The translations under genes were made by a program, and so were the position numbers. DNA of 64,000 nucleotides from Firmicutes bacterium CAG:341 (lineage in GTDB: Bacteria; Bacillota; Clostridia; Oscillospirales; Acutalibacteraceae), in contig FR895304.1 in assembly GCA_000434995.1 (NCBI GenBank), positions 29,582-93,581 of the forward strand. Direction: 5' to 3'. Shown here in pieces: positions 1 through 64,000 of the stretch (position 1 is the first letter of the stretch; every line of letters begins with the position of its first letter). The notes below the pieces were generated by a model. The model searched no databases. It worked only from the letters and a program-made list of their open reading frames with translations, and was not told the DNA's origin.

Positions 1-262
1 AGACGAATTTCCTTTGTTTCAACCTGCTTTTGATTTTTGCGATTTTCCTTTTCACGCTTAGCCTGCTCATAACGGAACTTTGAATAGTCCATAATTTTGC
101 ATACAGGCGGCTTAGCCTGAGGAGCAATCTTTACTAAATCAAGGCCTTTTGTTTCAGCTATGTGGAGTGCATCACTTGCGCTCATAATACCAAGCTGTTC
201 ACCGTCGGCTGAAATAACGCGTAATTCCTTGTCTTTGATTTCATTATTGATTTGTTGAGTTT
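1..262 (-). CDS. infC: Translation initiation factor IF-3, N-terminal part; the 3' end lies outside the window. Probably starts with a non-AUG (AUC/AUU) codon.
   Basis: Reverse translation gives ...[89 protein letters not shown], which matches the IF-3 N-domain and linker. AAGAGGTG ribosome-binding site upstream. No ATG, consistent with the atypical IF-3 start. Confidence 0.8.
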
Positions 263-297
263 CCTTGCTGATAAAAAACACCTCTTATAAAAAATTA

Positions 298-326
298 AAG
301 TGTGAACGCAATATCCGTTCACACTT
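298..326 (-). terminator. Intrinsic terminator or attenuator hairpin in the infC 5' leader, L20-leader-like.
   Basis: Perfect 11-bp stem aagtgtgaacg/cgttcacactt with a 7-nt loop, followed on the minus strand by aattttttat, 36 nt upstream of the infC start. Confidence 0.45.
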
Positions 327-408
327 CAATAATCAATTAACAAATAAATTATTGCCCTTTTCGCTTAGCTGAAGGGGAGAACGACGCGTTCTTCTTTATT
401 GCGTAGAT

Positions 409-437
409 ATATTAACATAGCCACATCAATTTGTCAA
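409..437 (-). promoter_or_regulatory. Sigma-A-type promoter for the infC leader: TTGACA, 17 bp spacer, TAATAT.
   Basis: Minus-strand TTGACA at 432-437 and TAATAT at 409-414 with a 17-nt spacer. Downstream of the mltG stop and ~140 nt upstream of infC. Confidence 0.4.
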
Positions 438-465
438 TACAAAATTTAGATTTATTTTATAAATT

Positions 466-1521
466 TTATTGCCAAGGATATTTTTGCTTAAGTTTTTCAA
501 ATTCTTTGTAGTCCTTTGCAAAATGGAATTTATTTTCAAGGTCGGAAAAGAAGTAATAATAGCCTGTATCATTATGATTTACAACTGCATTTATATTTTC
601 AACACCCGGATTACAAATAGGCCCGCTCGGAAGCGCCGGGCATTTATAAGTATTATACGATTCAACAACACTTGTGCCAAATCCGTTTTCACGAAGCTTA
701 TTACCGTAAAATATAGTAACATCGCTTTGAAGCTGCTGGCCTATATTAAGGCGGTTAATAAATACAGATGCAATATTTTGAGCCACGCCGTCACCAAGCG
801 TTTCCTTTTCAACAACCGATGCAAGTGTTACAAGCTCGTAAAGAGTCATACCGTTTTTTTCGCAATAATCAGTCCATTCATCGCTGATTTTACCGTCGAA
901 TGTTTCAAGCATTGTTGCCACAACATCTTTTGCATTACTGTTTTCCGGCAAATCATATGTTGCAGGAAACAAAAAGCCTTCAAGCTGATAAGCAACATTT
1001 TCGCCCATATATGCTTCGTTTAAAAAATCATAATTATAATCATTTTTATTTTTGCAGGCATTTAAAAAATCCGACTTTTTACAAATATTGTTTTTTTCTA
1101 AAGTATCTGCAATATCAAAAACAGTATATCCCTCGGGAATGCAAACCGAAACGCTTTTATGTGAAATATCGGGATTTTGAAGTTTTTTTGCAATTTCCTC
1201 ATAACTCATTGATGAGGTCATATTATATTCACCGTTGATATAAGTGAATTTAGGATAATGCTTATCCATCCACCAATTCCAAACGGTATCATTTTTAATG
1301 ATTCCATTTGATTTTAATTTTTCGCCTATTTGATAAGCAAAATCATCTTTTTCAATAACAAGATTATATTCCGTTTTGGTATTTCTGTTACCGCTTACAT
1401 CTTTTTGAACATAGGTATAGCCAACATAAGCTGTGATACCCAAAAGAGCAAGAACAAGAATTACTATTACAGCAATGCCTGATTTACTTTTATTCTTCGA
1501 CATTGAAATCTCCTTTATCAA
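466..1521 (-). CDS. mltG: Endolytic murein transglycosylase MltG (YceG family).
   Basis: 351 aa. N-terminal transmembrane helix. YceG-like domain with the LEGFLFPATY motif. Confidence 0.75.
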   Translation of the reverse strand: MIKEISMSKNKSKSGIAVIVILVLALLGITAYVGYTYVQKDVSGNRNTKTEYNLVIEKDDFAYQIGEKLKSNGIIKNDTVWNWWMDKHYPKFTYINGEYNMTSSMSYEEIAKKLQNPDISHKSVSVCIPEGYTVFDIADTLEKNNICKKSDFLNACKNKNDYNYDFLNEAYMGENVAYQLEGFLFPATYDLPENSNAKDVVATMLETFDGKISDEWTDYCEKNGMTLYELVTLASVVEKETLGDGVAQNIASVFINRLNIGQQLQSDVTIFYGNKLRENGFGTSVVESYNTYKCPALPSGPICNPGVENINAVVNHNDTGYYYFFSDLENKFHFAKDYKEFEKLKQKYPWQ

Positions 1522-1945
1522 TACACATAGGTGTGTGAACTATTCCCCTATCAACAAGTTCTCTGCCACAAATGCGAAAACCGAGCTTTTCATAAAAATT
1601 AACAGCGTGATTTTGAGCGTCTACATAAATTCGTTCTGCCCCGGCTTCAATAGATTTGGCAACAACAGCGTTAACTACCGTTGCCCCGTAATGCTTGCCT
1701 CTATATTCTTTAAGCACTGCAATTCTGCCTATTTTAAGCCCGTTTGACTGCGGTATTTCCGTAATTCTGGCGGTTGCCACAGCACTCTTGCCATCATAAA
1801 GCAGGGCAAAAAGCGCTCTTTTATCAAGCTCGTCAAACTCTTCCTCGCCTTTTATATTTTGTTCACTCATAAAAACCTGCATACGAATACTTTTAACAAG
1901 CATAAAATCAGGGTCGGAATATAATAAAAACTTAACTTCAGCCAT
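1490..1945 (-). CDS. GNAT family N-acetyltransferase.
   Basis: 151 aa. Acetyl-CoA binding motif region RGKHYGATVVNAVV. Confidence 0.7.
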   Translation of the reverse strand: MAEVKFLLYSDPDFMLVKSIRMQVFMSEQNIKGEEEFDELDKRALFALLYDGKSAVATARITEIPQSNGLKIGRIAVLKEYRGKHYGATVVNAVVAKSIEAGAERIYVDAQNHAVNFYEKLGFRICGRELVDRGIVHTPMCIDKGDFNVEE

Positions 1946-3365
1946 TTATTTTGTGTACCTTAAGCATATTTGTTGTGCCGGACATACCGAGCGGTATACC
2001 TGCTGTGATTACTACTGTATCTCCATTTTTAGCCACACCGGCTTTAACTGTAACTTCAACTGCGTGGTCAAAAAGTTCATCAGTATTATTTTTAAGCTGA
2101 CAAAGTACCGGCTTAACACCCCAGCTAAGACTTAGCTGACGCCATACTTTTTGGTTAATTGTAGCACCAACAATAGATGTTTGCGGCCTAAACTTTGAAA
2201 TCATACGGGCGGTAGTGCCGCTTTTAGTTACAGTAATAATTGCCGACGCATTAAGGTCGTGTGCAGTAGTAACGGTAGCGTGGCTGATAGCAGATGTAAT
2301 ATCCTTACCGCCGCTTTCAGGATAAAAATTATCGAATTGCCGTTTGTAATCAATATCTCCCTCGGTAGTGAGTGCAATTGAAGTCATAGTTTGAACTGCT
2401 TCAATCGGGTGCTTGCCGACAGCGCTTTCACCCGAAAGCATAATTGCGCTTGTACCGTCATAAATAGCATTTGCAACATCGGTAATTTCCGCTCTTGTAG
2501 GGCGCGGATTATTTATCATAGATTCAAGCATTTGCGTTGCTGTTACAACAATTTTGCCTGCATCATACACTTTTCTTATAATCATTTTTTGAATAGCAGG
2601 AATACGCTGAAAATCAATTTCAACACCCATATCCCCTCTTGCTACCATTATTCCGTCAGACACAGCAATAATATCATCAATATTATCAACACCCTGTGTG
2701 TTTTCAATTTTAGAAATAATTTTAACATCTTTCCAGCCTATTGCTTCAACAAAATTACGAAGAATTGTAACATCGGTAGCACTGCGAACAAATGATGCCG
2801 CAATAAAATCAAAATCGTGCTTTGCACCGAATTTAAGGTCATTCATATCCCTTTCGGAAAGATAAGGCATATTAAGGTCAACACCAGGAACATTAACACC
2901 CTTATGGTTTGTTAAAAGTCCGCCGTCAATAACGGTGCAATGAATATCACTGCCTTTTACGCTGTCAACCTTCATTGAAATAAGGCCATCGTTAATAAGA
3001 ATGACTGTTCCTGCTTTAACATCACGAGGAAGTCCCTCATAATTAACATAACATTTCTTTTCATTGCCAAGGCACATTTTTGTAGTTAAAACAAATTTGT
3101 CACCCTCGTTAATTACTGCACCGTCAGGATTTTCAAAATCACCAAGTCGAACTTCAGGTCCTTTGGTATCGAGCAAAGTTGCAATCGGTGCATTGAGCTT
3201 TTCCCTTACTGCAATAACTTCTTTAAGTCTTTTTTCATGATCCTCATATGCACCGTGGCTAAAATTAAATCTTGCAACATCCATACCTGAAAGAACCATT
3301 TTTTCAAGTGTTTGAGGATTATCTGTTGCCGGCCCTAATGTACAAATGATTTTAGTTTTTTTCAT
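1938..3365 (-). CDS. pyk: Pyruvate kinase.
   Basis: MKKTKIICTLGPATD...FNFSHG...MVARGDLGVEI-like motifs. The start is taken at the internal MKKTKI; the ORF track's longer N-terminus is probably spurious. Confidence 0.9.
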   Translation of the reverse strand: MKKTKIICTLGPATDNPQTLEKMVLSGMDVARFNFSHGAYEDHEKRLKEVIAVREKLNAPIATLLDTKGPEVRLGDFENPDGAVINEGDKFVLTTKMCLGNEKKCYVNYEGLPRDVKAGTVILINDGLISMKVDSVKGSDIHCTVIDGGLLTNHKGVNVPGVDLNMPYLSERDMNDLKFGAKHDFDFIAASFVRSATDVTILRNFVEAIGWKDVKIISKIENTQGVDNIDDIIAVSDGIMVARGDMGVEIDFQRIPAIQKMIIRKVYDAGKIVVTATQMLESMINNPRPTRAEITDVANAIYDGTSAIMLSGESAVGKHPIEAVQTMTSIALTTEGDIDYKRQFDNFYPESGGKDITSAISHATVTTAHDLNASAIITVTKSGTTARMISKFRPQTSIVGATINQKVWRQLSLSWGVKPVLCQLKNNTDELFDHAVEVTVKAGVAKNGDTVVITAGIPLGMSGTTNMLKVHKING

Positions 3366-3540
3366 TGTAATATTATCTCCATAGCTTAAATACAAAATAC
3401 TTTGAAAAAGGCGCATCAAATTTCCGCAATATTTAGACAAAACCTTCCTCGATAGTATAATAACACAAAAATATAAAAATGCAATATAAAATGCAATATA
3501 TTTTTATTATTAACTGTTAAATATATAATAAAAAAATTAA

Positions 3541-3579
3541 AACAAAAAACAAGGCAATCGCCAAATGACAATTGCCTTG
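3541..3579 (-). terminator. Rho-independent terminator after the giant Tad-associated gene.
   Basis: 9-bp stem caaggcaat/attgccttg followed on the minus strand by TTTTTTGTT. Confidence 0.6.
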
Positions 3580-3594
3580 TAAAAATATTGATTT

Positions 3595-6500
3595 TTAATA
3601 GTTTTCACCCGGGATATTATCAAGAACATCGCGAGGGAAGAATACACTTGAACCGCCTGTTGCCATATCCGTATTTGAATCATCCAAATCGTAGTTAAAC
3701 ACTTTATCACTTGCGTTGTTATATTCATTTTCAGATATGATAAATATATTACCGCTTTGTGCAAGGTGAAGGTCTAAAGTCCGCCAATTTTGGAATCTGT
3801 GCAAATTGAAGTAATATGCATTATCTTCAATAGTATCAGCAATACCACAGCCCCAAATTTCCTGATACCAGCCGTCAAAATCAAGCTTACCGTTTGGCGC
3901 ATAGAACAATGCACCAAGCTTACCGTAACCGGCAAAATACTTGATATTACCTTGATATGAAGCGATAGAATTAGGAAGCTGTTTAGCATTATATTCTGCG
4001 TTATCTGCCTTTGAGTAGAAGTTGAACAAATTAACATCACCCTTATTTGCAACAAGGTAAGTTAAGCGCATATCTATTGTAGTATTTATGTTTATGTTAT
4101 TATCAGCATAAATAAGAACCGGGAAAGAAGTTTGACCGTCAGCTGATGATGTACCCCTGCTGTCAAAACCTGCAAGACTTGTATTACCCTTGATTGAATC
4201 AATATTCACATTAAGGCTGCTTGCCATACAGGTAAAGTCGTGGCCGAGATAAATAAGTGCGTCCTGCCTGAGTACACACTGGCCTTGAACAAGGCAATCA
4301 TAAGTACCCATAATTGAAGCGTTCTTATTAAGAGTTAATGAACCGAGTGTATAAATACTGCCCTGCTTCGGTTTGAATTCTTCTTTAAGGTTATAGCCGA
4401 ATTTCTTAAGCGCATCGAGTATATCACCCCAAAGTGAACCGTCAGAATCACTTACATACGGTTTATACTTATATGTTGCATTTTTAAAGGTTTCCGGCAT
4501 TACCCATAAATCTGCATTATGCCTTAATGTAAGATATTTAGGAGTAAATACATAGTTACCTACTGCAACTTGCGAATAACCGTATTCAAAGATTTGACCG
4601 CCGTATGATACAAGTGACTGACCGATAAAGAATGTACCACCCTTTGCATTATCGGATGAATCAGCTTGAAGCTCATTCTTAATATTAGCACCGTCATTTG
4701 TAAGCGGTGTATCATTATCATCTTTGCCTGCATCGGTACTTCCGTCAGTCTTTTCATTATCGCCCTTTGAATCCGAATATTCAGGTTCTTTACCTTCGGT
4801 TACACCTTTGGCAGTATTTTCAGTAACGGTATTACCGTTAATAGTTCTTGTATAATCACCGGATTTGCCGAGTTCAATATACGAAAGTGCTGTAACATTA
4901 CCGCCTACCGAAACAGTAGTGCAATCACGAATCTTAATCCACGAAGTTGAAGCCTGCAAGCTGCCGCCTACATGGAATTCACTGTATGAACCGCCTTCAA
5001 CAGAAGTAAGGGCTTTAAGCTTTTTGCCGACATAAATCTTTGCATCGTGGCGAAGAGTTAAATATTTGTTACTTATAAAATCGTCTTTAACTCGAAGGGT
5101 AGTTGAAGCATAAACCTTTGTATACTTTCCGCTTTCAAAGTTACCGCCTACATAGGTGTAACCTGCATTAGCGAATGTGTATTTTTTAAGGCTGTCACCC
5201 TTGGTGAAGAACTTACCGTTAACATCAGACGCTTGTGACCTATCCTCATCATCATCAAGAAGAGATTTACCGATTTCAACGAAATCATCACAAGTGAACT
5301 TACCGTTGATATAGTTCTTGGTCATATCACGAATCTTAGCTGTATCACGAACATACATATTTCCGTTTACAATAATCTTTGAGCAAATATTTTCATCAAG
5401 ACATTGGAAAATAAGGAATCTGTAATCGTTATTTTTAATAAGATTCTCCATTCTTATAGCATCAAGGTCTGATTTCTTGGAACTGTCAAAAATAGCGTTT
5501 TTAATAATACTGATAGTATCAGGATCATTAAGTGACTTTTGACCTGCAACTGCAAGAGTTACATTTTGCTTCATATAAACTCTTGAATAAGTGTAAAGCG
5601 AACCACCTACATAAACATTGGCATTTGAATAAATATCCAAGTCACGCGAATTATTTTCAGGTACTGTTGACAACGACTTAGTCCAAAGACTTTCACCCAG
5701 TGTATTATTAAGCATATTTCCGCCAACATAGAAATATGAACTTCTGTACTTATTAGGGTTTTTATCAAAATCATCGTGGTAAGAACGTTTATCATCACAG
5801 AATGAATAATAAGTAGCATCAACTGCATTATAAGTAAACATTTCAATATTTATCTTTGTAGCACGCTTTGATTGGTAATCCCCGCCTACCATAAAGATAC
5901 TGTTATTACCTGCCGCAATACCTGCACCACCGAAGCAATCACCACCGATAAAGGTATTAGAGTGGTTATATGCCCAAATAGCAGTTGCATAGTACGAATT
6001 ACCACGATTACAATAATCAAGCAAATCTCCGCCTATATAGGTAGTACCCATAGTGAAGTATGAGCCTGCATTACCGTCTTTTTCGTTTGAACCAAGCTTT
6101 AAGTTGCCGCCGATATATACAGTTGCCTTTTTAAACTCAGTGCCGTTAATGCTGTCAACACCATTCATAAATGACATTGACTTTTCGTTTCTCCATTTTG
6201 AAGTGTTTAATGAATCCTTATTCATTTCAACATTGCCTGAAACTGCAAATTTGCCGAGGTTAATTGTAACTATACCGTAAGTGTAATCACCGTCACAGTC
6301 AAAAACAGCATTTTCAGCGTTGTAAAAAGCATTTGAGTTAAGGTTAACTGCGCCGCCGAAGTGCGCTTTAGCATTCTTATAGTTAATAATTGCTGTATCA
6401 CTGTTTATAGCACCGCTTGGCATATCGCACCAACCTGTTATCTGCATACCTGCATTAGAATAAATTTCGCCGCAGTTTTTAACATAACCGTAAAATTTAA

Positions 6501-9500
6501 GTTCATTTGTACCGCCGATATAAAGATATGCATCAACAGTACCGACTGTTTTACCGTTTTTAAGTGAATAACCCTGATGCAGATCACCATCTTCTTTATC
6601 GGTAATATACTGGGATTTACTCCAATCAACATTAAGGTTACCCAAAATATACATCTTGCCATAGTTATAAACTGTGCAAGCCATATTAACATCGCCTTGA
6701 ATACCGAGTGAGCCTGACTTAACAAACAAAGCCTCACCATCATTAAGCGAAACATTGCCGCCTATGTTAGTTGTGCCGGAAAGAACACAAAGTCCTACGC
6801 CTCTGTTTTCCATACCGTCAACCTTGTTTGTACCCTTAATATCGAGTGAATAGCCAATATTGACCGTACCTCTTGTATGCAAAGCTCCCTTAAGTGTGAG
6901 TGTTTTTGAGGCGTCACCGGCAATAAATGTATCTGCATTATCACTTGTAAAAGCAATTTCAGGGTCATTAGTCGAGCCGCCGCTGTTAACTATGTTGAGG
7001 CCACCCATAAGATACATATTACCACCATTTGAAATTTTGGCAGAATGACTAGAGAATGCACTAACACTGCCCAATTGAACCTCATCTTTTATGCAAAGGT
7101 ATCCACCGGATTCAACTTTCAAAGAAGACAAAACAGTTAACGAACCATTATGTGTTATATTACCAAATTCTTTAATTGTTAAAGAATTCAATATCTTATC
7201 TCCGATATTGTCAGCAATGTATAATCCGTTAATTACAACATCCGTTTTCTTACCGGCTGTATCAGTTTGACTTATTGTATGTTTACCGTTTGAGAAGAAT
7301 TCACTTAAATTATCTGCACTTGAACTTTCAACATTTACGACATAAGTGGTCCAAACCGGTGCAAGTGACCAGAATTTAGAACCGCCATTTATATCGATGC
7401 TACTGCAATAATTTTGTGTTGAACCTCCTATTATAATATACGAATTATCATTTAATGTAATTGTCGAGCCATACAAGCCGTTTATGCTGATGTACTTTGC
7501 AACATAAAGCTTTGAAGAAGAATTTAAATTAACTGCATCGTTAGATGAAAGATAGCCCAAAACAATCAATCTATGTGAATTTGACAAGGAAATAGCACCT
7601 GACGACATAGTCAAATTGCCGCCGATGAGGGTTAATCCGCCGTTATTGCCGACAATATTATTATGGCTAACACTAAGCGAACCATAGAGATAAAGTGAAC
7701 CGTCATTAACAAATTGCTTTGAAAAAGTCAAATTTGATTTTGTGGCAGTTTGTTCAATCGAGCCGTCACCTAAATAAATACGAGACTCAGGCTGATTGTT
7801 TGTAAATTCATCTATATTAGATGAAAGAGCATTGATATAGCCGCCTGAATTACCATTCAAACCGAAAATGCTGACAATTGAGCCTTTTTCTCCATTATCA
7901 GAATAAAGTTTAAATCTTCTTTCAATACCGCTGTTAACAATACCAGTTACATATAATTCGCTAGTACCTTTAATTTGCACAGCTTCATTAAATTCAATTG
8001 AATCAGTTTGGGCAGCTTGTAAATCACCTGCACAATAAAGTTTACCTGATTGAAGCTTTAAAGGATATAATGTATTTACATTTTGAACAGAATATATTGT
8101 ACCGGAAATATCCAAACCGGTTTTACCGTTTTTATTTTTATTGCCTTTAAAAATACCGTTTGCGTTAATATTGCCTTTTGCAATTACTTCACTGCCACTA
8201 ACAACGTTAACATAGCAATTAAATGTAATATCGCCCCAACATTCAATGCGGCAAGCGATATTAAATTGACCGCTGTTATCACTTGTTTGAGTAAATACAA
8301 TATCTCTTGCCTGAATCAAACTGCTATTTACAGAAGTGGCTATCCTTTTTGCTGTAAGCTTTCCGTTAACTATAACTTTTGCTGAATCGTAAAGTGAAAT
8401 ATCACCTGTAATTTGTACTGCATTATTAGTATAGACAGCAGATTCATTTGTTAATTGAAGAACGCCATCAACATTAAATCCGGAATTTGCATGAAGCTGT
8501 GACGAATCATTCAAATATAAAGATTTGAATTTAGCCGCACCGTCAACTATGATTTTTGAAGCATTCGTTACAACAAAGTTTTCGGTTACTGTAAACTTAC
8601 CTCTTGTTTGAATGGTATTATTACCTTTCAAATCAGCAGCTTTTATTGTAATATCCGATGAACTTTTTACAGTTGAATTTTCACTTAATCTTAATGTTGA
8701 GTTTACAGTTATAGGGTAACACAAATCTATTGAGTTTGTACCGCCATTTGCGTTAAAATCACCGCAAACAATACCGCCACCCGCATAAAGATTATCTTGA
8801 TTAGCTGCGGTGATATTAACATTATTTAACTGCAAAGTTCCTTTTGCTTTTATAATTCTGTTTGATGCAAAATCATTATGAATCACAGCATTACCGCCGC
8901 AATAAATAACTTGGTTATCTGAGCCGGATGAAAAATCAGTTGAATTACAAGTGATATTTCCCGCAACATAAAGGTTTGAATTGCTGAGCATTGAAAGCTT
9001 TTTGCAATTGAAATTGCCCTGAACTTTAATTAAAGCATTCGAATTTATTGTTACAGCTTTGTTGTCGTCGTTTGGAAGACATGTAAAATTACCATGTGTA
9101 TTTATTTTTGCGCCCTCTCCAAGAACGACATTATCTTTACAAATAACATCGCCGTATGAATTCAGCGTTGCATCTTTGTTTAAAGTCATGCCGTCATCAG
9201 AAGTGGTGGTACCGCCGATATATACTAATGAATTTTCATCGACTGTTGCACTCTTGCAAGCAAAATTACCCTGAACATAAAGGCGCGCGCCGCTTTCCAT
9301 AACAAGAGCTTTGCAATATACATCACCAAAAACAAAAACAACACTGTTCTTTCTGATTTGAAGTTCACCGTCGGAAACATTGATATTGTCTTTAACAATA
9401 AGTGTTGCATTGCCACCTTTTTGGCCTACATCCATATTTTTTCCGTTGGTTACATTAAGTGAGCCGTAAACAACGGATGAAGCAGAACCTGTAATGCTAC

Positions 9501-12273
9501 AAGAATACTTCACAATCGGGAATACTTTATCTGTTGGACTAACATTGCAATTAAACCATTTATTTGTCATATCGTTTTGCTTAGATGTTTCATATGACAA
9601 ACCTGATATTTCAGTTTTATCCTGTGCAAATTTAGCGTTTGACTTCGCATATACTTTTTTATTCGTTTTATCCAAATTCGGCATATAATCTGCAACGTTA
9701 AAGTCTACGCTAATGTCAGGTACGCTGTTATCCTTGTTAACAACTTCGGCAGTTTGCAAATCTGAAACAGAAAAGTCGTTAACTTTATTATTAAATTCAG
9801 CACGCTTATTAAATTCAACAGTATCACCAAGAAAAACATCTGTTTTGTTTGGAAGTGATTGCGATGAAAGGCTATTATAAGTTCCGTCATTTTTAACACG
9901 GTCATACTTTTCAGATACAGAAATATTTTCATCCTTAATCGTTTTCTTTTTAGCCTGAACAGCGTCATTTGCGTATTTACCGCTGATATTATCATCAAAA
10001 TACTTTTTATTGGCAACATCTGCAAATTTATAAGACTTTTTATATTCGTTTACAAACTCACTTGGAGTTTTAAGAACATCTTTAGAATTATAAAGTTTAT
10101 ATCCTTTATAAGTAGTATGATCATCACCTTCGAGTTTAGTGAGACCGCCGCTCTTTGTTTCCATAAACTGAGTAAAGAACGGTGAAGTATCCTTGGATGT
10201 TAATTTTGTAACATTGGAATAAGTCGAGTCATCATAGCTTGTTTTATCAAGGATACCTTGAAGTTGAGTGCCAAGGTCAGCAACAGCAGAACGAACTGTT
10301 GCACTTGAATCAGCATTGGTATCAAAATCATCTTTTGATTTAATTGAATTTGAAACCGACTTATTAGTCATACGAACAAAGTATGGCTTAAGGTTAGGTG
10401 TTGTAATAAATCCGTCTTCGCCAAGTCTTTGCTGGAATGTTTTATACATAGCATACTTGGCGTCGATAGCAGTAGCAGACCTGCTGTATGTTGAACCCGG
10501 GCCTTCGCTGTGTGTATTAGCATAGTCACGGTCAACTTTATCACCTGTGACTTTAATTGTATATTTATTATTACCCGAACCTACTTCTAACTGATAATCA
10601 AGCGTATCTTTTGTATCTGCTTCGTTTTGGAAAAGAAGTTCAGTTGAATTTGCTTTATAAAGTTGGTCTTCATTATTACTGATTTGGTCAAAAAGCTTGC
10701 TTTTTTCAAATACAATGCCGTCAGTTTCAGTTGACGAAGCATTTGTATTGCTGTCAGTATAAGCCTGTTCAAGCATAGCCTTTGAATCGGTTCTGTTTAT
10801 ATCATAAACAATAGCTTCCTGACCGGCAAGTGTAATAACCTTATTATCCTTATCAAAAATAAGATTATCTTTTTGAGCCTTAATTTCATCTTGCTGTTTT
10901 TGTGTGATAACTCCGCTCTTTGACTCAATAAATGCGTCAGCTTTTTGCTGATATTTTTCCTTCAAGGTTGCAAGATTGGTTACATCTGCATAGTCAATCA
11001 TATTGAGAATGGCGAGAGCAGTTTGTGTTTTTTCAATCTTTTGCTGGTTTTGAACATAGAGGTGAACACTGTCTTCATTCCAGCTTGTATTTGTAAAGTT
11101 AATATCCTTTACAGCTGTATAAGTAACCTGACCGTAATCATTAGCAGAATTATCCCCGCTTGTGCTTTGTGTATAGTTTTCATATACATATACAGGGATT
11201 TTTTCCATCTTATATTCAGGTTCTTTTTCATATACATAATTACCGTCGGCATCAGTAATAAAGTTACCGTTTTCATCGGTTTTATAAATAGGGTTACCGT
11301 TAGCATCTTTTTTAGGCTGGTTGGTATAAATTATATTACCTTTACTGTCGGTTTTAGGTACAGGGTTACCGTTTTCATCCTTAACTACTTGGTAAAGGTA
11401 ATTACCGTTTTCATCAGTCTGATATTTAGGTGAGCCATCCGGGTTGACAGCCTGCTTTGGTTTACCGTTGGAATCTTTCTTGGCTTCCTGCAAGTTTCCG
11501 TCTTTAATACGCGAAACATTAACAGCCTGCACGCCGATGTCAATAGTTGAATTTGAATGAATATCACCATTGGTAATAGCTTCCGAAAGGTTAATATGAA
11601 CAAGGTCGGTATAATTCGGAGTTCCACCAAAAAAGCCGATAAGAGGCTGAATAAGGTTTTCATTAACACCATTTAAAAACGACTCAAGACCGCTTGAAAG
11701 AATATTCGTTACAGTACCGGTTCTGCCGTTAATTTGCATTGCAGCGTCAGCGTTAGTACCGTTTGAAGAGCCTGCAAAAAGGGTATAGTTTAAAGCTCTC
11801 GGCATACGGTTAGTATAATCTGCGCTGACTTTTACAAAAGAAGATGAATGAAGCATAAGTGAATCAAGATGAAGAAGAGGGCCAAAGATTGTTCCCGTTT
11901 CAACCTTAACTTCGAGCTTCAAATAACCTGTGGTAAGGTAATCATCCGCAGCGGCAGCTTCGTCAAGAAGACCTCGCTTTGTTATCTTGATTTGAATCTT
12001 ATCTTCATCGTAATTCATACCGTTCTTTTTAAGATATGAAAGCGCAGTTTTCTTCATATCCTCATCAGTAGATTCGATTGAGGCCGCAACAGCAGTAGCT
12101 GCCGAATCAGCAGCATTTTGAAGGCGAGCCTGCCTGTAATAGAATAAACCGAAATCCATAATCATTGCAACAATAAGAAGAAATGCAGTCGTTGCAAAAA
12201 TAGACGCAAACATAACAGCGCCCTGTTCATTACTATGCTTTTTCTTTTGATTATTTGGTTTCAAGTTACTCAC
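3595..12273 (-). CDS. Giant 2892-aa protein with an N-terminal TadG/TadE-like pseudopilin domain followed by long Asn/Gly-rich beta-helix-like repeats. Putative Tad-pilus-associated adhesin.
   Basis: N-terminus GAVMFASIFATTAFLLIVAMIMDFGLFYYRQARLQNAADSAATAVAAS matches the Tad N-terminal (PF13400-like) signature. It is the last gene of the tad operon. GTG/TTG start. Repetitive NxxGxL/GNxxV beta-strand-like repeats run throughout. Confidence 0.8.
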   Translation of the reverse strand: MSNLKPNNQKKKHSNEQGAVMFASIFATTAFLLIVAMIMDFGLFYYRQARLQNAADSAATAVAASIESTDEDMKKTALSYLKKNGMNYDEDKIQIKITKRGLLDEAAAADDYLTTGYLKLEVKVETGTIFGPLLHLDSLMLHSSSFVKVSADYTNRMPRALNYTLFAGSSNGTNADAAMQINGRTGTVTNILSSGLESFLNGVNENLIQPLIGFFGGTPNYTDLVHINLSEAITNGDIHSNSTIDIGVQAVNVSRIKDGNLQEAKKDSNGKPKQAVNPDGSPKYQTDENGNYLYQVVKDENGNPVPKTDSKGNIIYTNQPKKDANGNPIYKTDENGNFITDADGNYVYEKEPEYKMEKIPVYVYENYTQSTSGDNSANDYGQVTYTAVKDINFTNTSWNEDSVHLYVQNQQKIEKTQTALAILNMIDYADVTNLATLKEKYQQKADAFIESKSGVITQKQQDEIKAQKDNLIFDKDNKVITLAGQEAIVYDINRTDSKAMLEQAYTDSNTNASSTETDGIVFEKSKLFDQISNNEDQLYKANSTELLFQNEADTKDTLDYQLEVGSGNNKYTIKVTGDKVDRDYANTHSEGPGSTYSRSATAIDAKYAMYKTFQQRLGEDGFITTPNLKPYFVRMTNKSVSNSIKSKDDFDTNADSSATVRSAVADLGTQLQGILDKTSYDDSTYSNVTKLTSKDTSPFFTQFMETKSGGLTKLEGDDHTTYKGYKLYNSKDVLKTPSEFVNEYKKSYKFADVANKKYFDDNISGKYANDAVQAKKKTIKDENISVSEKYDRVKNDGTYNSLSSQSLPNKTDVFLGDTVEFNKRAEFNNKVNDFSVSDLQTAEVVNKDNSVPDISVDFNVADYMPNLDKTNKKVYAKSNAKFAQDKTEISGLSYETSKQNDMTNKWFNCNVSPTDKVFPIVKYSCSITGSASSVVYGSLNVTNGKNMDVGQKGGNATLIVKDNINVSDGELQIRKNSVVFVFGDVYCKALVMESGARLYVQGNFACKSATVDENSLVYIGGTTTSDDGMTLNKDATLNSYGDVICKDNVVLGEGAKINTHGNFTCLPNDDNKAVTINSNALIKVQGNFNCKKLSMLSNSNLYVAGNITCNSTDFSSGSDNQVIYCGGNAVIHNDFASNRIIKAKGTLQLNNVNITAANQDNLYAGGGIVCGDFNANGGTNSIDLCYPITVNSTLRLSENSTVKSSSDITIKAADLKGNNTIQTRGKFTVTENFVVTNASKIIVDGAAKFKSLYLNDSSQLHANSGFNVDGVLQLTNESAVYTNNAVQITGDISLYDSAKVIVNGKLTAKRIATSVNSSLIQARDIVFTQTSDNSGQFNIACRIECWGDITFNCYVNVVSGSEVIAKGNINANGIFKGNKNKNGKTGLDISGTIYSVQNVNTLYPLKLQSGKLYCAGDLQAAQTDSIEFNEAVQIKGTSELYVTGIVNSGIERRFKLYSDNGEKGSIVSIFGLNGNSGGYINALSSNIDEFTNNQPESRIYLGDGSIEQTATKSNLTFSKQFVNDGSLYLYGSLSVSHNNIVGNNGGLTLIGGNLTMSSGAISLSNSHRLIVLGYLSSNDAVNLNSSSKLYVAKYISINGLYGSTITLNDNSYIIIGGSTQNYCSSIDINGGSKFWSLAPVWTTYVVNVESSSADNLSEFFSNGKHTISQTDTAGKKTDVVINGLYIADNIGDKILNSLTIKEFGNITHNGSLTVLSSLKVESGGYLCIKDEVQLGSVSAFSSHSAKISNGGNMYLMGGLNIVNSGGSTNDPEIAFTSDNADTFIAGDASKTLTLKGALHTRGTVNIGYSLDIKGTNKVDGMENRGVGLCVLSGTTNIGGNVSLNDGEALFVKSGSLGIQGDVNMACTVYNYGKMYILGNLNVDWSKSQYITDKEDGDLHQGYSLKNGKTVGTVDAYLYIGGTNELKFYGYVKNCGEIYSNAGMQITGWCDMPSGAINSDTAIINYKNAKAHFGGAVNLNSNAFYNAENAVFDCDGDYTYGIVTINLGKFAVSGNVEMNKDSLNTSKWRNEKSMSFMNGVDSINGTEFKKATVYIGGNLKLGSNEKDGNAGSYFTMGTTYIGGDLLDYCNRGNSYYATAIWAYNHSNTFIGGDCFGGAGIAAGNNSIFMVGGDYQSKRATKINIEMFTYNAVDATYYSFCDDKRSYHDDFDKNPNKYRSSYFYVGGNMLNNTLGESLWTKSLSTVPENNSRDLDIYSNANVYVGGSLYTYSRVYMKQNVTLAVAGQKSLNDPDTISIIKNAIFDSSKKSDLDAIRMENLIKNNDYRFLIFQCLDENICSKIIVNGNMYVRDTAKIRDMTKNYINGKFTCDDFVEIGKSLLDDDEDRSQASDVNGKFFTKGDSLKKYTFANAGYTYVGGNFESGKYTKVYASTTLRVKDDFISNKYLTLRHDAKIYVGKKLKALTSVEGGSYSEFHVGGSLQASTSWIKIRDCTTVSVGGNVTALSYIELGKSGDYTRTINGNTVTENTAKGVTEGKEPEYSDSKGDNEKTDGSTDAGKDDNDTPLTNDGANIKNELQADSSDNAKGGTFFIGQSLVSYGGQIFEYGYSQVAVGNYVFTPKYLTLRHNADLWVMPETFKNATYKYKPYVSDSDGSLWGDILDALKKFGYNLKEEFKPKQGSIYTLGSLTLNKNASIMGTYDCLVQGQCVLRQDALIYLGHDFTCMASSLNVNIDSIKGNTSLAGFDSRGTSSADGQTSFPVLIYADNNININTTIDMRLTYLVANKGDVNLFNFYSKADNAEYNAKQLPNSIASYQGNIKYFAGYGKLGALFYAPNGKLDFDGWYQEIWGCGIADTIEDNAYYFNLHRFQNWRTLDLHLAQSGNIFIISENEYNNASDKVFNYDLDDSNTDMATGGSSVFFPRDVLDNIPGENY

Positions 12274-12309
12274 ACCCTTTCTGCTAAATTATGAGATTAA
12301 ACAGATGTA

Positions 12310-12966
12310 TTATTCGTTTGTTTCGCCGACATCTTCTACCTTTGAATGAGCAAGTGAAAGCTCTGTCTGAAGACGATAAATCAAGTCTTCAGCTTTATCA
12401 ATTGCACTTTCATAAATGCGTGCAATTTCTGTATACTTTTTATCAGCTTCGTTAGTCATACCTGACTCAATTTCTTCTCTCAAAGATTTAATTTCTGTTC
12501 TGTTTTTATCAACTTTCTTTGTGAGATGTGCAACATCACGCTGCAAATCTCTGTTTTTATCTTCAAGCTTTTTATTTTCTTCGCCTAAAAGTCTATTTTT
12601 AGAAATAAGAGAATCTATTTTTGCTTGGTATTCTTCAACAACAGAAGTGTCAAGGCTTGAACCTTTACTCGTTTCCTGTGCCTGTAAAGTATCACGCTGT
12701 GCGCGTATATCTTCAAGCAATTTTGTTAATTTTTCAACTTCGCCTTTAGATTGCGAAAGTTCGTATTCAAGCATTGATTTAGAATTTTTCAATTCTTCAA
12801 ATCGCTGGTCAAAAAGTTCACCTGCATTTTTATTTGTAGCAAGCAAATTAGAAATATATTCATTTACCTGCTTAATATCGTAGCCGCGTAAAACCTTGTC
12901 AAAACCAAAGTCTTGTGTTGCCGAACCGAGTATTTTGTTTCTGTCAACTACATCATTGTTTGTCAT
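12310..12966 (-). CDS. DivIVA-domain coiled-coil protein inside the tad operon.
   Basis: N-terminal FGFDKVLRGYDIKQVNEYISNL matches the DivIVA/GpsB domain. The rest is heptad-rich coiled coil. Confidence 0.6.
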   Translation of the reverse strand: MTNNDVVDRNKILGSATQDFGFDKVLRGYDIKQVNEYISNLLATNKNAGELFDQRFEELKNSKSMLEYELSQSKGEVEKLTKLLEDIRAQRDTLQAQETSKGSSLDTSVVEEYQAKIDSLISKNRLLGEENKKLEDKNRDLQRDVAHLTKKVDKNRTEIKSLREEIESGMTNEADKKYTEIARIYESAIDKAEDLIYRLQTELSLAHSKVEDVGETNE

Positions 12967-13059
12967 AAAAAAGATTCTCCATTTGCGTAATTTATATATT
13001 TAACGAACTATATTCCAATGCACAATTGCGTTTTGCAAGCACATTGGAATTATCATTCA

Positions 13060-13404
13060 TTATTTAAAGTCTAAAACATCACCTTCGGCAAGACCTAATT
13101 TATCAGCCACACCTGAGCAAAGTTCCAAAACTTTATATCCGTTTTTAACCTTTTTTCGCACCTTTTTCGGAGGTACTGCCCTATCAATAAACAATATTTC
13201 ATTATTTTTGGAAAGAGCAACGGTATCAATATCAAAATTCATCCCGAAAGTATGAATTTCATTGCAGGGAGTCAGCAAAAGCCCGTGGTTTTCTGCCATA
13301 CCCTTTCTATACATCAGCCCCATAAAGCGAGTAAAAAAATGATTTGCATTTTCACACTCATCAAGAATAAGCTGGCCGTTTTTATATATTTTCAAAAGTG
13401 CCAT
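13060..13404 (-). CDS. DUF192 (COG1430) family protein.
   Basis: 114 aa. FTRFMGLM...GLLL.PCNEIHTFGMNF.ID..F...N motifs typical of DUF192. Confidence 0.65.
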   Translation of the reverse strand: MALLKIYKNGQLILDECENANHFFTRFMGLMYRKGMAENHGLLLTPCNEIHTFGMNFDIDTVALSKNNEILFIDRAVPPKKVRKKVKNGYKVLELCSGVADKLGLAEGDVLDFK

Positions 13405-14354
13405 TAGAACAAACCGCCTAATCCTCCTGCACCACCCATTTCGTTTTTAACCTGGATGATAACAGGACCTAATACAATGCAAATAATTGCCGGAAGAATG
13501 AGAAATACCGTAGGAATAGTCATTTTGGTAGGTACTTTTGCTGCCACGGTTTTAATTTCTTCCCTCTTATTTATTCTCAACTGCTCTGACTGAGCCTGAA
13601 GAACATTTGTAATAGGAATACCAAGCTGATTTGCCTGAATTACAGCTGATACGAAAGTTTTAAGTTCATCAACATCCGTTGAATTTGAAAGGTCTTTTAA
13701 TGCGTCATTTCTGTTTCTGCCAAGTTGAATTTGCTTAAACACAGTAATAAGTTCATCAATAAGCGGGCCTTCCATACGCTCTGAAATTTTAACAAGCGAA
13801 GCATCAAAGCTAAGTCCGGCTTCCATACATACACTCATAAGGTCAAGCGTATCAGCAAGCTGTGCTCTGATTGCGCCCTGATGTGATTTAACCTTACTGT
13901 TAAGGAACATATTAGGACCAAGAAGTGCTAAAAGAACACCGACTAAAATAGGAATAAAGAAATATTGCGTAACATTTATAAGTAAAATACTAATACCCAA
14001 AAACAATACTATTGTCAAAATGATAAATGCCATTTTGAAAAATTTAAAGTTAGATACTGAAATATGTAATCCGGCTTTTCTAAGCTTTTTTGCTATCTGC
14101 TCATTTTCAGCTTTTACTCTGGCACTCTTGCTTTGATTCTCGTTGTTTTTATTGCTCATTTTGTCAATCATAGGTTTTATGTTTCTTTCATAAAACGATG
14201 TTTCAACATTTTTATAATCAGCCTTAACAACATCTTTGCCAAGTGTTTTCATTCTGCGTAAATTTTTGTCTTCTTCAGTACCTTTTCTTCCTAAAAGCAC
14301 TACAACAATGCATAAAGCAAAACAAGCATATGAAATAACTATAAAAGGTATCAT
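13404..14354 (-). CDS. tadC: Tad pilus inner-membrane platform protein TadC (type II secretion F family).
   Basis: 316 aa polytopic membrane protein with a T2SSF-like domain, adjacent to tadB and tadA. Confidence 0.75.
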   Translation of the reverse strand: MIPFIVISYACFALCIVVVLLGRKGTEEDKNLRRMKTLGKDVVKADYKNVETSFYERNIKPMIDKMSNKNNENQSKSARVKAENEQIAKKLRKAGLHISVSNFKFFKMAFIILTIVLFLGISILLINVTQYFFIPILVGVLLALLGPNMFLNSKVKSHQGAIRAQLADTLDLMSVCMEAGLSFDASLVKISERMEGPLIDELITVFKQIQLGRNRNDALKDLSNSTDVDELKTFVSAVIQANQLGIPITNVLQAQSEQLRINKREEIKTVAAKVPTKMTIPTVFLILPAIICIVLGPVIIQVKNEMGGAGGLGGLF

Positions 14355-14366
14355 AATAACACTTCC

Positions 14367-15359
14367 TTACATTTTGATAGTGGTAATTTTTTTGATAAGT
14401 AAGAAGCAGAGAAGTTCTAATCCACCGGCAACACAAAGAAGTATTATACCGATTTTTTCGTGGAACATAGGTGTTACGAAATCCGAATTTACCAAAGCAA
14501 ACATACCTAATATCGCAACAGGCATACATCCTACAATTGTACCTGACATCTTACCCGAAGCGGTAGCAGATTTAAGTTCCTGCTGAAGTTTCATTCTGTC
14601 CTTAATGGTATCTGAAATATTTTCAAGAATTTGAGAAAGGTTACCACCTGTTTGCCTTTGGACAAGAACTGCCGAAATCATAAGCTGAAGATGCTTACTT
14701 TTAATTCTTGTTGACATCTTATCAAGAGCTTCTTCCATTGAAGAACCCATACTCATTTCTTTAATTACCAATGCAAACTCACTGCTGATAGGGGCATCCA
14801 TATCTTTACTAATAGTTTCCATAGCCTGTGAAAAGCTAAGACCTGATTTTAAACAAGAGCAAGCAATAATAAGCGCATCACTAAGCTGGGATTCAAACTT
14901 TTTAACTTTTTGCTTTTGCTTAATTTTGATTAAGAACATCGGCAGGAAAAGGCAAACAACCATAACAGCCAATGCAACAATCGAGTTTTGCAAGAATAAT
15001 ACAATAAGACCTGCCGGAACAACCGTTACCAAAAGCCAAATTGTCAAAAATTCTTCAGGTCGCATTTTCATATCGGCTCTTTGAAGCTCGGTATAAAGTG
15101 CACTTGCAAATTTTTCAAAAAAGCCGCCCTGCTTTTTCTTTTCTTTATTTTTTGCTTTAATTCTGCTTTCGTGCTTTACTAAAGCATAATTTTCACTGTC
15201 GCCCTCATTTTTTTTGAGTTCATCAAGTCTTTTATCGGCAGCAACTTGATCCTTTGTAAGAATAGAAGAAATAAGAAATGCCAATACAAAACCGAAAAGA
15301 GCAATTGAAACAGCAAAAATGATTGTAATTATAGTAATATTAGTCGAGGAACCAGTCAT
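14367..15359 (-). CDS. tadB: Tad pilus inner-membrane platform protein TadB (type II secretion F family).
   Basis: 330 aa polytopic membrane protein with a T2SSF-like domain, downstream of the cpaF-type ATPase. Confidence 0.75.
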   Translation of the reverse strand: MTGSSTNITIITIIFAVSIALFGFVLAFLISSILTKDQVAADKRLDELKKNEGDSENYALVKHESRIKAKNKEKKKQGGFFEKFASALYTELQRADMKMRPEEFLTIWLLVTVVPAGLIVLFLQNSIVALAVMVVCLFLPMFLIKIKQKQKVKKFESQLSDALIIACSCLKSGLSFSQAMETISKDMDAPISSEFALVIKEMSMGSSMEEALDKMSTRIKSKHLQLMISAVLVQRQTGGNLSQILENISDTIKDRMKLQQELKSATASGKMSGTIVGCMPVAILGMFALVNSDFVTPMFHEKIGIILLCVAGGLELLCFLLIKKITTIKM

Positions 15360-16692
15360 TGTTTACACTCACTCCGTTTTCTCGTATTTTTTCAACACAT
15401 TTTGGAATAATACCTGTTGCTTTAAACGAACCTTTAAACTTACCGTTTGCATCCATTTCACCCTCTGTTTCATAAGTGAAAATATCCTGCATACGAATAA
15501 CATCACCCTCCATACCTACAATTTCAGATACAGAAGTTACCTTTCTTGAACCATCCCTAAGACGAGCCTGCTGAACAATAAGGTTAATCGCGGAAGCAAC
15601 TTGGTCCCTAATAGCTTTAGACGGAAGTTCCGAACCGGACATCATAACCATTGTTTCAATACGCGAAATCGAGTCCCTTGGGGAATTGGCGTGGATAGTA
15701 GTAAGTGAACCGTCATGACCGGTGTTCATAGCCTGAAGCATGTCAAGTGTTTCTTCACTACGAACCTCACCTACGATAATTCTGTCAGGCCTCATACGAA
15801 GGGAGTTAACAACTAAATCACGAATAGAAATTCGACCTTTACCTTCCATATTGGCAGGACGCGCTTCAAGCGTTAAAACATGCTCTTGGTGAAGCTGAAC
15901 TTCGGCAGAGTCTTCAATTGTAATAATTCTTTCATCAGTCGGAATATATGAAGACAATACATTAAGAAGTGTAGTTTTACCTGAACCGGTACCACCTGAA
16001 ACGATTATATTAAGTTTACCTTTAACAGCAGCTTCAAGGAAAAGGAGCATTTTAGAAGAAACAGAACCCCAAGTCAAAAGATTTTCTGCCGAAATAGGTG
16101 TTTTACCGAATTTACGAATTGTAAGAATAGGGCCTACGAGAGATACGGGAGGAATAATTACATTTACACGCGAACCGTCAAGAAGTCTGGCATCACACAT
16201 CGGGCTTGATTCATCAACATGCCTGCCTACACGGGATACGATTCTGTCAATTATTTGCATAAGGTGCTGGTCATCTTTAAATTGAATATCGGTAAGTACA
16301 AGTTTACCGTGTGATTCAACATAAACATGGTCATGACCGTTAACCATAATTTCAGAATATTCATCACTGTCAACAAGGCACTGAATAGGGCCGTAACCCA
16401 TAATATCATCATAAAGCTGCTCTTTAACAGTATCTCTGTCAACACGGGGAATATTGTATTCCGGCTTTTCAACATATTCATTGATAAGCGCACGCATTGA
16501 ATCATCTGTTACAACTTCGCCGGAACTTATTTGCTGTTCAATGATTGCGTTATGAATTCGTGTTTTTGTTTCAGCAAATGGATCTTCAACAGCAATTCGT
16601 GCTAATTTATCATTTGAAGCATCGTGAGTTAAAGGACTCACTTGCATTGGCTGTGGTTCTCCATTTACACCGTATCTATCTAACAATCCCAT
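15340..16692 (-). CDS. tadA: Tad pilus assembly ATPase CpaF/TadA (VirB11-like secretion ATPase).
   Basis: 450 aa. Walker A GGTGSGKTTLLNVL. CpaF-type sequence throughout. Confidence 0.9.
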   Translation of the reverse strand: MGLLDRYGVNGEPQPMQVSPLTHDASNDKLARIAVEDPFAETKTRIHNAIIEQQISSGEVVTDDSMRALINEYVEKPEYNIPRVDRDTVKEQLYDDIMGYGPIQCLVDSDEYSEIMVNGHDHVYVESHGKLVLTDIQFKDDQHLMQIIDRIVSRVGRHVDESSPMCDARLLDGSRVNVIIPPVSLVGPILTIRKFGKTPISAENLLTWGSVSSKMLLFLEAAVKGKLNIIVSGGTGSGKTTLLNVLSSYIPTDERIITIEDSAEVQLHQEHVLTLEARPANMEGKGRISIRDLVVNSLRMRPDRIIVGEVRSEETLDMLQAMNTGHDGSLTTIHANSPRDSISRIETMVMMSGSELPSKAIRDQVASAINLIVQQARLRDGSRKVTSVSEIVGMEGDVIRMQDIFTYETEGEMDANGKFKGSFKATGIIPKCVEKIRENGVSVNNDWFLD

Positions 16693-16696
16693 TTAA

Positions 16697-17890
16697 TTAT
16701 TTCTTCTTTCCAAATGCTTTTTTCTTCTTTGTACCTGCCGTTAAAGTGCCTTCTCTTTCCATAATAAGCTTATTCGCAAAAGAAGAAATATCTTTGGCAA
16801 TTACTGCTCTCGGCTTATATGTAATAAGCGGCTGACCGCTGTTGAGTGAGCTGTTTACTGTTTTCAAATCACTTGAAATTACAGCGTAAGCATCTATGCC
16901 GAGAAGATTTTCATAGTCGCTGATTTTTACATTATTCTTTTTAACATTTTTATTTATAATAAGTTTTACTTTATCCTGCTGGTTGATTTGAGACAATACA
17001 TTTTGGCAAAGCTTTGCACGCTTTAATGAAAGAATATTAACATCATTAACCATAAATATATCATCACTTGATTCAAGTGCTGTAATTACAGGGTCAGTCA
17101 ATGCACAGCCACAATCAAGAATAATATATTCATAATAATTACGCGCTACATCAATAATTGCTTTTGTATGATTTGACTGAATATACTCTGCAAGTTCAGG
17201 CGAACTTGGAGAAGCAAGCACCGAAAGACCGGAAGCGTGAGTACAACAGCAGGAAGATAAATTATCAATAGAAATACCGTTAGTATCTCTTGCAAGGTCA
17301 ACTATTGTTTCACTTGGGTTAAGGTCAAGTGCCATATCTGCGTCACCAAACTGCAAATCAAGGTCAACCAAAAGTACCTTTTTGCCGAGTGTTGCAAGAT
17401 ATACAGCAGTATTTGTACAAATGGTAGTTTTACCTACACCGCCTTTACCGCTGAAAAATGCATAAACTCTTGAACGAACTTTTTTAGTAACATTAAAATT
17501 TTGATTAAGCTTTTTTTCGTTACCTACGATACTTTTAACCGTATTTAAAAATTCTTCATTGCCGATATTGACATTCATTACGCGCCTAATACCGCTTTGA
17601 GCCGCGTTATTTACAAGGTCGACCGTAACATTATCAGTCATAATGATTGCAGAGCAACCAAATGAACCCAAGTTAATATCTTCAACAAAAGTCAAAAATT
17701 CAGGTGTTATTTCATCACTGTCTAAAACAAAAACTACAACATCAGGAACAAAACCCTGAATTCTCATTTTAGATTCAGGCTGAAAATCAGCGTAACCGAT
17801 AATTGAAAGTTCATCGTTTACGATTTTATTCTTAACTGCAACTTTATATTCTGTTTTTTCTGCACATACTACAATGTTTATACTGCTCAT
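16697..17890 (-). CDS. tadZ: TadZ/CpaE: an N-terminal receiver-like domain fused to a ParA/MinD-like ATPase.
   Basis: 397 aa. Deviant Walker A SGKGGVGKTT. N-terminal pseudo-receiver domain. Confidence 0.8.
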   Translation of the reverse strand: MSSINIVVCAEKTEYKVAVKNKIVNDELSIIGYADFQPESKMRIQGFVPDVVVFVLDSDEITPEFLTFVEDINLGSFGCSAIIMTDNVTVDLVNNAAQSGIRRVMNVNIGNEEFLNTVKSIVGNEKKLNQNFNVTKKVRSRVYAFFSGKGGVGKTTICTNTAVYLATLGKKVLLVDLDLQFGDADMALDLNPSETIVDLARDTNGISIDNLSSCCCTHASGLSVLASPSSPELAEYIQSNHTKAIIDVARNYYEYIILDCGCALTDPVITALESSDDIFMVNDVNILSLKRAKLCQNVLSQINQQDKVKLIINKNVKKNNVKISDYENLLGIDAYAVISSDLKTVNSSLNSGQPLITYKPRAVIAKDISSFANKLIMEREGTLTAGTKKKKAFGKKK

Positions 17891-17911
17891 GGGGACTCTC
17901 CTCGTAGTTTA

Positions 17912-18607
17912 TTAGCGTCTTGGATTAAGTATAAGCTTATAATCGTATTCGCTTTCGATTTCATAAAGCTTAAGTGCCTGCTTCTTGGTTACTTCAACAG
18001 TAAGCGTGCTGTATTTAGTAATCTTTGTTCCGCTTTGAGAAGCACTTGAATTTTCGGCATTTGTAGAAACTCTTAAGATTTTTAAATCTTTATAAGCTAT
18101 TTTTGTTGTAATGTTACCTGAATCATCTTTCTTGTTAACAAGTACATCAACTGTATCACCTTCGCTGATATAACCGTCAACACTCTTTACACTGGCTGCA
18201 TCAAATGAATAAGCAACCTTACCCTGCGGAAGTTTAAGTGAAAGGGCAACATCATCACCGTTTTTATCCTGAAGTCTGTTCTTATTGATAGGTTCATTTG
18301 CATAAAGTTTGTCAACAGTAATCATATGAACATTATTAGCATCATCAACAAGCTCTTTTTGAGCTTTGATATAGCTGTCATTTGAATCGGCAGCAAGAAT
18401 TTCTTTTGTGATAATTTGAGGATTATCGCCTTCAAACATATCTGCTGTGATTTCAACATTTTTATCAATATCGGCAGTAGGTATCAATACTGTTACCATA
18501 TCTGCATCTTTAAAAGTTGTTTTCTTATCAATTTCTGTTGCAAACATATATGTAGCAACACCTGCAATAATTGCAAATATTACTGCTATTAAATAAACCT
18601 TTTTCAT
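17912..18607 (-). CDS. cpaB: Flp pilus assembly protein CpaB/RcpC-like.
   Basis: 231 aa. N-terminal transmembrane anchor then a beta-rich periplasmic-type domain, in the canonical tad position. Confidence 0.5.
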   Translation of the reverse strand: MKKVYLIAVIFAIIAGVATYMFATEIDKKTTFKDADMVTVLIPTADIDKNVEITADMFEGDNPQIITKEILAADSNDSYIKAQKELVDDANNVHMITVDKLYANEPINKNRLQDKNGDDVALSLKLPQGKVAYSFDAASVKSVDGYISEGDTVDVLVNKKDDSGNITTKIAYKDLKILRVSTNAENSSASQSGTKITKYSTLTVEVTKKQALKLYEIESEYDYKLILNPRR

Positions 18608-18659
18608 AAATCTACCTCTTAGATAATATTAGTTACATATATAATATAGAGATGTAATA

Positions 18660-19199
18660 TTATACATCATCTGATTTTTCCACTTTAAATATTGAAGTTG
18701 ATGTCAAAGTTCTGTGCATTTTATCCGCGCCTGAACCTAACACCGGTGTGAGCGTTGCGATTCTGCAAGAAACAACCAACTTCACATCGCCATTATACCT
18801 ATTTTTAACATTTCTGTTAGCAGCAACAGCATCCAAATCGTTTGTATATGTTATTGTTACTTTAACTTTATCCACTTTCTTAGGAAGTGAATTTTTAACC
18901 TGCGATAATATATGTACTATCTGTTCAGGGGTGGTATCATCATTAAGTGCGTCAAGCGTATAATCAACCGGACTTTGAACTTGACCGTTAACCATATTAA
19001 CATTCGTATACTCCACGCAAGCTATACGCGCCGCATTACGAGCAGAATTTTCAACCTCAATATAGTTAACAAAAAGCCAACCATAATCAAGAATCAAAAA
19101 CAGTATTATCGCAAAAATAGGAAGAACAAGAACAAATTCAATAATCGACTGGCCTTCTTCTTTCTTTTTTAATCTGTATTTATAAATTTTCGTCATCAT
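18660..19199 (-). CDS. tadE: TadE-like pseudopilin.
   Basis: 179 aa. N-terminus EEGQSIIEFVLVLPIFAIILFLILDYGWLF is the TadE-like motif. Confidence 0.75.
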   Translation of the reverse strand: MMTKIYKYRLKKKEEGQSIIEFVLVLPIFAIILFLILDYGWLFVNYIEVENSARNAARIACVEYTNVNMVNGQVQSPVDYTLDALNDDTTPEQIVHILSQVKNSLPKKVDKVKVTITYTNDLDAVAANRNVKNRYNGDVKLVVSCRIATLTPVLGSGADKMHRTLTSTSIFKVEKSDDV

Positions 19200-19260
19200 A
19201 TAGAGCCTTTCACCCCTTAATCAATGCCTAAATTTGTAAAAAATCTACTTTAACTTAAAT

Positions 19261-19285
19261 AAGGAGCAGGATTCCCCTGCTCCTT
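19261..19285 (-). terminator. Hairpin just downstream of the flp pilin gene, probably a partial terminator setting the pilin-to-machinery expression ratio.
   Basis: Perfect 10-bp stem aaggagcagg/cctgctcctt with a 5-nt loop, 9 nt after the flp stop. The flanking U-tract is weak. Confidence 0.45.
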
Positions 19286-19293
19286 ATTTATAA

Positions 19294-19464
19294 ACGCTAT
19301 TTATTAGTCTGCATTCAAACGTGTGTCTTCCATCTTACTTGACATATCATTTGTCTTGTTCTTAGCTACATTCTTAATAACTACAAGAGCAACGATAGCG
19401 ATAACTGCAACAATAGCAATGATAAGTACATACTCAAGCATGCCCTGTCCGTTTTCATCCTTAA
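19294..19464 (-). CDS. flp: Flp family type IVb pilin (56 aa prepilin). Not present in the supplied ORF track because it is under 60 aa.
   Basis: Translation MSFIKDENGQGMLEYVLIIAIVAVIAIVALVVIKNVAKNKTNDMSSKMEDTRLNAD. G/XXXXEY processing motif and hydrophobic stretch. AGGAGG ribosome-binding site. Confidence 0.85.
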
Positions 19465-19516
19465 TAAAGCTCATTTGTTTTTCCTCCTTATAAGATTTAA
19501 ATAATTTATTTGTTAA

Positions 19517-20200
19517 TTAAAATATATTTTCCAGCACTACCAGAGAATTAAGCACCGGGAAACACATTGAAATTACTACCGAGACGGAAATAAAAGGTCC
19601 CATGGGGATAAGGGTCTTCATTCCCCCACGCTTTGTTATTTTCAAAAATACGAAAACCAACAAAACCAATATGCCAACTGTGGCCATTGTTTGTAAATAG
19701 CAACCCATATACATTATCAAGCCTACAACTGCACTGTACTTAACATCGCCTGCACCAACAGGAACTTTCAAAAGAGTCGGGATTGTAAAAGCTACAAATC
19801 CAAGAAAGAAACCTATGCCAGCATTAAGCAATGTGTAATTTGTGTGTGTAGTGACGCATTGATAAATCACATATGCCGCCTGAACCACTATCATTGAAAG
19901 CAAAAGCGAATTAGGAATTTTGCGAATCAACGAATCAACTATTGCGATGGTTAACATCGGAAGCAGAAGCACCAAATTTCTTATCAGTGCAATTTCGTCA
20001 TCAGCAGTTAATACCAAACCTACTGAAGCGACAGCCCCTGCCAAAGCTGTTAATATGTAAGTTGACTTTTTTCTTAAAACGATAATATCACCGGGATCTT
20101 CGCTTCTGGAAAGAATCAACCTTTTTGCTAACGGTACTGCGGCAAGCCCTAAAGCAACGCCGAACAAAATACCGATTAAAGCCTTAATAATAATATTCAT
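19517..20200 (-). CDS. tadV: Prepilin peptidase (A24 family, TadV/CpaA).
   Basis: 227 aa polytopic membrane protein directly upstream of flp. Confidence 0.7.
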   Translation of the reverse strand: MNIIIKALIGILFGVALGLAAVPLAKRLILSRSEDPGDIIVLRKKSTYILTALAGAVASVGLVLTADDEIALIRNLVLLLPMLTIAIVDSLIRKIPNSLLLSMIVVQAAYVIYQCVTTHTNYTLLNAGIGFFLGFVAFTIPTLLKVPVGAGDVKYSAVVGLIMYMGCYLQTMATVGILVLLVFVFLKITKRGGMKTLIPMGPFISVSVVISMCFPVLNSLVVLENIF

Positions 20201-20474
20201 TTGCTCATTTGTTAATTACTTATTTGTAATTATTTAATAAACTTTGAATGACTTTTTAATAAATCATTTTGTCTATCTCTTAACTACAACTAAATATTAG
20301 CACTATTGCACAAAAAAATCAATAGCTTTTATAAATTTTGTTTAATTTGTATAATTTTAAGTGTCGAAATTAGCAAAACTTACAATATTGTTCGATGTTG
20401 AACTAACATTATGCGTTTTGAATTACAAGTAAATATATTATGAATTTTTTGAAAACGATTCAAGGGAATATATT

Positions 20475-21626
20475 CTACTTATTGTACTTATTAACTGTAT
20501 ATATTTTTTCGCTGTAAAGTGATAAATTATCTAAAAGTTGCTTTTCAACCGTATCTTTTTTCTTTGCATTGAAGTATTTTACCTTTTTTCTGTTTCCCGA
20601 AGCCTCATAATAAATTATTTTACCTTTTTTGGATTCGGCAATTGCAAATTGGTGCAAAAGTTTATCATCCTTATAAATATCGGCAAAGCTGATTTCGCCC
20701 TCGCTGTCATAGTAAAGTGCAAATTCAGCCATAGCACCCTCATACCCTTGACCTGCTTTATACTCCCTTGAAAGTACATCATCAAAAGTTTTTTGGTATG
20801 TATCATTCTCACTGTATCCGGCATAAGTCACACTGTATTCTTTAACAGATGAAATGTCGCTTGCGCGCATAATTGCACTTTTTTCACTGTTAGTATGCAG
20901 ACCTTTCTCTTCAAGTGCCATCATATATCCAAACCAACCGTAATCGGCAGTATATCTTTCAACGCTCAACACTTTGGCATCAGGCTTTATATTATTTTCT
21001 ATTATATTTATAAACGGTAAAAATGCATTTTTATATTGTTCTTCCCTCCAACTGCGCTCACCAAAAAACGGCAAATCCTTAGTTTGAGCCATACAAGTAT
21101 CAAGAAGTGCGCGGAAAGTTACCACTGTATCAGCCTTATTTTCACCTGCATATTCAAATACATCACTGCAAACAAAATCCACATTATCAAGCCCAAGCTT
21201 TTCCTTAAGCTTATTTGCATTTTCAATTGCGGATGAATTAACATCCACACCGGTAATATGGCAGTTCGGATACATTTTTGCTATAAAGCAAGTTACAATA
21301 CCGCAATCGCAGGCAAGGTCTAATATCTGCTTTGAATCAAAAAGTTCGGCGTAATCAATAATTAAATTTCCCAAATGCCTGAAAAGTCCGCCGTCAAAAG
21401 CCGCTGAAATATAAATAGAGCCATCAAATGTTTCATTCTTTATTTTATAAAACACCATATTACTTGAATTACTGTGCTTTGCACGCGAATTAAGCTCAGC
21501 GGCAACCTTTTGGGTATAATCCTTATTAGTTCTCACAGCAAGGCCGGCAATAAATTCATTAGATGATTTAACATATTTAAGGCCGATTTCCTGCATATAA
21601 TTATCAACTTGTTCGTAAGTTTTCAT
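20475..21626 (-). CDS. Class I SAM-dependent methyltransferase domain protein.
   Basis: 383 aa. Motif I LDLACDCGIVT. Long C-terminal extension of unknown function. Confidence 0.6.
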   Translation of the reverse strand: MKTYEQVDNYMQEIGLKYVKSSNEFIAGLAVRTNKDYTQKVAAELNSRAKHSNSSNMVFYKIKNETFDGSIYISAAFDGGLFRHLGNLIIDYAELFDSKQILDLACDCGIVTCFIAKMYPNCHITGVDVNSSAIENANKLKEKLGLDNVDFVCSDVFEYAGENKADTVVTFRALLDTCMAQTKDLPFFGERSWREEQYKNAFLPFINIIENNIKPDAKVLSVERYTADYGWFGYMMALEEKGLHTNSEKSAIMRASDISSVKEYSVTYAGYSENDTYQKTFDDVLSREYKAGQGYEGAMAEFALYYDSEGEISFADIYKDDKLLHQFAIAESKKGKIIYYEASGNRKKVKYFNAKKKDTVEKQLLDNLSLYSEKIYTVNKYNK

Positions 21627-21637
21627 ATAACCACCAA

Positions 21638-22513
21638 TTATTTTATAATTTTACAGCCTTTATTTACAGGCTTTGTTACAGCAATATCCTTTGCAAGAGT
21701 TTTAAGTTCAAGTGCAGATTTTTCAGCTTTTTCTTTATCATCAAAAATACCGAAAACAGTAGGGCCGCTTCCGCTCATACATACTCCCAATGCACCGTTA
21801 GTTCTCATAACTTCTTTAATATCCACCTTATTCGGCACTTCAATAAACTGCTCAAAAACATTTTCCATTTTAGAACATATTTCGCAAAGTTCCCTATTTT
21901 GCATTGCACAAAGCATACCGAATTTATCAGGTGTATGGCGCTTGCCGACTGTGTCAAACTGTGCATAAGCCTTGCCGGTATTAACGCCGCAATCAGGCTT
22001 GGCAATTACAATAAAGCACTGCCTGAGAGGTTTAACTTTATTAAGCACATCACCGATACCCTGTGCAAGCAAGGTACCGCCCTTTATACAAAACGGTACA
22101 TCAGCCCCGATTTTAACACCGATATTGCAAAGTTCATCATCACTTAAACCTGCATTTAACAGTTCATTAAGTGCAACAAGAGTACCTGCACCGTCGGCAC
22201 TGCCGCCGGCAAGCCCCGCTTGGTGTGGAATACGCTTAACAATGTCAATATTTACACCTTTATTTTTTATTTTAGTTGTTTTAAAAAATGCATCTGCCGC
22301 TTTATATGCAATATTTTTTTCATCAAGCGGAATATCCTCAATATTGCAAGTGATAGTTATCTTTTTTGAATTTGTTTCGGTAACCGTAACGGTATCATAA
22401 AGGCCGATACTTTGCATTATCATAAACAAATCGTGATAACCGTCCGGGCGGGTGCAGATAATATCAAGCATCAAGTTAATCTTTGCATAAGCTTTAACTT
22501 TAACTTCCATCAA
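21638..22513 (-). CDS. ispE: 4-diphosphocytidyl-2-C-methyl-D-erythritol kinase.
   Basis: 291 aa. KINLMLDI...GLAGGSADGAG GHMP kinase motif. Confidence 0.9.
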   Translation of the reverse strand: MMEVKVKAYAKINLMLDIICTRPDGYHDLFMIMQSIGLYDTVTVTETNSKKITITCNIEDIPLDEKNIAYKAADAFFKTTKIKNKGVNIDIVKRIPHQAGLAGGSADGAGTLVALNELLNAGLSDDELCNIGVKIGADVPFCIKGGTLLAQGIGDVLNKVKPLRQCFIVIAKPDCGVNTGKAYAQFDTVGKRHTPDKFGMLCAMQNRELCEICSKMENVFEQFIEVPNKVDIKEVMRTNGALGVCMSGSGPTVFGIFDDKEKAEKSALELKTLAKDIAVTKPVNKGCKIIK

Positions 22514-23685
22514 TTTTCTCCAAGTTCTTTTATAAATTCACCGATACGCCTTACTGCCTCTTTAATGTTATCTATTGAATAGCAATAAGAAACACGAATA
22601 AAGCCTTCGCCGCAATCACCGAAAGCATTTCCCGGTATAACAGCAACTCTTTTAGACATTACAAGCTTTTCACAGAATTCTTCAGATGAAAGACCCGTTG
22701 ATTTAATACAAGGGAACAAATAAAACGCACCCTCCGGCTCAAAGCAATCAAGTCCGATTTTTCTAAAAGCATCAACTGTAAAGCGGCGGCGCATATCGTA
22801 ATCTTCACGCATTTTTTTAATATCATCATCACCGTTGCGCAAAGCTTCAATAGCGGCATACTGCGAAGTTGTAGGGGCAGACATAATTGCATATTGGTGA
22901 AGCTTAGTCATTTGCTTAATTATAGGAGCAGGACCCAGCGCATAGCCGAGTCGCCAACCGGTCATAGAATAAGTTTTTGAAAAGCCATTGATTATAATTG
23001 TGCGTTCCCGCATTGAATCAAGTGACGCAATAGTTGTATGCTCCTCATCACCGTAAGTAAGTTCACTGTAAATTTCATCTGAAAGTACAAGCAAATCGTG
23101 CTTTTTGATTACAGCGGCAATCTTTTCCAAATCGCCTTTACGCATAACCGCACCGGTAGGATTATTAGGAAAAGGCAATACAATAAGCTTGGTTTTATCT
23201 GTTACCGCATTTTCAATTTCTTCCGGCATAAGCTTAAAGTTGTCCTCATTTTTAGTAACAATAGGAACAGGTACGCCACCGCAAATTTCAATAATTGGTT
23301 TGTAGCAAACAAAACTTGGTTCAACAACCAATACTTCATCTCCCGGGCATACAAGCGAGCGAATAGCCATATCTATTCCCTCCGAACCGCCTACGGTAAC
23401 CGTAATTTCTGTTTTAGGATCGTATTGCACATTAAATTTGCGCTTATAATAATCGGCAATTTCATCTCTTAAAAGGGAAAGACCTGCATTTGCAGTATAT
23501 CTTGTAGCACCCTGTTCAAGAGAATTGATACCTGTTTGCCTAATATGCCACGGGGTTTTAAAATCAGGTTCGCCGACACCGAGAGATATAACATTATCCA
23601 TCTCTTCTGCGATAGAAAAGAATTTTCTGATTCCACTCGGCTTAATACTGACAAGAGTTGGGTTTAAATAATTATTGTAGTCCAT
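22510..23685 (-). CDS. PLP-dependent aminotransferase, class I (aspartate/aromatic type).
   Basis: 391 aa. LGVGEPDF and FSKTYSMTGWRLGY motifs including the PLP-binding lysine. Confidence 0.85.
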   Translation of the reverse strand: MDYNNYLNPTLVSIKPSGIRKFFSIAEEMDNVISLGVGEPDFKTPWHIRQTGINSLEQGATRYTANAGLSLLRDEIADYYKRKFNVQYDPKTEITVTVGGSEGIDMAIRSLVCPGDEVLVVEPSFVCYKPIIEICGGVPVPIVTKNEDNFKLMPEEIENAVTDKTKLIVLPFPNNPTGAVMRKGDLEKIAAVIKKHDLLVLSDEIYSELTYGDEEHTTIASLDSMRERTIIINGFSKTYSMTGWRLGYALGPAPIIKQMTKLHQYAIMSAPTTSQYAAIEALRNGDDDIKKMREDYDMRRRFTVDAFRKIGLDCFEPEGAFYLFPCIKSTGLSSEEFCEKLVMSKRVAVIPGNAFGDCGEGFIRVSYCYSIDNIKEAVRRIGEFIKELGEN

Positions 23686-24164
23686 CAGAATGAAAAAATC
23701 CCCCTATCATCCTTTGGAGCTTCTGTAAAAAATACACCCTGCTCCTTATATTTTTTTAGAATGAAATGGGTTGCGGTTGACATAACACCGTCAAGCGGTG
23801 AAAGCCTGTTAGCAACAAAAAGCGCAATTTCTTCAAATGATTTATCAGAAACCATACAGCAAAGGTCGAAACCGCCACTCATAAGATAAATGCTTTCAAC
23901 CTCTTCGAGCTGGGCAATTCTGTTTGCAATTTCATCAAAACCATGGCCGAATTTTGGCTGAACCCTAATTTCGATAAGTGCTGTTACGGTTTGCATTTTG
24001 GCCTTATTTTTATCTATCATGGCACGATAGCCTTTAATAATTCCCGTTTCTTCATAAAGGCGAATTTGTGCTTCAACTTCTTCTTCGGTTTTACCAAGCA
24101 TAACAGCAATTTCTCTGTTTGAAAGCCTTGGGTTTGTTTCAAGTATTTCTAATAACTTTTCCAT
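23685..24164 (-). CDS. Lrp/AsnC family transcriptional regulator.
   Basis: 159 aa. N-terminal HTH then a RAM domain. Confidence 0.8.
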   Translation of the reverse strand: MEKLLEILETNPRLSNREIAVMLGKTEEEVEAQIRLYEETGIIKGYRAMIDKNKAKMQTVTALIEIRVQPKFGHGFDEIANRIAQLEEVESIYLMSGGFDLCCMVSDKSFEEIALFVANRLSPLDGVMSTATHFILKKYKEQGVFFTEAPKDDRGIFSF

Positions 24165-24186
24165 ATAAAAATTCCTTATCTAAATA

Positions 24187-25011
24187 TTATTCAATAGTAA
24201 TCAGTTTAGGCTGATGTTTTTCATAAACAGTAACATAATCAAAGCCTGCCGCTCGTGCAACATCATAGCCTTGGTTTATGCCTTGGCACACTCTGTTTGC
24301 ATAATGCGAGTCTGAACCGACTGTAATATATTTACCACCGAGTTCTTTATATCTTTTAACAAAAGATACATTAGGCAATGTATCTTTCATATCCATAAAA
24401 AGACCCGAAGTGTTAATTTCAAGTGCCTTATCTTTTTTGATAAGTTCTTCAAATATAGCGTCGCATACATCTTGATACTTTTTCATATCAACTTCAATTT
24501 TCTCCCTGGCGACAATATATCTTAAAGGATAAGTCAGGTGTGCAAGCGAATCAAAAGCACCCCATTGGCAAAGTTCCAAAAGGCCATCAAAATATTTACT
24601 CAATAGGTCATCAATATCATATTTTTGATAATCAAGGAAAAAGAAATCCTCCATATTTTCAAGATTATGAAGTGAACCTAAAACGAAATCATAATCATAC
24701 TTTTGAAGTAAAGCTTGAGTTTCTTTCTTTCTGTAAATTCCCTGGCCTATTTCAATACCTTTAAGTATTTTAATTTTATCACTGTATTTAGATATACATT
24801 CATTCAAATCTTTAAGCTGCGGCGGGCAAAGCTCATCAGGATTCATATCCGCACCGTCAATATCGCAATGGTCTGTTATCGCAATAACTTTTGCACCTTT
24901 TTCTATTGCGCTGAGGCAAAGGGACTCAACGCTGTCATTTCCGTCAAAAGAATGAATTGAATGGGTGTGAACATCAACAATATTTTTATATTCCAATTTT
25001 TTGCCTCTCAA
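24187..25011 (-). CDS. PHP-family histidinol-phosphatase-like protein.
   Basis: 274 aa. N-terminal VDVHTHSIHSFDG PHP motif. Confidence 0.75.
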   Translation of the reverse strand: MRGKKLEYKNIVDVHTHSIHSFDGNDSVESLCLSAIEKGAKVIAITDHCDIDGADMNPDELCPPQLKDLNECISKYSDKIKILKGIEIGQGIYRKKETQALLQKYDYDFVLGSLHNLENMEDFFFLDYQKYDIDDLLSKYFDGLLELCQWGAFDSLAHLTYPLRYIVAREKIEVDMKKYQDVCDAIFEELIKKDKALEINTSGLFMDMKDTLPNVSFVKRYKELGGKYITVGSDSHYANRVCQGINQGYDVARAAGFDYVTVYEKHQPKLITIE

Positions 25012-25087
25012 TATAATGTAAATATAATAAGCTTTTGTTATAATAACACAAAATACAAAAAAATAAAATATATTTCTTATACTTTAT

Positions 25088-25115
25088 TGAAAAAAGTTTA
25101 TCACTCTGTTATAAT
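25088..25115 (+). promoter_or_regulatory. Putative sigma-A promoter for the ACT/UPF0210 operon.
   Basis: TTGAAA, 16-17 nt spacer, TATAAT, ~55 nt upstream of the start. Confidence 0.35.
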
Positions 25116-25169
25116 TTTAAGCAATACGATTATAAACTATACAGTAATTTGCGTATCGGAGGTAACAAT

Positions 25170-25439
25170 ATGAGAGCATTTATTACAGTTGTAGGTAAAG
25201 ACACAGTAGGAATTCTTGCAAAAGTTTCATCTATCTGTGCAAAATATGAAATTAACATTACCGAAGTAAGCCAGACTATTCTTGATGATATGTTTTGTAT
25301 GATTATGCTTGCTGACATAAGCAACAGCACAGTCGGATTTGTTCAATTTGCAGATGAGCTTACAAAATACGGTGATGAAAACAGCCTCTCAATTCACGCA
25401 ATGCACGAGGATATTTTTAACTCAATGCATAGAATATAG
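25170..25439 (+). CDS. ACT domain protein (UPF0237 family).
   Basis: [20 protein letters not shown]... with a GGAGGT ribosome-binding site. Adjacent to the UPF0210 partner as in many Firmicutes. Confidence 0.8.
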
Positions 25440-25450
25440 GAGGTGTAACC

Positions 25451-26806
25451 TTGATAAATTCAAAAGAAATTCTTGAAACAATAAGAATGATTCAAGATGA
25501 ATGTCTTGACATAAGAACCACAACAATGGGCATTTCCCTTCTTGATTGCGGGGATACGGATATAGATAAATCCTGCCAAAAGGTTTATGACAAAATTTGC
25601 ACCAAGGCTGAACATCTTGTATCAACAGGCGAGCAGATTGAAAAGGAATACGGTATTCCTATTATAAATAAAAGGGTTAGCGTTACACCTATTGCAATAA
25701 TGGCCGGTATCAGCGGCGGCGACCCTGTGAAATATGCATTGGCACTTGAAAAAGCGGCGCAAACTATCGGCGTTAATTTCATCGGCGGTTACAGTGCACT
25801 TGTGCAAAAAGGTTTTGCGGCAGGCGACCTTGAGCTTATCAACTCAATTCCGAGAGCTTTAGCCGAAACAGAGCATATTTGTTCATCGGTAAACATCGGT
25901 TCAACCAAAGCCGGAATAAATATGGATGCCGTTAAAATTATGGGTCAAAAGGTTAAAGAAGCTGCCGAGCTTACAAAAGATAACGACTGCATTGCAGCCG
26001 GAAAGCTTGTAGTATTTTGCAACGCCCCTGAGGATAATCCGTTTATGGCAGGTGCCTTCCACGGTGTCAGTGAACCTGACTGTGTAATAAATGTAGGTGT
26101 TTCAGGCCCCGGTGTTGTAAGAAGTGCTATCAGCAAACACCCTGATTATTCTGTAAATGAAATTGCAGAACTGATTAAAAAGACTGCATTTAAAATCACC
26201 CGTATGGGTCAGCTTGTGGGTGTGGAAGCATCAAGAAGGCTTGGTGTAGACTTCGGTATAGTTGACCTTTCACTTGCTCCTACCCCGGCAGTAGGTGACT
26301 CCGTTGCTCATATTCTTGAAGAAATCGGGCTTGAGCAGTGCGGCGGTGCTGGTACAACCGCTTGCCTTGCAATGCTTAACGACGCTGTTAAAAAAGGTGG
26401 CGTTATGGCATCATCAAGTGTCGGCGGTCTTTCAGGTGCATTTATCCCTGTCAGCGAAGATGCCGGTATGATTGACGCTGCAAGAAGCGGTGCACTCACG
26501 ATTGAAAAACTTGAGGCTATGACGGCGGTATGCTCGGTAGGTCTTGATATGATTGTTATTCCGGGTGACACAAGTGCAGAAGTTATCAGCGGTATTATTG
26601 CAGATGAAGCTGCAATAGGTATGGTTAACTGCAAAACAACAGCGGTCAGAGTTATTCCTGCAATCGGCAAAAACATTGGCGATGAACTTGAATTTGGCGG
26701 ACTTTTAGGAAGCGGCCCGGTTATGAAAGTAAATACTAAATCTCCTGCGCAGTTTATTAACCGCGGCGGCAAAATTCCTGCTCCAATGCACAGCCTTAAA
26801 AACTAA
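25451..26806 (+). CDS. UPF0210 (DUF711) family protein.
   Basis: 451 aa. Conserved pairing with the UPF0237 ACT protein. Confidence 0.8.
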
Positions 26807-26827
26807 AAATACATTTCTAAAAAAATT

Positions 26828-26866
26828 AAACCCTATCTGCGAGTGGCAGATAGGGTTACTTTTTTA
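26828..26866. terminator. Bidirectional rho-independent terminator.
   Basis: 12-bp stem aaccctatctgc/ggcagatagggtt with T-tracts on both sides, between convergent genes. Confidence 0.7.
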
Positions 26867-27367
26867 TTTAAAAACTATTTTGAAATCACTGTTTTTAAAC
26901 GCAAGTGATTTTAAAGTTGAATTATCATTTTGCACGAGAATGAATTCACCGAAATTTGTTTTTCCTTCATATTTTACACCGCCGTCAATAATATGCAGTT
27001 TTGTGTTATCGTTTGAAAGAGCAGATATTACATCATAAATAATAATTGCTGCATTTTCTTTTTCAAAATTTTCGCCTGAAATATCATATGAATAAGTGCT
27101 GTATTTAAAATTTACATTTTTTCCGTCATAAGTCATCACAAGGCCGAGCGCATTTGTATTTTTAACAGTGATGGATACGCTCCCCTCTTTTTTACAAATT
27201 TCACATTCATATGAAAAATCCCCTGATGTAACCACAGCATTTTGAGTAAAAGCCTTTGGTACTTCAGGGGTATTTATTTTAACCGAACACGAACTAAACA
27301 TAAAAATTGAAATGATAAGTAAAATAAAGCCTAATGTTTTTTTCAAATAAATCTGTCCTTTATTCAA
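26864..27367 (-). CDS. Hypothetical lipoprotein.
   Basis: Signal peptide with an FSSC lipobox. Confidence 0.55.
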   Translation of the reverse strand: MNKGQIYLKKTLGFILLIISIFMFSSCSVKINTPEVPKAFTQNAVVTSGDFSYECEICKKEGSVSITVKNTNALGLVMTYDGKNVNFKYSTYSYDISGENFEKENAAIIIYDVISALSNDNTKLHIIDGGVKYEGKTNFGEFILVQNDNSTLKSLAFKNSDFKIVFK

Positions 27368-28868
27368 ATTCGGACATTAAAGCTCCCAAAACATAAATCA
27401 TATCATCAACAGTCATACCGCGAGTTGAAATTTCCTGTGCCGCAATATCGCCGCATCTTCCGTGAATGTAAACCGCTGCTTTGCAGGCTTCAATAGGTGC
27501 AATACCCTGTGCTGCAAATGAGCCGATTATACCTGCAAGCATATCACCCGTACCGCCCATTGCCATACCGGGATTACCCGTTGTATTAAAATAGACATCC
27601 ACACCGTTTGTAACGATAGTATTTGCACCTTTCAGCACTATAATCACATCATTTTCCTTTGCAAATGCTTTTGCAACTTCAAGCCTATGTGAGCAAACAT
27701 AATCAACGCTTTCACCGATAAGCCTTGCCATTTCGCCAGGGTGCGGAGTAATAATTAACGGAGCTTTTTTATCCTTTACTATATCTATGAAAGGAGCAAC
27801 GGCATTTATACCATCGGCGTCAAGTATAACAGGCACTTCACTTGTTTTAATAATTTGGTCAACCACAACTTGAATATCATCATTATTACCAAGTCCGCAG
27901 CCTACAACCACGCTGTCTGCCCATTTTAAATCTTCAAAAACATCACCGAGCGCTCCTATTGAAATTGTTTTAGCTTCGTTTTCACAAAGAGGTTTAAATA
28001 AAGGCTGGGTTAAATGTGAAGTCATAACGGGATATATTGATTTCGGAAAAGCGCATTTTAAAAGGCCTACACCTGTTTTAAGTGCAGCTTTTGCACATAT
28101 AACAGATGCACCCGGCATTAAATATGAGCCGCAAATATTAAGCTGATGGCCGAACGAACCTTTATTTGAATTAAATTCACGCTTGGTAAAATTCTTTTTT
28201 ATATCCTTTTTAGTAATAGTTTGCGGATAACCAGATTCATAATGTTTTTCATCAATACCGATATTAACTGTATAAATCTTGCCGCAATATGCATTTGAAG
28301 GTGGCAACACATGAGCAAATTTTAATGTAGAAATTGCAATAGTATAATCCGCCTTAACCGCATTTATCACCGAACCGTCGGTTGAATTTGTACCGCTTGG
28401 GGTATCAATGCTGACAACCTTTGCGTTACTGCTGTTAATAAAATCAAAAACATCTTTAAACGGTGCTTTTGCTTCACCGTGAAAGCCTATTCCGAAAATG
28501 CAATCAACTATAATATCATAATTTTCAACATCAAGTTTTGTAAAGTTTATCACCTTTACACCATTGTTGATTGCTTTTTGATAATACATTTTCGGTTCAT
28601 CAACAGTAGGCTCTTTATCACACAAAATTATATCTGTAAAAACATTTATTTTTTTAAGCAAATCGGCTATCACAAAGCCATCACCGGCATTTTTACCGTT
28701 GCCGCAAAATACTCCAACCCTACTGTTTGCAAGACTTTCGCCAAATATTTTGCATATTTTTTCAAAGCAAGTTGTTCCTGCTTTCAGCATAAGCTCAGCT
28801 TCGGTTGAATCTGACTCAAAAGTTCTTGTTTCAACTGCTTTAATCTGTTTTGCTGTTAATATCCTCAT
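27360..28868 (-). CDS. nnr: Bifunctional NAD(P)H-hydrate repair enzyme Nnr (epimerase/dehydratase).
   Basis: 502 aa. YjeF-N and carbohydrate-kinase domains. Directly downstream of acpS. Confidence 0.85.
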   Translation of the reverse strand: MRILTAKQIKAVETRTFESDSTEAELMLKAGTTCFEKICKIFGESLANSRVGVFCGNGKNAGDGFVIADLLKKINVFTDIILCDKEPTVDEPKMYYQKAINNGVKVINFTKLDVENYDIIVDCIFGIGFHGEAKAPFKDVFDFINSSNAKVVSIDTPSGTNSTDGSVINAVKADYTIAISTLKFAHVLPPSNAYCGKIYTVNIGIDEKHYESGYPQTITKKDIKKNFTKREFNSNKGSFGHQLNICGSYLMPGASVICAKAALKTGVGLLKCAFPKSIYPVMTSHLTQPLFKPLCENEAKTISIGALGDVFEDLKWADSVVVGCGLGNNDDIQVVVDQIIKTSEVPVILDADGINAVAPFIDIVKDKKAPLIITPHPGEMARLIGESVDYVCSHRLEVAKAFAKENDVIIVLKGANTIVTNGVDVYFNTTGNPGMAMGGTGDMLAGIIGSFAAQGIAPIEACKAAVYIHGRCGDIAAQEISTRGMTVDDMIYVLGALMSEFE

Positions 28869-28905
28869 AATAACACCGCCTGTATTAGTGTAAAGTGTTT
28901 TTGCT

Positions 28906-29217
28906 TTACCACAATATTACTGTTGCAACTGCATATTCACCGTCGTGTGAAATTGATATATCACTGCTATCTATACCGCAGAGGTGCGGTTTACCGTTTT
29001 CATCGTGCCCAATTTCCACATCTGTCAGCGGAAACTTAAGCCCCGTTCCAAGTGCCTTAAAATAAGCTTCTTTACCTGCAAATATTCCGGCAAAGTTTTC
29101 AGCTTTTTTGCAATAAGCTCTTTCGTTTTCGGTAAAAACCTTATTTAAAAATGATTGACTTTTAATACTTTTTTCAATCCTTGATATTTTAACAATATCG
29201 ATTCCTATTTTATACAT
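28906..29217 (-). CDS. acpS: Holo-[acyl-carrier-protein] synthase.
   Basis: MYKIGIDIVKISRIEK... and ISISHDGEYA motifs. Confidence 0.8.
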   Translation of the reverse strand: MYKIGIDIVKISRIEKSIKSQSFLNKVFTENERAYCKKAENFAGIFAGKEAYFKALGTGLKFPLTDVEIGHDENGKPHLCGIDSSDISISHDGEYAVATVILW

Positions 29218-32205
29218 TTATTCACCTATCGGTTTAACCACAAAACTTAACTTCTTGCCTGAAAGTGAACCCACCCTATCCTTTTTATCGGGAAGCGGAC
29301 CGCAAGCATTTGAGCCTGCACCTAAAACAGATGAGTCGATATTCACGCAGGTAGTCGGCAAATCAACTAAATCATCCCTATGCATTGCTTTTGCCCACTG
29401 ATTTGAAGTGTAATGACTTGCAGAAAAAATAAAAGGTTTATTTACAGCTTCAAATCTTAATCCAAAGCCTGAAGCATTTGTAATCTCTGCAAAGCGAACA
29501 TCACATCTTGTCGCACTTTCCTGTGGTTTAATATAATCTTCTTTAAGTTTATCAACTGTTGTTTGATAAACTTTATTTATTGTATGTTCCTTATAATCCG
29601 GCAAATTAACATCTTCACCCAAACCGAAATATTTAATATTTTCATATTCCTTCGGCATTTCAAGCATAACACCAAAGCGAGGCAACAGCTTGACAGCACC
29701 GCCACCCAAGCAATTTACATCAACCGAAATATTACCGTTTGGATAAATTGTATATTTAATTTGAGTATTTGCAACTGGAAGAATACAATTTGCAAGGGAT
29801 TTAATATTAGTTGTAACCACAATATTATCACCATTATCTGTAAAGTTACTGCCTTTACAGATATTTGATGTATTTTGAAGTCCCATTGTATGCCAGTATT
29901 TGCAAATATTTCTGTCATTATCAAGCGGAGCGCGATAAAATGCAGGTGCAAAGCCTTTAAAATCACCGAGAGGAAATGAATTTATCATTTCGTGATTTTT
30001 ATAAATATATGAAGTAATAAATCCGGTAGATTTATCAAATATCATTGAACCATTATCAAAAGTGATATAAAGTTTATTTTCGCTAGGTTTTACGGCGGTT
30101 TTACCGTCAGAATTTATATCTGCACTCAGCTTACCCTCACTTAAAATAATTTGCTCACTTGCAATTAAGAAATCACCTGCTAAATATTCAAACACAACCG
30201 AATTATGATTATCCTTTTCAAGCTCAAGCGAGTCAATTTCATACTCCTGACTTGACTGAGGTGCAATATTTACATCAAATGTGCTTGAATATGTTTCAAC
30301 TCCGTTTGTAAAGTAGGTATACTTTACACTCAACGCTGCATTTTCAAAATAATTATGGTTGAAAAATTGATATCTGTTATCTGCAATTTTGCGGCATCTG
30401 ACAGGGCGATAGCAATTTTTCATTTGCTTTGCGCCTGAATGCGGTGTCCTGTCCGGAAAGAAAAGGCCGTCCATACAGAAATTGCCATCGTGCTTTTCTT
30501 CACCATGGTCACCGCCGTAAGTGTATTTAACTTTTTCATTTTCGTGGTAAACAGCATGGTCTGCAAATTCCCATATGCAACCGCCAAGCATATTATCTGA
30601 AGAATAAAAGCATTTTACATATCTTTCAAGTTCGCCTGCACCAACTCCCATTGCATGCGCATATTCACAAAGGAAAAATGGCTTTTTACGATACTTCGGC
30701 AATTTGCCCTTTGCAATTTTTTCACACATAATCGGCCATGCGTACATATGCGAAATAACATCATATGCAAAGCGTGGAGTTCTGCACACACCCTCATAAT
30801 GAATAGGAAGCGTTGATAACTTTTTAAGTTCATCATAGCAATAATCTTGGTTAAGATAGCCGTGTGATTCATTTCCGAGCGACCACATTGTGATTGACGG
30901 ATGATTCTTATCACGGGCATACATTCTGTAAACCCTATCCCAATAATGTTGCTGCCAATCTTTATTATGTGAGCAAGCACCCGGCCTATGAAGTTCGGTT
31001 TCACAGCCGTGAGTTTCAATATCAGCTTCATCAATTACATATATTCCGTATTCATCACATAAATCAAGAAAAGTAGGGTCAGGCGGATAATGAGATGTAC
31101 GAATACAGTTAGCATTATATTGCTTTACAAGGCTGACATCGAGTTCCATATCTTCAACTGACATCACATATCCCGTTTTAGCGTTGGTATCGTGGTGATT
31201 TACACCCAAAAGTTTAATAGGCTCATTATTAAACAAAAACTTATTGCCGATTATTTCAACATTTTTAAAGCCAATGTTTTTTCTTACAACTTCAATAACA
31301 TCTTTGCCCTTTGAAAGAATAATTACCAAATCATATAGATAAGGGCATTCGGCTGACCACTTGTGAACATCAAGATTATCAAAACTGATTTTTTCAATAT
31401 TTGACGGTGATACATTAACAGATTTTGATGATACAATCTCACCGTCATCATAAAGCGAAACAGACAACACACAATCGTCGCTAATTTTTAATGATGGCAA
31501 AAAATCAAGAGAAAATGAACTTTTGAAACTGATTTTAGCTTCAAAATCATAAATAGAGTTGTTCCCCGTTTTATAAAGCAAAACATCACGGAAAATACCG
31601 TTAGAGCGAAACATATCCTGCGCTTCAAGATATGTACTGTTAGTCCATTTATGGTTTTGAACTACAATTTCATTTTTACCCTTAACAAGAAAATCATTAA
31701 GTTCAAATTCAGCGGTATTGTGGCTGCCCTCACTGTAACCTACATATTTACCGTTACAAAAAAGTTCAAGTGAACCTGCAACACCTAAAAATGCCAAAGT
31801 ATAGTTTAAATCAAGATTATCAATATCAATAAATCTGCGATAAATGCCCACCGGGCAATCTTCAGGTATATGCGGCGGATTAGGCTTAAATTGGTATCTG
31901 GTATTTACATAATAAGGCTTTTCATAACCCGTATATTGCCACATTGAAGGAACATTTACTTTATCAAATTTAATTTTTTCTGTATCAAAAAAATTATCCA
32001 CCATTTTGCAATTTGAATAATATACAAAATCCCATTCACCCGAAAGACATTCAACACGGGAGGATGAATATCTTTCATTTCTAATATCTGTTTTTGCAAG
32101 TTCATCAAGATTTGCAAAAGGAATAAAGTAAGAACGCGGAATCATAATATTTTCCCTGAACTTACTAAAATCACAAAAATTACCTGTTTTTAAATTGTAC
32201 TGCAT
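29218..32205 (-). CDS. Glycoside hydrolase family 2 beta-galactosidase.
   Basis: 995 aa. WSLGNESHG motif, and the catalytic Glu regions are conserved. Confidence 0.85.
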   Translation of the reverse strand: MQYNLKTGNFCDFSKFRENIMIPRSYFIPFANLDELAKTDIRNERYSSSRVECLSGEWDFVYYSNCKMVDNFFDTEKIKFDKVNVPSMWQYTGYEKPYYVNTRYQFKPNPPHIPEDCPVGIYRRFIDIDNLDLNYTLAFLGVAGSLELFCNGKYVGYSEGSHNTAEFELNDFLVKGKNEIVVQNHKWTNSTYLEAQDMFRSNGIFRDVLLYKTGNNSIYDFEAKISFKSSFSLDFLPSLKISDDCVLSVSLYDDGEIVSSKSVNVSPSNIEKISFDNLDVHKWSAECPYLYDLVIILSKGKDVIEVVRKNIGFKNVEIIGNKFLFNNEPIKLLGVNHHDTNAKTGYVMSVEDMELDVSLVKQYNANCIRTSHYPPDPTFLDLCDEYGIYVIDEADIETHGCETELHRPGACSHNKDWQQHYWDRVYRMYARDKNHPSITMWSLGNESHGYLNQDYCYDELKKLSTLPIHYEGVCRTPRFAYDVISHMYAWPIMCEKIAKGKLPKYRKKPFFLCEYAHAMGVGAGELERYVKCFYSSDNMLGGCIWEFADHAVYHENEKVKYTYGGDHGEEKHDGNFCMDGLFFPDRTPHSGAKQMKNCYRPVRCRKIADNRYQFFNHNYFENAALSVKYTYFTNGVETYSSTFDVNIAPQSSQEYEIDSLELEKDNHNSVVFEYLAGDFLIASEQIILSEGKLSADINSDGKTAVKPSENKLYITFDNGSMIFDKSTGFITSYIYKNHEMINSFPLGDFKGFAPAFYRAPLDNDRNICKYWHTMGLQNTSNICKGSNFTDNGDNIVVTTNIKSLANCILPVANTQIKYTIYPNGNISVDVNCLGGGAVKLLPRFGVMLEMPKEYENIKYFGLGEDVNLPDYKEHTINKVYQTTVDKLKEDYIKPQESATRCDVRFAEITNASGFGLRFEAVNKPFIFSASHYTSNQWAKAMHRDDLVDLPTTCVNIDSSVLGAGSNACGPLPDKKDRVGSLSGKKLSFVVKPIGE

Positions 32206-32284
32206 AATTTTCCCCTTAAATGTAATTATATCTATTATACAATAAAGAAATATAATTTACAAGAATAGGATTTTTACACAAAAG

Positions 32285-32319
32285 AACGACTGAAACCAAA
32301 TTACTTGATTTCAGTCGTT
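32285..32319 (-). terminator. Terminator of the ATP synthase operon.
   Basis: 11-bp stem aacgactgaaa/tttcagtcgtt followed by a U-tract on the minus strand (also T-rich on the plus strand). Confidence 0.6.
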
Positions 32320-32324
32320 TTTTA

Positions 32325-32738
32325 TTACATAGTATATCTGCTTTTAACTTTAAGTCTCTCCATAGCACGAGAAAGGTTAGCTTTAGAGTGATAATATTCA
32401 AGAAGAGAATGCTTTTGGCGAAGTTCTTCTTCAGCTCTCATTTGAGCTTCTTTTGCACGGCGCTCATTGATTTCTTCAGGAAGTTCTGCCGAAATACAAA
32501 CAAGTGTTGCAACATTATCAAGAAACTCAAGAAAACCGCTGCCTACAAATGCGTTGATTTTTTTACCGTTTGCATCAACAATCTTCATTTCGCCGAATTC
32601 AATAGGCACAACACAATTTTCATGCTTTGCAAGATAAGCTTCGCAGCCTCCGTTAAGCCTTGGAATAGAAAGGCTTTGAGCCTCACCGTCAAAAAAGACT
32701 TTATTAGACGCAATTATTTTAAGTTGAAAAGTATTCAT
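32325..32738 (-). CDS. atpC: F0F1 ATP synthase subunit epsilon.
   Basis: 137 aa, epsilon family. Confidence 0.9.
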   Translation of the reverse strand: MNTFQLKIIASNKVFFDGEAQSLSIPRLNGGCEAYLAKHENCVVPIEFGEMKIVDANGKKINAFVGSGFLEFLDNVATLVCISAELPEEINERRAKEAQMRAEEELRQKHSLLEYYHSKANLSRAMERLKVKSRYTM

Positions 32739-32747
32739 ATAATCACC

Positions 32748-35037
<2,290 letters not shown>

Positions 35038-35039
35038 TA

Positions 35040-37061
35040 TTAACCCTCTTGATAACTCTTTTTAAATTCGTCTATTGCCTCTAAAATCTGCTCTCTTGTA
35101 TCATCATCAAGCACTTTTGTTTGCTCAATTGTATTAACAAGGGAACTGTGATTTTCATTCATATATTCAAGCATTTCATTTTGGAATTTCTTTATTTGCT
35201 CAGTAGGAACATCCATAAACTTCTTTCCTGTTGCACCGACAAGAGTAAATACCATATCGGCAAGTGAAAGCGGATGACCGAGCGGTTGCTTAAGAAGTTC
35301 CATAAGTCCCTTACCATAAGTAAGGCCTGCCTTTGTTTCTTCATCAAGGTCAGATGAAAACTGGGTAAACACTTCCATTTCACGAAACTGTGCCAAATCA
35401 ATACGAAGTGAACCTGCTGCTTTTTTCATAGCTTTTGTTTGCGCTGCACCACCAACACGGGATACAGAAAGGCCGACATTTACAGCCGGGCGCATACCGC
35501 TGAAGAACAAGTCACTTTCAAGGAAGATTTGACCGTCTGTAATAGAAATTACATTAGTAGGAATGTATGCAGATACATCGCCTGCCTGAGTTTCGATAAT
35601 AGGAAGAGCAGTAATTGAACCACCGCCGAGTTCATCTGTAAGACGGCTTGAACGCTCAAGAAGTCTTGAGTGAAGATAGAATACATCACCCGGATAAGCT
35701 TCACGGCCCGGGCTTCTTTCAAGCAAAAGTGAAAGCGCACGGTAAGCTACTGCGTGCTTGCTTAAATCATCATATACAATAAGGCAATCTTTACCCTGAT
35801 GCATAAAGTATTCGGCAATTGCTGTTGCAGAATACGGTGATATATACTGAAGAGATGCAGGTTCACTTGCTGTTGAGCAAACAACAATTGTGTAATCCAT
35901 AGCACCTGCTTTTTCAAGTGTATTTACAAGCTTTGCAACACTTGAAGCTTTTTGGCCGATTGCATTATAGATACAAATAACATCTTTACCCTTTTGGTTA
36001 AGAATAGTATCAAGTGCAATTGAAGTTTTACCTGTTTGCCTATCCCCAATGATAAGTTCACGCTGGCCCCTACCGATTGGAAACATTGAGTCGATTGAGA
36101 GAATACCGGTTGCAAGCGGAGTATCTACACTCTGGCGGTCAACAATAGAAGGAGCAGGCTGCTCAACCGGGCGGTAACCATCAGCCTTAATTTCACCTTT
36201 ACCGTCAATAGGCTCACCAAGTGAATTTACAATTCTGCCGATAAATCCTTCACCTACCGGCACACCGGCTTTCTTATGTGTTCTTTTAACTTTAGTTCCC
36301 TGTTCAACACCCGAATCGCTGTCAAAAAGAATAACACCGATTTGATGCCTTTTAATATCCTGAACCATACCTTTTACGCCATTTTCAAAAACGACTATTT
36401 CGCCGTACATAGCGTGGTCAAGGCCATGGATTGTAGCAATTCCGTCACCAACACGAACTACTGTACCGATTTCTTCACTGTTAGTTCGAAGTTCAAAATC
36501 ACTAATATCTTTTTTAAGAACAGCAAGTACATTTTCGCTTGTTACAGCACTGTTTCTTGCTGAATCCATAACTTTTTGCTTAATGCTGTCAAGCTTTGTT
36601 TTAATAGAAAAATCGTACTGCTTATCGCCGATAGTAACTATAAAACCACCGATAATTGAATCGTCTTTAACAATCTTGATTTGAGCATCATCAGCATTTT
36701 CCTGCTTTAAAACAAATTCTTTAATACCTTTTAACTGCTCGTCATTAGGTTCTGTTACGCAGGTAATAGTTGCATTTGCAACATTGTTTTGCTTATTGAG
36801 AGCTGAAATATAAGCCTCAATTATTTCGCCTAAACTGTCAATCTTACCGTTTGCTGCAAGGTCTGCAATAAAATCTTTAACTGACGGAGCAAAAAGCTCT
36901 TTTGTTACATTCTTCTTTTCTTCAAGTGTAACATTAGGGTCGTTAAAAATATCCTTGAGTTCCTTGTTAGATTTAACAGTGTTTAAAGCTTCTTCCAAGC
37001 TTGACACACTTGCGTGAGCAGAAAACAGTGCGTCAAGATATTTTTCAATATTTTGAATCAT
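35040..37061 (-). CDS. atpA: In-frame fusion of ATP synthase delta (OSCP, residues 1-164) and alpha (residues 165-673) with no intervening stop codon.
   Basis: The N-terminal 164 aa match delta (…IIGGFIVTIGDKQYDFSIKTKLDSIKQKV). This is directly followed by MDSARNSAVTSENVLAVL…GTVVRVGDGIATIHGL…GDRQTGKTS (alpha). The junction reads aaa gtt atg gat with no stop. Confidence 0.85.
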   Translation of the reverse strand: MIQNIEKYLDALFSAHASVSSLEEALNTVKSNKELKDIFNDPNVTLEEKKNVTKELFAPSVKDFIADLAANGKIDSLGEIIEAYISALNKQNNVANATITCVTEPNDEQLKGIKEFVLKQENADDAQIKIVKDDSIIGGFIVTIGDKQYDFSIKTKLDSIKQKVMDSARNSAVTSENVLAVLKKDISDFELRTNSEEIGTVVRVGDGIATIHGLDHAMYGEIVVFENGVKGMVQDIKRHQIGVILFDSDSGVEQGTKVKRTHKKAGVPVGEGFIGRIVNSLGEPIDGKGEIKADGYRPVEQPAPSIVDRQSVDTPLATGILSIDSMFPIGRGQRELIIGDRQTGKTSIALDTILNQKGKDVICIYNAIGQKASSVAKLVNTLEKAGAMDYTIVVCSTASEPASLQYISPYSATAIAEYFMHQGKDCLIVYDDLSKHAVAYRALSLLLERSPGREAYPGDVFYLHSRLLERSSRLTDELGGGSITALPIIETQAGDVSAYIPTNVISITDGQIFLESDLFFSGMRPAVNVGLSVSRVGGAAQTKAMKKAAGSLRIDLAQFREMEVFTQFSSDLDEETKAGLTYGKGLMELLKQPLGHPLSLADMVFTLVGATGKKFMDVPTEQIKKFQNEMLEYMNENHSSLVNTIEQTKVLDDDTREQILEAIDEFKKSYQEG

Positions 37062-37543
37062 TATTTATCACTGCTTTCATTTAAAAATTCATCATAGAGC
37101 ATTTTATCAGTTTCAGCTGAAACTTCCTTTTCAACAACTTTTGTAGCTGTTTGCATTGCAAGCTCTGCGATTTGCTGCTTAACTGCAAGGCGTGCCTTTT
37201 CGCTTTCAAGTTCTGATGCTTTTTTGGCATCTGTCTTGATTTTTGTTGCATCTGTATTTGCACGGGCAACAATTTTGTCATATTCAGCCTTGGCATTATT
37301 TCTTGCTTCAGCCAAAATTTGCTTCTTTTCATCTTCAACGCCGGAGAGCTGTGACTGATATTCAGCCTGAAGCTCATCGGCTTTCTTTTCTTTATCTTCA
37401 GCTGCCTTGAACTGACCTTCAATCAATTCTTTACGCTTATCAAGTGTTTTCTTAATAGGTTTAAATAAAAACAGTTTCATAAGCACAAAAAAGATAATAA
37501 GGTTAATCAAGGTCCAAAGAATATTTATGTCAAATTTTAACAT
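37061..37543 (-). CDS. atpF: F0F1 ATP synthase subunit b.
   Basis: 160 aa. N-terminal transmembrane helix then a charged coiled coil. Confidence 0.85.
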   Translation of the reverse strand: MLKFDINILWTLINLIIFFVLMKLFLFKPIKKTLDKRKELIEGQFKAAEDKEKKADELQAEYQSQLSGVEDEKKQILAEARNNAKAEYDKIVARANTDATKIKTDAKKASELESEKARLAVKQQIAELAMQTATKVVEKEVSAETDKMLYDEFLNESSDK

Positions 37544-37590
37544 TATAATTATGGTCCTTTCTCATCAAACTGTTTTTGATTAAAACTGTT

Positions 37591-37845
<255 letters not shown>

Positions 37846-37851
37846 TTATAT

Positions 37852-38655
37852 TTAAGCGGCTTTAGCCTGCTTTTTATTCTTTTTACTTGCTTTTTTTATT
37901 TTTTTCTTCTGTTTGTCGGTTGTTTCCTCTGACTCCTCAACTGCCTCCTGTAAATAAAGACCTGTTAAGAATACGAAAATGTATGCTTGAAGTAAACCGT
38001 CGAATATATCAAAATAAAGACTGAATACCGTCGGCAAGAATATCGGAACACATGCTTTGATAAGCTCCATAATAATGAATGAACCGATTACATTACCGAA
38101 AAGACGCATACAAAGTGAAAGAGGTTTGGTAATAACTTCCATAATATTGATAGGAGTAATTATCCAAATCGGTTTTGTGAATTCCTTCAAACGCCCGATA
38201 AAGCCCTTGCTCTTAAATGCCATATATTCTACAAGCACTATACTTATAATAGCAAGGCAAGCAGTTACCTGCATACTCTTTGTCGGCGGCTTAAGTCCAA
38301 ACAAACCAATAATGTTTGAAACGCCAATGAAAAGAGCCACACTCATAAGCCAAGGAATAAACTTTTCAACCTTTTCTCCCATAATGCCTTTGAAAAAGTC
38401 TTGCGCTTTTTCATAAGCAAGCTCGAGCAATGCCTGACGCTTTGAAATTTCTCCCGTTACTTTGAGATTTCGAGTTAAGATAATCGCAAGAACTGTCATT
38501 ACCGCAATAATTATCCAACTTACCACTGTTGCCTCATCGAAGCCAAGCTTAAAATTACCAATCTTAAAACTAAAAACTTCTTTCAGTTCGAGCTGGTCGG
38601 TAAGTTCTTTTTGAAGATCTAACTTCATTAGTATAGTATCAAACGTTGCAGTCAC
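37852..38655 (-). CDS. atpB: F0F1 ATP synthase subunit a, carrying an unusual Lys-rich C-terminal tail.
   Basis: 267 aa polytopic protein with an R-containing penultimate helix. Ends with a ~28-aa KKKIKKASKKNKKQAKAA tail. Confidence 0.85.
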   Translation of the reverse strand: MTATFDTILMKLDLQKELTDQLELKEVFSFKIGNFKLGFDEATVVSWIIIAVMTVLAIILTRNLKVTGEISKRQALLELAYEKAQDFFKGIMGEKVEKFIPWLMSVALFIGVSNIIGLFGLKPPTKSMQVTACLAIISIVLVEYMAFKSKGFIGRLKEFTKPIWIITPINIMEVITKPLSLCMRLFGNVIGSFIIMELIKACVPIFLPTVFSLYFDIFDGLLQAYIFVFLTGLYLQEAVEESEETTDKQKKKIKKASKKNKKQAKAA

Positions 38656-39051
38656 CCCCTTGTTTGTACTGTCGTGATTATACTACAATGTTTTTTCTTT
38701 TTCAAGCCTTTTTTATCAAAATTATACTTTTTGTAACCCTATCATTTACTATTTGTAGTGTTATACAAATTTCACAAAAATCACAAACCTAATTTGTGCA
38801 AAAAGACAATCAAGATTCAATCATTGTTATGTATATCAAGGTAAATATTACCTCTGCCCTTAATATATCAAGCAAATATGAACAAATCAAGAACAACGCA
38901 AAGAAATGGCAATTTGACATAAAAAACATTTTCTTGTTAAAAATTTTTGTTGAAAAATGGTGTTTACATATTATTTAATATATTATATAATATTATCTCA
39001 AAGTAATTTAGTAATATAATAAACATATTATATATCGAAGGAGTTAGAATT

Positions 39052-40494
39052 ATGGCAAATGACCAGAAAAAGATGGTTGATTCCATCACATCTATGGATG
39101 AAGATTTTGCTAAATGGTATACAGATGTGTGCAAAAAAGCTGAGCTTGTATCTTACACAAGTGTTAAGGGCTGTATGGTAATCAGGCCTTACGGATATGC
39201 TATTTGGGAAAATATTCAAAGAATACTTGACGGTATGTTCAAGGAACTTGGACACGAAAATGTAAATATGCCAATGTTCATCCCTGAAAGCTTACTTCAA
39301 AAGGAAGCTGACCATGTTGAAGGTTTTGCGCCTGAATGTGCATGGGTAACTTACGGCGGTAACGAAAAGCTTGAAGAAAGACTTTGCGTAAGACCTACAT
39401 CCGAAACACTTTTTTGCGAGCATTTTAAAGATATTGTACATTCTTACAGGGATTTGCCTAAACTTTATAATCAATGGGTATCGGTAGTAAGATGGGAAAA
39501 GACAACAAGGCCTTTCCTTCGTTCAAGGGAATTTTTGTGGCAAGAGGGCCACACCCTTCACGAAACTGCCGAAGAAGCAATTGATGAAACTGAAAGAATG
39601 TTAAATGTATATACAAAATTCTGCCAGGAAGACCTTGCAATGCCGGTAGTTCAGGGCATGAAAACAGATAGCGACAAATTTGCTGGTGCCGAGCGTACAT
39701 ATTGCATTGAAGCACTTATGCACGACGGTAAAGCACTTCAGGCAGGTACAAGCCATTATTTCGGTGACGGATTTGCAAAGGCATTTGACATTCAGTTTTC
39801 AAACAAAGAAAACAAGCTTGCTTACCCACACCAAACTTCCTGGGGTGTAACAACAAGATTGATTGGTGCTATCATTATGACACACGGTGACGATAACGGA
39901 CTTGTTTTACCGCCTGCTGTTGCACCTATTCAAGTAATAGTTATACCTATTGCTCAGCATAAGGAAGGTGTGCTTGACAGAGCAAATGCCCTTTGCGAGC
40001 AGCTTAAAAAAGTATGCAGAGCTAAAATTGACGACAGTGAAAATTCACCAGGTTGGAAATTTGCTGAATATGAAATGAAGGGTGTTCCTGTAAGAGTTGA
40101 AATCGGCCCAAGGGATATTGAAAACAACCAATGCGTTGTTGTAACAAGGCATAACAGGGAAAAAACTGTAGTATCACTTGACGAAATTGAAACAGTAATT
40201 ACCCAAAAGCTTGATGAAGTACGCGACGGACTTTATCAAAAAGCACTTGATAACAGAGAAAACAGAACATACAAATGCAAAACCATGGACGAAATCACAA
40301 AAGCACTTGAAGAAAACGGTGACGGTTTTGTAAAAGCTATGTGGTGCGGCAGTGAAGAATGCGAAGATAAGGTTAAAGAAATCACCGGCGTAGGCTCGCG
40401 TTGTATTCCTTTTGACCAGGAAGAAATTTCCGATGTTTGCGTTTGCTGCGGCAAACCGGCTAAAAAAATGCTTTATTGGGGTAAAGCTTATTAA
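39052..40494 (+). CDS. proS: Proline--tRNA ligase, archaeal/eukaryotic type with a C-terminal zinc-binding domain.
   Basis: 480 aa. Class II aaRS motifs. C-terminal [18 protein letters not shown]. Confidence 0.9.
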
Positions 40495-40533
40495 ACAAAG
40501 AAATTATATAATTAAAACTACGGAGGTAGCATT

Positions 40534-41550
40534 ATGTCAGTATTAGTTACAGGTGGCCTTGGCTACATCGGTTCACACACTTGTGTTGAACTTATGAATG
40601 CCGGTCAAGAAATTGTGGTTGTTGATAATCTTTATAATTGCAAAAAAAGCTCATATGACAGAATTAAAGCTTTAACAGGAAAAGATTTCAGCTTTTATGA
40701 ATGTGACATTAGAAACAAAGAAGGATTAAACGAAGTTTTTGAAAAAGAAAACATTACATCTGTAATCCATTTTGCAGGTTTAAAAGCTGTCGGTGAAAGC
40801 GTGCGCAAACCTCTTGAATATTTTGATAACAATATTACAGGCACACTTGTTTTGCTTGATGTAATGAGAAAGCACAATTGTAAAAAAATTGTATTTTCAT
40901 CATCAGCCACTGTTTATGGAATGAACAATGTATCCCCTCTTACCGAAGATATGGAAGTCGGCGGAGTTACAAACCCATACGGCAGAACTAAGTTTATGAT
41001 TGAATGTATACTTAAAGACCTTTATGTTTCAGATAACAGCTGGTCAATCTGCCTGCTTCGTTACTTCAACCCAATCGGTGCACATAAAAGCGGCACAATG
41101 GGTGAAGACCCTAACGGTATTCCAAACAACCTTATGCCATATATTACTCAAGTGGCAATCGGCAAACTTGACCACCTTAATGTTTTCGGCGATGATTATG
41201 ACACTCCTGACGGAACAGGCGTTCGCGACTATATTCATGTAGTTGATTTGGCACTCGGCCACATCAAAGCTGTTGAAAAAGTTGAGGGCGAAGACGGACT
41301 CTTTATCTACAATCTCGGTACAGGTGTAGGATATTCCGTTCTTGATGTAGTAAAAGCATTTGAAAAAGCATCAGGCAAGAAAATTCCTTATGTAATCGGT
41401 CCACGCCGTGATGGTGACATTGCGACTTGCTATTCAGACCCAAGCAAAGCACTTAAAGAACTCGGTTGGAAAGCTGAAAGAGGCATTGAAGAAATGTGTG
41501 AGGACAGCTGGAGATGGCAAAGCCAAAACCCTAACGGTTACCCGGATTGA
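40534..41550 (+). CDS. galE: UDP-glucose 4-epimerase.
   Basis: 338 aa. VTGGLGYIGSH Rossmann motif and the YxxxK catalytic motif. Confidence 0.9.
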   Translation: MSVLVTGGLGYIGSHTCVELMNAGQEIVVVDNLYNCKKSSYDRIKALTGKDFSFYECDIRNKEGLNEVFEKENITSVIHFAGLKAVGESVRKPLEYFDNNITGTLVLLDVMRKHNCKKIVFSSSATVYGMNNVSPLTEDMEVGGVTNPYGRTKFMIECILKDLYVSDNSWSICLLRYFNPIGAHKSGTMGEDPNGIPNNLMPYITQVAIGKLDHLNVFGDDYDTPDGTGVRDYIHVVDLALGHIKAVEKVEGEDGLFIYNLGTGVGYSVLDVVKAFEKASGKKIPYVIGPRRDGDIATCYSDPSKALKELGWKAERGIEEMCEDSWRWQSQNPNGYPD

Positions 41551-41571
41551 TAATAAATTAAAAAAAGATAT

Positions 41572-41602
41572 AAGGACAACGGATATAACATCCGTTGTCC
41601 TT
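41572..41602. terminator. Terminator hairpin, copy 1 of a duplicated ~40-nt element.
   Basis: 12-bp stem aaggacaacgga/tccgttgtcctt with loop tataaca. Identical to the copy at 43292-43322. The T-tract is on the minus strand. Confidence 0.6.
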
Positions 41603-41610
41603 TAGTTATA

Positions 41611-41639
41611 TTGACACAGTAATTTTGATATTGTATAAT
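41611..41639 (+). promoter_or_regulatory. Perfect-consensus sigma-A promoter (TTGACA, 17 bp, TG-TATAAT) driving the small-peptide transcript.
   Basis: TTGACA at 41611-41616 and TATAAT at 41634-41639 with a 17-nt spacer and a TG immediately upstream of the -10. Confidence 0.6.
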
Positions 41640-41708
41640 TATTTCGGATAAGGAAAACTACCAGATACGGTAGGCGGTCAATCTTGCTCCCGAAAGGGAG
41701 TGATACCT

Positions 41709-41783
41709 ATGGAACAATTTGCTTATATTATACTTATTTTAATTTTTGCAACAGGTTACATCACGGTACTAAAAAAGAAATAA
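41709..41783 (+). CDS. 24-aa hydrophobic peptide with a C-terminal KKK tail. Candidate type I toxin.
   Basis: Translation MEQFAYIILILIFATGYITVLKKK. The GGGAG ribosome-binding site forms the 3' arm of a ctccc-gaaa-gggag hairpin. It lies between convergent consensus promoters. Confidence 0.35.
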   Translation: MEQFAYIILILIFATGYITVLKKK

Positions 41784-41862
41784 ACCGCCCTGCTCCAACA
41801 TTGCGGTTTATTTCTTAATAAATCCATATGGGAGCGACCGTCTATCGGCAAGCTCCTTATCT
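41770..41862 (-). ncRNA. Predicted ~90-nt antisense sRNA overlapping the 3' end of the peptide ORF. Candidate type I antitoxin.
   Basis: It starts ~7 nt downstream of the consensus minus-strand promoter at 41869-41897 and ends at the bidirectional terminator. No ORF. Confidence 0.3.
41778..41813. terminator. Bidirectional terminator shared by the peptide mRNA and the antisense transcript.
   Basis: 11-bp stem aaataaaccgc/gcggtttattt with a 14-nt loop. Strong U-tract on the minus strand (cttttttag), weaker on the plus strand. Confidence 0.5.
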
Positions 41863-41868
41863 ATTTTT

Positions 41869-41897
41869 ATTATATAGCAACAAATTTTATTTGTCAA
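41869..41897 (-). promoter_or_regulatory. Perfect-consensus sigma-A promoter (TTGACA, 17 bp, TATAAT) on the minus strand, convergent with the peptide promoter.
   Basis: Minus-strand TTGACA at 41892-41897 and TATAAT at 41869-41874 with a 17-nt spacer. It sits downstream of the zinc-ribbon gene stop, so it is not that gene's promoter. Confidence 0.55.
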
Positions 41898-41934
41898 CAA
41901 TTATAATATATTAACCAGCTTTACATATTTATAT

Positions 41935-42987
41935 TTATGCAGCATAATCATCACTTGATTCATCATTATCTTCTTCAGAATCAGATTCATCACTTGATGA
42001 ATGTTTTAAATTTTTCACTTCTTCTATATAAGAAATCTTGCTCAATAATTTCTTCTCATTTAAGCCATTTATTCTATCACAAATTCCATTCTTTACTTCA
42101 TATGATTCATTATAAATAATTTTAGTTATGTTCTTTCTTGCTGCATTATCTAAAAGTTTTTCAATTTCATCTTCATAATCATCAAAAGAGTATATTTCTT
42201 CTTCCTCTAGGTCACTTACAGATGTCCACAACGAATATTCATTTTTATCTGTATCATATGTGTATAGTGCATAATTGGAAACAGTTCCACCATAAGAATT
42301 ACTTCCAGATATTGATAATACAAACATATCATCATCTACATCTATCCAAACATTATTCAACTTAAACGAATCTGGATTTTTCAAGTTTTTTTTATATTCT
42401 TGCGCCAATACCGCTATGATATTTTCATAAAGAACAAAGTCTTTTTCTCCATTTTTTGCTTTTTTGTATGCTTTTTCGTATTCGCCTTGAGAGAGTAATG
42501 TTTCAGTTGACACGAATATTTTAGGTAACACTTCTGCACCTGTTCCAACTAATATTGCTAATATAACAACAATCGCAATTATTTTGCTTATCGTCTTACC
42601 TTGTTTAGAAGTTTTAATACTTTTTACATTTTTGTCAATGTTTGCTTTGATATTCATATTAGTTAATTTGTATCCACAATTAACACAAAATTTTTGTTTT
42701 TCCTCTAACAAAGCACCACATTTAGGACAATGTTTTATATTTGGATCATTGACAGAGATGCCGCAATATGAACAATAATCGTTACCATCCAAAATTTCAT
42801 TTCCGCAATATTTACAAAATTTCTTATTGACTGATGCATTAGGAATTTGCATTTCACTTTCATTATTGATAGCATCACTTTCAATGTCATTTTCGCTCAA
42901 TGCTAAGGATTCATCTTTTTCATTTTCTTTATTTTGAACATCTGTATTTCCATTATCCAAAGTATTATATTTTAAATTCTCATCCAT
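41935..42987 (-). CDS. Double zinc-ribbon membrane protein of unknown function.
   Basis: Two CxxC-x(n)-CxxC ribbons (CKYCGNE…CSYCG and CPKCGAL…CVNCG), one transmembrane helix (IIAIVVILAILVG), an extracytoplasmic domain and an acidic Ser/Asp/Glu tail. Start taken at MDENLKYN (AAAAGGGG ribosome-binding site). The ORF track extends it to 43101. Confidence 0.55.
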   Translation of the reverse strand: MDENLKYNTLDNGNTDVQNKENEKDESLALSENDIESDAINNESEMQIPNASVNKKFCKYCGNEILDGNDYCSYCGISVNDPNIKHCPKCGALLEEKQKFCVNCGYKLTNMNIKANIDKNVKSIKTSKQGKTISKIIAIVVILAILVGTGAEVLPKIFVSTETLLSQGEYEKAYKKAKNGEKDFVLYENIIAVLAQEYKKNLKNPDSFKLNNVWIDVDDDMFVLSISGSNSYGGTVSNYALYTYDTDKNEYSLWTSVSDLEEEEIYSFDDYEDEIEKLLDNAARKNITKIIYNESYEVKNGICDRINGLNEKKLLSKISYIEEVKNLKHSSSDESDSEEDNDESSDDYAA

Positions 42988-43022
42988 ACTCTTTTCCCCT
43001 TTTGATATATTCATCCTCATTA

Positions 43023-43063
43023 TAGAACAGATTGTTCTAATTGTCAATAGAACATATTGTTCT
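43023..43063. promoter_or_regulatory. Two palindromic operator-like sites in the divergent XRE / zinc-ribbon intergenic region.
   Basis: TAGAACAgatTGTTCTA at 43023-43039 and TAGAACAtatTGTTCT at 43048-43063. Centres are 25 bp apart. Confidence 0.5.
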
Positions 43064-43089
43064 TCCATATAATAAATACGGTGATAAAA

Positions 43090-43293
43090 ATGAAGTATCA
43101 ACGCATAAGGGATTTGAGAGAAGACAGTGATTTAACCCAAACCCAAATTGGCGAAAATTTGAATATACCACAGCGAACATATGCATATTACGAAAGCGGT
43201 GAAAGAACAATCCCGCCGGAAATTTTAATTGCACTTGCTGATTTTTATAACACAAGTGTAGATTACATTCTCGGCAGAACCGACAAAAGATAA
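43090..43293 (+). CDS. XRE family helix-turn-helix transcriptional regulator (67 aa).
   Basis: Translation MKYQRIRDLREDSDLTQTQIGENLNIPQRTYAYYESGERTIPPEILIALADFYNTSVDYILGRTDKR, a Cro/C1-type HTH. Confidence 0.8.
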   Translation: MKYQRIRDLREDSDLTQTQIGENLNIPQRTYAYYESGERTIPPEILIALADFYNTSVDYILGRTDKR

Positions 43294-43330
43294 GGACAAC
43301 GGATATAACATCCGTTGTCCTTATTTTTTG
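43292..43330 (+). terminator. Terminator hairpin, copy 2 of the duplicated element, followed by TTATTTTTT.
   Basis: Same 12-bp stem and loop as copy 1. It overlaps the XRE stop codon. Confidence 0.7.
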
Positions 43331-43335
43331 ATTCA

Positions 43336-43728
43336 TTACAATATATCAGCCAATGTTTTAGATGAAAGAAAATCTTCAATCACATCATCAAGTTCTTTCC
43401 ACAAAACATAAGTTTTGCAGCTTGGTGCGTTTTTGCAGTCACCGTCGCTCACACAAGCAACAGGAGCAAGGCTGCCCTCGGCAGCATTTAGAATTGAAGA
43501 AATCGTGTAATCTGCCGGCTCACGATTAAGCATATATCCGCCGTTTTTACCACGAACACTTTTTAAAAGTCCGTTTTTATTCAGCGAAGATACAATAATT
43601 TCAAGATACTTAATTCCGATATTTTCGCGCTCGGCAATATCTTTAAGTGAAACGGGACCGCCCTCTTGATTTTCGGCAAGGTCAACCATAATTCTAAGGG
43701 CATATCTGCCCTTGGTTGAAACCATCAT
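43336..43728 (-). CDS. Rrf2 family transcriptional regulator, probably Fe-S binding (IscR-like cysteines).
   Basis: 130 aa. N-terminal wHTH MMVSTKGRYALRIMVDLA. CVSDGDC…C cysteine cluster. Confidence 0.8.
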   Translation of the reverse strand: MMVSTKGRYALRIMVDLAENQEGGPVSLKDIAERENIGIKYLEIIVSSLNKNGLLKSVRGKNGGYMLNREPADYTISSILNAAEGSLAPVACVSDGDCKNAPSCKTYVLWKELDDVIEDFLSSKTLADIL

Positions 43729-46040
43729 TATGCCTCACCTCCGAAAAACTCTTTTGCTATTCTGACGCTTTCCATAGCGTCTTTAGCGTACCAATCGGCA
43801 TTTATCATTTGGGCATATGATTTAGTAAGAACTGCGCCGCCTACAAATACTTTAGCGTCGGTATTATCGTGAATAAGTTTAATGGTTTTTTCCATATTAG
43901 GAACAGTAGTAGTCATAAGTGCTGAAAGGCCTACAAGCTTAACATTTTGCTTTTGCACTTCTTCAAGCACTCTTTCGCACTTCACATCTTTTCCTAAATC
44001 TATAATATCAAATCCATAATTTGACATAAGAACTTTAACAATATTCTTACCAATATCGTGAATATCACCCTCAACTGTGGCAATTACAACCTTATGCTCG
44101 CTTTTCTTTTCCTGGCCTGAAAGAATGAGGTGCTCTTTAATAACATCAAATGCAGATTTTGCGGAATCAGCACTCATAAGAAGCTGCGGTAAAAAGATTT
44201 TGTTTTTTTCAAAACCGTCACCCACAACATCAAGTGCCGGAATTATATAATTATTTATGACATCAAGTGCCTGGGTATCTTTTAAAAGTTCTTTAGCACA
44301 GGCACCTGCGTCTTCTTTCATACCTTTAATAATAGCGGTTTTAAGGTCTGTTACACCTGATGAGGCATTATTATTTGCCGATTGAGTAACAGACTCGATA
44401 TATTCGGTGCAATTATCATCAAAACCTTCAAGTGCATTATATGAATAATAAGCATTCATCATACTTTCACTAAGCGGATTGATAATACCTGCTGATAATC
44501 CTGCTTTAAGCGCAAGTGTAAAGAAAGCTGTGTTAATAGCTTCACGCTTAGGCAAACCGAAGCTGATATTTGACACGCCCAAAACAGTACCAACACCAAG
44601 TTCATGCCTGATATATTCAACAGCTTTAAGTGTTTCCTTGGCATTATCCTTATTAGTTGATATTGTCATAACAAGGGCGTCAACCACAAGGTCTTTTTTA
44701 TCAATACCGTAGCTTTCGGCTGTTTTAATTATTTTTTCAGCGATAGCAATTCTGCCCTTGGCTGTTTCAGGAATACCGTTTTCATCAAGGCAAAGGCAAA
44801 CAACAACACCGCCGTATTTTTGAACAAGCGGAAAAACTTCATTCATAGATGATTGCTTACCGTTAACGGAGTTAATCATAGCCTTGCCGTTATACATACG
44901 CATAGCTTTTTCAAGAGCTTGGGTATTACTTGAATCAAGCTGAAGCGGAAGAGGAAGTACACTTTGAAGATTAAACACAGCGTCTTGAAGCATTTGCACC
45001 TCGTCAATTTCAGGCAAGCCCACATTAACATCAAGTATATGCGCACCCTTTTCCTGCTGTGCAATACCCTCTTTAATTATATAATCAATATTATTATTTC
45101 TAAGTGCTTCTTTAAAAAGTTTTTTGCCGGTAGGGTTAATTCTTTCACCTATTACAACAGGCTTTTGCCCAATTGTAACTGAAGTTGAATATGAGCAAAC
45201 AACCGTATCATTTTTCTTTTCGGGAATATTATCGTCAATATCCTTGCAAAGTTCAATCATTCTTTTAATATGCGCCGGCGTAGTACCGCAGCATCCGCCT
45301 AAAATAGAAACACCGAGTTCGGCAATTTCTTTCATATCATTAGCAAATTCATCAGGTGATACATTATAAACCGTCTTTCCGTCAACAGATTCCGGAAGCC
45401 CTGCATTCGGCATAACTATAATAGGAAGTGATGTACACTCACGAAGCTCTTTAACAAGCGGTATCATCTGCTTAGGGCCTAAACCGCAGTTAAATCCGAT
45501 TGCGTCTACCCTTAAACCTTCAAGCATTGCAACAGCACTTTTAACATCGCCGCCCGTGAGAAGCCTGCCCGATTCATCAAAAATCATAGAAGTAATAATC
45601 GGCAAATCAGAATTTTCCTTAACTGCAAGTACCGCTGCTTTGAGTTCATACATATCGCTCATAGTTTCAATAATTGCAACATCTGAACCGTCTTTACCTG
45701 CTCTTACAACTTCACCGAAAAGTTCAACAGCCTTTTCAAATTCAAGGTCGCCCATAGGTTTTAAAAGTTTACCCGTCGGCCCTAAATCAAGAGCAACTTT
45801 TTTGCCTGCTTTTTTTGCAAGTGCAACACCTGCTTTTACAAGTTCATCAACATTATCATATTTAAGTGAATTTGCGCCAAAGGTGTTTGCAGTAATAAAC
45901 TGCGCACCTGCTTTTGCATAAGCATCATGCACCGCAAAAACCCTTTCCGGATCACTGATATTAAGTTTTTCAGGCAATTCGCCCGCCGCAAGGTTGAGCA
46001 TACTGCCCATACCGCCATCAAAGAATTTAATCATTTTCAA
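43728..46040 (-). CDS. metH: Cobalamin-dependent methionine synthase core (Hcy-binding, pterin-binding and B12-binding domains) lacking the reactivation domain.
   Basis: 770 aa. N-terminal Hcy S-methyltransferase domain and the DIHDIGKNIV B12-binding motif. Confidence 0.85.
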   Translation of the reverse strand: MKMIKFFDGGMGSMLNLAAGELPEKLNISDPERVFAVHDAYAKAGAQFITANTFGANSLKYDNVDELVKAGVALAKKAGKKVALDLGPTGKLLKPMGDLEFEKAVELFGEVVRAGKDGSDVAIIETMSDMYELKAAVLAVKENSDLPIITSMIFDESGRLLTGGDVKSAVAMLEGLRVDAIGFNCGLGPKQMIPLVKELRECTSLPIIVMPNAGLPESVDGKTVYNVSPDEFANDMKEIAELGVSILGGCCGTTPAHIKRMIELCKDIDDNIPEKKNDTVVCSYSTSVTIGQKPVVIGERINPTGKKLFKEALRNNNIDYIIKEGIAQQEKGAHILDVNVGLPEIDEVQMLQDAVFNLQSVLPLPLQLDSSNTQALEKAMRMYNGKAMINSVNGKQSSMNEVFPLVQKYGGVVVCLCLDENGIPETAKGRIAIAEKIIKTAESYGIDKKDLVVDALVMTISTNKDNAKETLKAVEYIRHELGVGTVLGVSNISFGLPKREAINTAFFTLALKAGLSAGIINPLSESMMNAYYSYNALEGFDDNCTEYIESVTQSANNNASSGVTDLKTAIIKGMKEDAGACAKELLKDTQALDVINNYIIPALDVVGDGFEKNKIFLPQLLMSADSAKSAFDVIKEHLILSGQEKKSEHKVVIATVEGDIHDIGKNIVKVLMSNYGFDIIDLGKDVKCERVLEEVQKQNVKLVGLSALMTTTVPNMEKTIKLIHDNTDAKVFVGGAVLTKSYAQMINADWYAKDAMESVRIAKEFFGGEA

Positions 46041-46584
46041 TACCTATAAAAGCAGTAACGGATTTAGACGGAACCATTTGGTAAGTATCCGTAAGAGTTA
46101 ATCCTATACGCTTTGTTATATCCATAAGTTCAAAAAACTTTTTGTTTTCTTTTATATCCAGGTCAAAATAACCGGGTGAATACCTCATACGAAGAGTCAT
46201 ACCCTGCGCTTTAAGTTCATCCTCAATACCGTCGCATACCTCTTCGATTTTAGAAGCAAGGCACGCTTGAAGCACCATTGTTCTTGTAATATCATTTGAG
46301 GTGTAGGTGCGTAATAATCTGTCACATTCCGTTCCCAAAGTAGCACCAAAAAGGCAAACCTTTTTACACCCTTTCATGTTTTCGGCAAGACGCTTGCTTT
46401 TAAACACTTGATTTTCAATAATAACTTCGTCTTCGTTTACAGTACACTCAAAAATTCTGCTGATAGTTTTAGGTCTGACACTTTTATTAACCTCATTGCA
46501 GCAATCGTCAATCAAATCAATCAGCCTTTTATCGTCAACTTTTGAATTTGTGCGCAAATAATGAAGTATCTCTGTTCTATTCAT
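46027..46584 (-). CDS. Stand-alone methionine synthase reactivation (AdoMet-binding) domain protein.
   Basis: 185 aa encoded between metF and the metH core. Size and position fit a split MetH. Confidence 0.55.
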   Translation of the reverse strand: MNRTEILHYLRTNSKVDDKRLIDLIDDCCNEVNKSVRPKTISRIFECTVNEDEVIIENQVFKSKRLAENMKGCKKVCLFGATLGTECDRLLRTYTSNDITRTMVLQACLASKIEEVCDGIEDELKAQGMTLRMRYSPGYFDLDIKENKKFFELMDITKRIGLTLTDTYQMVPSKSVTAFIGIEND

Positions 46585-47452
46585 TTATTATTGCTGAAAG
46601 TCCTTCCATAATTTGATGTGCAACATCAGGCTTGTTCATAGTGTAAATGTGGATATTATTAACACCGTTTGCCATTAAATCAATAATTTGCTCTGTTGCA
46701 TATACAATGCCTGCCTGCTTCATAGCATCCGGATTTTCACCGAATCTTTCCATAATTTTGCTGAACTTAACAGGGAGTGAAGCATTTGAAAGTTCAACGC
46801 TTCGCTTAATTTGATTTGCATTAGTAATCGGCATAATACCTGCAATTATAGGAATATTTATTTCCTTAATCGCACACATTTCACGGAAGTTATAGAACTT
46901 CTCATTATCAAAAAACATTTGAGTTGTGATAAAATCAACACCGCAATCAACTTTTTCTTTAAGTCGTGCAATATCTTCCACCCTGTTTTTAGATTCAGGA
47001 TGAGTTTCAGGATAGCAAGCAGCACCTATGCAAAACTTATTCCTCGCCTTAATTTCGCTAACAAGTTCAAATGCGTTATGATAATACTGATTTTTACCCA
47101 TTTCAAAATCTTTTGGTATATCACCGCGAAGCGCAAGTACATTTTCAATACCGTTTGCTTCAAGTTCATCAAGAACAGAATTGATTTTTTCCTTGGTTGA
47201 AGTAAGGCAAGTTAAATGTGAAAGCGGCTCAACCCCACCCTGCTTAATGGCATTTGCGATTTCAGTAGTAAATCCGCTTGTAGTTCCGGCAGCACCGTAT
47301 GTAACGCTCATAAATGACGGCTTATCTTTTACCATTTCGTCTACTACTTTTTTGGTATTTGCAATTTTATCCCACTGTTTAGGAGGAAAAACCTCAAATG
47401 AAACAGTAACCTTTTTATTATTTATTATATCTTTAATTTTCATTATAACCAC
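46577..47452 (-). CDS. metF: 5,10-methylenetetrahydrofolate reductase.
   Basis: 291 aa, MTHFR family TIM barrel. Confidence 0.85.
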   Translation of the reverse strand: MVIMKIKDIINNKKVTVSFEVFPPKQWDKIANTKKVVDEMVKDKPSFMSVTYGAAGTTSGFTTEIANAIKQGGVEPLSHLTCLTSTKEKINSVLDELEANGIENVLALRGDIPKDFEMGKNQYYHNAFELVSEIKARNKFCIGAACYPETHPESKNRVEDIARLKEKVDCGVDFITTQMFFDNEKFYNFREMCAIKEINIPIIAGIMPITNANQIKRSVELSNASLPVKFSKIMERFGENPDAMKQAGIVYATEQIIDLMANGVNNIHIYTMNKPDVAHQIMEGLSAIINE

Positions 47453-47484
47453 CCGATTTTTAACAAATACATATTTCAGTAGAC

Positions 47485-47513
47485 ATTATACTACCTTTTT
47501 AGTAGGAATTCAA
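47485..47513 (-). promoter_or_regulatory. Putative sigma-A promoter of the metF-metH operon (TTGAAT, 17 bp, TATAAT).
   Basis: Minus-strand TTGAAT at 47508-47513 and TATAAT at 47485-47490, ~35 nt upstream of the metF start. No S-box or B12 riboswitch is visible. Confidence 0.45.
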
Positions 47514-47550
47514 GAAGATTTTACCCTATCTTCACTATAAGGATAAAGCT

Positions 47551-47580
47551 ATGGCTAAACAAAGCAGTATAGTTTTCGCT
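47551..47580. terminator. Hairpin terminator downstream of the hypothetical membrane protein gene.
   Basis: Perfect 12-bp stem aaagcagtatag/ctatactgcttt with a 6-nt loop. Confidence 0.45.
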
Positions 47581-47601
47581 ATACTGCTTTGTTTTGGCGG
47601 G

Positions 47602-48573
47602 TTATTTATCATCAACTATTAAACTAGTTGTTGAATAATATCGTGGATGTGTTTTTTCGACTTTTTTATTTAGTATTTTCGAGTGCAAAATTTCAATATT
47701 ATTTTCTATTTCATTTATATCTTTTCTTAAGATAATTTTATTAGTACAACAATCCAGCCGAGCAGAAATATTTAATTGATTTTCTGTATCAACTTCACAT
47801 AATTTGTTTTGCGTTTTTTCAATTATTCTTGCTGCTTCATAATAATAATTTGTACTTTTATCCTTTGATAAATCCGTTAGTTGTTTTGTTACATAGTTAA
47901 TTGAATCAAAATACGCATATATTTTCAAGTGCAAATTTAAAAATATCCATTTTTTATACTTTGTATTTCCCTTATTGCTTAAAAAAGATAGTTCCGAAAA
48001 ATAAGAATCAAGTTCATAAATTGAAACATTATTGGTAAAATCAATATAGCTTTCTATAACTTTATTCAATTTTTTTGTTATTGTTTTATATTCTTCGCAT
48101 ATTATTTCTTCAAATAAACTTTCATTATCAATTATGCTAGTGAATTTCTTATAATAACCTTTTAATTCATTTAAATTTTTGCTTTCTTTTTCCATAAAAT
48201 TCGCAGCAGGAAAGGTTCTATTTATTTCTTTATAATGGAAATAACCAATCAAAGCTTTCTCATAAGTTTCATATTGAAAATATTCTACTTTTAAAAACGA
48301 ATGTAATAGTTTATTCGATTCCACAAGATATTTTTCCAATGATTTCTTTTTCACAATATGATATTCGGGTCCGGAAATTCCGAAAGTAACAGCGCTACTG
48401 CAAAAAATACCAAATCCTAAATTTTTAATCAATTCAACCATCAACGGGTTTAAGAACATCTTATTAAAACAATAACCTAAAACGATAAGCAAAAAACCAA
48501 AAATAAATAAAATCAGCGATGAAATAATAACTACCTTTTTAGATTTCATAACTATATCCTTTCTTACAAGCAT
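47602..48573 (-). CDS. Hypothetical membrane protein with two N-terminal transmembrane helices, in an AT-rich islet.
   Basis: 323 aa. No recognisable domain. Very AT-rich coding sequence. Confidence 0.5.
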   Translation of the reverse strand: MLVRKDIVMKSKKVVIISSLILFIFGFLLIVLGYCFNKMFLNPLMVELIKNLGFGIFCSSAVTFGISGPEYHIVKKKSLEKYLVESNKLLHSFLKVEYFQYETYEKALIGYFHYKEINRTFPAANFMEKESKNLNELKGYYKKFTSIIDNESLFEEIICEEYKTITKKLNKVIESYIDFTNNVSIYELDSYFSELSFLSNKGNTKYKKWIFLNLHLKIYAYFDSINYVTKQLTDLSKDKSTNYYYEAARIIEKTQNKLCEVDTENQLNISARLDCCTNKIILRKDINEIENNIEILHSKILNKKVEKTHPRYYSTTSLIVDDK

Positions 48574-48578
48574 AAAAT

Positions 48579-49091
48579 TTAATTATGTAAGTTTAAAAAA
48601 TATTTACTTGAAATTTGCCTAAATCCAATTTTTTTATAAATATGAATTGCATCAGGTGTGTTAGTTGTAAGTGTAATATCCGTAAAGCCTTTTGATTTGG
48701 CAAACTCAAGCAAGCATTTAATAACCTGTTGTTGATAACCTTTACCACGGGCAGCAGGCTTTGTATATACACTTACCAAACAGCAGTGTCTACCGTTTTT
48801 ATCACAGCAAACGGTTATTTGCGGCAATTCAGTCAATTCTTCAAGTGCCGCCATCGCAACAGGCTTGTCATCAATATACATAACTGCAAAAAAGATAGAT
48901 GTGTTTAATTTATCTTCTAAATGATTTTTTGTTGTTTGCGCAAATTCATCCGAATAGCAAGAAAAATCTTTACCTAATGTTTTGTTCCAATCCTCAATTT
49001 GCATTTCAACTCTTAAATCAACAATATCATCTATATTTTCAAAAGTTGCAATTGCTGTTTTGTTAATTACTGTCACTCCTTTTTTGCACAT
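48579..49091 (-). CDS. GNAT family N-acetyltransferase.
   Basis: 170 aa. RGKGYQQQVI acetyl-CoA motif. Confidence 0.7.
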   Translation of the reverse strand: MCKKGVTVINKTAIATFENIDDIVDLRVEMQIEDWNKTLGKDFSCYSDEFAQTTKNHLEDKLNTSIFFAVMYIDDKPVAMAALEELTELPQITVCCDKNGRHCCLVSVYTKPAARGKGYQQQVIKCLLEFAKSKGFTDITLTTNTPDAIHIYKKIGFRQISSKYFLNLHN

Positions 49092-49626
49092 AATTCTTAC
49101 TCTTTAAAATTTCAACAACCTCAATATTGCCATCAACAAGCATTTCGATAATTGAGTTATTATTAAAACTTTTATTACTCCAATATTGCTCGGCAAGCAT
49201 AAGATTCTCTTGTTCATTTAATCTACCGTCAAAGCATTTTTCTGCATCACCGTAAAATACATTGCCATTAACTTTTAGTTTGACAATTTGGAATGTTGGC
49301 CTACATAAGCTAATAAAATAGTCAAACCATTTTTCTGCTTCTTCAAGGGTTTTAGAAACATAAAGGCAAGCCATTCTTGACGGATAATTCGGATATTTAT
49401 CCACTCTTACTTTTTCAAGTGCAAGCTCTCTTAACGCAACAGAGGTATGGTGTTCTAAAACCGTATTTTTATAGTTATCAGGCCAATTATAAATATCATT
49501 CACAATGTCCGTTTTTTCATTAACTCTTTGCCATACTCCGTTATGATGATTTTGATCAAATTTAATATGTTGACCTATATACATAGGCTTTTCGGTTACC
49601 ACATGATAAACAATTAGTTCTTTCAT
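49063..49626 (-). CDS. Hypothetical protein.
   Basis: 187 aa. No recognisable motif. Confidence 0.45.
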   Translation of the reverse strand: MKELIVYHVVTEKPMYIGQHIKFDQNHHNGVWQRVNEKTDIVNDIYNWPDNYKNTVLEHHTSVALRELALEKVRVDKYPNYPSRMACLYVSKTLEEAEKWFDYFISLCRPTFQIVKLKVNGNVFYGDAEKCFDGRLNEQENLMLAEQYWSNKSFNNNSIIEMLVDGNIEVVEILKSKNYVQKRSDSN

Positions 49627-50102
49627 AATTCCAATTCCATAAATCCGACGGTAAAGGGCAAATGTTCGTATTTCCTTGTACCTGTATGAACAAAGCCAAG
49701 CGCTTTATACCATTCTTTTAAAACCGTATTTTCTTCTACAATTCCTATTTTAATTTTATTTAAATCAAGTGTTTTTTTGCAATAATCAACTGCAAAGCTT
49801 ACTAATTCTTTGCCTATTCCAAGATGTCTGTAATCAGGCAAAACAGATAAATTATTTATCTCTGCACTATCATCATTTACACTTAATGAAAAGTAGCCCA
49901 CAGGTGCATTGACATGCTCATATAAAAACATAGAATTACCATTTTCAAATTGATTTTGGAGCTTTCGCAAAGGCATAAATGCAGTATGACTTGGGCAATT
50001 TTCTTTAGTCAAATTCATATCATCAGCAACTGTTTGAAAACTTTTATGAATTATATCAAGGCAGGTATTCAATTGCTCATTTTTTGTAACTTTATAAATC
50101 AT
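49623..50102 (-). CDS. GNAT family N-acetyltransferase.
   Basis: 159 aa. HLGIGKELV motif. Confidence 0.7.
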   Translation of the reverse strand: MIYKVTKNEQLNTCLDIIHKSFQTVADDMNLTKENCPSHTAFMPLRKLQNQFENGNSMFLYEHVNAPVGYFSLSVNDDSAEINNLSVLPDYRHLGIGKELVSFAVDYCKKTLDLNKIKIGIVEENTVLKEWYKALGFVHTGTRKYEHLPFTVGFMELEL

Positions 50103-50163
50103 AGTTAAACATCCTTAACATTTTATAACTCAATCATACCATAATAGAGATATAATTGCAAAA

Positions 50164-50219
50164 AAACGCCCCTGATAACAGGAGCATTTTGGATAAACAG
50201 ATTATCTCTTTGAGAACTG
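50164..50219. repeat. Direct repeat copy 1: duplicated rpsI 3' end (last ~7 codons) plus terminator hairpin.
   Basis: 56-nt match to 50447-50502 with one a/g difference. Contains the hairpin aaacgcccctg-ataa-caggagcatttt. Confidence 0.8.
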
Positions 50220-50435
50220 GCTCGTTTGTGACCGCTGCCTGCGGCAGTTAAAGGGAACAACAAGAGCTTAGTAGCGGTCTGAAAATTCGAGTATCATTTA
50301 TGATACGATAAATTTTTAGGGCACCGCCCTGCGAGGTGCACGAAAAGCTCGATAAAATCTACTCGCTACGAAACAGTCCACCGGACTGTTTCTCCCAAAT
50401 CCGTTTTTCCTTCGTCGACGAATTTGGAGCCTCGT

Positions 50436-50476
50436 GTCTCAAAAAAGCACGAAAACGCCCCTGATAACAGGAGCGT
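50436..50476 (-). terminator. rpsI terminator (native copy).
   Basis: Stem aaaacgcccctg/caggagcgtttt followed by a TTTTTT tract on the minus strand immediately after the rpsI stop. Confidence 0.7.
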
Positions 50477-50490
50477 TTTGGATAAACAGA

Positions 50491-50889
50491 TTATCTCTTT
50501 GAGAACTGTGGTGCACGACGAGCTTTTTTGAGACCCGGTTTCTTTCTTTCCTTCATTCTTTGGTCACGAGTAAGGAATCCAGCCTTCTTAAGTGCAGGAC
50601 GAAGTGATTCGTCATACTGAAGAAGAGCTCTTGCAATACCGTGACGGATTGCACCAGCCTGGCCTGTTACGCCGCCGCCGTTTACTCTGCATACAACATC
50701 AAGCTTTTCGCCTGTTTCTGTAAGAGCAAGTGGCTGACGAACGATAAGCTTAAGTGTTTCAAGACCAAAGTAATCGTCAATATCTCTGTCGTTAATTGTG
50801 ATTTTGCCGGTACCTGCGTATAAGCGTACACGAGCTACTGATTCTTTTCTTCTACCTGTTCCGTAGAAATATGGATTAGTTTCATACAT
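50491..50889 (-). CDS. rpsI: 30S ribosomal protein S9.
   Basis: 132 aa, ending …RRAPQFSKR. Confidence 0.95.
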
Positions 50890-50906
50890 AACTCAGATAC
50901 CTCCTA

Positions 50907-51335
50907 TTATAATTCATAAGCTACCGGCTTTTGAGCCTCGTGCTTATGTTCTGCGTTCTTATAGATATGGCATCTTGTAAGCTGCTTTCTGCCAAGTGTT
51001 GTATCAGGAATCATACCCTTTACAGCAAGTTGCATAGCGAAATCGCTCTTTTCTGCCATAAGTGTGCCGTACTTAACTTCCTTAAGGTTACCGATATAAC
51101 CTGTGTGGTGCTGATAAAGCTTTTTATTAAGCTTATCGCCTGTAAGAACTGCCTTGTCTGTGTTGATAATAATTACGAAGTCACCGCAATCTACATTTGG
51201 TGTGAAGATTGGCTTGTGCTTACCTCTGAGAAGAGCTGCAGCTTCACTTGCTACACGACCAAGAGGCTTGCCGGCTGCATCAATAACATACCAGTTACGA
51301 GTGATTTCGTCAGCTTTTGGTAAAAATGTTGACAT
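50907..51335 (-). CDS. rplM: 50S ribosomal protein L13.
   Basis: Start at the ATG of MSTFLPKA with an AGGAGG ribosome-binding site. The ORF track's TTG extension is probably spurious. Confidence 0.95.
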   Translation of the reverse strand: MSTFLPKADEITRNWYVIDAAGKPLGRVASEAAALLRGKHKPIFTPNVDCGDFVIIINTDKAVLTGDKLNKKLYQHHTGYIGNLKEVKYGTLMAEKSDFAMQLAVKGMIPDTTLGRKQLTRCHIYKNAEHKHEAQKPVAYEL

Positions 51336-51390
51336 AATCAAATCCTCCTAAATAATTAACCTAAACGGTTCTTTTTTCTTTTGCTCGAAT

Positions 51391-51419
51391 ATAATAACAC
51401 AAGAGAGATTATTAGTCAA
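51391..51419 (-). promoter_or_regulatory. Putative promoter of rplM-rpsI (TTGACT, 17 bp, TATTAT).
   Basis: Minus-strand TTGACT at 51414-51419 and TATTAT at 51391-51396. Confidence 0.4.
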
Positions 51420-51497
51420 CAACATTTTTATAAATATAGTAATAATCTCTCATTTACTCACTTTTTCTCGTTTTTTCATATATAATGCTCGATTAAA

Positions 51498-51527
51498 ATA
51501 TAAAATAAGGGTAACAGCAGATTAGCT
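51498..51527 (-). terminator. Terminator of the PFOR gene.
   Basis: 12-bp stem aagggtaacagc/gctgttaccctt followed by a U-rich tract on the minus strand. Confidence 0.65.
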
Positions 51528-51554
51528 GTTACCCTTAAATATTTTTAACTATTA

Positions 51555-54500
51555 TCAGTCTTTGCTCGGAGCATAGAAGTCAACAAGCTTTGCAAGCTTA
51601 TTATACTTTTCTATTGAATTCTCGGCAGCAATACCAAAGAGTTCTTCTGCTTTACCAGGGAATGAACGCTTAAGAGCAGAATATCTTGTTTCGCCCTCAA
51701 TAAATTCAACATAGTCGGCAGTAGGAGCTTTGCTGTCAAGTGAGAACGGATTCTTACCTTCTTCAGCAAGAGCAGGATTAAATCTAAACAAATTCCAATA
51801 ACCTGCCATAACAGCCTTCTTTTGCTCTGCCTGGTTAAACGGCATTTTAATACCGTGATTGATACAAGGAGCATAGCAGATGATAAGTGAAGGGCCGTTA
51901 TATGCTGCTGCTTCCTGGAATGCTTTCAAGCATTGTGCGGCATTTGCGCCCATAGCAACTTGAGCAACATAAACATAGCCATAGCTCATAGCAATTTGAG
52001 CAAGGTCTTTCTTCTTAACTACTTTACCTGAAGCGGCAAATTTAGCAACAGCGCCGGTAGGAGTAGCTTTAGATGCTTGACCACCTGTATTTGAATATAC
52101 TTCGGTATCAAATACCACAATATTGACATCCTGATTTTGAGCAATTACATGGTCAAGACCGCCAAAGCCAATATCATAAGCCCAACCGTCACCGCCGAAG
52201 ATAAACTGATACTTCTTTGCAGCATAATCCTTATCTTTAAGAAAATCTACTTTAGCATCATTAGCTTCACCATCAAGCTCTGTATTTTCAAGAGCGGCAA
52301 TAAGAGCATCGCTTGCTTCTGTATTAGCAGCGGCATCATCATAAGTATCAAGCCAAGCCTGAACCTTATCTGCAACAGGAGTATCAAGAAGAACCTGTGC
52401 ATCATTTGCAAGTCTTTCACGAATTTGCTTTTGAGCAAGCATCATACCATAGCCAAATTCAGCATTATCTTCAAACAATGAGTTTGACCAAGCAGGGCCG
52501 TGACCCTTTTTATCAACTGTATATGGAGTTGAAGGAGCAGAACCACCCCAGATTGAAGAACAACCTGTTGCGTTTGCAATATACATTCTGTCACCGTAAA
52601 GCTGGGTTGCAAGCTTTGCATAAGGTGTTTCACCGCAACCAGCGCAAGCACCTGAGAATTCAAGATACGGCTTTCTGTACTGAACACCGATAGTATTATT
52701 AGTAAGAACTTCCGGTTTAGCGTCAATCTGTGAAAGTGCATCATATACAGGCTGTGATTTAAGTTGAGAAGCAATAGGTTTCATTGTAAGTGACTTGGTA
52801 GGGCAAACATTTGCACATGAGCCGCAACCTGTACAGTCAAGAGTAGAAACAATGATAGCATACTGATAATCAGTCTTTTTATGTTTAACAAGCTGTGTGC
52901 CTTCAGGAGCGTTCTTAACTTCTTCTTCATTAAGGCAAACAGGGCGAATTACAGCGTGAGGGCAAACCATTGAACAAAGGTTACACTGGGCACACTTTGT
53001 ACCGTCCCATTCAGGAACAGTAATTGCAATACCTCTTTTTTCAAATGCGGCAGAACCCTGCGGATATACACCGTCCGCTCTGTCAACAAACTTTGAAACA
53101 GGTAAATCATCACCGTGAAGATGGTCGATAGGATGAAGAATATTCTTAACAAAATCTTTCATTTCAGGGCGATTTGTAGGAATAACAATTTCTTTTTCTT
53201 CATCAACTGCATCTTTCCAGCTTTCAGGAACATCGATTTTAACAACTTCTTTAGAACCTCTGTCAATACCGTTGCAGTTAGCGTTTACAACAGCTTCGCC
53301 TTTTTTAGAGAACTTCTTAACAACAGCCTTCTTCATAAGTTCAATTGCCTTATCAACAGGGATAATATTAGCAATTGTGAAGAATGCAGACTGAAGAATT
53401 GTTGAAGCTCTGCCTGGAAGACCTACTTCTTCCGCAATCTTGATACCGTTGATTGTGTAGAAGTTGATATTATTTTCAGCAATATACTTCTTCATTTTAG
53501 CAGGAAGCTGCTTATCAAGCTCTTCAGGTGACCAAATACAGTTAAGAAGGAATGTACCGCCCGGTACAATATCCTGCACCATATCATACTTGGTTACATA
53601 TGAAGGGTTATGGCAAGCTACAAAATTAGCTTTATTGATAAGATATGTTGAAGTAATAGGTGATGAACCAAAACGAAGATGTGATACTGTGATACCACCT
53701 GATTTCTTTGAATCATAGAAGAAGTAACCTTGAGCATACATATCGGTATTATCACCGATGATTTTGATAGAATCTTTGTTTGCACCTACTGTACCGTCTG
53801 AACCAAGACCCCAGAATTTACAAGAAGTTGTACCCTTTGGTGTTGTATCCGGGCTTTCTGTTACATCAAGTGAAAGATTTGTAACATCATCATTGATTGA
53901 AAGTGTAAATTCAGTCTTTGGCTGTGGTGCATTCATATTATTATAAACAGAAATTATATGTGCAGGAAGAGTATCTTTAGAACCTAAACCGTAACGACCA
54001 CCGTATACAGGTACATCACTGAACTTTGAGTTTTTAAGAGCTGCAACTACATCAAGGAAAAGAGGTTCACCGAGAGAACCCGGCTCTTTAGTTCTGTCAA
54101 TTACAGAAATGAACTTGACACTGTCAGGAACAACATCAATAAGGTGCTTAACCGAGAAAGGTCTGTAAAGATGAACTTTAATCATACCTACTTTCTCACC
54201 ACGGGCATTGAGGAAATCAACTGTTTCCTTAATTGTATCGCATACAGAACCCATAGCAACAATAACTCTGTCTGCATCTTCTGCACCATAATAATTGAAA
54301 AGCTTATAATCTGTGCCAAGCTTTTCGTTTACCATATTCATATACATTTCAGTTGTTGCAACTGCGTCATTATAATACTTGTTACAAGCCTCTCTGTGCT
54401 GGAAGAAAATATCGCTGTTTTCTGCCGAACCGCGAAGAACAGGCCTTTCAGGATTAAGCGCCCTTGCACGAAATGCCTGCACATCATCCATATCAACCAT

Positions 54501-55079
54501 TGATTTGAGGTCATCATAATCCCAAACTTCAATTTTCTGAATTTCGTGTGAAGTGCGGAAACCGTCAAAGAAATGAAGAAACGGAACTCTGCTCTTAAGA
54601 GTTGAAAGATGAGCAACTGCACCAAGGTCCATAACCTCCTGCACATTTGCAGAGCAAAGCATTGCATAACCTGTTTGACGGCAAGCCATAACATCGGAAT
54701 GGTCACCGAAAATATTAAGTGCGTGGGTTGATACACAACGAGCCGATACATGAATTACAGACGGAATAAGTTCACCTGCAATTTTGTACATATTAGGAAT
54801 CATCAAAAGAAGGCCCTGTGATGCGGTATATGTAGTAGTAAGTGCGCCTGCGGAAAGCGAACCGTGAACAGCACCTGCTGCACCGCCCTCTGATTCCATT
54901 TCAGCTACACGAACTGTTTGTCCGAAAATATTTTTAACACCTCTTGCTGCCATAGCATCTGTTTCCTCAGCCATATTTGATGACGGAGTAATAGGATAAA
55001 TAGCAGCGACCTCTGTAAACGCGTAACTTACATGTGCAGCAGCACTGTTACCGTCCATGGTCTTTTTCTTTCTTGCCAT
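51555..55079 (-). CDS. nifJ: Pyruvate:ferredoxin (flavodoxin) oxidoreductase.
   Basis: 1174 aa. N-terminus MARKKKTMDGNSAAAHVSYAF…. 4Fe-4S CxxCxxCxxxCP motifs. TPP-binding GGDGW. Confidence 0.95.
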   Translation of the reverse strand: MARKKKTMDGNSAAAHVSYAFTEVAAIYPITPSSNMAEETDAMAARGVKNIFGQTVRVAEMESEGGAAGAVHGSLSAGALTTTYTASQGLLLMIPNMYKIAGELIPSVIHVSARCVSTHALNIFGDHSDVMACRQTGYAMLCSANVQEVMDLGAVAHLSTLKSRVPFLHFFDGFRTSHEIQKIEVWDYDDLKSMVDMDDVQAFRARALNPERPVLRGSAENSDIFFQHREACNKYYNDAVATTEMYMNMVNEKLGTDYKLFNYYGAEDADRVIVAMGSVCDTIKETVDFLNARGEKVGMIKVHLYRPFSVKHLIDVVPDSVKFISVIDRTKEPGSLGEPLFLDVVAALKNSKFSDVPVYGGRYGLGSKDTLPAHIISVYNNMNAPQPKTEFTLSINDDVTNLSLDVTESPDTTPKGTTSCKFWGLGSDGTVGANKDSIKIIGDNTDMYAQGYFFYDSKKSGGITVSHLRFGSSPITSTYLINKANFVACHNPSYVTKYDMVQDIVPGGTFLLNCIWSPEELDKQLPAKMKKYIAENNINFYTINGIKIAEEVGLPGRASTILQSAFFTIANIIPVDKAIELMKKAVVKKFSKKGEAVVNANCNGIDRGSKEVVKIDVPESWKDAVDEEKEIVIPTNRPEMKDFVKNILHPIDHLHGDDLPVSKFVDRADGVYPQGSAAFEKRGIAITVPEWDGTKCAQCNLCSMVCPHAVIRPVCLNEEEVKNAPEGTQLVKHKKTDYQYAIIVSTLDCTGCGSCANVCPTKSLTMKPIASQLKSQPVYDALSQIDAKPEVLTNNTIGVQYRKPYLEFSGACAGCGETPYAKLATQLYGDRMYIANATGCSSIWGGSAPSTPYTVDKKGHGPAWSNSLFEDNAEFGYGMMLAQKQIRERLANDAQVLLDTPVADKVQAWLDTYDDAAANTEASDALIAALENTELDGEANDAKVDFLKDKDYAAKKYQFIFGGDGWAYDIGFGGLDHVIAQNQDVNIVVFDTEVYSNTGGQASKATPTGAVAKFAASGKVVKKKDLAQIAMSYGYVYVAQVAMGANAAQCLKAFQEAAAYNGPSLIICYAPCINHGIKMPFNQAEQKKAVMAGYWNLFRFNPALAEEGKNPFSLDSKAPTADYVEFIEGETRYSALKRSFPGKAEELFGIAAENSIEKYNKLAKLVDFYAPSKD

Positions 55080-55248
55080 AAATTTTCCTCCCTAAAGTTA
55101 AAAAAGCAATATTATAATGAATGTAAAATCAAGCGATATGCAAATATTATATTTGTGCATATCAATAGCTACATTACTATAATTTTAATTATATCACTAT
55201 AAATTTTTAAATTCAACAGTTATTTATTATACAAAAATGCGATTCGCA

Positions 55249-55998
55249 TCAGTCTAAACCGCCGTCTACAACATCAACACCGGCAACAGGTGAAATTGTA
55301 CCTCTGTCCTCATCCGATTTAATAACAACAGAATTTGTTTCATTTGAAATTTCAGCTTCTGAAAAGTGGATAATCACCTTAACATCACCTTTGATTTTAC
55401 CAAGGCTGTATTTTTTTACGGTTTTACCGTCAAGTTTAACAATATCATAGTCAACTTCTTTTTTCTTATCAGCCTTATCTTCAAACATTAAATGTTCGTA
55501 TTTCTTATCATCAATCCTTTTATACCTTACATAAAGCTTTGATTCAATATTGCTTTTATTAGGCAGTTCAACGAAAAGAAATACTTCACGCGATTTAGGC
55601 TTTTCAGTTGTTGATTGCTCGGTTGCTTGGCTTGATATCTCATCAGCCTTTTCGTCTTTCTTTGTTGCTTTTTGTGCTGAATTCTTTTTCGTGGTTTTTT
55701 CTTTTTTACTGTTTTTATCTTTTTTCGCAACGGTATTCTTGTCGCTTTTATTTGCCTTTTTGGTAGTAGTTTTCGAATCTTTACCGTTTGAGTTTGAATT
55801 TTGATTTGCGCTTTGAGTTGCGCTTTGAGTTGCGTGAACTGTTTCACCATTTGAATTTGTTACAGTTTCATTCTGAACAGTTGATGAAGGAAGTGTTGCA
55901 TCCGTATCCTTATATTTTTTTGAAGAACAGGAAGCAAATACAAACGCAACTGACATAATCATCAAAACAGCCATTAAAATTGAAATTACTTTTTTCAT
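55249..55998 (-). CDS. Hypothetical lipoprotein with a Lys/Thr/Ser-rich low-complexity linker.
   Basis: Signal peptide with an FASC lipobox. Tandem TQSATQSA encoded by a 12-nt DNA repeat. Confidence 0.55.
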   Translation of the reverse strand: MKKVISILMAVLMIMSVAFVFASCSSKKYKDTDATLPSSTVQNETVTNSNGETVHATQSATQSANQNSNSNGKDSKTTTKKANKSDKNTVAKKDKNSKKEKTTKKNSAQKATKKDEKADEISSQATEQSTTEKPKSREVFLFVELPNKSNIESKLYVRYKRIDDKKYEHLMFEDKADKKKEVDYDIVKLDGKTVKKYSLGKIKGDVKVIIHFSEAEISNETNSVVIKSDEDRGTISPVAGVDVVDGGLD

Positions 55999-56035
55999 AA
56001 TAAATTACACCTTAATTCAAATATTATAATAATTA

Positions 56036-57931
56036 TTATATAAACATATTAAATGAAGCATCACTCGGCATTCGCCAATCACCGCGCGGGCTGAGTGAAA
56101 CAGAACCAACCTTTGGTGAGTCCGGAATACAGGAACGCTTAAACTGACTTATAAAAAATCTTTTTGTAAATACCCCGAGCCACTTTGCAATTGCAGCTTC
56201 ATCATACTTTGAGCCAAAAGCTTTCAAGGCAAGTTTTTCAATCTTTTCTTTTGAAAAGCCGAAACGAACAAAGTTATACAAAAAGAAATCGTGAAGTTCA
56301 TAAGGGCCGATATTATCCTCCGTCTTTTGAGCTATATTACCGTTTTCATCAGGCGGTAAAAGTTCAGGCGAAACAGGAGTGTCAAGCACATCATAAAGAA
56401 TATCGGCAGTAGCCTTATCACTTACTCTTGCAACATATTCAACAAGGTATTTAACGAGGGTTTTAGGTACACTTGCGTTAACACCGTACATACTCATATG
56501 GTCACCGTTATATGTGCACCAACCCATAGCAAGTTCGCTCAAATCCCCTGTTCCTACAAGAAGCTTACCGTGCTTATTCGCAAGGTCAAATAAAATTTGC
56601 GTTCTTTCCCTTGCCTGCGTATTTTCATAGGTAATATCTTTAACTCTGCTGTCGTGTTCAATATCATTCATATGCAAAATACACGCGTCTTTAATACTAA
56701 TTTCTTTTATAGTTACACCGAGTGACTTCATAAGCTCAAGCGCATTTTGATAAGTTCTGTCCGTAGTGCCGAAGCCGGGCATTGTTACACCCAAAATATC
56801 ACTGCTGCTTTTACCGAGAAGTTTCATAGCCTGCACGCTGACTAACAGCGCAAGCGTTGAATCAAGCCCACCGGATATACCTACAACAACACCGTTTGAG
56901 CCAACATGTTCAATTCTTTTAGCAAGGCCGGATGCCTGAATTGCAAATATTTCCTTACAACGTTCTTCCCTTTTTGCATCATCACTCGGAACAAAAGGCA
57001 TTGAATCAACATATCTGTATTCAAGGTCATTTGCTTTATTTTCAAGATTTAATTTAACAAGTTCAACTTCGCCGCTGATATTTTCAAATGACATATCAGC
57101 CCGCCTTTGAGCCATAAGTTTTTCAACATCAACATCTGCAACGGTAAGCACATTTTCACGCTCAAAGCGTTCACCCTCGCTTAAAATTGCACCGTTTTCA
57201 CATACAAGTGTAGCCCCGCTGAACACAAGGTCAGTCGTACTTTCAAAAACAGATGCACCGCTGTAAACATATGCACAAATACATCTTGCCGATTGGTTTG
57301 AAACAAGTTCACGCCTATACTGTGCCTTGGATACATATTCGTCACTTGCCGAAAGGTTCGCAATAATATTAGCACCTTGAAGCACAAGCGTACTGCTTGG
57401 CGGATTAGGCACCCACAAATCTTCGCACAATTCAATTCCCAAAACTGCACCTTGCCCCAAATCAAAAATCATATCGCCTATTTGGGTGTCAAACCCTGCA
57501 AAAGATATTGGCTGTGCAAATTCAAAATCAAGACCTGATGCAAACCACCTTTTTTCATAAAATTCATTGTAATTTGCAAGATGCTTTTTTGGAACAATGC
57601 CCTTAACACCTGAATTATCCAAAACAACTGCGCAGTTATATATTTTGTTATAAAACGCAACCGGAGTGCCGAGTACAACCACAATATCTTTTTCTTTAAT
57701 ATAATCTGCAATTATGCTCACTGCTTTTTCGCTTTTTTTGATAATCACATCGGTAAAAAACAAATCGGCACAAGTATAGCCGGTCACTGAAAGTTCAGGG
57801 GTAACAAGAAGCTTTACACCCATTTCAAGTGCCTTATCAATAGCTTCTTTTATCATTGAAACATTGAAGCTGACATCGGCAACCTTAAGTTTCAGTGAAC
57901 TTGCAGATATTCTTATAAAACCATAATTCAT
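56036..57931 (-). CDS. nadE: Glutamine-dependent NAD+ synthetase.
   Basis: 631 aa. N-terminal CN-hydrolase domain and a C-terminal NAD synthetase domain with GISGGLDSTL. Confidence 0.9.
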   Translation of the reverse strand: MNYGFIRISASSLKLKVADVSFNVSMIKEAIDKALEMGVKLLVTPELSVTGYTCADLFFTDVIIKKSEKAVSIIADYIKEKDIVVVLGTPVAFYNKIYNCAVVLDNSGVKGIVPKKHLANYNEFYEKRWFASGLDFEFAQPISFAGFDTQIGDMIFDLGQGAVLGIELCEDLWVPNPPSSTLVLQGANIIANLSASDEYVSKAQYRRELVSNQSARCICAYVYSGASVFESTTDLVFSGATLVCENGAILSEGERFERENVLTVADVDVEKLMAQRRADMSFENISGEVELVKLNLENKANDLEYRYVDSMPFVPSDDAKREERCKEIFAIQASGLAKRIEHVGSNGVVVGISGGLDSTLALLVSVQAMKLLGKSSSDILGVTMPGFGTTDRTYQNALELMKSLGVTIKEISIKDACILHMNDIEHDSRVKDITYENTQARERTQILFDLANKHGKLLVGTGDLSELAMGWCTYNGDHMSMYGVNASVPKTLVKYLVEYVARVSDKATADILYDVLDTPVSPELLPPDENGNIAQKTEDNIGPYELHDFFLYNFVRFGFSKEKIEKLALKAFGSKYDEAAIAKWLGVFTKRFFISQFKRSCIPDSPKVGSVSLSPRGDWRMPSDASFNMFI

Positions 57932-57986
57932 AGCATCACCATTTGGTATTTTATTATTATATTATTAACTGAATATATATAATAGA

Positions 57987-58862
57987 TTAAATCATTGTAA
58001 TTTTAAATTTGAATGAAGCAATTTCGTTTGGTGCAAGGACAGTCATTCCTCTTTTATGTTCAAAAATTCCGTCTTCATCACTGCAGCTTGCAAGCCCCGT
58101 CCACGGTTCAAGCGCAACAAACGGAGCATTGCCGACAGCAGACCATACAAGCAAATTATTCATATCCTGGTATTCAATTTTAATACCTTTTCCGTTTTTG
58201 CCGATAAGTGTTGCACTTTTTGCTTCGCAATTTTCAAAAATAAGTGCATCTTTTTCTTCAAACAATTCGTGAACAAGGGGCAAAGTATTGCCGCCGTGCA
58301 TTTCATCAAACTTTTGGCTTACATCAACAAGGCCTGAATGGTGGTCAGGGCGAAGGCATGGCTTTGTAATATTTTTATCAAACACAACCTTATAATCTTC
58401 AAATTTCTCATCGCTGTCAATAGGGCAATTAAATGCCGGATGCCCGCCGATTACAAATGGAAGGTCGCAATCGCCTGTATTTTTAATAATATATTCATTA
58501 GTTACGGTATCACCGCATATTGTGTACTTAATTTTAAGTTCGTAATCAAAAGGAAATTCACGCTTTGTATTTTCGTTACTGTGCTGAACAAATGTAACGC
58601 TGTTTTTGCACTGTTCATCCACTTCAAACGGATTTATTCTTGCAACACCGTGGCGCTTCATTGTGCATTTTTTGCCAAAAGCTTCCATTTCACCGTTTGG
58701 CAACACACCGGTTATAGGAAAACAAACGGGAGCTTGACCTGCCCAATACTTTGAATCCCCCTGCCAAAGATATTCCGTACCGTTTTTATTAAGGGAATTG
58801 AGCATAGCACCATCAAGTCCTAAAACAGCATAATTGTTTTCACTTGTTATTTTTATTTTCAT
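57987..58862 (-). CDS. Aldose 1-epimerase family protein.
   Basis: 291 aa, galactose mutarotase-like fold motifs. Confidence 0.65.
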   Translation of the reverse strand: MKIKITSENNYAVLGLDGAMLNSLNKNGTEYLWQGDSKYWAGQAPVCFPITGVLPNGEMEAFGKKCTMKRHGVARINPFEVDEQCKNSVTFVQHSNENTKREFPFDYELKIKYTICGDTVTNEYIIKNTGDCDLPFVIGGHPAFNCPIDSDEKFEDYKVVFDKNITKPCLRPDHHSGLVDVSQKFDEMHGGNTLPLVHELFEEKDALIFENCEAKSATLIGKNGKGIKIEYQDMNNLLVWSAVGNAPFVALEPWTGLASCSDEDGIFEHKRGMTVLAPNEIASFKFKITMI

Positions 58863-58992
58863 AGTATCAATCCTAACTTTATATGTAGTTTTACATATTT
58901 TAATTATAACTTATATAAAATTATAATGCAATATTGAAAATGAATAATATATAGTATATAATAATCATAAATTAAAACACAGGAGAATACAA

Positions 58993-59568
58993 ATGGACAT
59001 TGAAAGCTACATTCAGGAGGCTGTTTTCGGGGAGAATGAACAGCACACTTGTTTTTACCAACTGATGTGGGATACTTTTAAAGAAAGCGGCTTTGTTATC
59101 ACAGATGAAGACGGCCACGAAATCGACGCAATTTTTAAAGCTACCGCACTTCAAAATCTTTTAGGCGAATTTATGTACAGGCTTTATGATGAAGTTAACG
59201 AAATCGGGCTTGAAGATGTTATTGAATATGTGCAAACACTCGGCTTTAGTGACGAAGACATAATCAACTACTGCAATGCCGATGATGAAATTGAAGTTGA
59301 CGAAGATGATTTTGACCTGACGGTTAAAAACGCACTTGATTACATCACGGAAATCACAGCTGATAAAATGCTCGAAGAATTTTCGACAGATGATATTTTT
59401 GATTTAATGTTTACTGCAACATATGCTTTTGAGCAGGATTTCACATTCGATTTTGAAGATTATGACGAAATGCAGGCATTTATTGATACAAATCATGACC
59501 AGCTTGATAATTATAAAGAAGAATATCCGTCAGTAATGAATTGGATTGAAGCAGGTATGATTTGCTGA
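58993..59568 (+). CDS. Highly acidic hypothetical protein.
   Basis: 191 aa, very Asp/Glu rich, no basic patches. Confidence 0.55.
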   Translation: MDIESYIQEAVFGENEQHTCFYQLMWDTFKESGFVITDEDGHEIDAIFKATALQNLLGEFMYRLYDEVNEIGLEDVIEYVQTLGFSDEDIINYCNADDEIEVDEDDFDLTVKNALDYITEITADKMLEEFSTDDIFDLMFTATYAFEQDFTFDFEDYDEMQAFIDTNHDQLDNYKEEYPSVMNWIEAGMIC

Positions 59569-59579
59569 TAAAAAGATAA

Positions 59580-59613
59580 ATCCCTATGCAGATTTAATCT
59601 GCATAGGGATTTT
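59580..59613. terminator. Bidirectional terminator between the acidic protein gene and lepA.
   Basis: 14-bp stem aaatccctatgcag/ctgcatagggattt with T-tracts on both strands. Confidence 0.75.
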
Positions 59614-61431
59614 TTATTCTTCATCGCTTGAAAGCTTAAGCACTGCAAGGAATGCTTCCTGTGGCACTTCAACCTGACCAAACTGGCGCATACGCTTTTT
59701 ACCTTCTTTTTGCTTTTCAAGAAGTTTTTTCTTACGCGTTACATCGCCGCCGTAGCACTTGGCAAGTACATCTTTGCGAAGTGCTTTAACAGTTTCTCTC
59801 GCAATAACCTTTCCGCCGATTGCAACTTGAATTGGAATCTCAAACAAATGGCGTGGAATATGCTTTTTAAGCTGTTCGGCAATTCTTCTTGCACGGGCAT
59901 ACGCTTTTTCCCTATGAATAATAAACGAAAGTGCGTCGATAATATCCCCGTTCAAAAGAACATCGACCTTGCACAAATCACTCTTTCTGTAATCTGAAAG
60001 TTCATAATCAAATGACGCATAGCCCCTTGTTCTTGACTTAAGGTCATCAAAGAAATCATATATAATTTCGTTAAGCGGCATTTCATAGTGAATATCAACA
60101 CGGTCGGTTGTAATATATTTCATATCTTTAAAAATACCGCGCCTATCCTGGCACATATCCATAACCGTGCCGACATAATCACTCGGAACATAAATATATG
60201 CATTTGCAAAAGGTTCTTCGCAATAATCAATATATGCCGGGTCAGGATAATTAGTCGGGTTATCAATTTCCACCATTGAACCGTCGGTCATATGAATTTT
60301 ATATACAACACTCGGCACAGTTGTAATAAGGTCAAGATTATATTCCCTTTCTAACCTTTCCTGAATAATTTCAAGATGAAGAAGGCCTAAAAATCCACAC
60401 CTGAAACCGAAACCGAGAGCACCCGATGTTTCCGGCTCATATGAAAGCGACGCATCATTAAGCTGCAATTTTTCAAGTGCATCACGCAAATTTTCATAAT
60501 CTGCACCGTCTGCCGGATACACACCGCAGAAAACCATTGGATTAACCTTGCGATAGCCCGGCAAAGCTTCAGGCGCAGGGTTAGTTGCAAGTGTAACCGT
60601 ATCACCAACTCGTGCGTCACCTACTGTTTTAATAGAAGCTGTAATATAGCCTACTTCACCGGCACAAAGTTCATCTGCCTTTTCAAGTGAGGTTGCACGC
60701 ATATAGCCGACTTCGACTACTGTAAATTCAGCACCGGTTGCCATCATACGCATAGTATCCCCGGCTTTGATTTTACCGTCCATAATTCTGACATAAACTA
60801 TTACACCGCGATATGAATCGTAAACCGAATCAAAAATCAAAGCTTTAAGCGGCTTATTATCATCACCCTGCGGCGGTTTAATTTCATTAACTATATATTC
60901 AAGTACTTCTTCAACATTTTGGCCTGTTTTAGCACTTACCCTCGGTGCATTCATACACTCAATACCAATAATATCTTCAACTTCCTGTGCCACTCTTTCA
61001 GGTTCGGCGGCAGGTAAATCAATTTTGTTTATAACAGGTAAAATATCAAGGTCGTGATCAAGTGCAAGATAAGTATTTGCAAGGGTTTGCGCTTCAACGC
61101 CCTGGGAAGCGTCAACTATTAAAATTGCGCCCTCGCAAGCTGCAAGTGAACGCGAAACTTCATAATTAAAGTCAACATGGCCCGGAGTGTCTATAAGGTT
61201 AAATTCATAAAGCTCACCGTTTTTCGCTGTATAATCAAGCTTTACGGCGTGTGCCTTAATTGTGATACCGCGTTCACGCTCCAAATCCATATCATCAAGT
61301 ATCTGCTCCTGCATATCACGCTTTGCTACTGAGCTTGTAAGCTCCAACAACCTATCTGCAAGGGTGGATTTGCCATGGTCAATATGGGCAATTATTGAAA
61401 AATTTCTAATATGGTCCTTACTTACTGACAA
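59614..61431 (-). CDS. lepA: Elongation factor 4.
   Basis: 605 aa. AHIDHGKST GTPase motif and LepA C-terminal domain. Confidence 0.95.
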
Positions 61432-61448
61432 GAGATTTTATCCTTTCA

Positions 61449-62588
61449 TTACTGTTTGTTTTCTTCTTTAACAGTTTCTTTTAACATTTTTATATCGCTT
61501 TTTATTCTTTTTCTGCTATGGAAAAATTTATCAAAAAGACGAATTATATAGTACGCAAAAAGCAAATACGGCTTTTTGGTTAAAACAGGGTATGTCCTTT
61601 TCATATATGCCTTTGACGGAAAAATTTTAGACCTGTAATATTTAGAAACGGAAACATCACCGTGCTTTGACCTATATTCATCATAATAAAGTTTTGCGCC
61701 GGTAACTCCACCACTGCCATATATGCCAAATGAAAGAGATTCATTAAGAAACAAAACCTGCGAGTTTGTGATTTCTTTATCATCAAAAAGTGCAAAGCAA
61801 ATACTTCTCACATCAAATTCAAAATCAACAAGTCCCATTTTTTCAAGCTTTGAATCAATATAAGCTTTATCAAGTTCATCTTTAAGCTTTGTTAGCAAAA
61901 CATAAACATCAGCAAAAAATCTGATTCCGAAACCGCCTAAAATATAATGTTTATACATATGCGCAATTGTATGCAAATAAAGGTCATTTGAACTCATATG
62001 ATATTCAAATTCTTTTTTATCATCTTTGGAAGCATTATCCCAAACATCCGAAAAATCAGGATTAAAATCATGCTCTTCAAAGAACAGTTCTCTGTGCCAT
62101 TCAAAAGTATAATACGGCTTTTTGAAAAAATCGTCTGAATTTTCACTGCTTGAAGTAAGATTAAATCCGCGATTTTTCATAATTGAGATAAGCTCGTTTC
62201 TTTTGCTGACATCATAAAGAATATCATAATCGCTCATCTGCCTCATCTTTTGAAGCGGATAATAATTTTTAATCACTCCGCCTTTTAAAAGCATATATTT
62301 AATGCCTGCACCGTTTAATTCTTTTTCTATCTGTTTAAGCTCATTTTTCATTGCAATCATACGCACAAGCTCGTTTTGAGAATAGAAAATCAATTCCTGC
62401 GCCTGCTCTGGCGGAATATTGATTTTATTTATAATCGGGGCAATTGTGGAATAAACCTGCTGCTTTTTTGATATATTAACAAGTTCTTTCCAATTAAGGC
62501 CGGCAGGAATATCAGGCACATTTTGCGACTTTAACGCACATTTAAGGAGTGCCACAAGATATTCGCTTTCAATTGATGTAAATTCCAT
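61449..62588 (-). CDS. Putative nucleotidyltransferase-fold protein (NTP_transf_5-like).
   Basis: 379 aa. LKGGV…SDYDIL G[GS]-x(n)-DhD motif. Translationally coupled to the upstream PqqD-like gene. Confidence 0.5.
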   Translation of the reverse strand: MEFTSIESEYLVALLKCALKSQNVPDIPAGLNWKELVNISKKQQVYSTIAPIINKINIPPEQAQELIFYSQNELVRMIAMKNELKQIEKELNGAGIKYMLLKGGVIKNYYPLQKMRQMSDYDILYDVSKRNELISIMKNRGFNLTSSSENSDDFFKKPYYTFEWHRELFFEEHDFNPDFSDVWDNASKDDKKEFEYHMSSNDLYLHTIAHMYKHYILGGFGIRFFADVYVLLTKLKDELDKAYIDSKLEKMGLVDFEFDVRSICFALFDDKEITNSQVLFLNESLSFGIYGSGGVTGAKLYYDEYRSKHGDVSVSKYYRSKIFPSKAYMKRTYPVLTKKPYLLFAYYIIRLFDKFFHSRKRIKSDIKMLKETVKEENKQ

Positions 62589-62590
62589 AA

Positions 62591-62866
62591 TTATTCCTCA
62601 ATAAGATTCTTCGATTTAAGAAGATTTAAAAGTTCGTTAACATCAGCTTTTACGGTGGCTTCGTCAACTTCATATTTATCCATCATAGCTTTAACTATGC
62701 TTTCTTCTGTCTGCTCTGTTTTAAGAAGTTCAAAAATATAAGCAGCAGTAGGATTATTTTTAATAAGACCGTTAAAGCTTTTTGAAGCCTCACCGGTAGC
62801 AATAGCAAAGCTTTCACCGTCTATTGAATTTGTTACAATTCCGTTTTTAAGTTTCATAAATATCAC
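62591..62866 (-). CDS. PqqD family protein (RiPP recognition element-like).
   Basis: 91 aa. PqqD-like profile (SIDGESFAIATGEASKSFNGLIKNNPTAAYIFELL…). Confidence 0.6.
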   Translation of the reverse strand: MIFMKLKNGIVTNSIDGESFAIATGEASKSFNGLIKNNPTAAYIFELLKTEQTEESIVKAMMDKYEVDEATVKADVNELLNLLKSKNLIEE

Positions 62867-62881
62867 CTTTATATTTTAGTA

Positions 62882-64000
62882 TTATATTTTTTCTACCAAT
62901 GCAACTGCTTCGATATGCGGCGTACGCGGAAACATATCAACAGCAGATACTTTCTTTGTTTTATATCCCTTTTCTTCAAGTATTTTTAAATCTCTTGCAA
63001 GAGTTGAGCTATCACATGATACATAAACTATCCTTTTAGGATTCATTTGGCAAACAGTATCAAAAAGTGACGGTGCACAACCCTTTCGCGGTGGGTCAAG
63101 AATAATCACATCAGGCTTAATGCCCTCGGATTTTAAAATTTCAGCACCTTTTGGTGCGTCTGCACAAATAAACTTTGCATTATCTATATTATTAAGCTTG
63201 GCATTGATTTTCGCATTTTCTATTGCCTGCGGAATAATTTCAATTCCAACCAACTGTTTAACACTGTCTGCCATAGTTAAACCGATTGTGCCGACACCGC
63301 AGTAAAGATCAAGCAGAACTTCGTCCCCGCCGAGATTTGCATAATCACGAGCCTTTGAATAAAGCTTTTCACACTGGGCATGGTTAACTTGGTAAAAAGA
63401 ATTCGGGCTGATAACAAATTTTTTACCGAGAAGTTCATCGCTAATATAATCATCACCCCAAAGTGTTTTACTTTCCTTACCTAAAATAACATTTGACTTT
63501 TCACGGTTAATATTGATTACAACAGATTTTAAACCTGCAACCTTTTCTTTTAAAAGCGAAACAAGAAGTTCACTTTGCGGCAGTTTACCTGAATTTATAA
63601 CAGCACAAGCCATAATATCGCCGCTTGCAAAACCTTTCCTGAAATATATATGGCGAAGCAGACCTTTTCCTGTATTTTCATCATACGATGTAATATCGGC
63701 TTTTTCTGCCCAAATCCTAAATGCGTCAAGCCCTGCTTTAAACTCAATCGGCTGAAGCTTGCAATCATCACAACATATAATTCTATGGCTTTTATAAGCA
63801 TAAAAACCGGCAAAAAGTTCACCATCACATATTGAAACGGGATACTGCGCTTTATTGCGATAATTTTGTGTACAATCGGCACCTATTATTTCCTCAACTT
63901 CAATATCAAGCTTACCTATTCGCTCTAAAGCATCATTAACCCTCGTTCTTTTATATTTCAGCTCTTCATCATAACTTACATTTCTAAATGAGCAGCCGCC
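62882..64000 (-). CDS. rlmD: 23S rRNA (uracil-C5)-methyltransferase RlmD/RumA family; the N-terminus runs past the window edge.
   Basis: The reading frame stays open upstream of the first ATG to the window end, with the CGGCSF Fe-S/TRAM region. C-terminal SAM-MTase motifs DLYCGVGTIG and DPPRKG. Confidence 0.8.
   Translation of the reverse strand, partial: GGCSFRNVSYDEELKYKRTRVNDALERIGKLDIEVEEIIGADCTQNYRNKAQYPVSICDGELFAGFYAYKSHRIICCDDCKLQPIEFKAGLDAFRIWAEKADITSYDENTGKGLLRHIYFRKGFASGDIMACAVINSGKLPQSELLVSLLKEKVAGLKSVVININREKSNVILGKESKTLWGDDYISDELLGKKFVISPNSFYQVNHAQCEKLYSKARDYANLGGDEVLLDLYCGVGTIGLTMADSVKQLVGIEIIPQAIENAKINAKLNNIDNAKFICADAPKGAEILKSEGIKPDVIILDPPRKGCAPSLFDTVCQMNPKRIVYVSCDSSTLARDLKILEEKGYKTKKVSAVDMFPRTPHIEAVALVEKI

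Follow-up and report, generated by a model that had tools for sequence, protein, structure and literature searches.

We analysed a window of 64,000 nucleotides from Firmicutes bacterium CAG:341, which carries a Tad pilus operon on its minus strand (all coordinates below refer to this strand). The genes are arranged in the order methyltransferase, tadV, flp, tadE, rcpC, tadZ, tadA, tadB, tadC, DUF192, a DivIVA-like gene, and a giant gene. The first one encodes a class I SAM methyltransferase (20475..21626), which is found directly upstream of tadV in all loci and is possibly part of the tad locus. It is followed by tadV, encoding an A24 prepilin peptidase (19517..20200; PF01478, 30.2 bits), and by flp (19304..19474), encoding a major pilin of 56 aa that was recognized by its sequence, with G↓QGMLEY at the processing site. 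Its score for PF04964 (21.3 bits) is below the threshold, and the flp orthologs in related loci carry this domain. The pseudopilin TadE (18660..19199; 179 aa; PF07811, 49.1 bits) contains G↓QSIIEF with a Glu at +5, so that Glu5 is present in both Flp and TadE of the operon. Next are rcpC/cpaB (17912..18607; PF16976), tadZ/cpaE (16697-17890; PF13614/CbiA), the gene for the ATPase TadA/CpaF (15340-16692; PF00437), and the genes for the platform proteins TadB (14367-15359) and TadC (13404-14354), both matching PF00482 (T2SSF). A DUF192 protein (13060..13404; PF02643, 65.5 bits; retained in the operon according to synteny) and a cytoplasmic coiled-coil protein of 218 aa whose N-terminal motif resembles DivIVA (12310..12966), likewise conserved in the operon, precede the giant, which begins after a gap of 36 nt. 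An intrinsic terminator-like hairpin with a 14-bp stem and a T-run (3549..3580), located 15 nt past the giant's stop codon, marks the operon end. This is a complete monoderm-type Tad operon, and the upstream tad genes identified by Pfam and sequence confirm the statement of the initial annotation that the giant gene ends it.

The giant TadG-like gene (3595..12273) is present exactly as first described and encodes 2,892 aa when translated from a GTG. Translation from a TTG at 12264, three codons inside the GTG, yields a protein of 2,889 aa and 315 kDa. Both start codons had been called poorly spaced. The purine run AGAAAGGG lies 10 nt upstream of the TTG, whereas the GTG directly abuts it. For this reason, the TTG appears to be the more credible start. 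An ATG at codon 21, chosen by some gene callers, gives too short a protein, since the basic leader and the E-x-G-A motif that are conserved in the family precede it. As claimed before, the protein is rich in Asn, Ser, Gly and Thr (N 10.1%, S 9.2%, G 8.7%, T 7.5%). A non-ATG start and a sequence that looks low-complexity, rich in these four residues, could hint at an artefact, namely an assembly chimera, a pseudogene or a long ORF arising by chance. However, an ORF of the same length recurs in thousands of assemblies from several sources, and orthologs of identical or nearly identical length are encoded on contigs that are independent of each other and reach 300 kb. In the two 90% clusters examined, we counted 2,526 member sequences for P0001 (99% identity to the protein of the window) and 4,224 for P0006 (53-69% identity). 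Full-length collinear homologs (2,300-3,700 aa) were found down to 29% identity, a fold is predicted with confidence, and the overall dN/dS, calculated against a 94%-identical ortholog, is 0.27. This ratio and the thousands of full-length copies indicate a functional gene. At the sequence level, the gene is thus confirmed to be intact, functional and under purifying selection; the collinear homologs, the dN/dS and the number of assemblies refute an artefact, to which we assign practically no likelihood.

Identical gene order was observed in about 40 loci, with identities of the giant down to 29%. The loci sharing this order come from about 50 uncultured gut or rumen species, which are labelled Eubacterium, Ruminococcaceae or Oscillospiraceae. 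In every related locus having upstream DNA, the same tad operon closes with the giant, indicating that a giant terminal gene is conserved, and the downstream neighbours differ between loci. In a syntenic operon, an ordinary TadG of 569 aa (Tad+DUF7305) holds the giant's slot and is preceded by flp-tadE-rcpC-tadZ-tadA-tadB-tadC-DUF192-coiled coil. A phmmer search of 1.84 billion representative proteins returned as close relatives of the N-terminal module only proteins of 2,300-3,700 aa or their fragments; the next relatives were proteins of 300-650 aa with Tad (PF13400) and DUF7305. Co-inheritance with the operon and positional orthology with ordinary TadG argue for a role of the giant in the pilus machine.

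The TadE/G-like N-terminal motif (12082..12222) was delimited with PF13400 and an alignment of N-termini and comprises a basic leader, E-x-G↓A and a hydrophobic alpha1 helix. The PF13400 'Tad' model, whose motif consists of a short polar leader, a G, a hydrophobic helix and LQxAxDAAA, matched residues 18-64 with 26.3 bits (gathering threshold 22.3), which supports the proposed TadE/TadG-like character of the N-terminus, and PF07811 TadE, with 21.6 bits, was just below its threshold of 22.9. The homology extends further. When the N-terminal family profile was compared by hhalign with a profile of 19 ordinary Tad-domain proteins, the two aligned over 145 columns (probability 99.7%, E 4.9e-26), and the match to the ordinary TadG-like proteins spans ~165 residues. 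The corresponding module (residues 1-166; 11767..12264) consists of a long helix followed by three beta-strands according to AF2, which placed the helix at residues 10-61 and the strands at 90-97, 113-123 and 136-146, with a pLDDT of about 70; the first model including this module had a pTM of 0.41 and is of moderate confidence only. A helix plus three strands has also been described for CpaL (PMC12607857). These computations show that the N-terminal ~165 residues of the giant are a TadG pilin-like module.

The E-x-G↓A motif is conserved across the family and is a possible prepilin-peptidase site, with putative cleavage by TadV between G15 and A16 (TTG-start numbering). In the family alignment of N-termini, the spacing from this motif to the next aromatic residue is not conserved. 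After the G↓A site the giant reads AVMFAS, without a Glu at +5, and the canonical type IV pilin motif G↓F/M-T-L-x-E with Glu5 (IPR012902) is absent. In lacking Glu5, the giant resembles the apical GspK/PilK-type subunit. The N-terminal hydrophobic segment is the only one in the whole protein. A sequence scan revealed neither an LPxTG-like motif, in agreement with the earlier description, nor a C-terminal hydrophobic segment, and LPXTG-dependent anchoring by sortase was rejected on these grounds.

Such an N-terminus could also be an uncleaved signal-anchor. The giant would then be a membrane-anchored fibril outside the filament, whose rod of 30-40 nm (see below) crosses the wall and either works as an adhesin on its own or serves the emerging pilus as a spacer or guide. 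The single N-terminal hydrophobic helix in a protein with no other anchor, the lack of Glu5, the putative nature of the cleavage site, and a rod length on the order of the Gram-positive wall, as far as it can be deduced, all fit this alternative. In addition, the TadG of Aggregatibacter was reportedly first described as a membrane protein and not as a pseudopilin. However, the homology covers the whole pilin-like module, helix and beta-sheet, and therefore more than a transmembrane helix. Moreover, the giant is strictly co-inherited with the assembly genes across about 50 species, it is a positional ortholog of ordinary TadG, and current work puts TadG/CpaL/KilN in tip complexes (PMC12075869, PMC13533445). 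We therefore regard an anchored fibril as unlikely.

At the other end of the protein, a C-terminal module (residues 2717-2823; 3796..4116) with the motifs GALFYAPNG and IWGCGIADT was found to share homology with the end of ordinary TadG-like proteins, which is of the DUF7305 type. The hhalign comparison with these DUF7305-bearing ends gave a probability of 95.3% (E 2.3e-8). The PF23981 DUF7305 model, which is present in ordinary Firmicute TadGs, has no direct match here; hmmscan of the C-terminal 300 and 600 aa found nothing even at E<=10. In BLASTP, the giant's C-terminus matched that of P0093, a giant with leucine-rich repeats (LRR), with an E of 2.7e-16. The computed alignments show that the last ~130 residues correspond to the C-terminal module that ends ordinary TadGs of 400-600 aa. 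Beyond it lies a conserved strand, SGNIFIISENEY (3721..3756), which a relaxed hhalign aligned with the last residues of ordinary TadGs, SGNIFIIS being paired with their terminal strand. P0093 ends shortly past its equivalent of this motif. In a model without the N-terminal module, SGNIFIIS is disordered (pLDDT below 50). In TadG/CpaL, the extreme C-terminal beta-strand returns to complete the sheet of the pilin module (PMC13533445), and by analogy SGNIFIISENEY is a candidate for the strand that would complete the pilin module of the giant. Because the N- and C-terminal modules are both homologous to those of TadGs of 400-600 aa, the giant is a TadG ortholog whose middle was expanded in place. 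This refines the original idea of a fusion, as the pilin domain has not been joined to unrelated repeats.

Between the end modules, two regions can be distinguished. The first is a family-specific, moderately conserved mixed alpha/beta region (residues about 167-929; 9478..11766) with no match in Pfam, NCBIfam or the PDB. It contains an insert (residues 256-370; 11155..11499) made up of degenerate DxNGNP beta-hairpin repeats that are 22-24 residues long; this insert is confined to close relatives. The second (residues about 930-2700; 4165..9477) is predicted to form a right-handed parallel beta-helix rod with about 20-23 residues per rung. As had been suspected from the sequence, AF2 yielded this fold with a pLDDT of 83-95 in models that leave out residues 1104-1792; the rod carries a few short helical or disordered inserts. 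By computation, about 1,900 of the residues between the end modules are thus predicted to form a slender right-handed beta-helix of the kind found in fibrous adhesins. Assuming one straight helix and a rise of 4.8 A for each rung, the length estimated from the residues per rung is some 30-40 nm; the rod would be roughly 3 nm wide.

The protein had also been described as repetitive, a label that we rejected in favour of a degenerate solenoid. Self-BLAST found no internal sequence repeats, TRF and a repeat finder returned nothing of note, and at the DNA level the gene contains just three degenerate units of 66-72 nt. Its periodicity lies in the structure, hydrophobic residues recurring with periods of about 6.6 and about 22.7 residues. 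When the whole giant and its segments were searched against Pfam and NCBIfam up to E 10, the N-terminal motif was the only match, and no vWA (von Willebrand factor A with MIDAS), CBM, lyase, LRR, SLH or cell-wall-binding domain was detected. Searches of the PDB sequences with the giant and two family profiles revealed no true relatives; WD40 matches of the ordinary-TadG profile were discarded as repeat noise. Automatic annotation as 'bactofilin' was rejected, since PF04519 does not match and the N-terminus of the giant contains a segment for export or anchoring, as opposed to a cytoplasmic polymer; the label reflects generic beta-helix similarity.

The closest solved folds to the giant's beta-helix are adhesins, namely tapirins, Vag8 and EtpA. 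The fold alone, though, does not separate an adhesin from an enzyme. The beta-helix might be a pectate-lyase- or tailspike-type enzyme (lyase, hydrolase or depolymerase) that is active on polysaccharides. It would be carried to plant fibre, mucin or the capsule of another cell by the Tad machine, either on the pilus or as a secreted product, and in the latter case the machine might work like a secretion piston. We consider such an enzyme improbable. A putative fibre adhesin on a pseudopilin anchor is the best-supported reading.

Sequence variation is concentrated in the rod. The giant is 29-69% identical between loci in which TadA is 75-94% identical, and its conservation profile reveals conserved ends and a variable, indel-rich middle. 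The most variable and indel-rich stretch of the rod (residues about 1000-1750; 7015..9267) also has the highest dN/dS, with 0.50 at residues 1201-1500 compared to 0.09-0.14 at the ends. In other loci, a second giant TadG family with BspA-type LRR, exemplified by P0093, fills the same slot. On this basis, we tentatively propose, though we would not yet favour it, that the TadG slot of uncultured gut and rumen Clostridia is a hot spot in which the apical minor pilin has repeatedly become a fast-evolving fibre of 250-450 kDa, with at least two types of cargo, a beta-helix rod and BspA-type LRR, placed between the same conserved end modules. Giant TadG fibres would be the largest pilin-class proteins known. 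In this reading, the slender rod may have two roles, one as a 'spearhead' that is thin enough for the growing Flp filament to drive it across the thick wall of a Gram-positive cell, the other as a strain-specific adhesive tip on which the specificity for host, fibre or partner depends.

TadG, CpaL and KilN have been described as large modular tip subunits that prime pilus assembly (PMC12075869, PMC12607857, PMC13533445). Like the giant, TadG/CpaL of Caulobacter crescentus has an N-terminal TadE/G-type pilin-like module of a helix and three strands (PMC12607857, PMC13533445), bears a large cargo between this module and a conserved C-terminal strand, and is encoded with tad genes; both are proposed to be apical, assembly-priming subunits (PMC12607857, PMC13533445). 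CpaL, however, is about 600 aa long, and its vWA/MIDAS cargo takes up about 470 of them, whereas the giant (2,889 aa) carries about 2,550 residues without a vWA, its cargo being the alpha/beta region and the beta-helix rod. Furthermore, its host is a monoderm, and its operon lacks a secretin gene and encodes a single partner pseudopilin, TadE, compared to two partners in well-studied tips. In the KilN/KilLMN 'Tip' of Myxococcus xanthus and in TadG of Pseudomonas, Bordetella and Burkholderia, a large TadG homolog forms the backbone of a variable tip and bears a modular C-terminal domain of unknown fold (PMC12075869). These proteins occur in diderms and are much smaller than the giant; several of them represent paralogous tips with a link to predation, whereas only one form, very long and beta-helical, is present here in gut commensals. 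Also related are the uncharacterized ordinary TadG-like proteins of Firmicutes (400-650 aa; PF13400, a short beta-helix and PF23981 DUF7305), which share both end modules and the slot after tadC-DUF192-coiled coil; their middle has about 200-350 residues compared to about 2,550 in the giant, where the family-specific alpha/beta region alone accounts for ~760.

A functional module that is joined to a small pilin module and thereby displayed at the filament tip is also known from PilB/PilC of Streptococcus sanguinis (PMC8179133), and ComZ of Thermus carries a beta-solenoid as a module on a pilin (PMC6561018). Unlike the giant, which belongs to the Tad class, these are T4a or Com-type pilins with a canonical class III signal peptide and Glu5. 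The giant is more than three times the size of the most extreme modular pilin in a 2021 InterPro survey (860 aa). Tapirins share a C-terminal beta-helix fold with its AF2 model, but the chains of their solved C-terminal domains have about 355-410 residues and they are linked to a T4a-type, not a Tad, locus; phmmer and hmmsearch with the family profile against all PDB sequences, tapirin chains included, found no sequence homology. The beta-helical fibrous adhesins of diderms, i.e., the autotransporter passengers Vag8, pertactin and Hap and the TPS proteins EtpA, HMW1 and FHA, use type V export via a beta-barrel or TPS partner; the giant has no such elements and its host has no outer membrane. 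A literature search on DUF7305, giant TadG or beta-helical TadG found no paper. The initial annotation spoke of a largely undescribed architecture. TadG as a modular tip was published in 2025-2026 (PMC12075869, PMC12607857, PMC13533445), so that what is new here is how large the protein is, its beta-helical rod and its occurrence in a Gram-positive gut clade.

Taken together, we consider it rather probable that the giant belongs to the TadG class of minor pilin-like proteins, serves a monoderm Tad (type IVc) pilus and was enlarged about 5-fold into a long adhesive tip; we infer both its location at the pilus tip and its function as an adhesin. Like other pilins, it would be inserted N-in/C-out through Sec. 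Its hydrophobic alpha1 helix would bundle with TadE in the membrane and nucleate the polymerization of Flp, which would bring the giant to the filament apex, the role proposed for TadG/CpaL/KilN. The growing Flp filament would then push the roughly 3-nm-wide rod through the peptidoglycan. Outside, it would provide the pilus with a long adhesive tip that differs between strains and functions in the gut or rumen. Judging from tapirins and other beta-helix adhesins, the tip would probably bind a glycan, fibre, mucus or the surface of another cell.

A variable middle would also be compatible with a contact-dependent antagonism tip that recognizes other bacteria and serves killing or competition, as in Myxococcus Kil. 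Kil tips are built on the large, variable TadG-like KilN (PMC12075869), and giant proteins of Omnitrophota encoded beside type IV filament-like loci have been proposed to function in predation (bioRxiv 10.1101/2023.11.21.568195). However, neither the operon nor its surroundings contain genes for a toxin, for lysis or immunity, or for a T3SS-like partner; adjacent genes have housekeeping roles, and each locus examined has one tip gene set only. Antagonism is therefore very improbable as the function of this pilus.

Tad pili are major colonization factors, and almost nothing is known of them in Gram-positive gut anaerobes. Members of the giant family occur in thousands of metagenome assemblies from gut and rumen, and the present assignment corrects the automatic labels 'hypothetical protein' and 'bactofilin family'. 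With 2,300-3,700 residues, five times CpaL, it shows the reach of the 'modular minor pilin' principle, and it touches on the open question of how the bulky tip of a type IV filament passes through a thick wall. If the rod is the adhesive tip, its variable middle may determine for which niche or host a widespread uncultured lineage is specific, and the giant would be a natural test case for the recently proposed licensing mechanism by the C-terminal beta-strand. With a single straight rod of ~35 nm, the two ends of the giant could not meet, unlike the returning strand of TadG/CpaL. Candidate topologies of the rod are a hairpin, several segments lying side by side, or an arrangement without return to the pilin module.

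The giant tadG-like gene occupies exactly the coordinates given in the initial annotation, 3595..12273 on the (-) strand, with 2,892 codons (2,892 aa) counted from a GTG. The TTG at 12264, three codons inside the GTG, is the likelier start, and AGAAAGGG precedes it by 10 nt. From this TTG the protein has 2,889 aa, a mass of 315 kDa and a pI of 5.2. Residue numbers are TTG-based (ORF/GTG numbering minus 3) except where stated; ORF (GTG) numbering was kept for Pfam coordinates and dN/dS windows. The sole hydrophobic segment comprises residues about 15-41, and scanning of the protein confirmed the absence of LPXTG. Asn/Gly/Ser/Thr-rich repeats had been proposed; the composition is as described, but self-BLAST of the protein detected no internal sequence repeats. 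At the DNA level, only three degenerate 66-72-nt units were found, near 11257-11430. Within residues 930-2700, hydrophobicity recurs with periods of about 6.6 and 22.7 residues. The regularity of the protein is structural, and sequence repeats are absent.

Fifty homologs of 2,300-3,500 aa were collinear with the giant from end to end, with identities down to about 29%. Members were counted in two 90%-identity clusters, headed by the giants P0001 (99% identical to the window protein; 2,526 member sequences) and P0006 (53-69% identical; 4,224 member sequences). Their lengths were consistent (2,780-2,893 aa), on contigs of up to about 520 kb. Comparison with a 94%-identical ortholog (locus L003) yielded an overall dN/dS of 0.27. 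The collinear homologs, the clusters and this ratio rule out a decaying gene or an assembly chimera; the latter had been raised as a concern, and intact copies of the same length were found across ENA, Logan, JGI and NCBI assemblies. The probability that the giant is an artefact is therefore negligible.

Upstream of the giant, on the same (-) strand, lies a complete monoderm-type Tad locus. It comprises a 383-aa class I SAM methyltransferase (20475-21626) directly upstream of the prepilin peptidase gene tadV (19517-20200), a 56-aa Flp pilin (19304-19474; G|QGMLEY), tadE (18660-19199; G|QSIIEF), then rcpC/cpaB, tadZ, tadA/cpaF, tadB and tadC, the last immediately followed by a DUF192 (PF02643) gene (13060-13404), and a gene (12310-12966) for a cytoplasmic coiled-coil protein of 218 aa whose N-terminus bears a DivIVA-like motif. 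This coiled-coil gene is separated from the giant by 36 nt. No secretin gene was found in this operon. The stop codon of the giant is followed by a hairpin with a 14-bp stem and a T-run (3580-3549, -), and the next gene beyond this terminator-like hairpin encodes pyruvate kinase. The remaining genes of the window have housekeeping functions (ATP synthase, PFOR, MetH, LepA, ProRS and beta-galactosidase). Among these, a 673-aa ORF (35040-37061, -) encodes an ATP synthase delta/OSCP domain at residues 19-163 as well as an entire alpha subunit at residues 195-666, and would be a delta-alpha fusion, provided that the ORF was read correctly.

In a survey with a single genome for each species, the giant family was found at 51 loci. 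All belong to uncultured organisms of the gut or rumen that carry the labels Eubacterium sp., Ruminococcaceae, Oscillospiraceae or Clostridia, with human, goat, sheep and red deer as hosts. Eubacterium sp. CAG:251 has the closest of these loci (69% identity). About 40 loci, that is, all with enough upstream DNA, have the identical order methyltransferase-tadV-flp-tadE-rcpC-tadZ-tadA-tadB-tadC-DUF192-coiled coil-giant, and the downstream genes differ from locus to locus. Conservation of the tad operon thus extends to the giant as its final gene, which answers the earlier question of whether related tad loci also end in such a gene. Across loci, identity was 29-69% for the giant versus 75-94% for TadA, so that the giant evolves much faster than the Tad machinery.

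The methyltransferase adjoins tadV in all of the roughly 35 loci with enough DNA, and genes further upstream differ. Since TadV-type peptidases are not known to carry the N-methyltransferase domain found in PilD, it is conceivable that the enzyme is a separate, putative pilin methyltransferase. The coiled-coil gene lies between DUF192 and TadG at every locus of the giant family, and was also present in syntenic operons with an ordinary TadG or a leucine-rich-repeat (LRR)-type giant (L056 6956-7861 and L057 9180-9869). Its DivIVA-like motif, FGFDKVLRGYDIKQVNEYI, scored 17.9 bits with TIGR03544, under the cutoff of 22; the protein could place the Tad machine at the pole or septum. The DUF192 gene after tadC is kept in all related tad operons, and the association has also been reported for Bulleidia extructa (PMC12786226).

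PF13400 (TadE/G-like) matched residues 18-64 (ORF numbering) with 26.3 bits, exceeding the gathering threshold of 22.3, and PF07811 (TadE) fell just short of its threshold; the proposed Tad-type N-terminus is thus upheld by PF13400. When the first 257 residues were searched against 1.84 billion representative proteins, only giants or fragments thereof were retrieved at E<1e-30, and the weaker matches were ordinary proteins of 300-650 aa. Nine of nine scanned ordinary proteins contain PF13400, and seven of them a C-terminal DUF7305 (PF23981). When a profile of the giant family was aligned with a profile of 19 ordinary proteins, residues 2-166 matched with a probability of 99.7% (E 4.9e-26), and residues 2717-2823 matched the C-terminal region where DUF7305 lies (95.3%, E 2.3e-8). 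The motif types G-x-x-Y-A-P-x-G and x-G-x-x-I-A-x-T are common to both C-termini, and in a relaxed alignment the SGNIFIIS strand of the giant aligned with the last residues of the ordinary proteins. Beyond the position of this strand, the giant's last ~45 residues (3628-3720, -) form an acidic, disordered tail, closed in the family by a nearly invariant FF motif (GGSSVFFPRD). A 569-aa ordinary TadG was found in the same slot, in the order flp-tadE-rcpC-tadZ-tadA-tadB-tadC-DUF192-coiled coil-TadG. Because of the homology at both termini and the shared operon slot, the giant is almost certainly the positional and sequence ortholog of the ordinary Firmicute TadG, with the middle expanded from a few hundred to about 2,550 residues. 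Glu5, present in Flp and TadE of the same operon, is absent from the giant; GspK-type apical subunits are not known to carry it either.

Two AlphaFold2 models were built, each with a family alignment. The model of residues 1-1100 (mean pLDDT 72, pTM 0.41) begins with a long helix (10-61) and strands 90-97, 113-123 and 136-146, which match the 'lollipop' of the CpaL pilin-like module (PMC12607857). The part that follows is of mixed alpha/beta type. Within it, residues 256-370 (11155-11499, -) form a DxNGNP hairpin stack of degenerate 22-24-residue repeats (pLDDT about 80), which is restricted to the closest relatives; most other members of the family have gaps over much of it. A beta-solenoid starting near residue 930 was predicted with a pLDDT of about 95, in agreement with the beta-helix fold suspected from the sequence. 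In the model of residues 1790-2889 (mean pLDDT 83, pTM 0.76), the solenoid continues nearly without breaks, with three strands per rung, and ends in a disordered stretch including SGNIFIIS and then the acidic tail. A sequence search of the PDB retrieved no relatives of the giant, and Foldseek gave no assignment for residues 170-930. At about 21 residues and 4.8 A for each rung, the rod of about 1,770 residues would be of the order of 30-40 nm long if it is single and straight, the models ending at 1100 and resuming at 1790.

Conservation in the family is high at residues 1-250 and 1900-2850, and low at residues 800-1750, which are indel-rich, above all 1000-1350. Between close strains, dN/dS was 0.09-0.14 at both ends and peaked at 0.50 in residues 1201-1500 (ORF numbering). 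A second giant TadG-like family (P0211-P0219; 2,570-4,161 aa) combines PF13400 with BspA-type leucine-rich repeats, and one such gene occupies the same operon slot (L057 10001-19474, MAG GCA_002329285.1). Its similarity to the window giant covers the N-terminal module (E 1.7e-13) and the final ~600 residues (E 6.5e-26 and 2.7e-16); its middle is different, and it terminates directly after the SGNIFIIS-equivalent strand. With conserved ends and differing middles, the N- and C-terminal modules therefore serve as a fixed frame around a middle that is cargo and can be exchanged or enlarged. It is improbable that this cargo makes the giant a polysaccharide-active enzyme carried on the pilus.

The architecture had been called largely undescribed. 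This does not hold for TadG as a modular apical minor pilin, known since 2025-2026, and a few family members are already labelled 'TadG-related' in sequence databases; it does hold for the giant form, as our literature search brought up no description of giant TadGs, of beta-helical TadGs or of DUF7305. The giant comes closest to the beta-solenoid pilin ComZ, to the tapirins, adhesins of beta-helix fold encoded next to a type IV pilus locus (bioRxiv 10.1101/359786), and to giant Omnitrophota proteins behind type IV filament-like loci (bioRxiv 10.1101/2023.11.21.568195). The largest modular pilin in a 2021 survey had 860 aa (PMC8179133), compared to up to 3,700 aa in the giant family. On these grounds, the giant is an extreme form of modular TadG.

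In published models, the large minor pilin-like proteins TadG, CpaL and KilN form the backbone of Tad tip complexes, with cargo domains above (PMC12075869, PMC12607857). A Kil-like tip serving antagonism appears very improbable for the giant, and we moderately favor a tip adhesin. CpaL acts like an apical GspK/PilK subunit, and assembly requires its C-terminal beta-strand (PMC13533445); in monoderm modular pilins, grafted modules are presented at filament tips (PMC8179133). As a tip adhesin, the giant would be inserted via Sec so that its alpha1 helix lies in the membrane, associate with TadE to nucleate Flp polymerization, and travel outward at the filament apex. With a width of only about 3 nm, a rod could thread the peptidoglycan, unlike a globule of 300 kDa. 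The rod might also span the wall as a membrane-anchored fibril that never becomes part of a filament, which we consider unlikely. At the tip of a filament, the variable middle of the rod would provide strain-specific binding. A return of the C-terminal strand to the pilin module would require a folded-back or segmented rod, with the hypervariable stretch then lying at its distal end.
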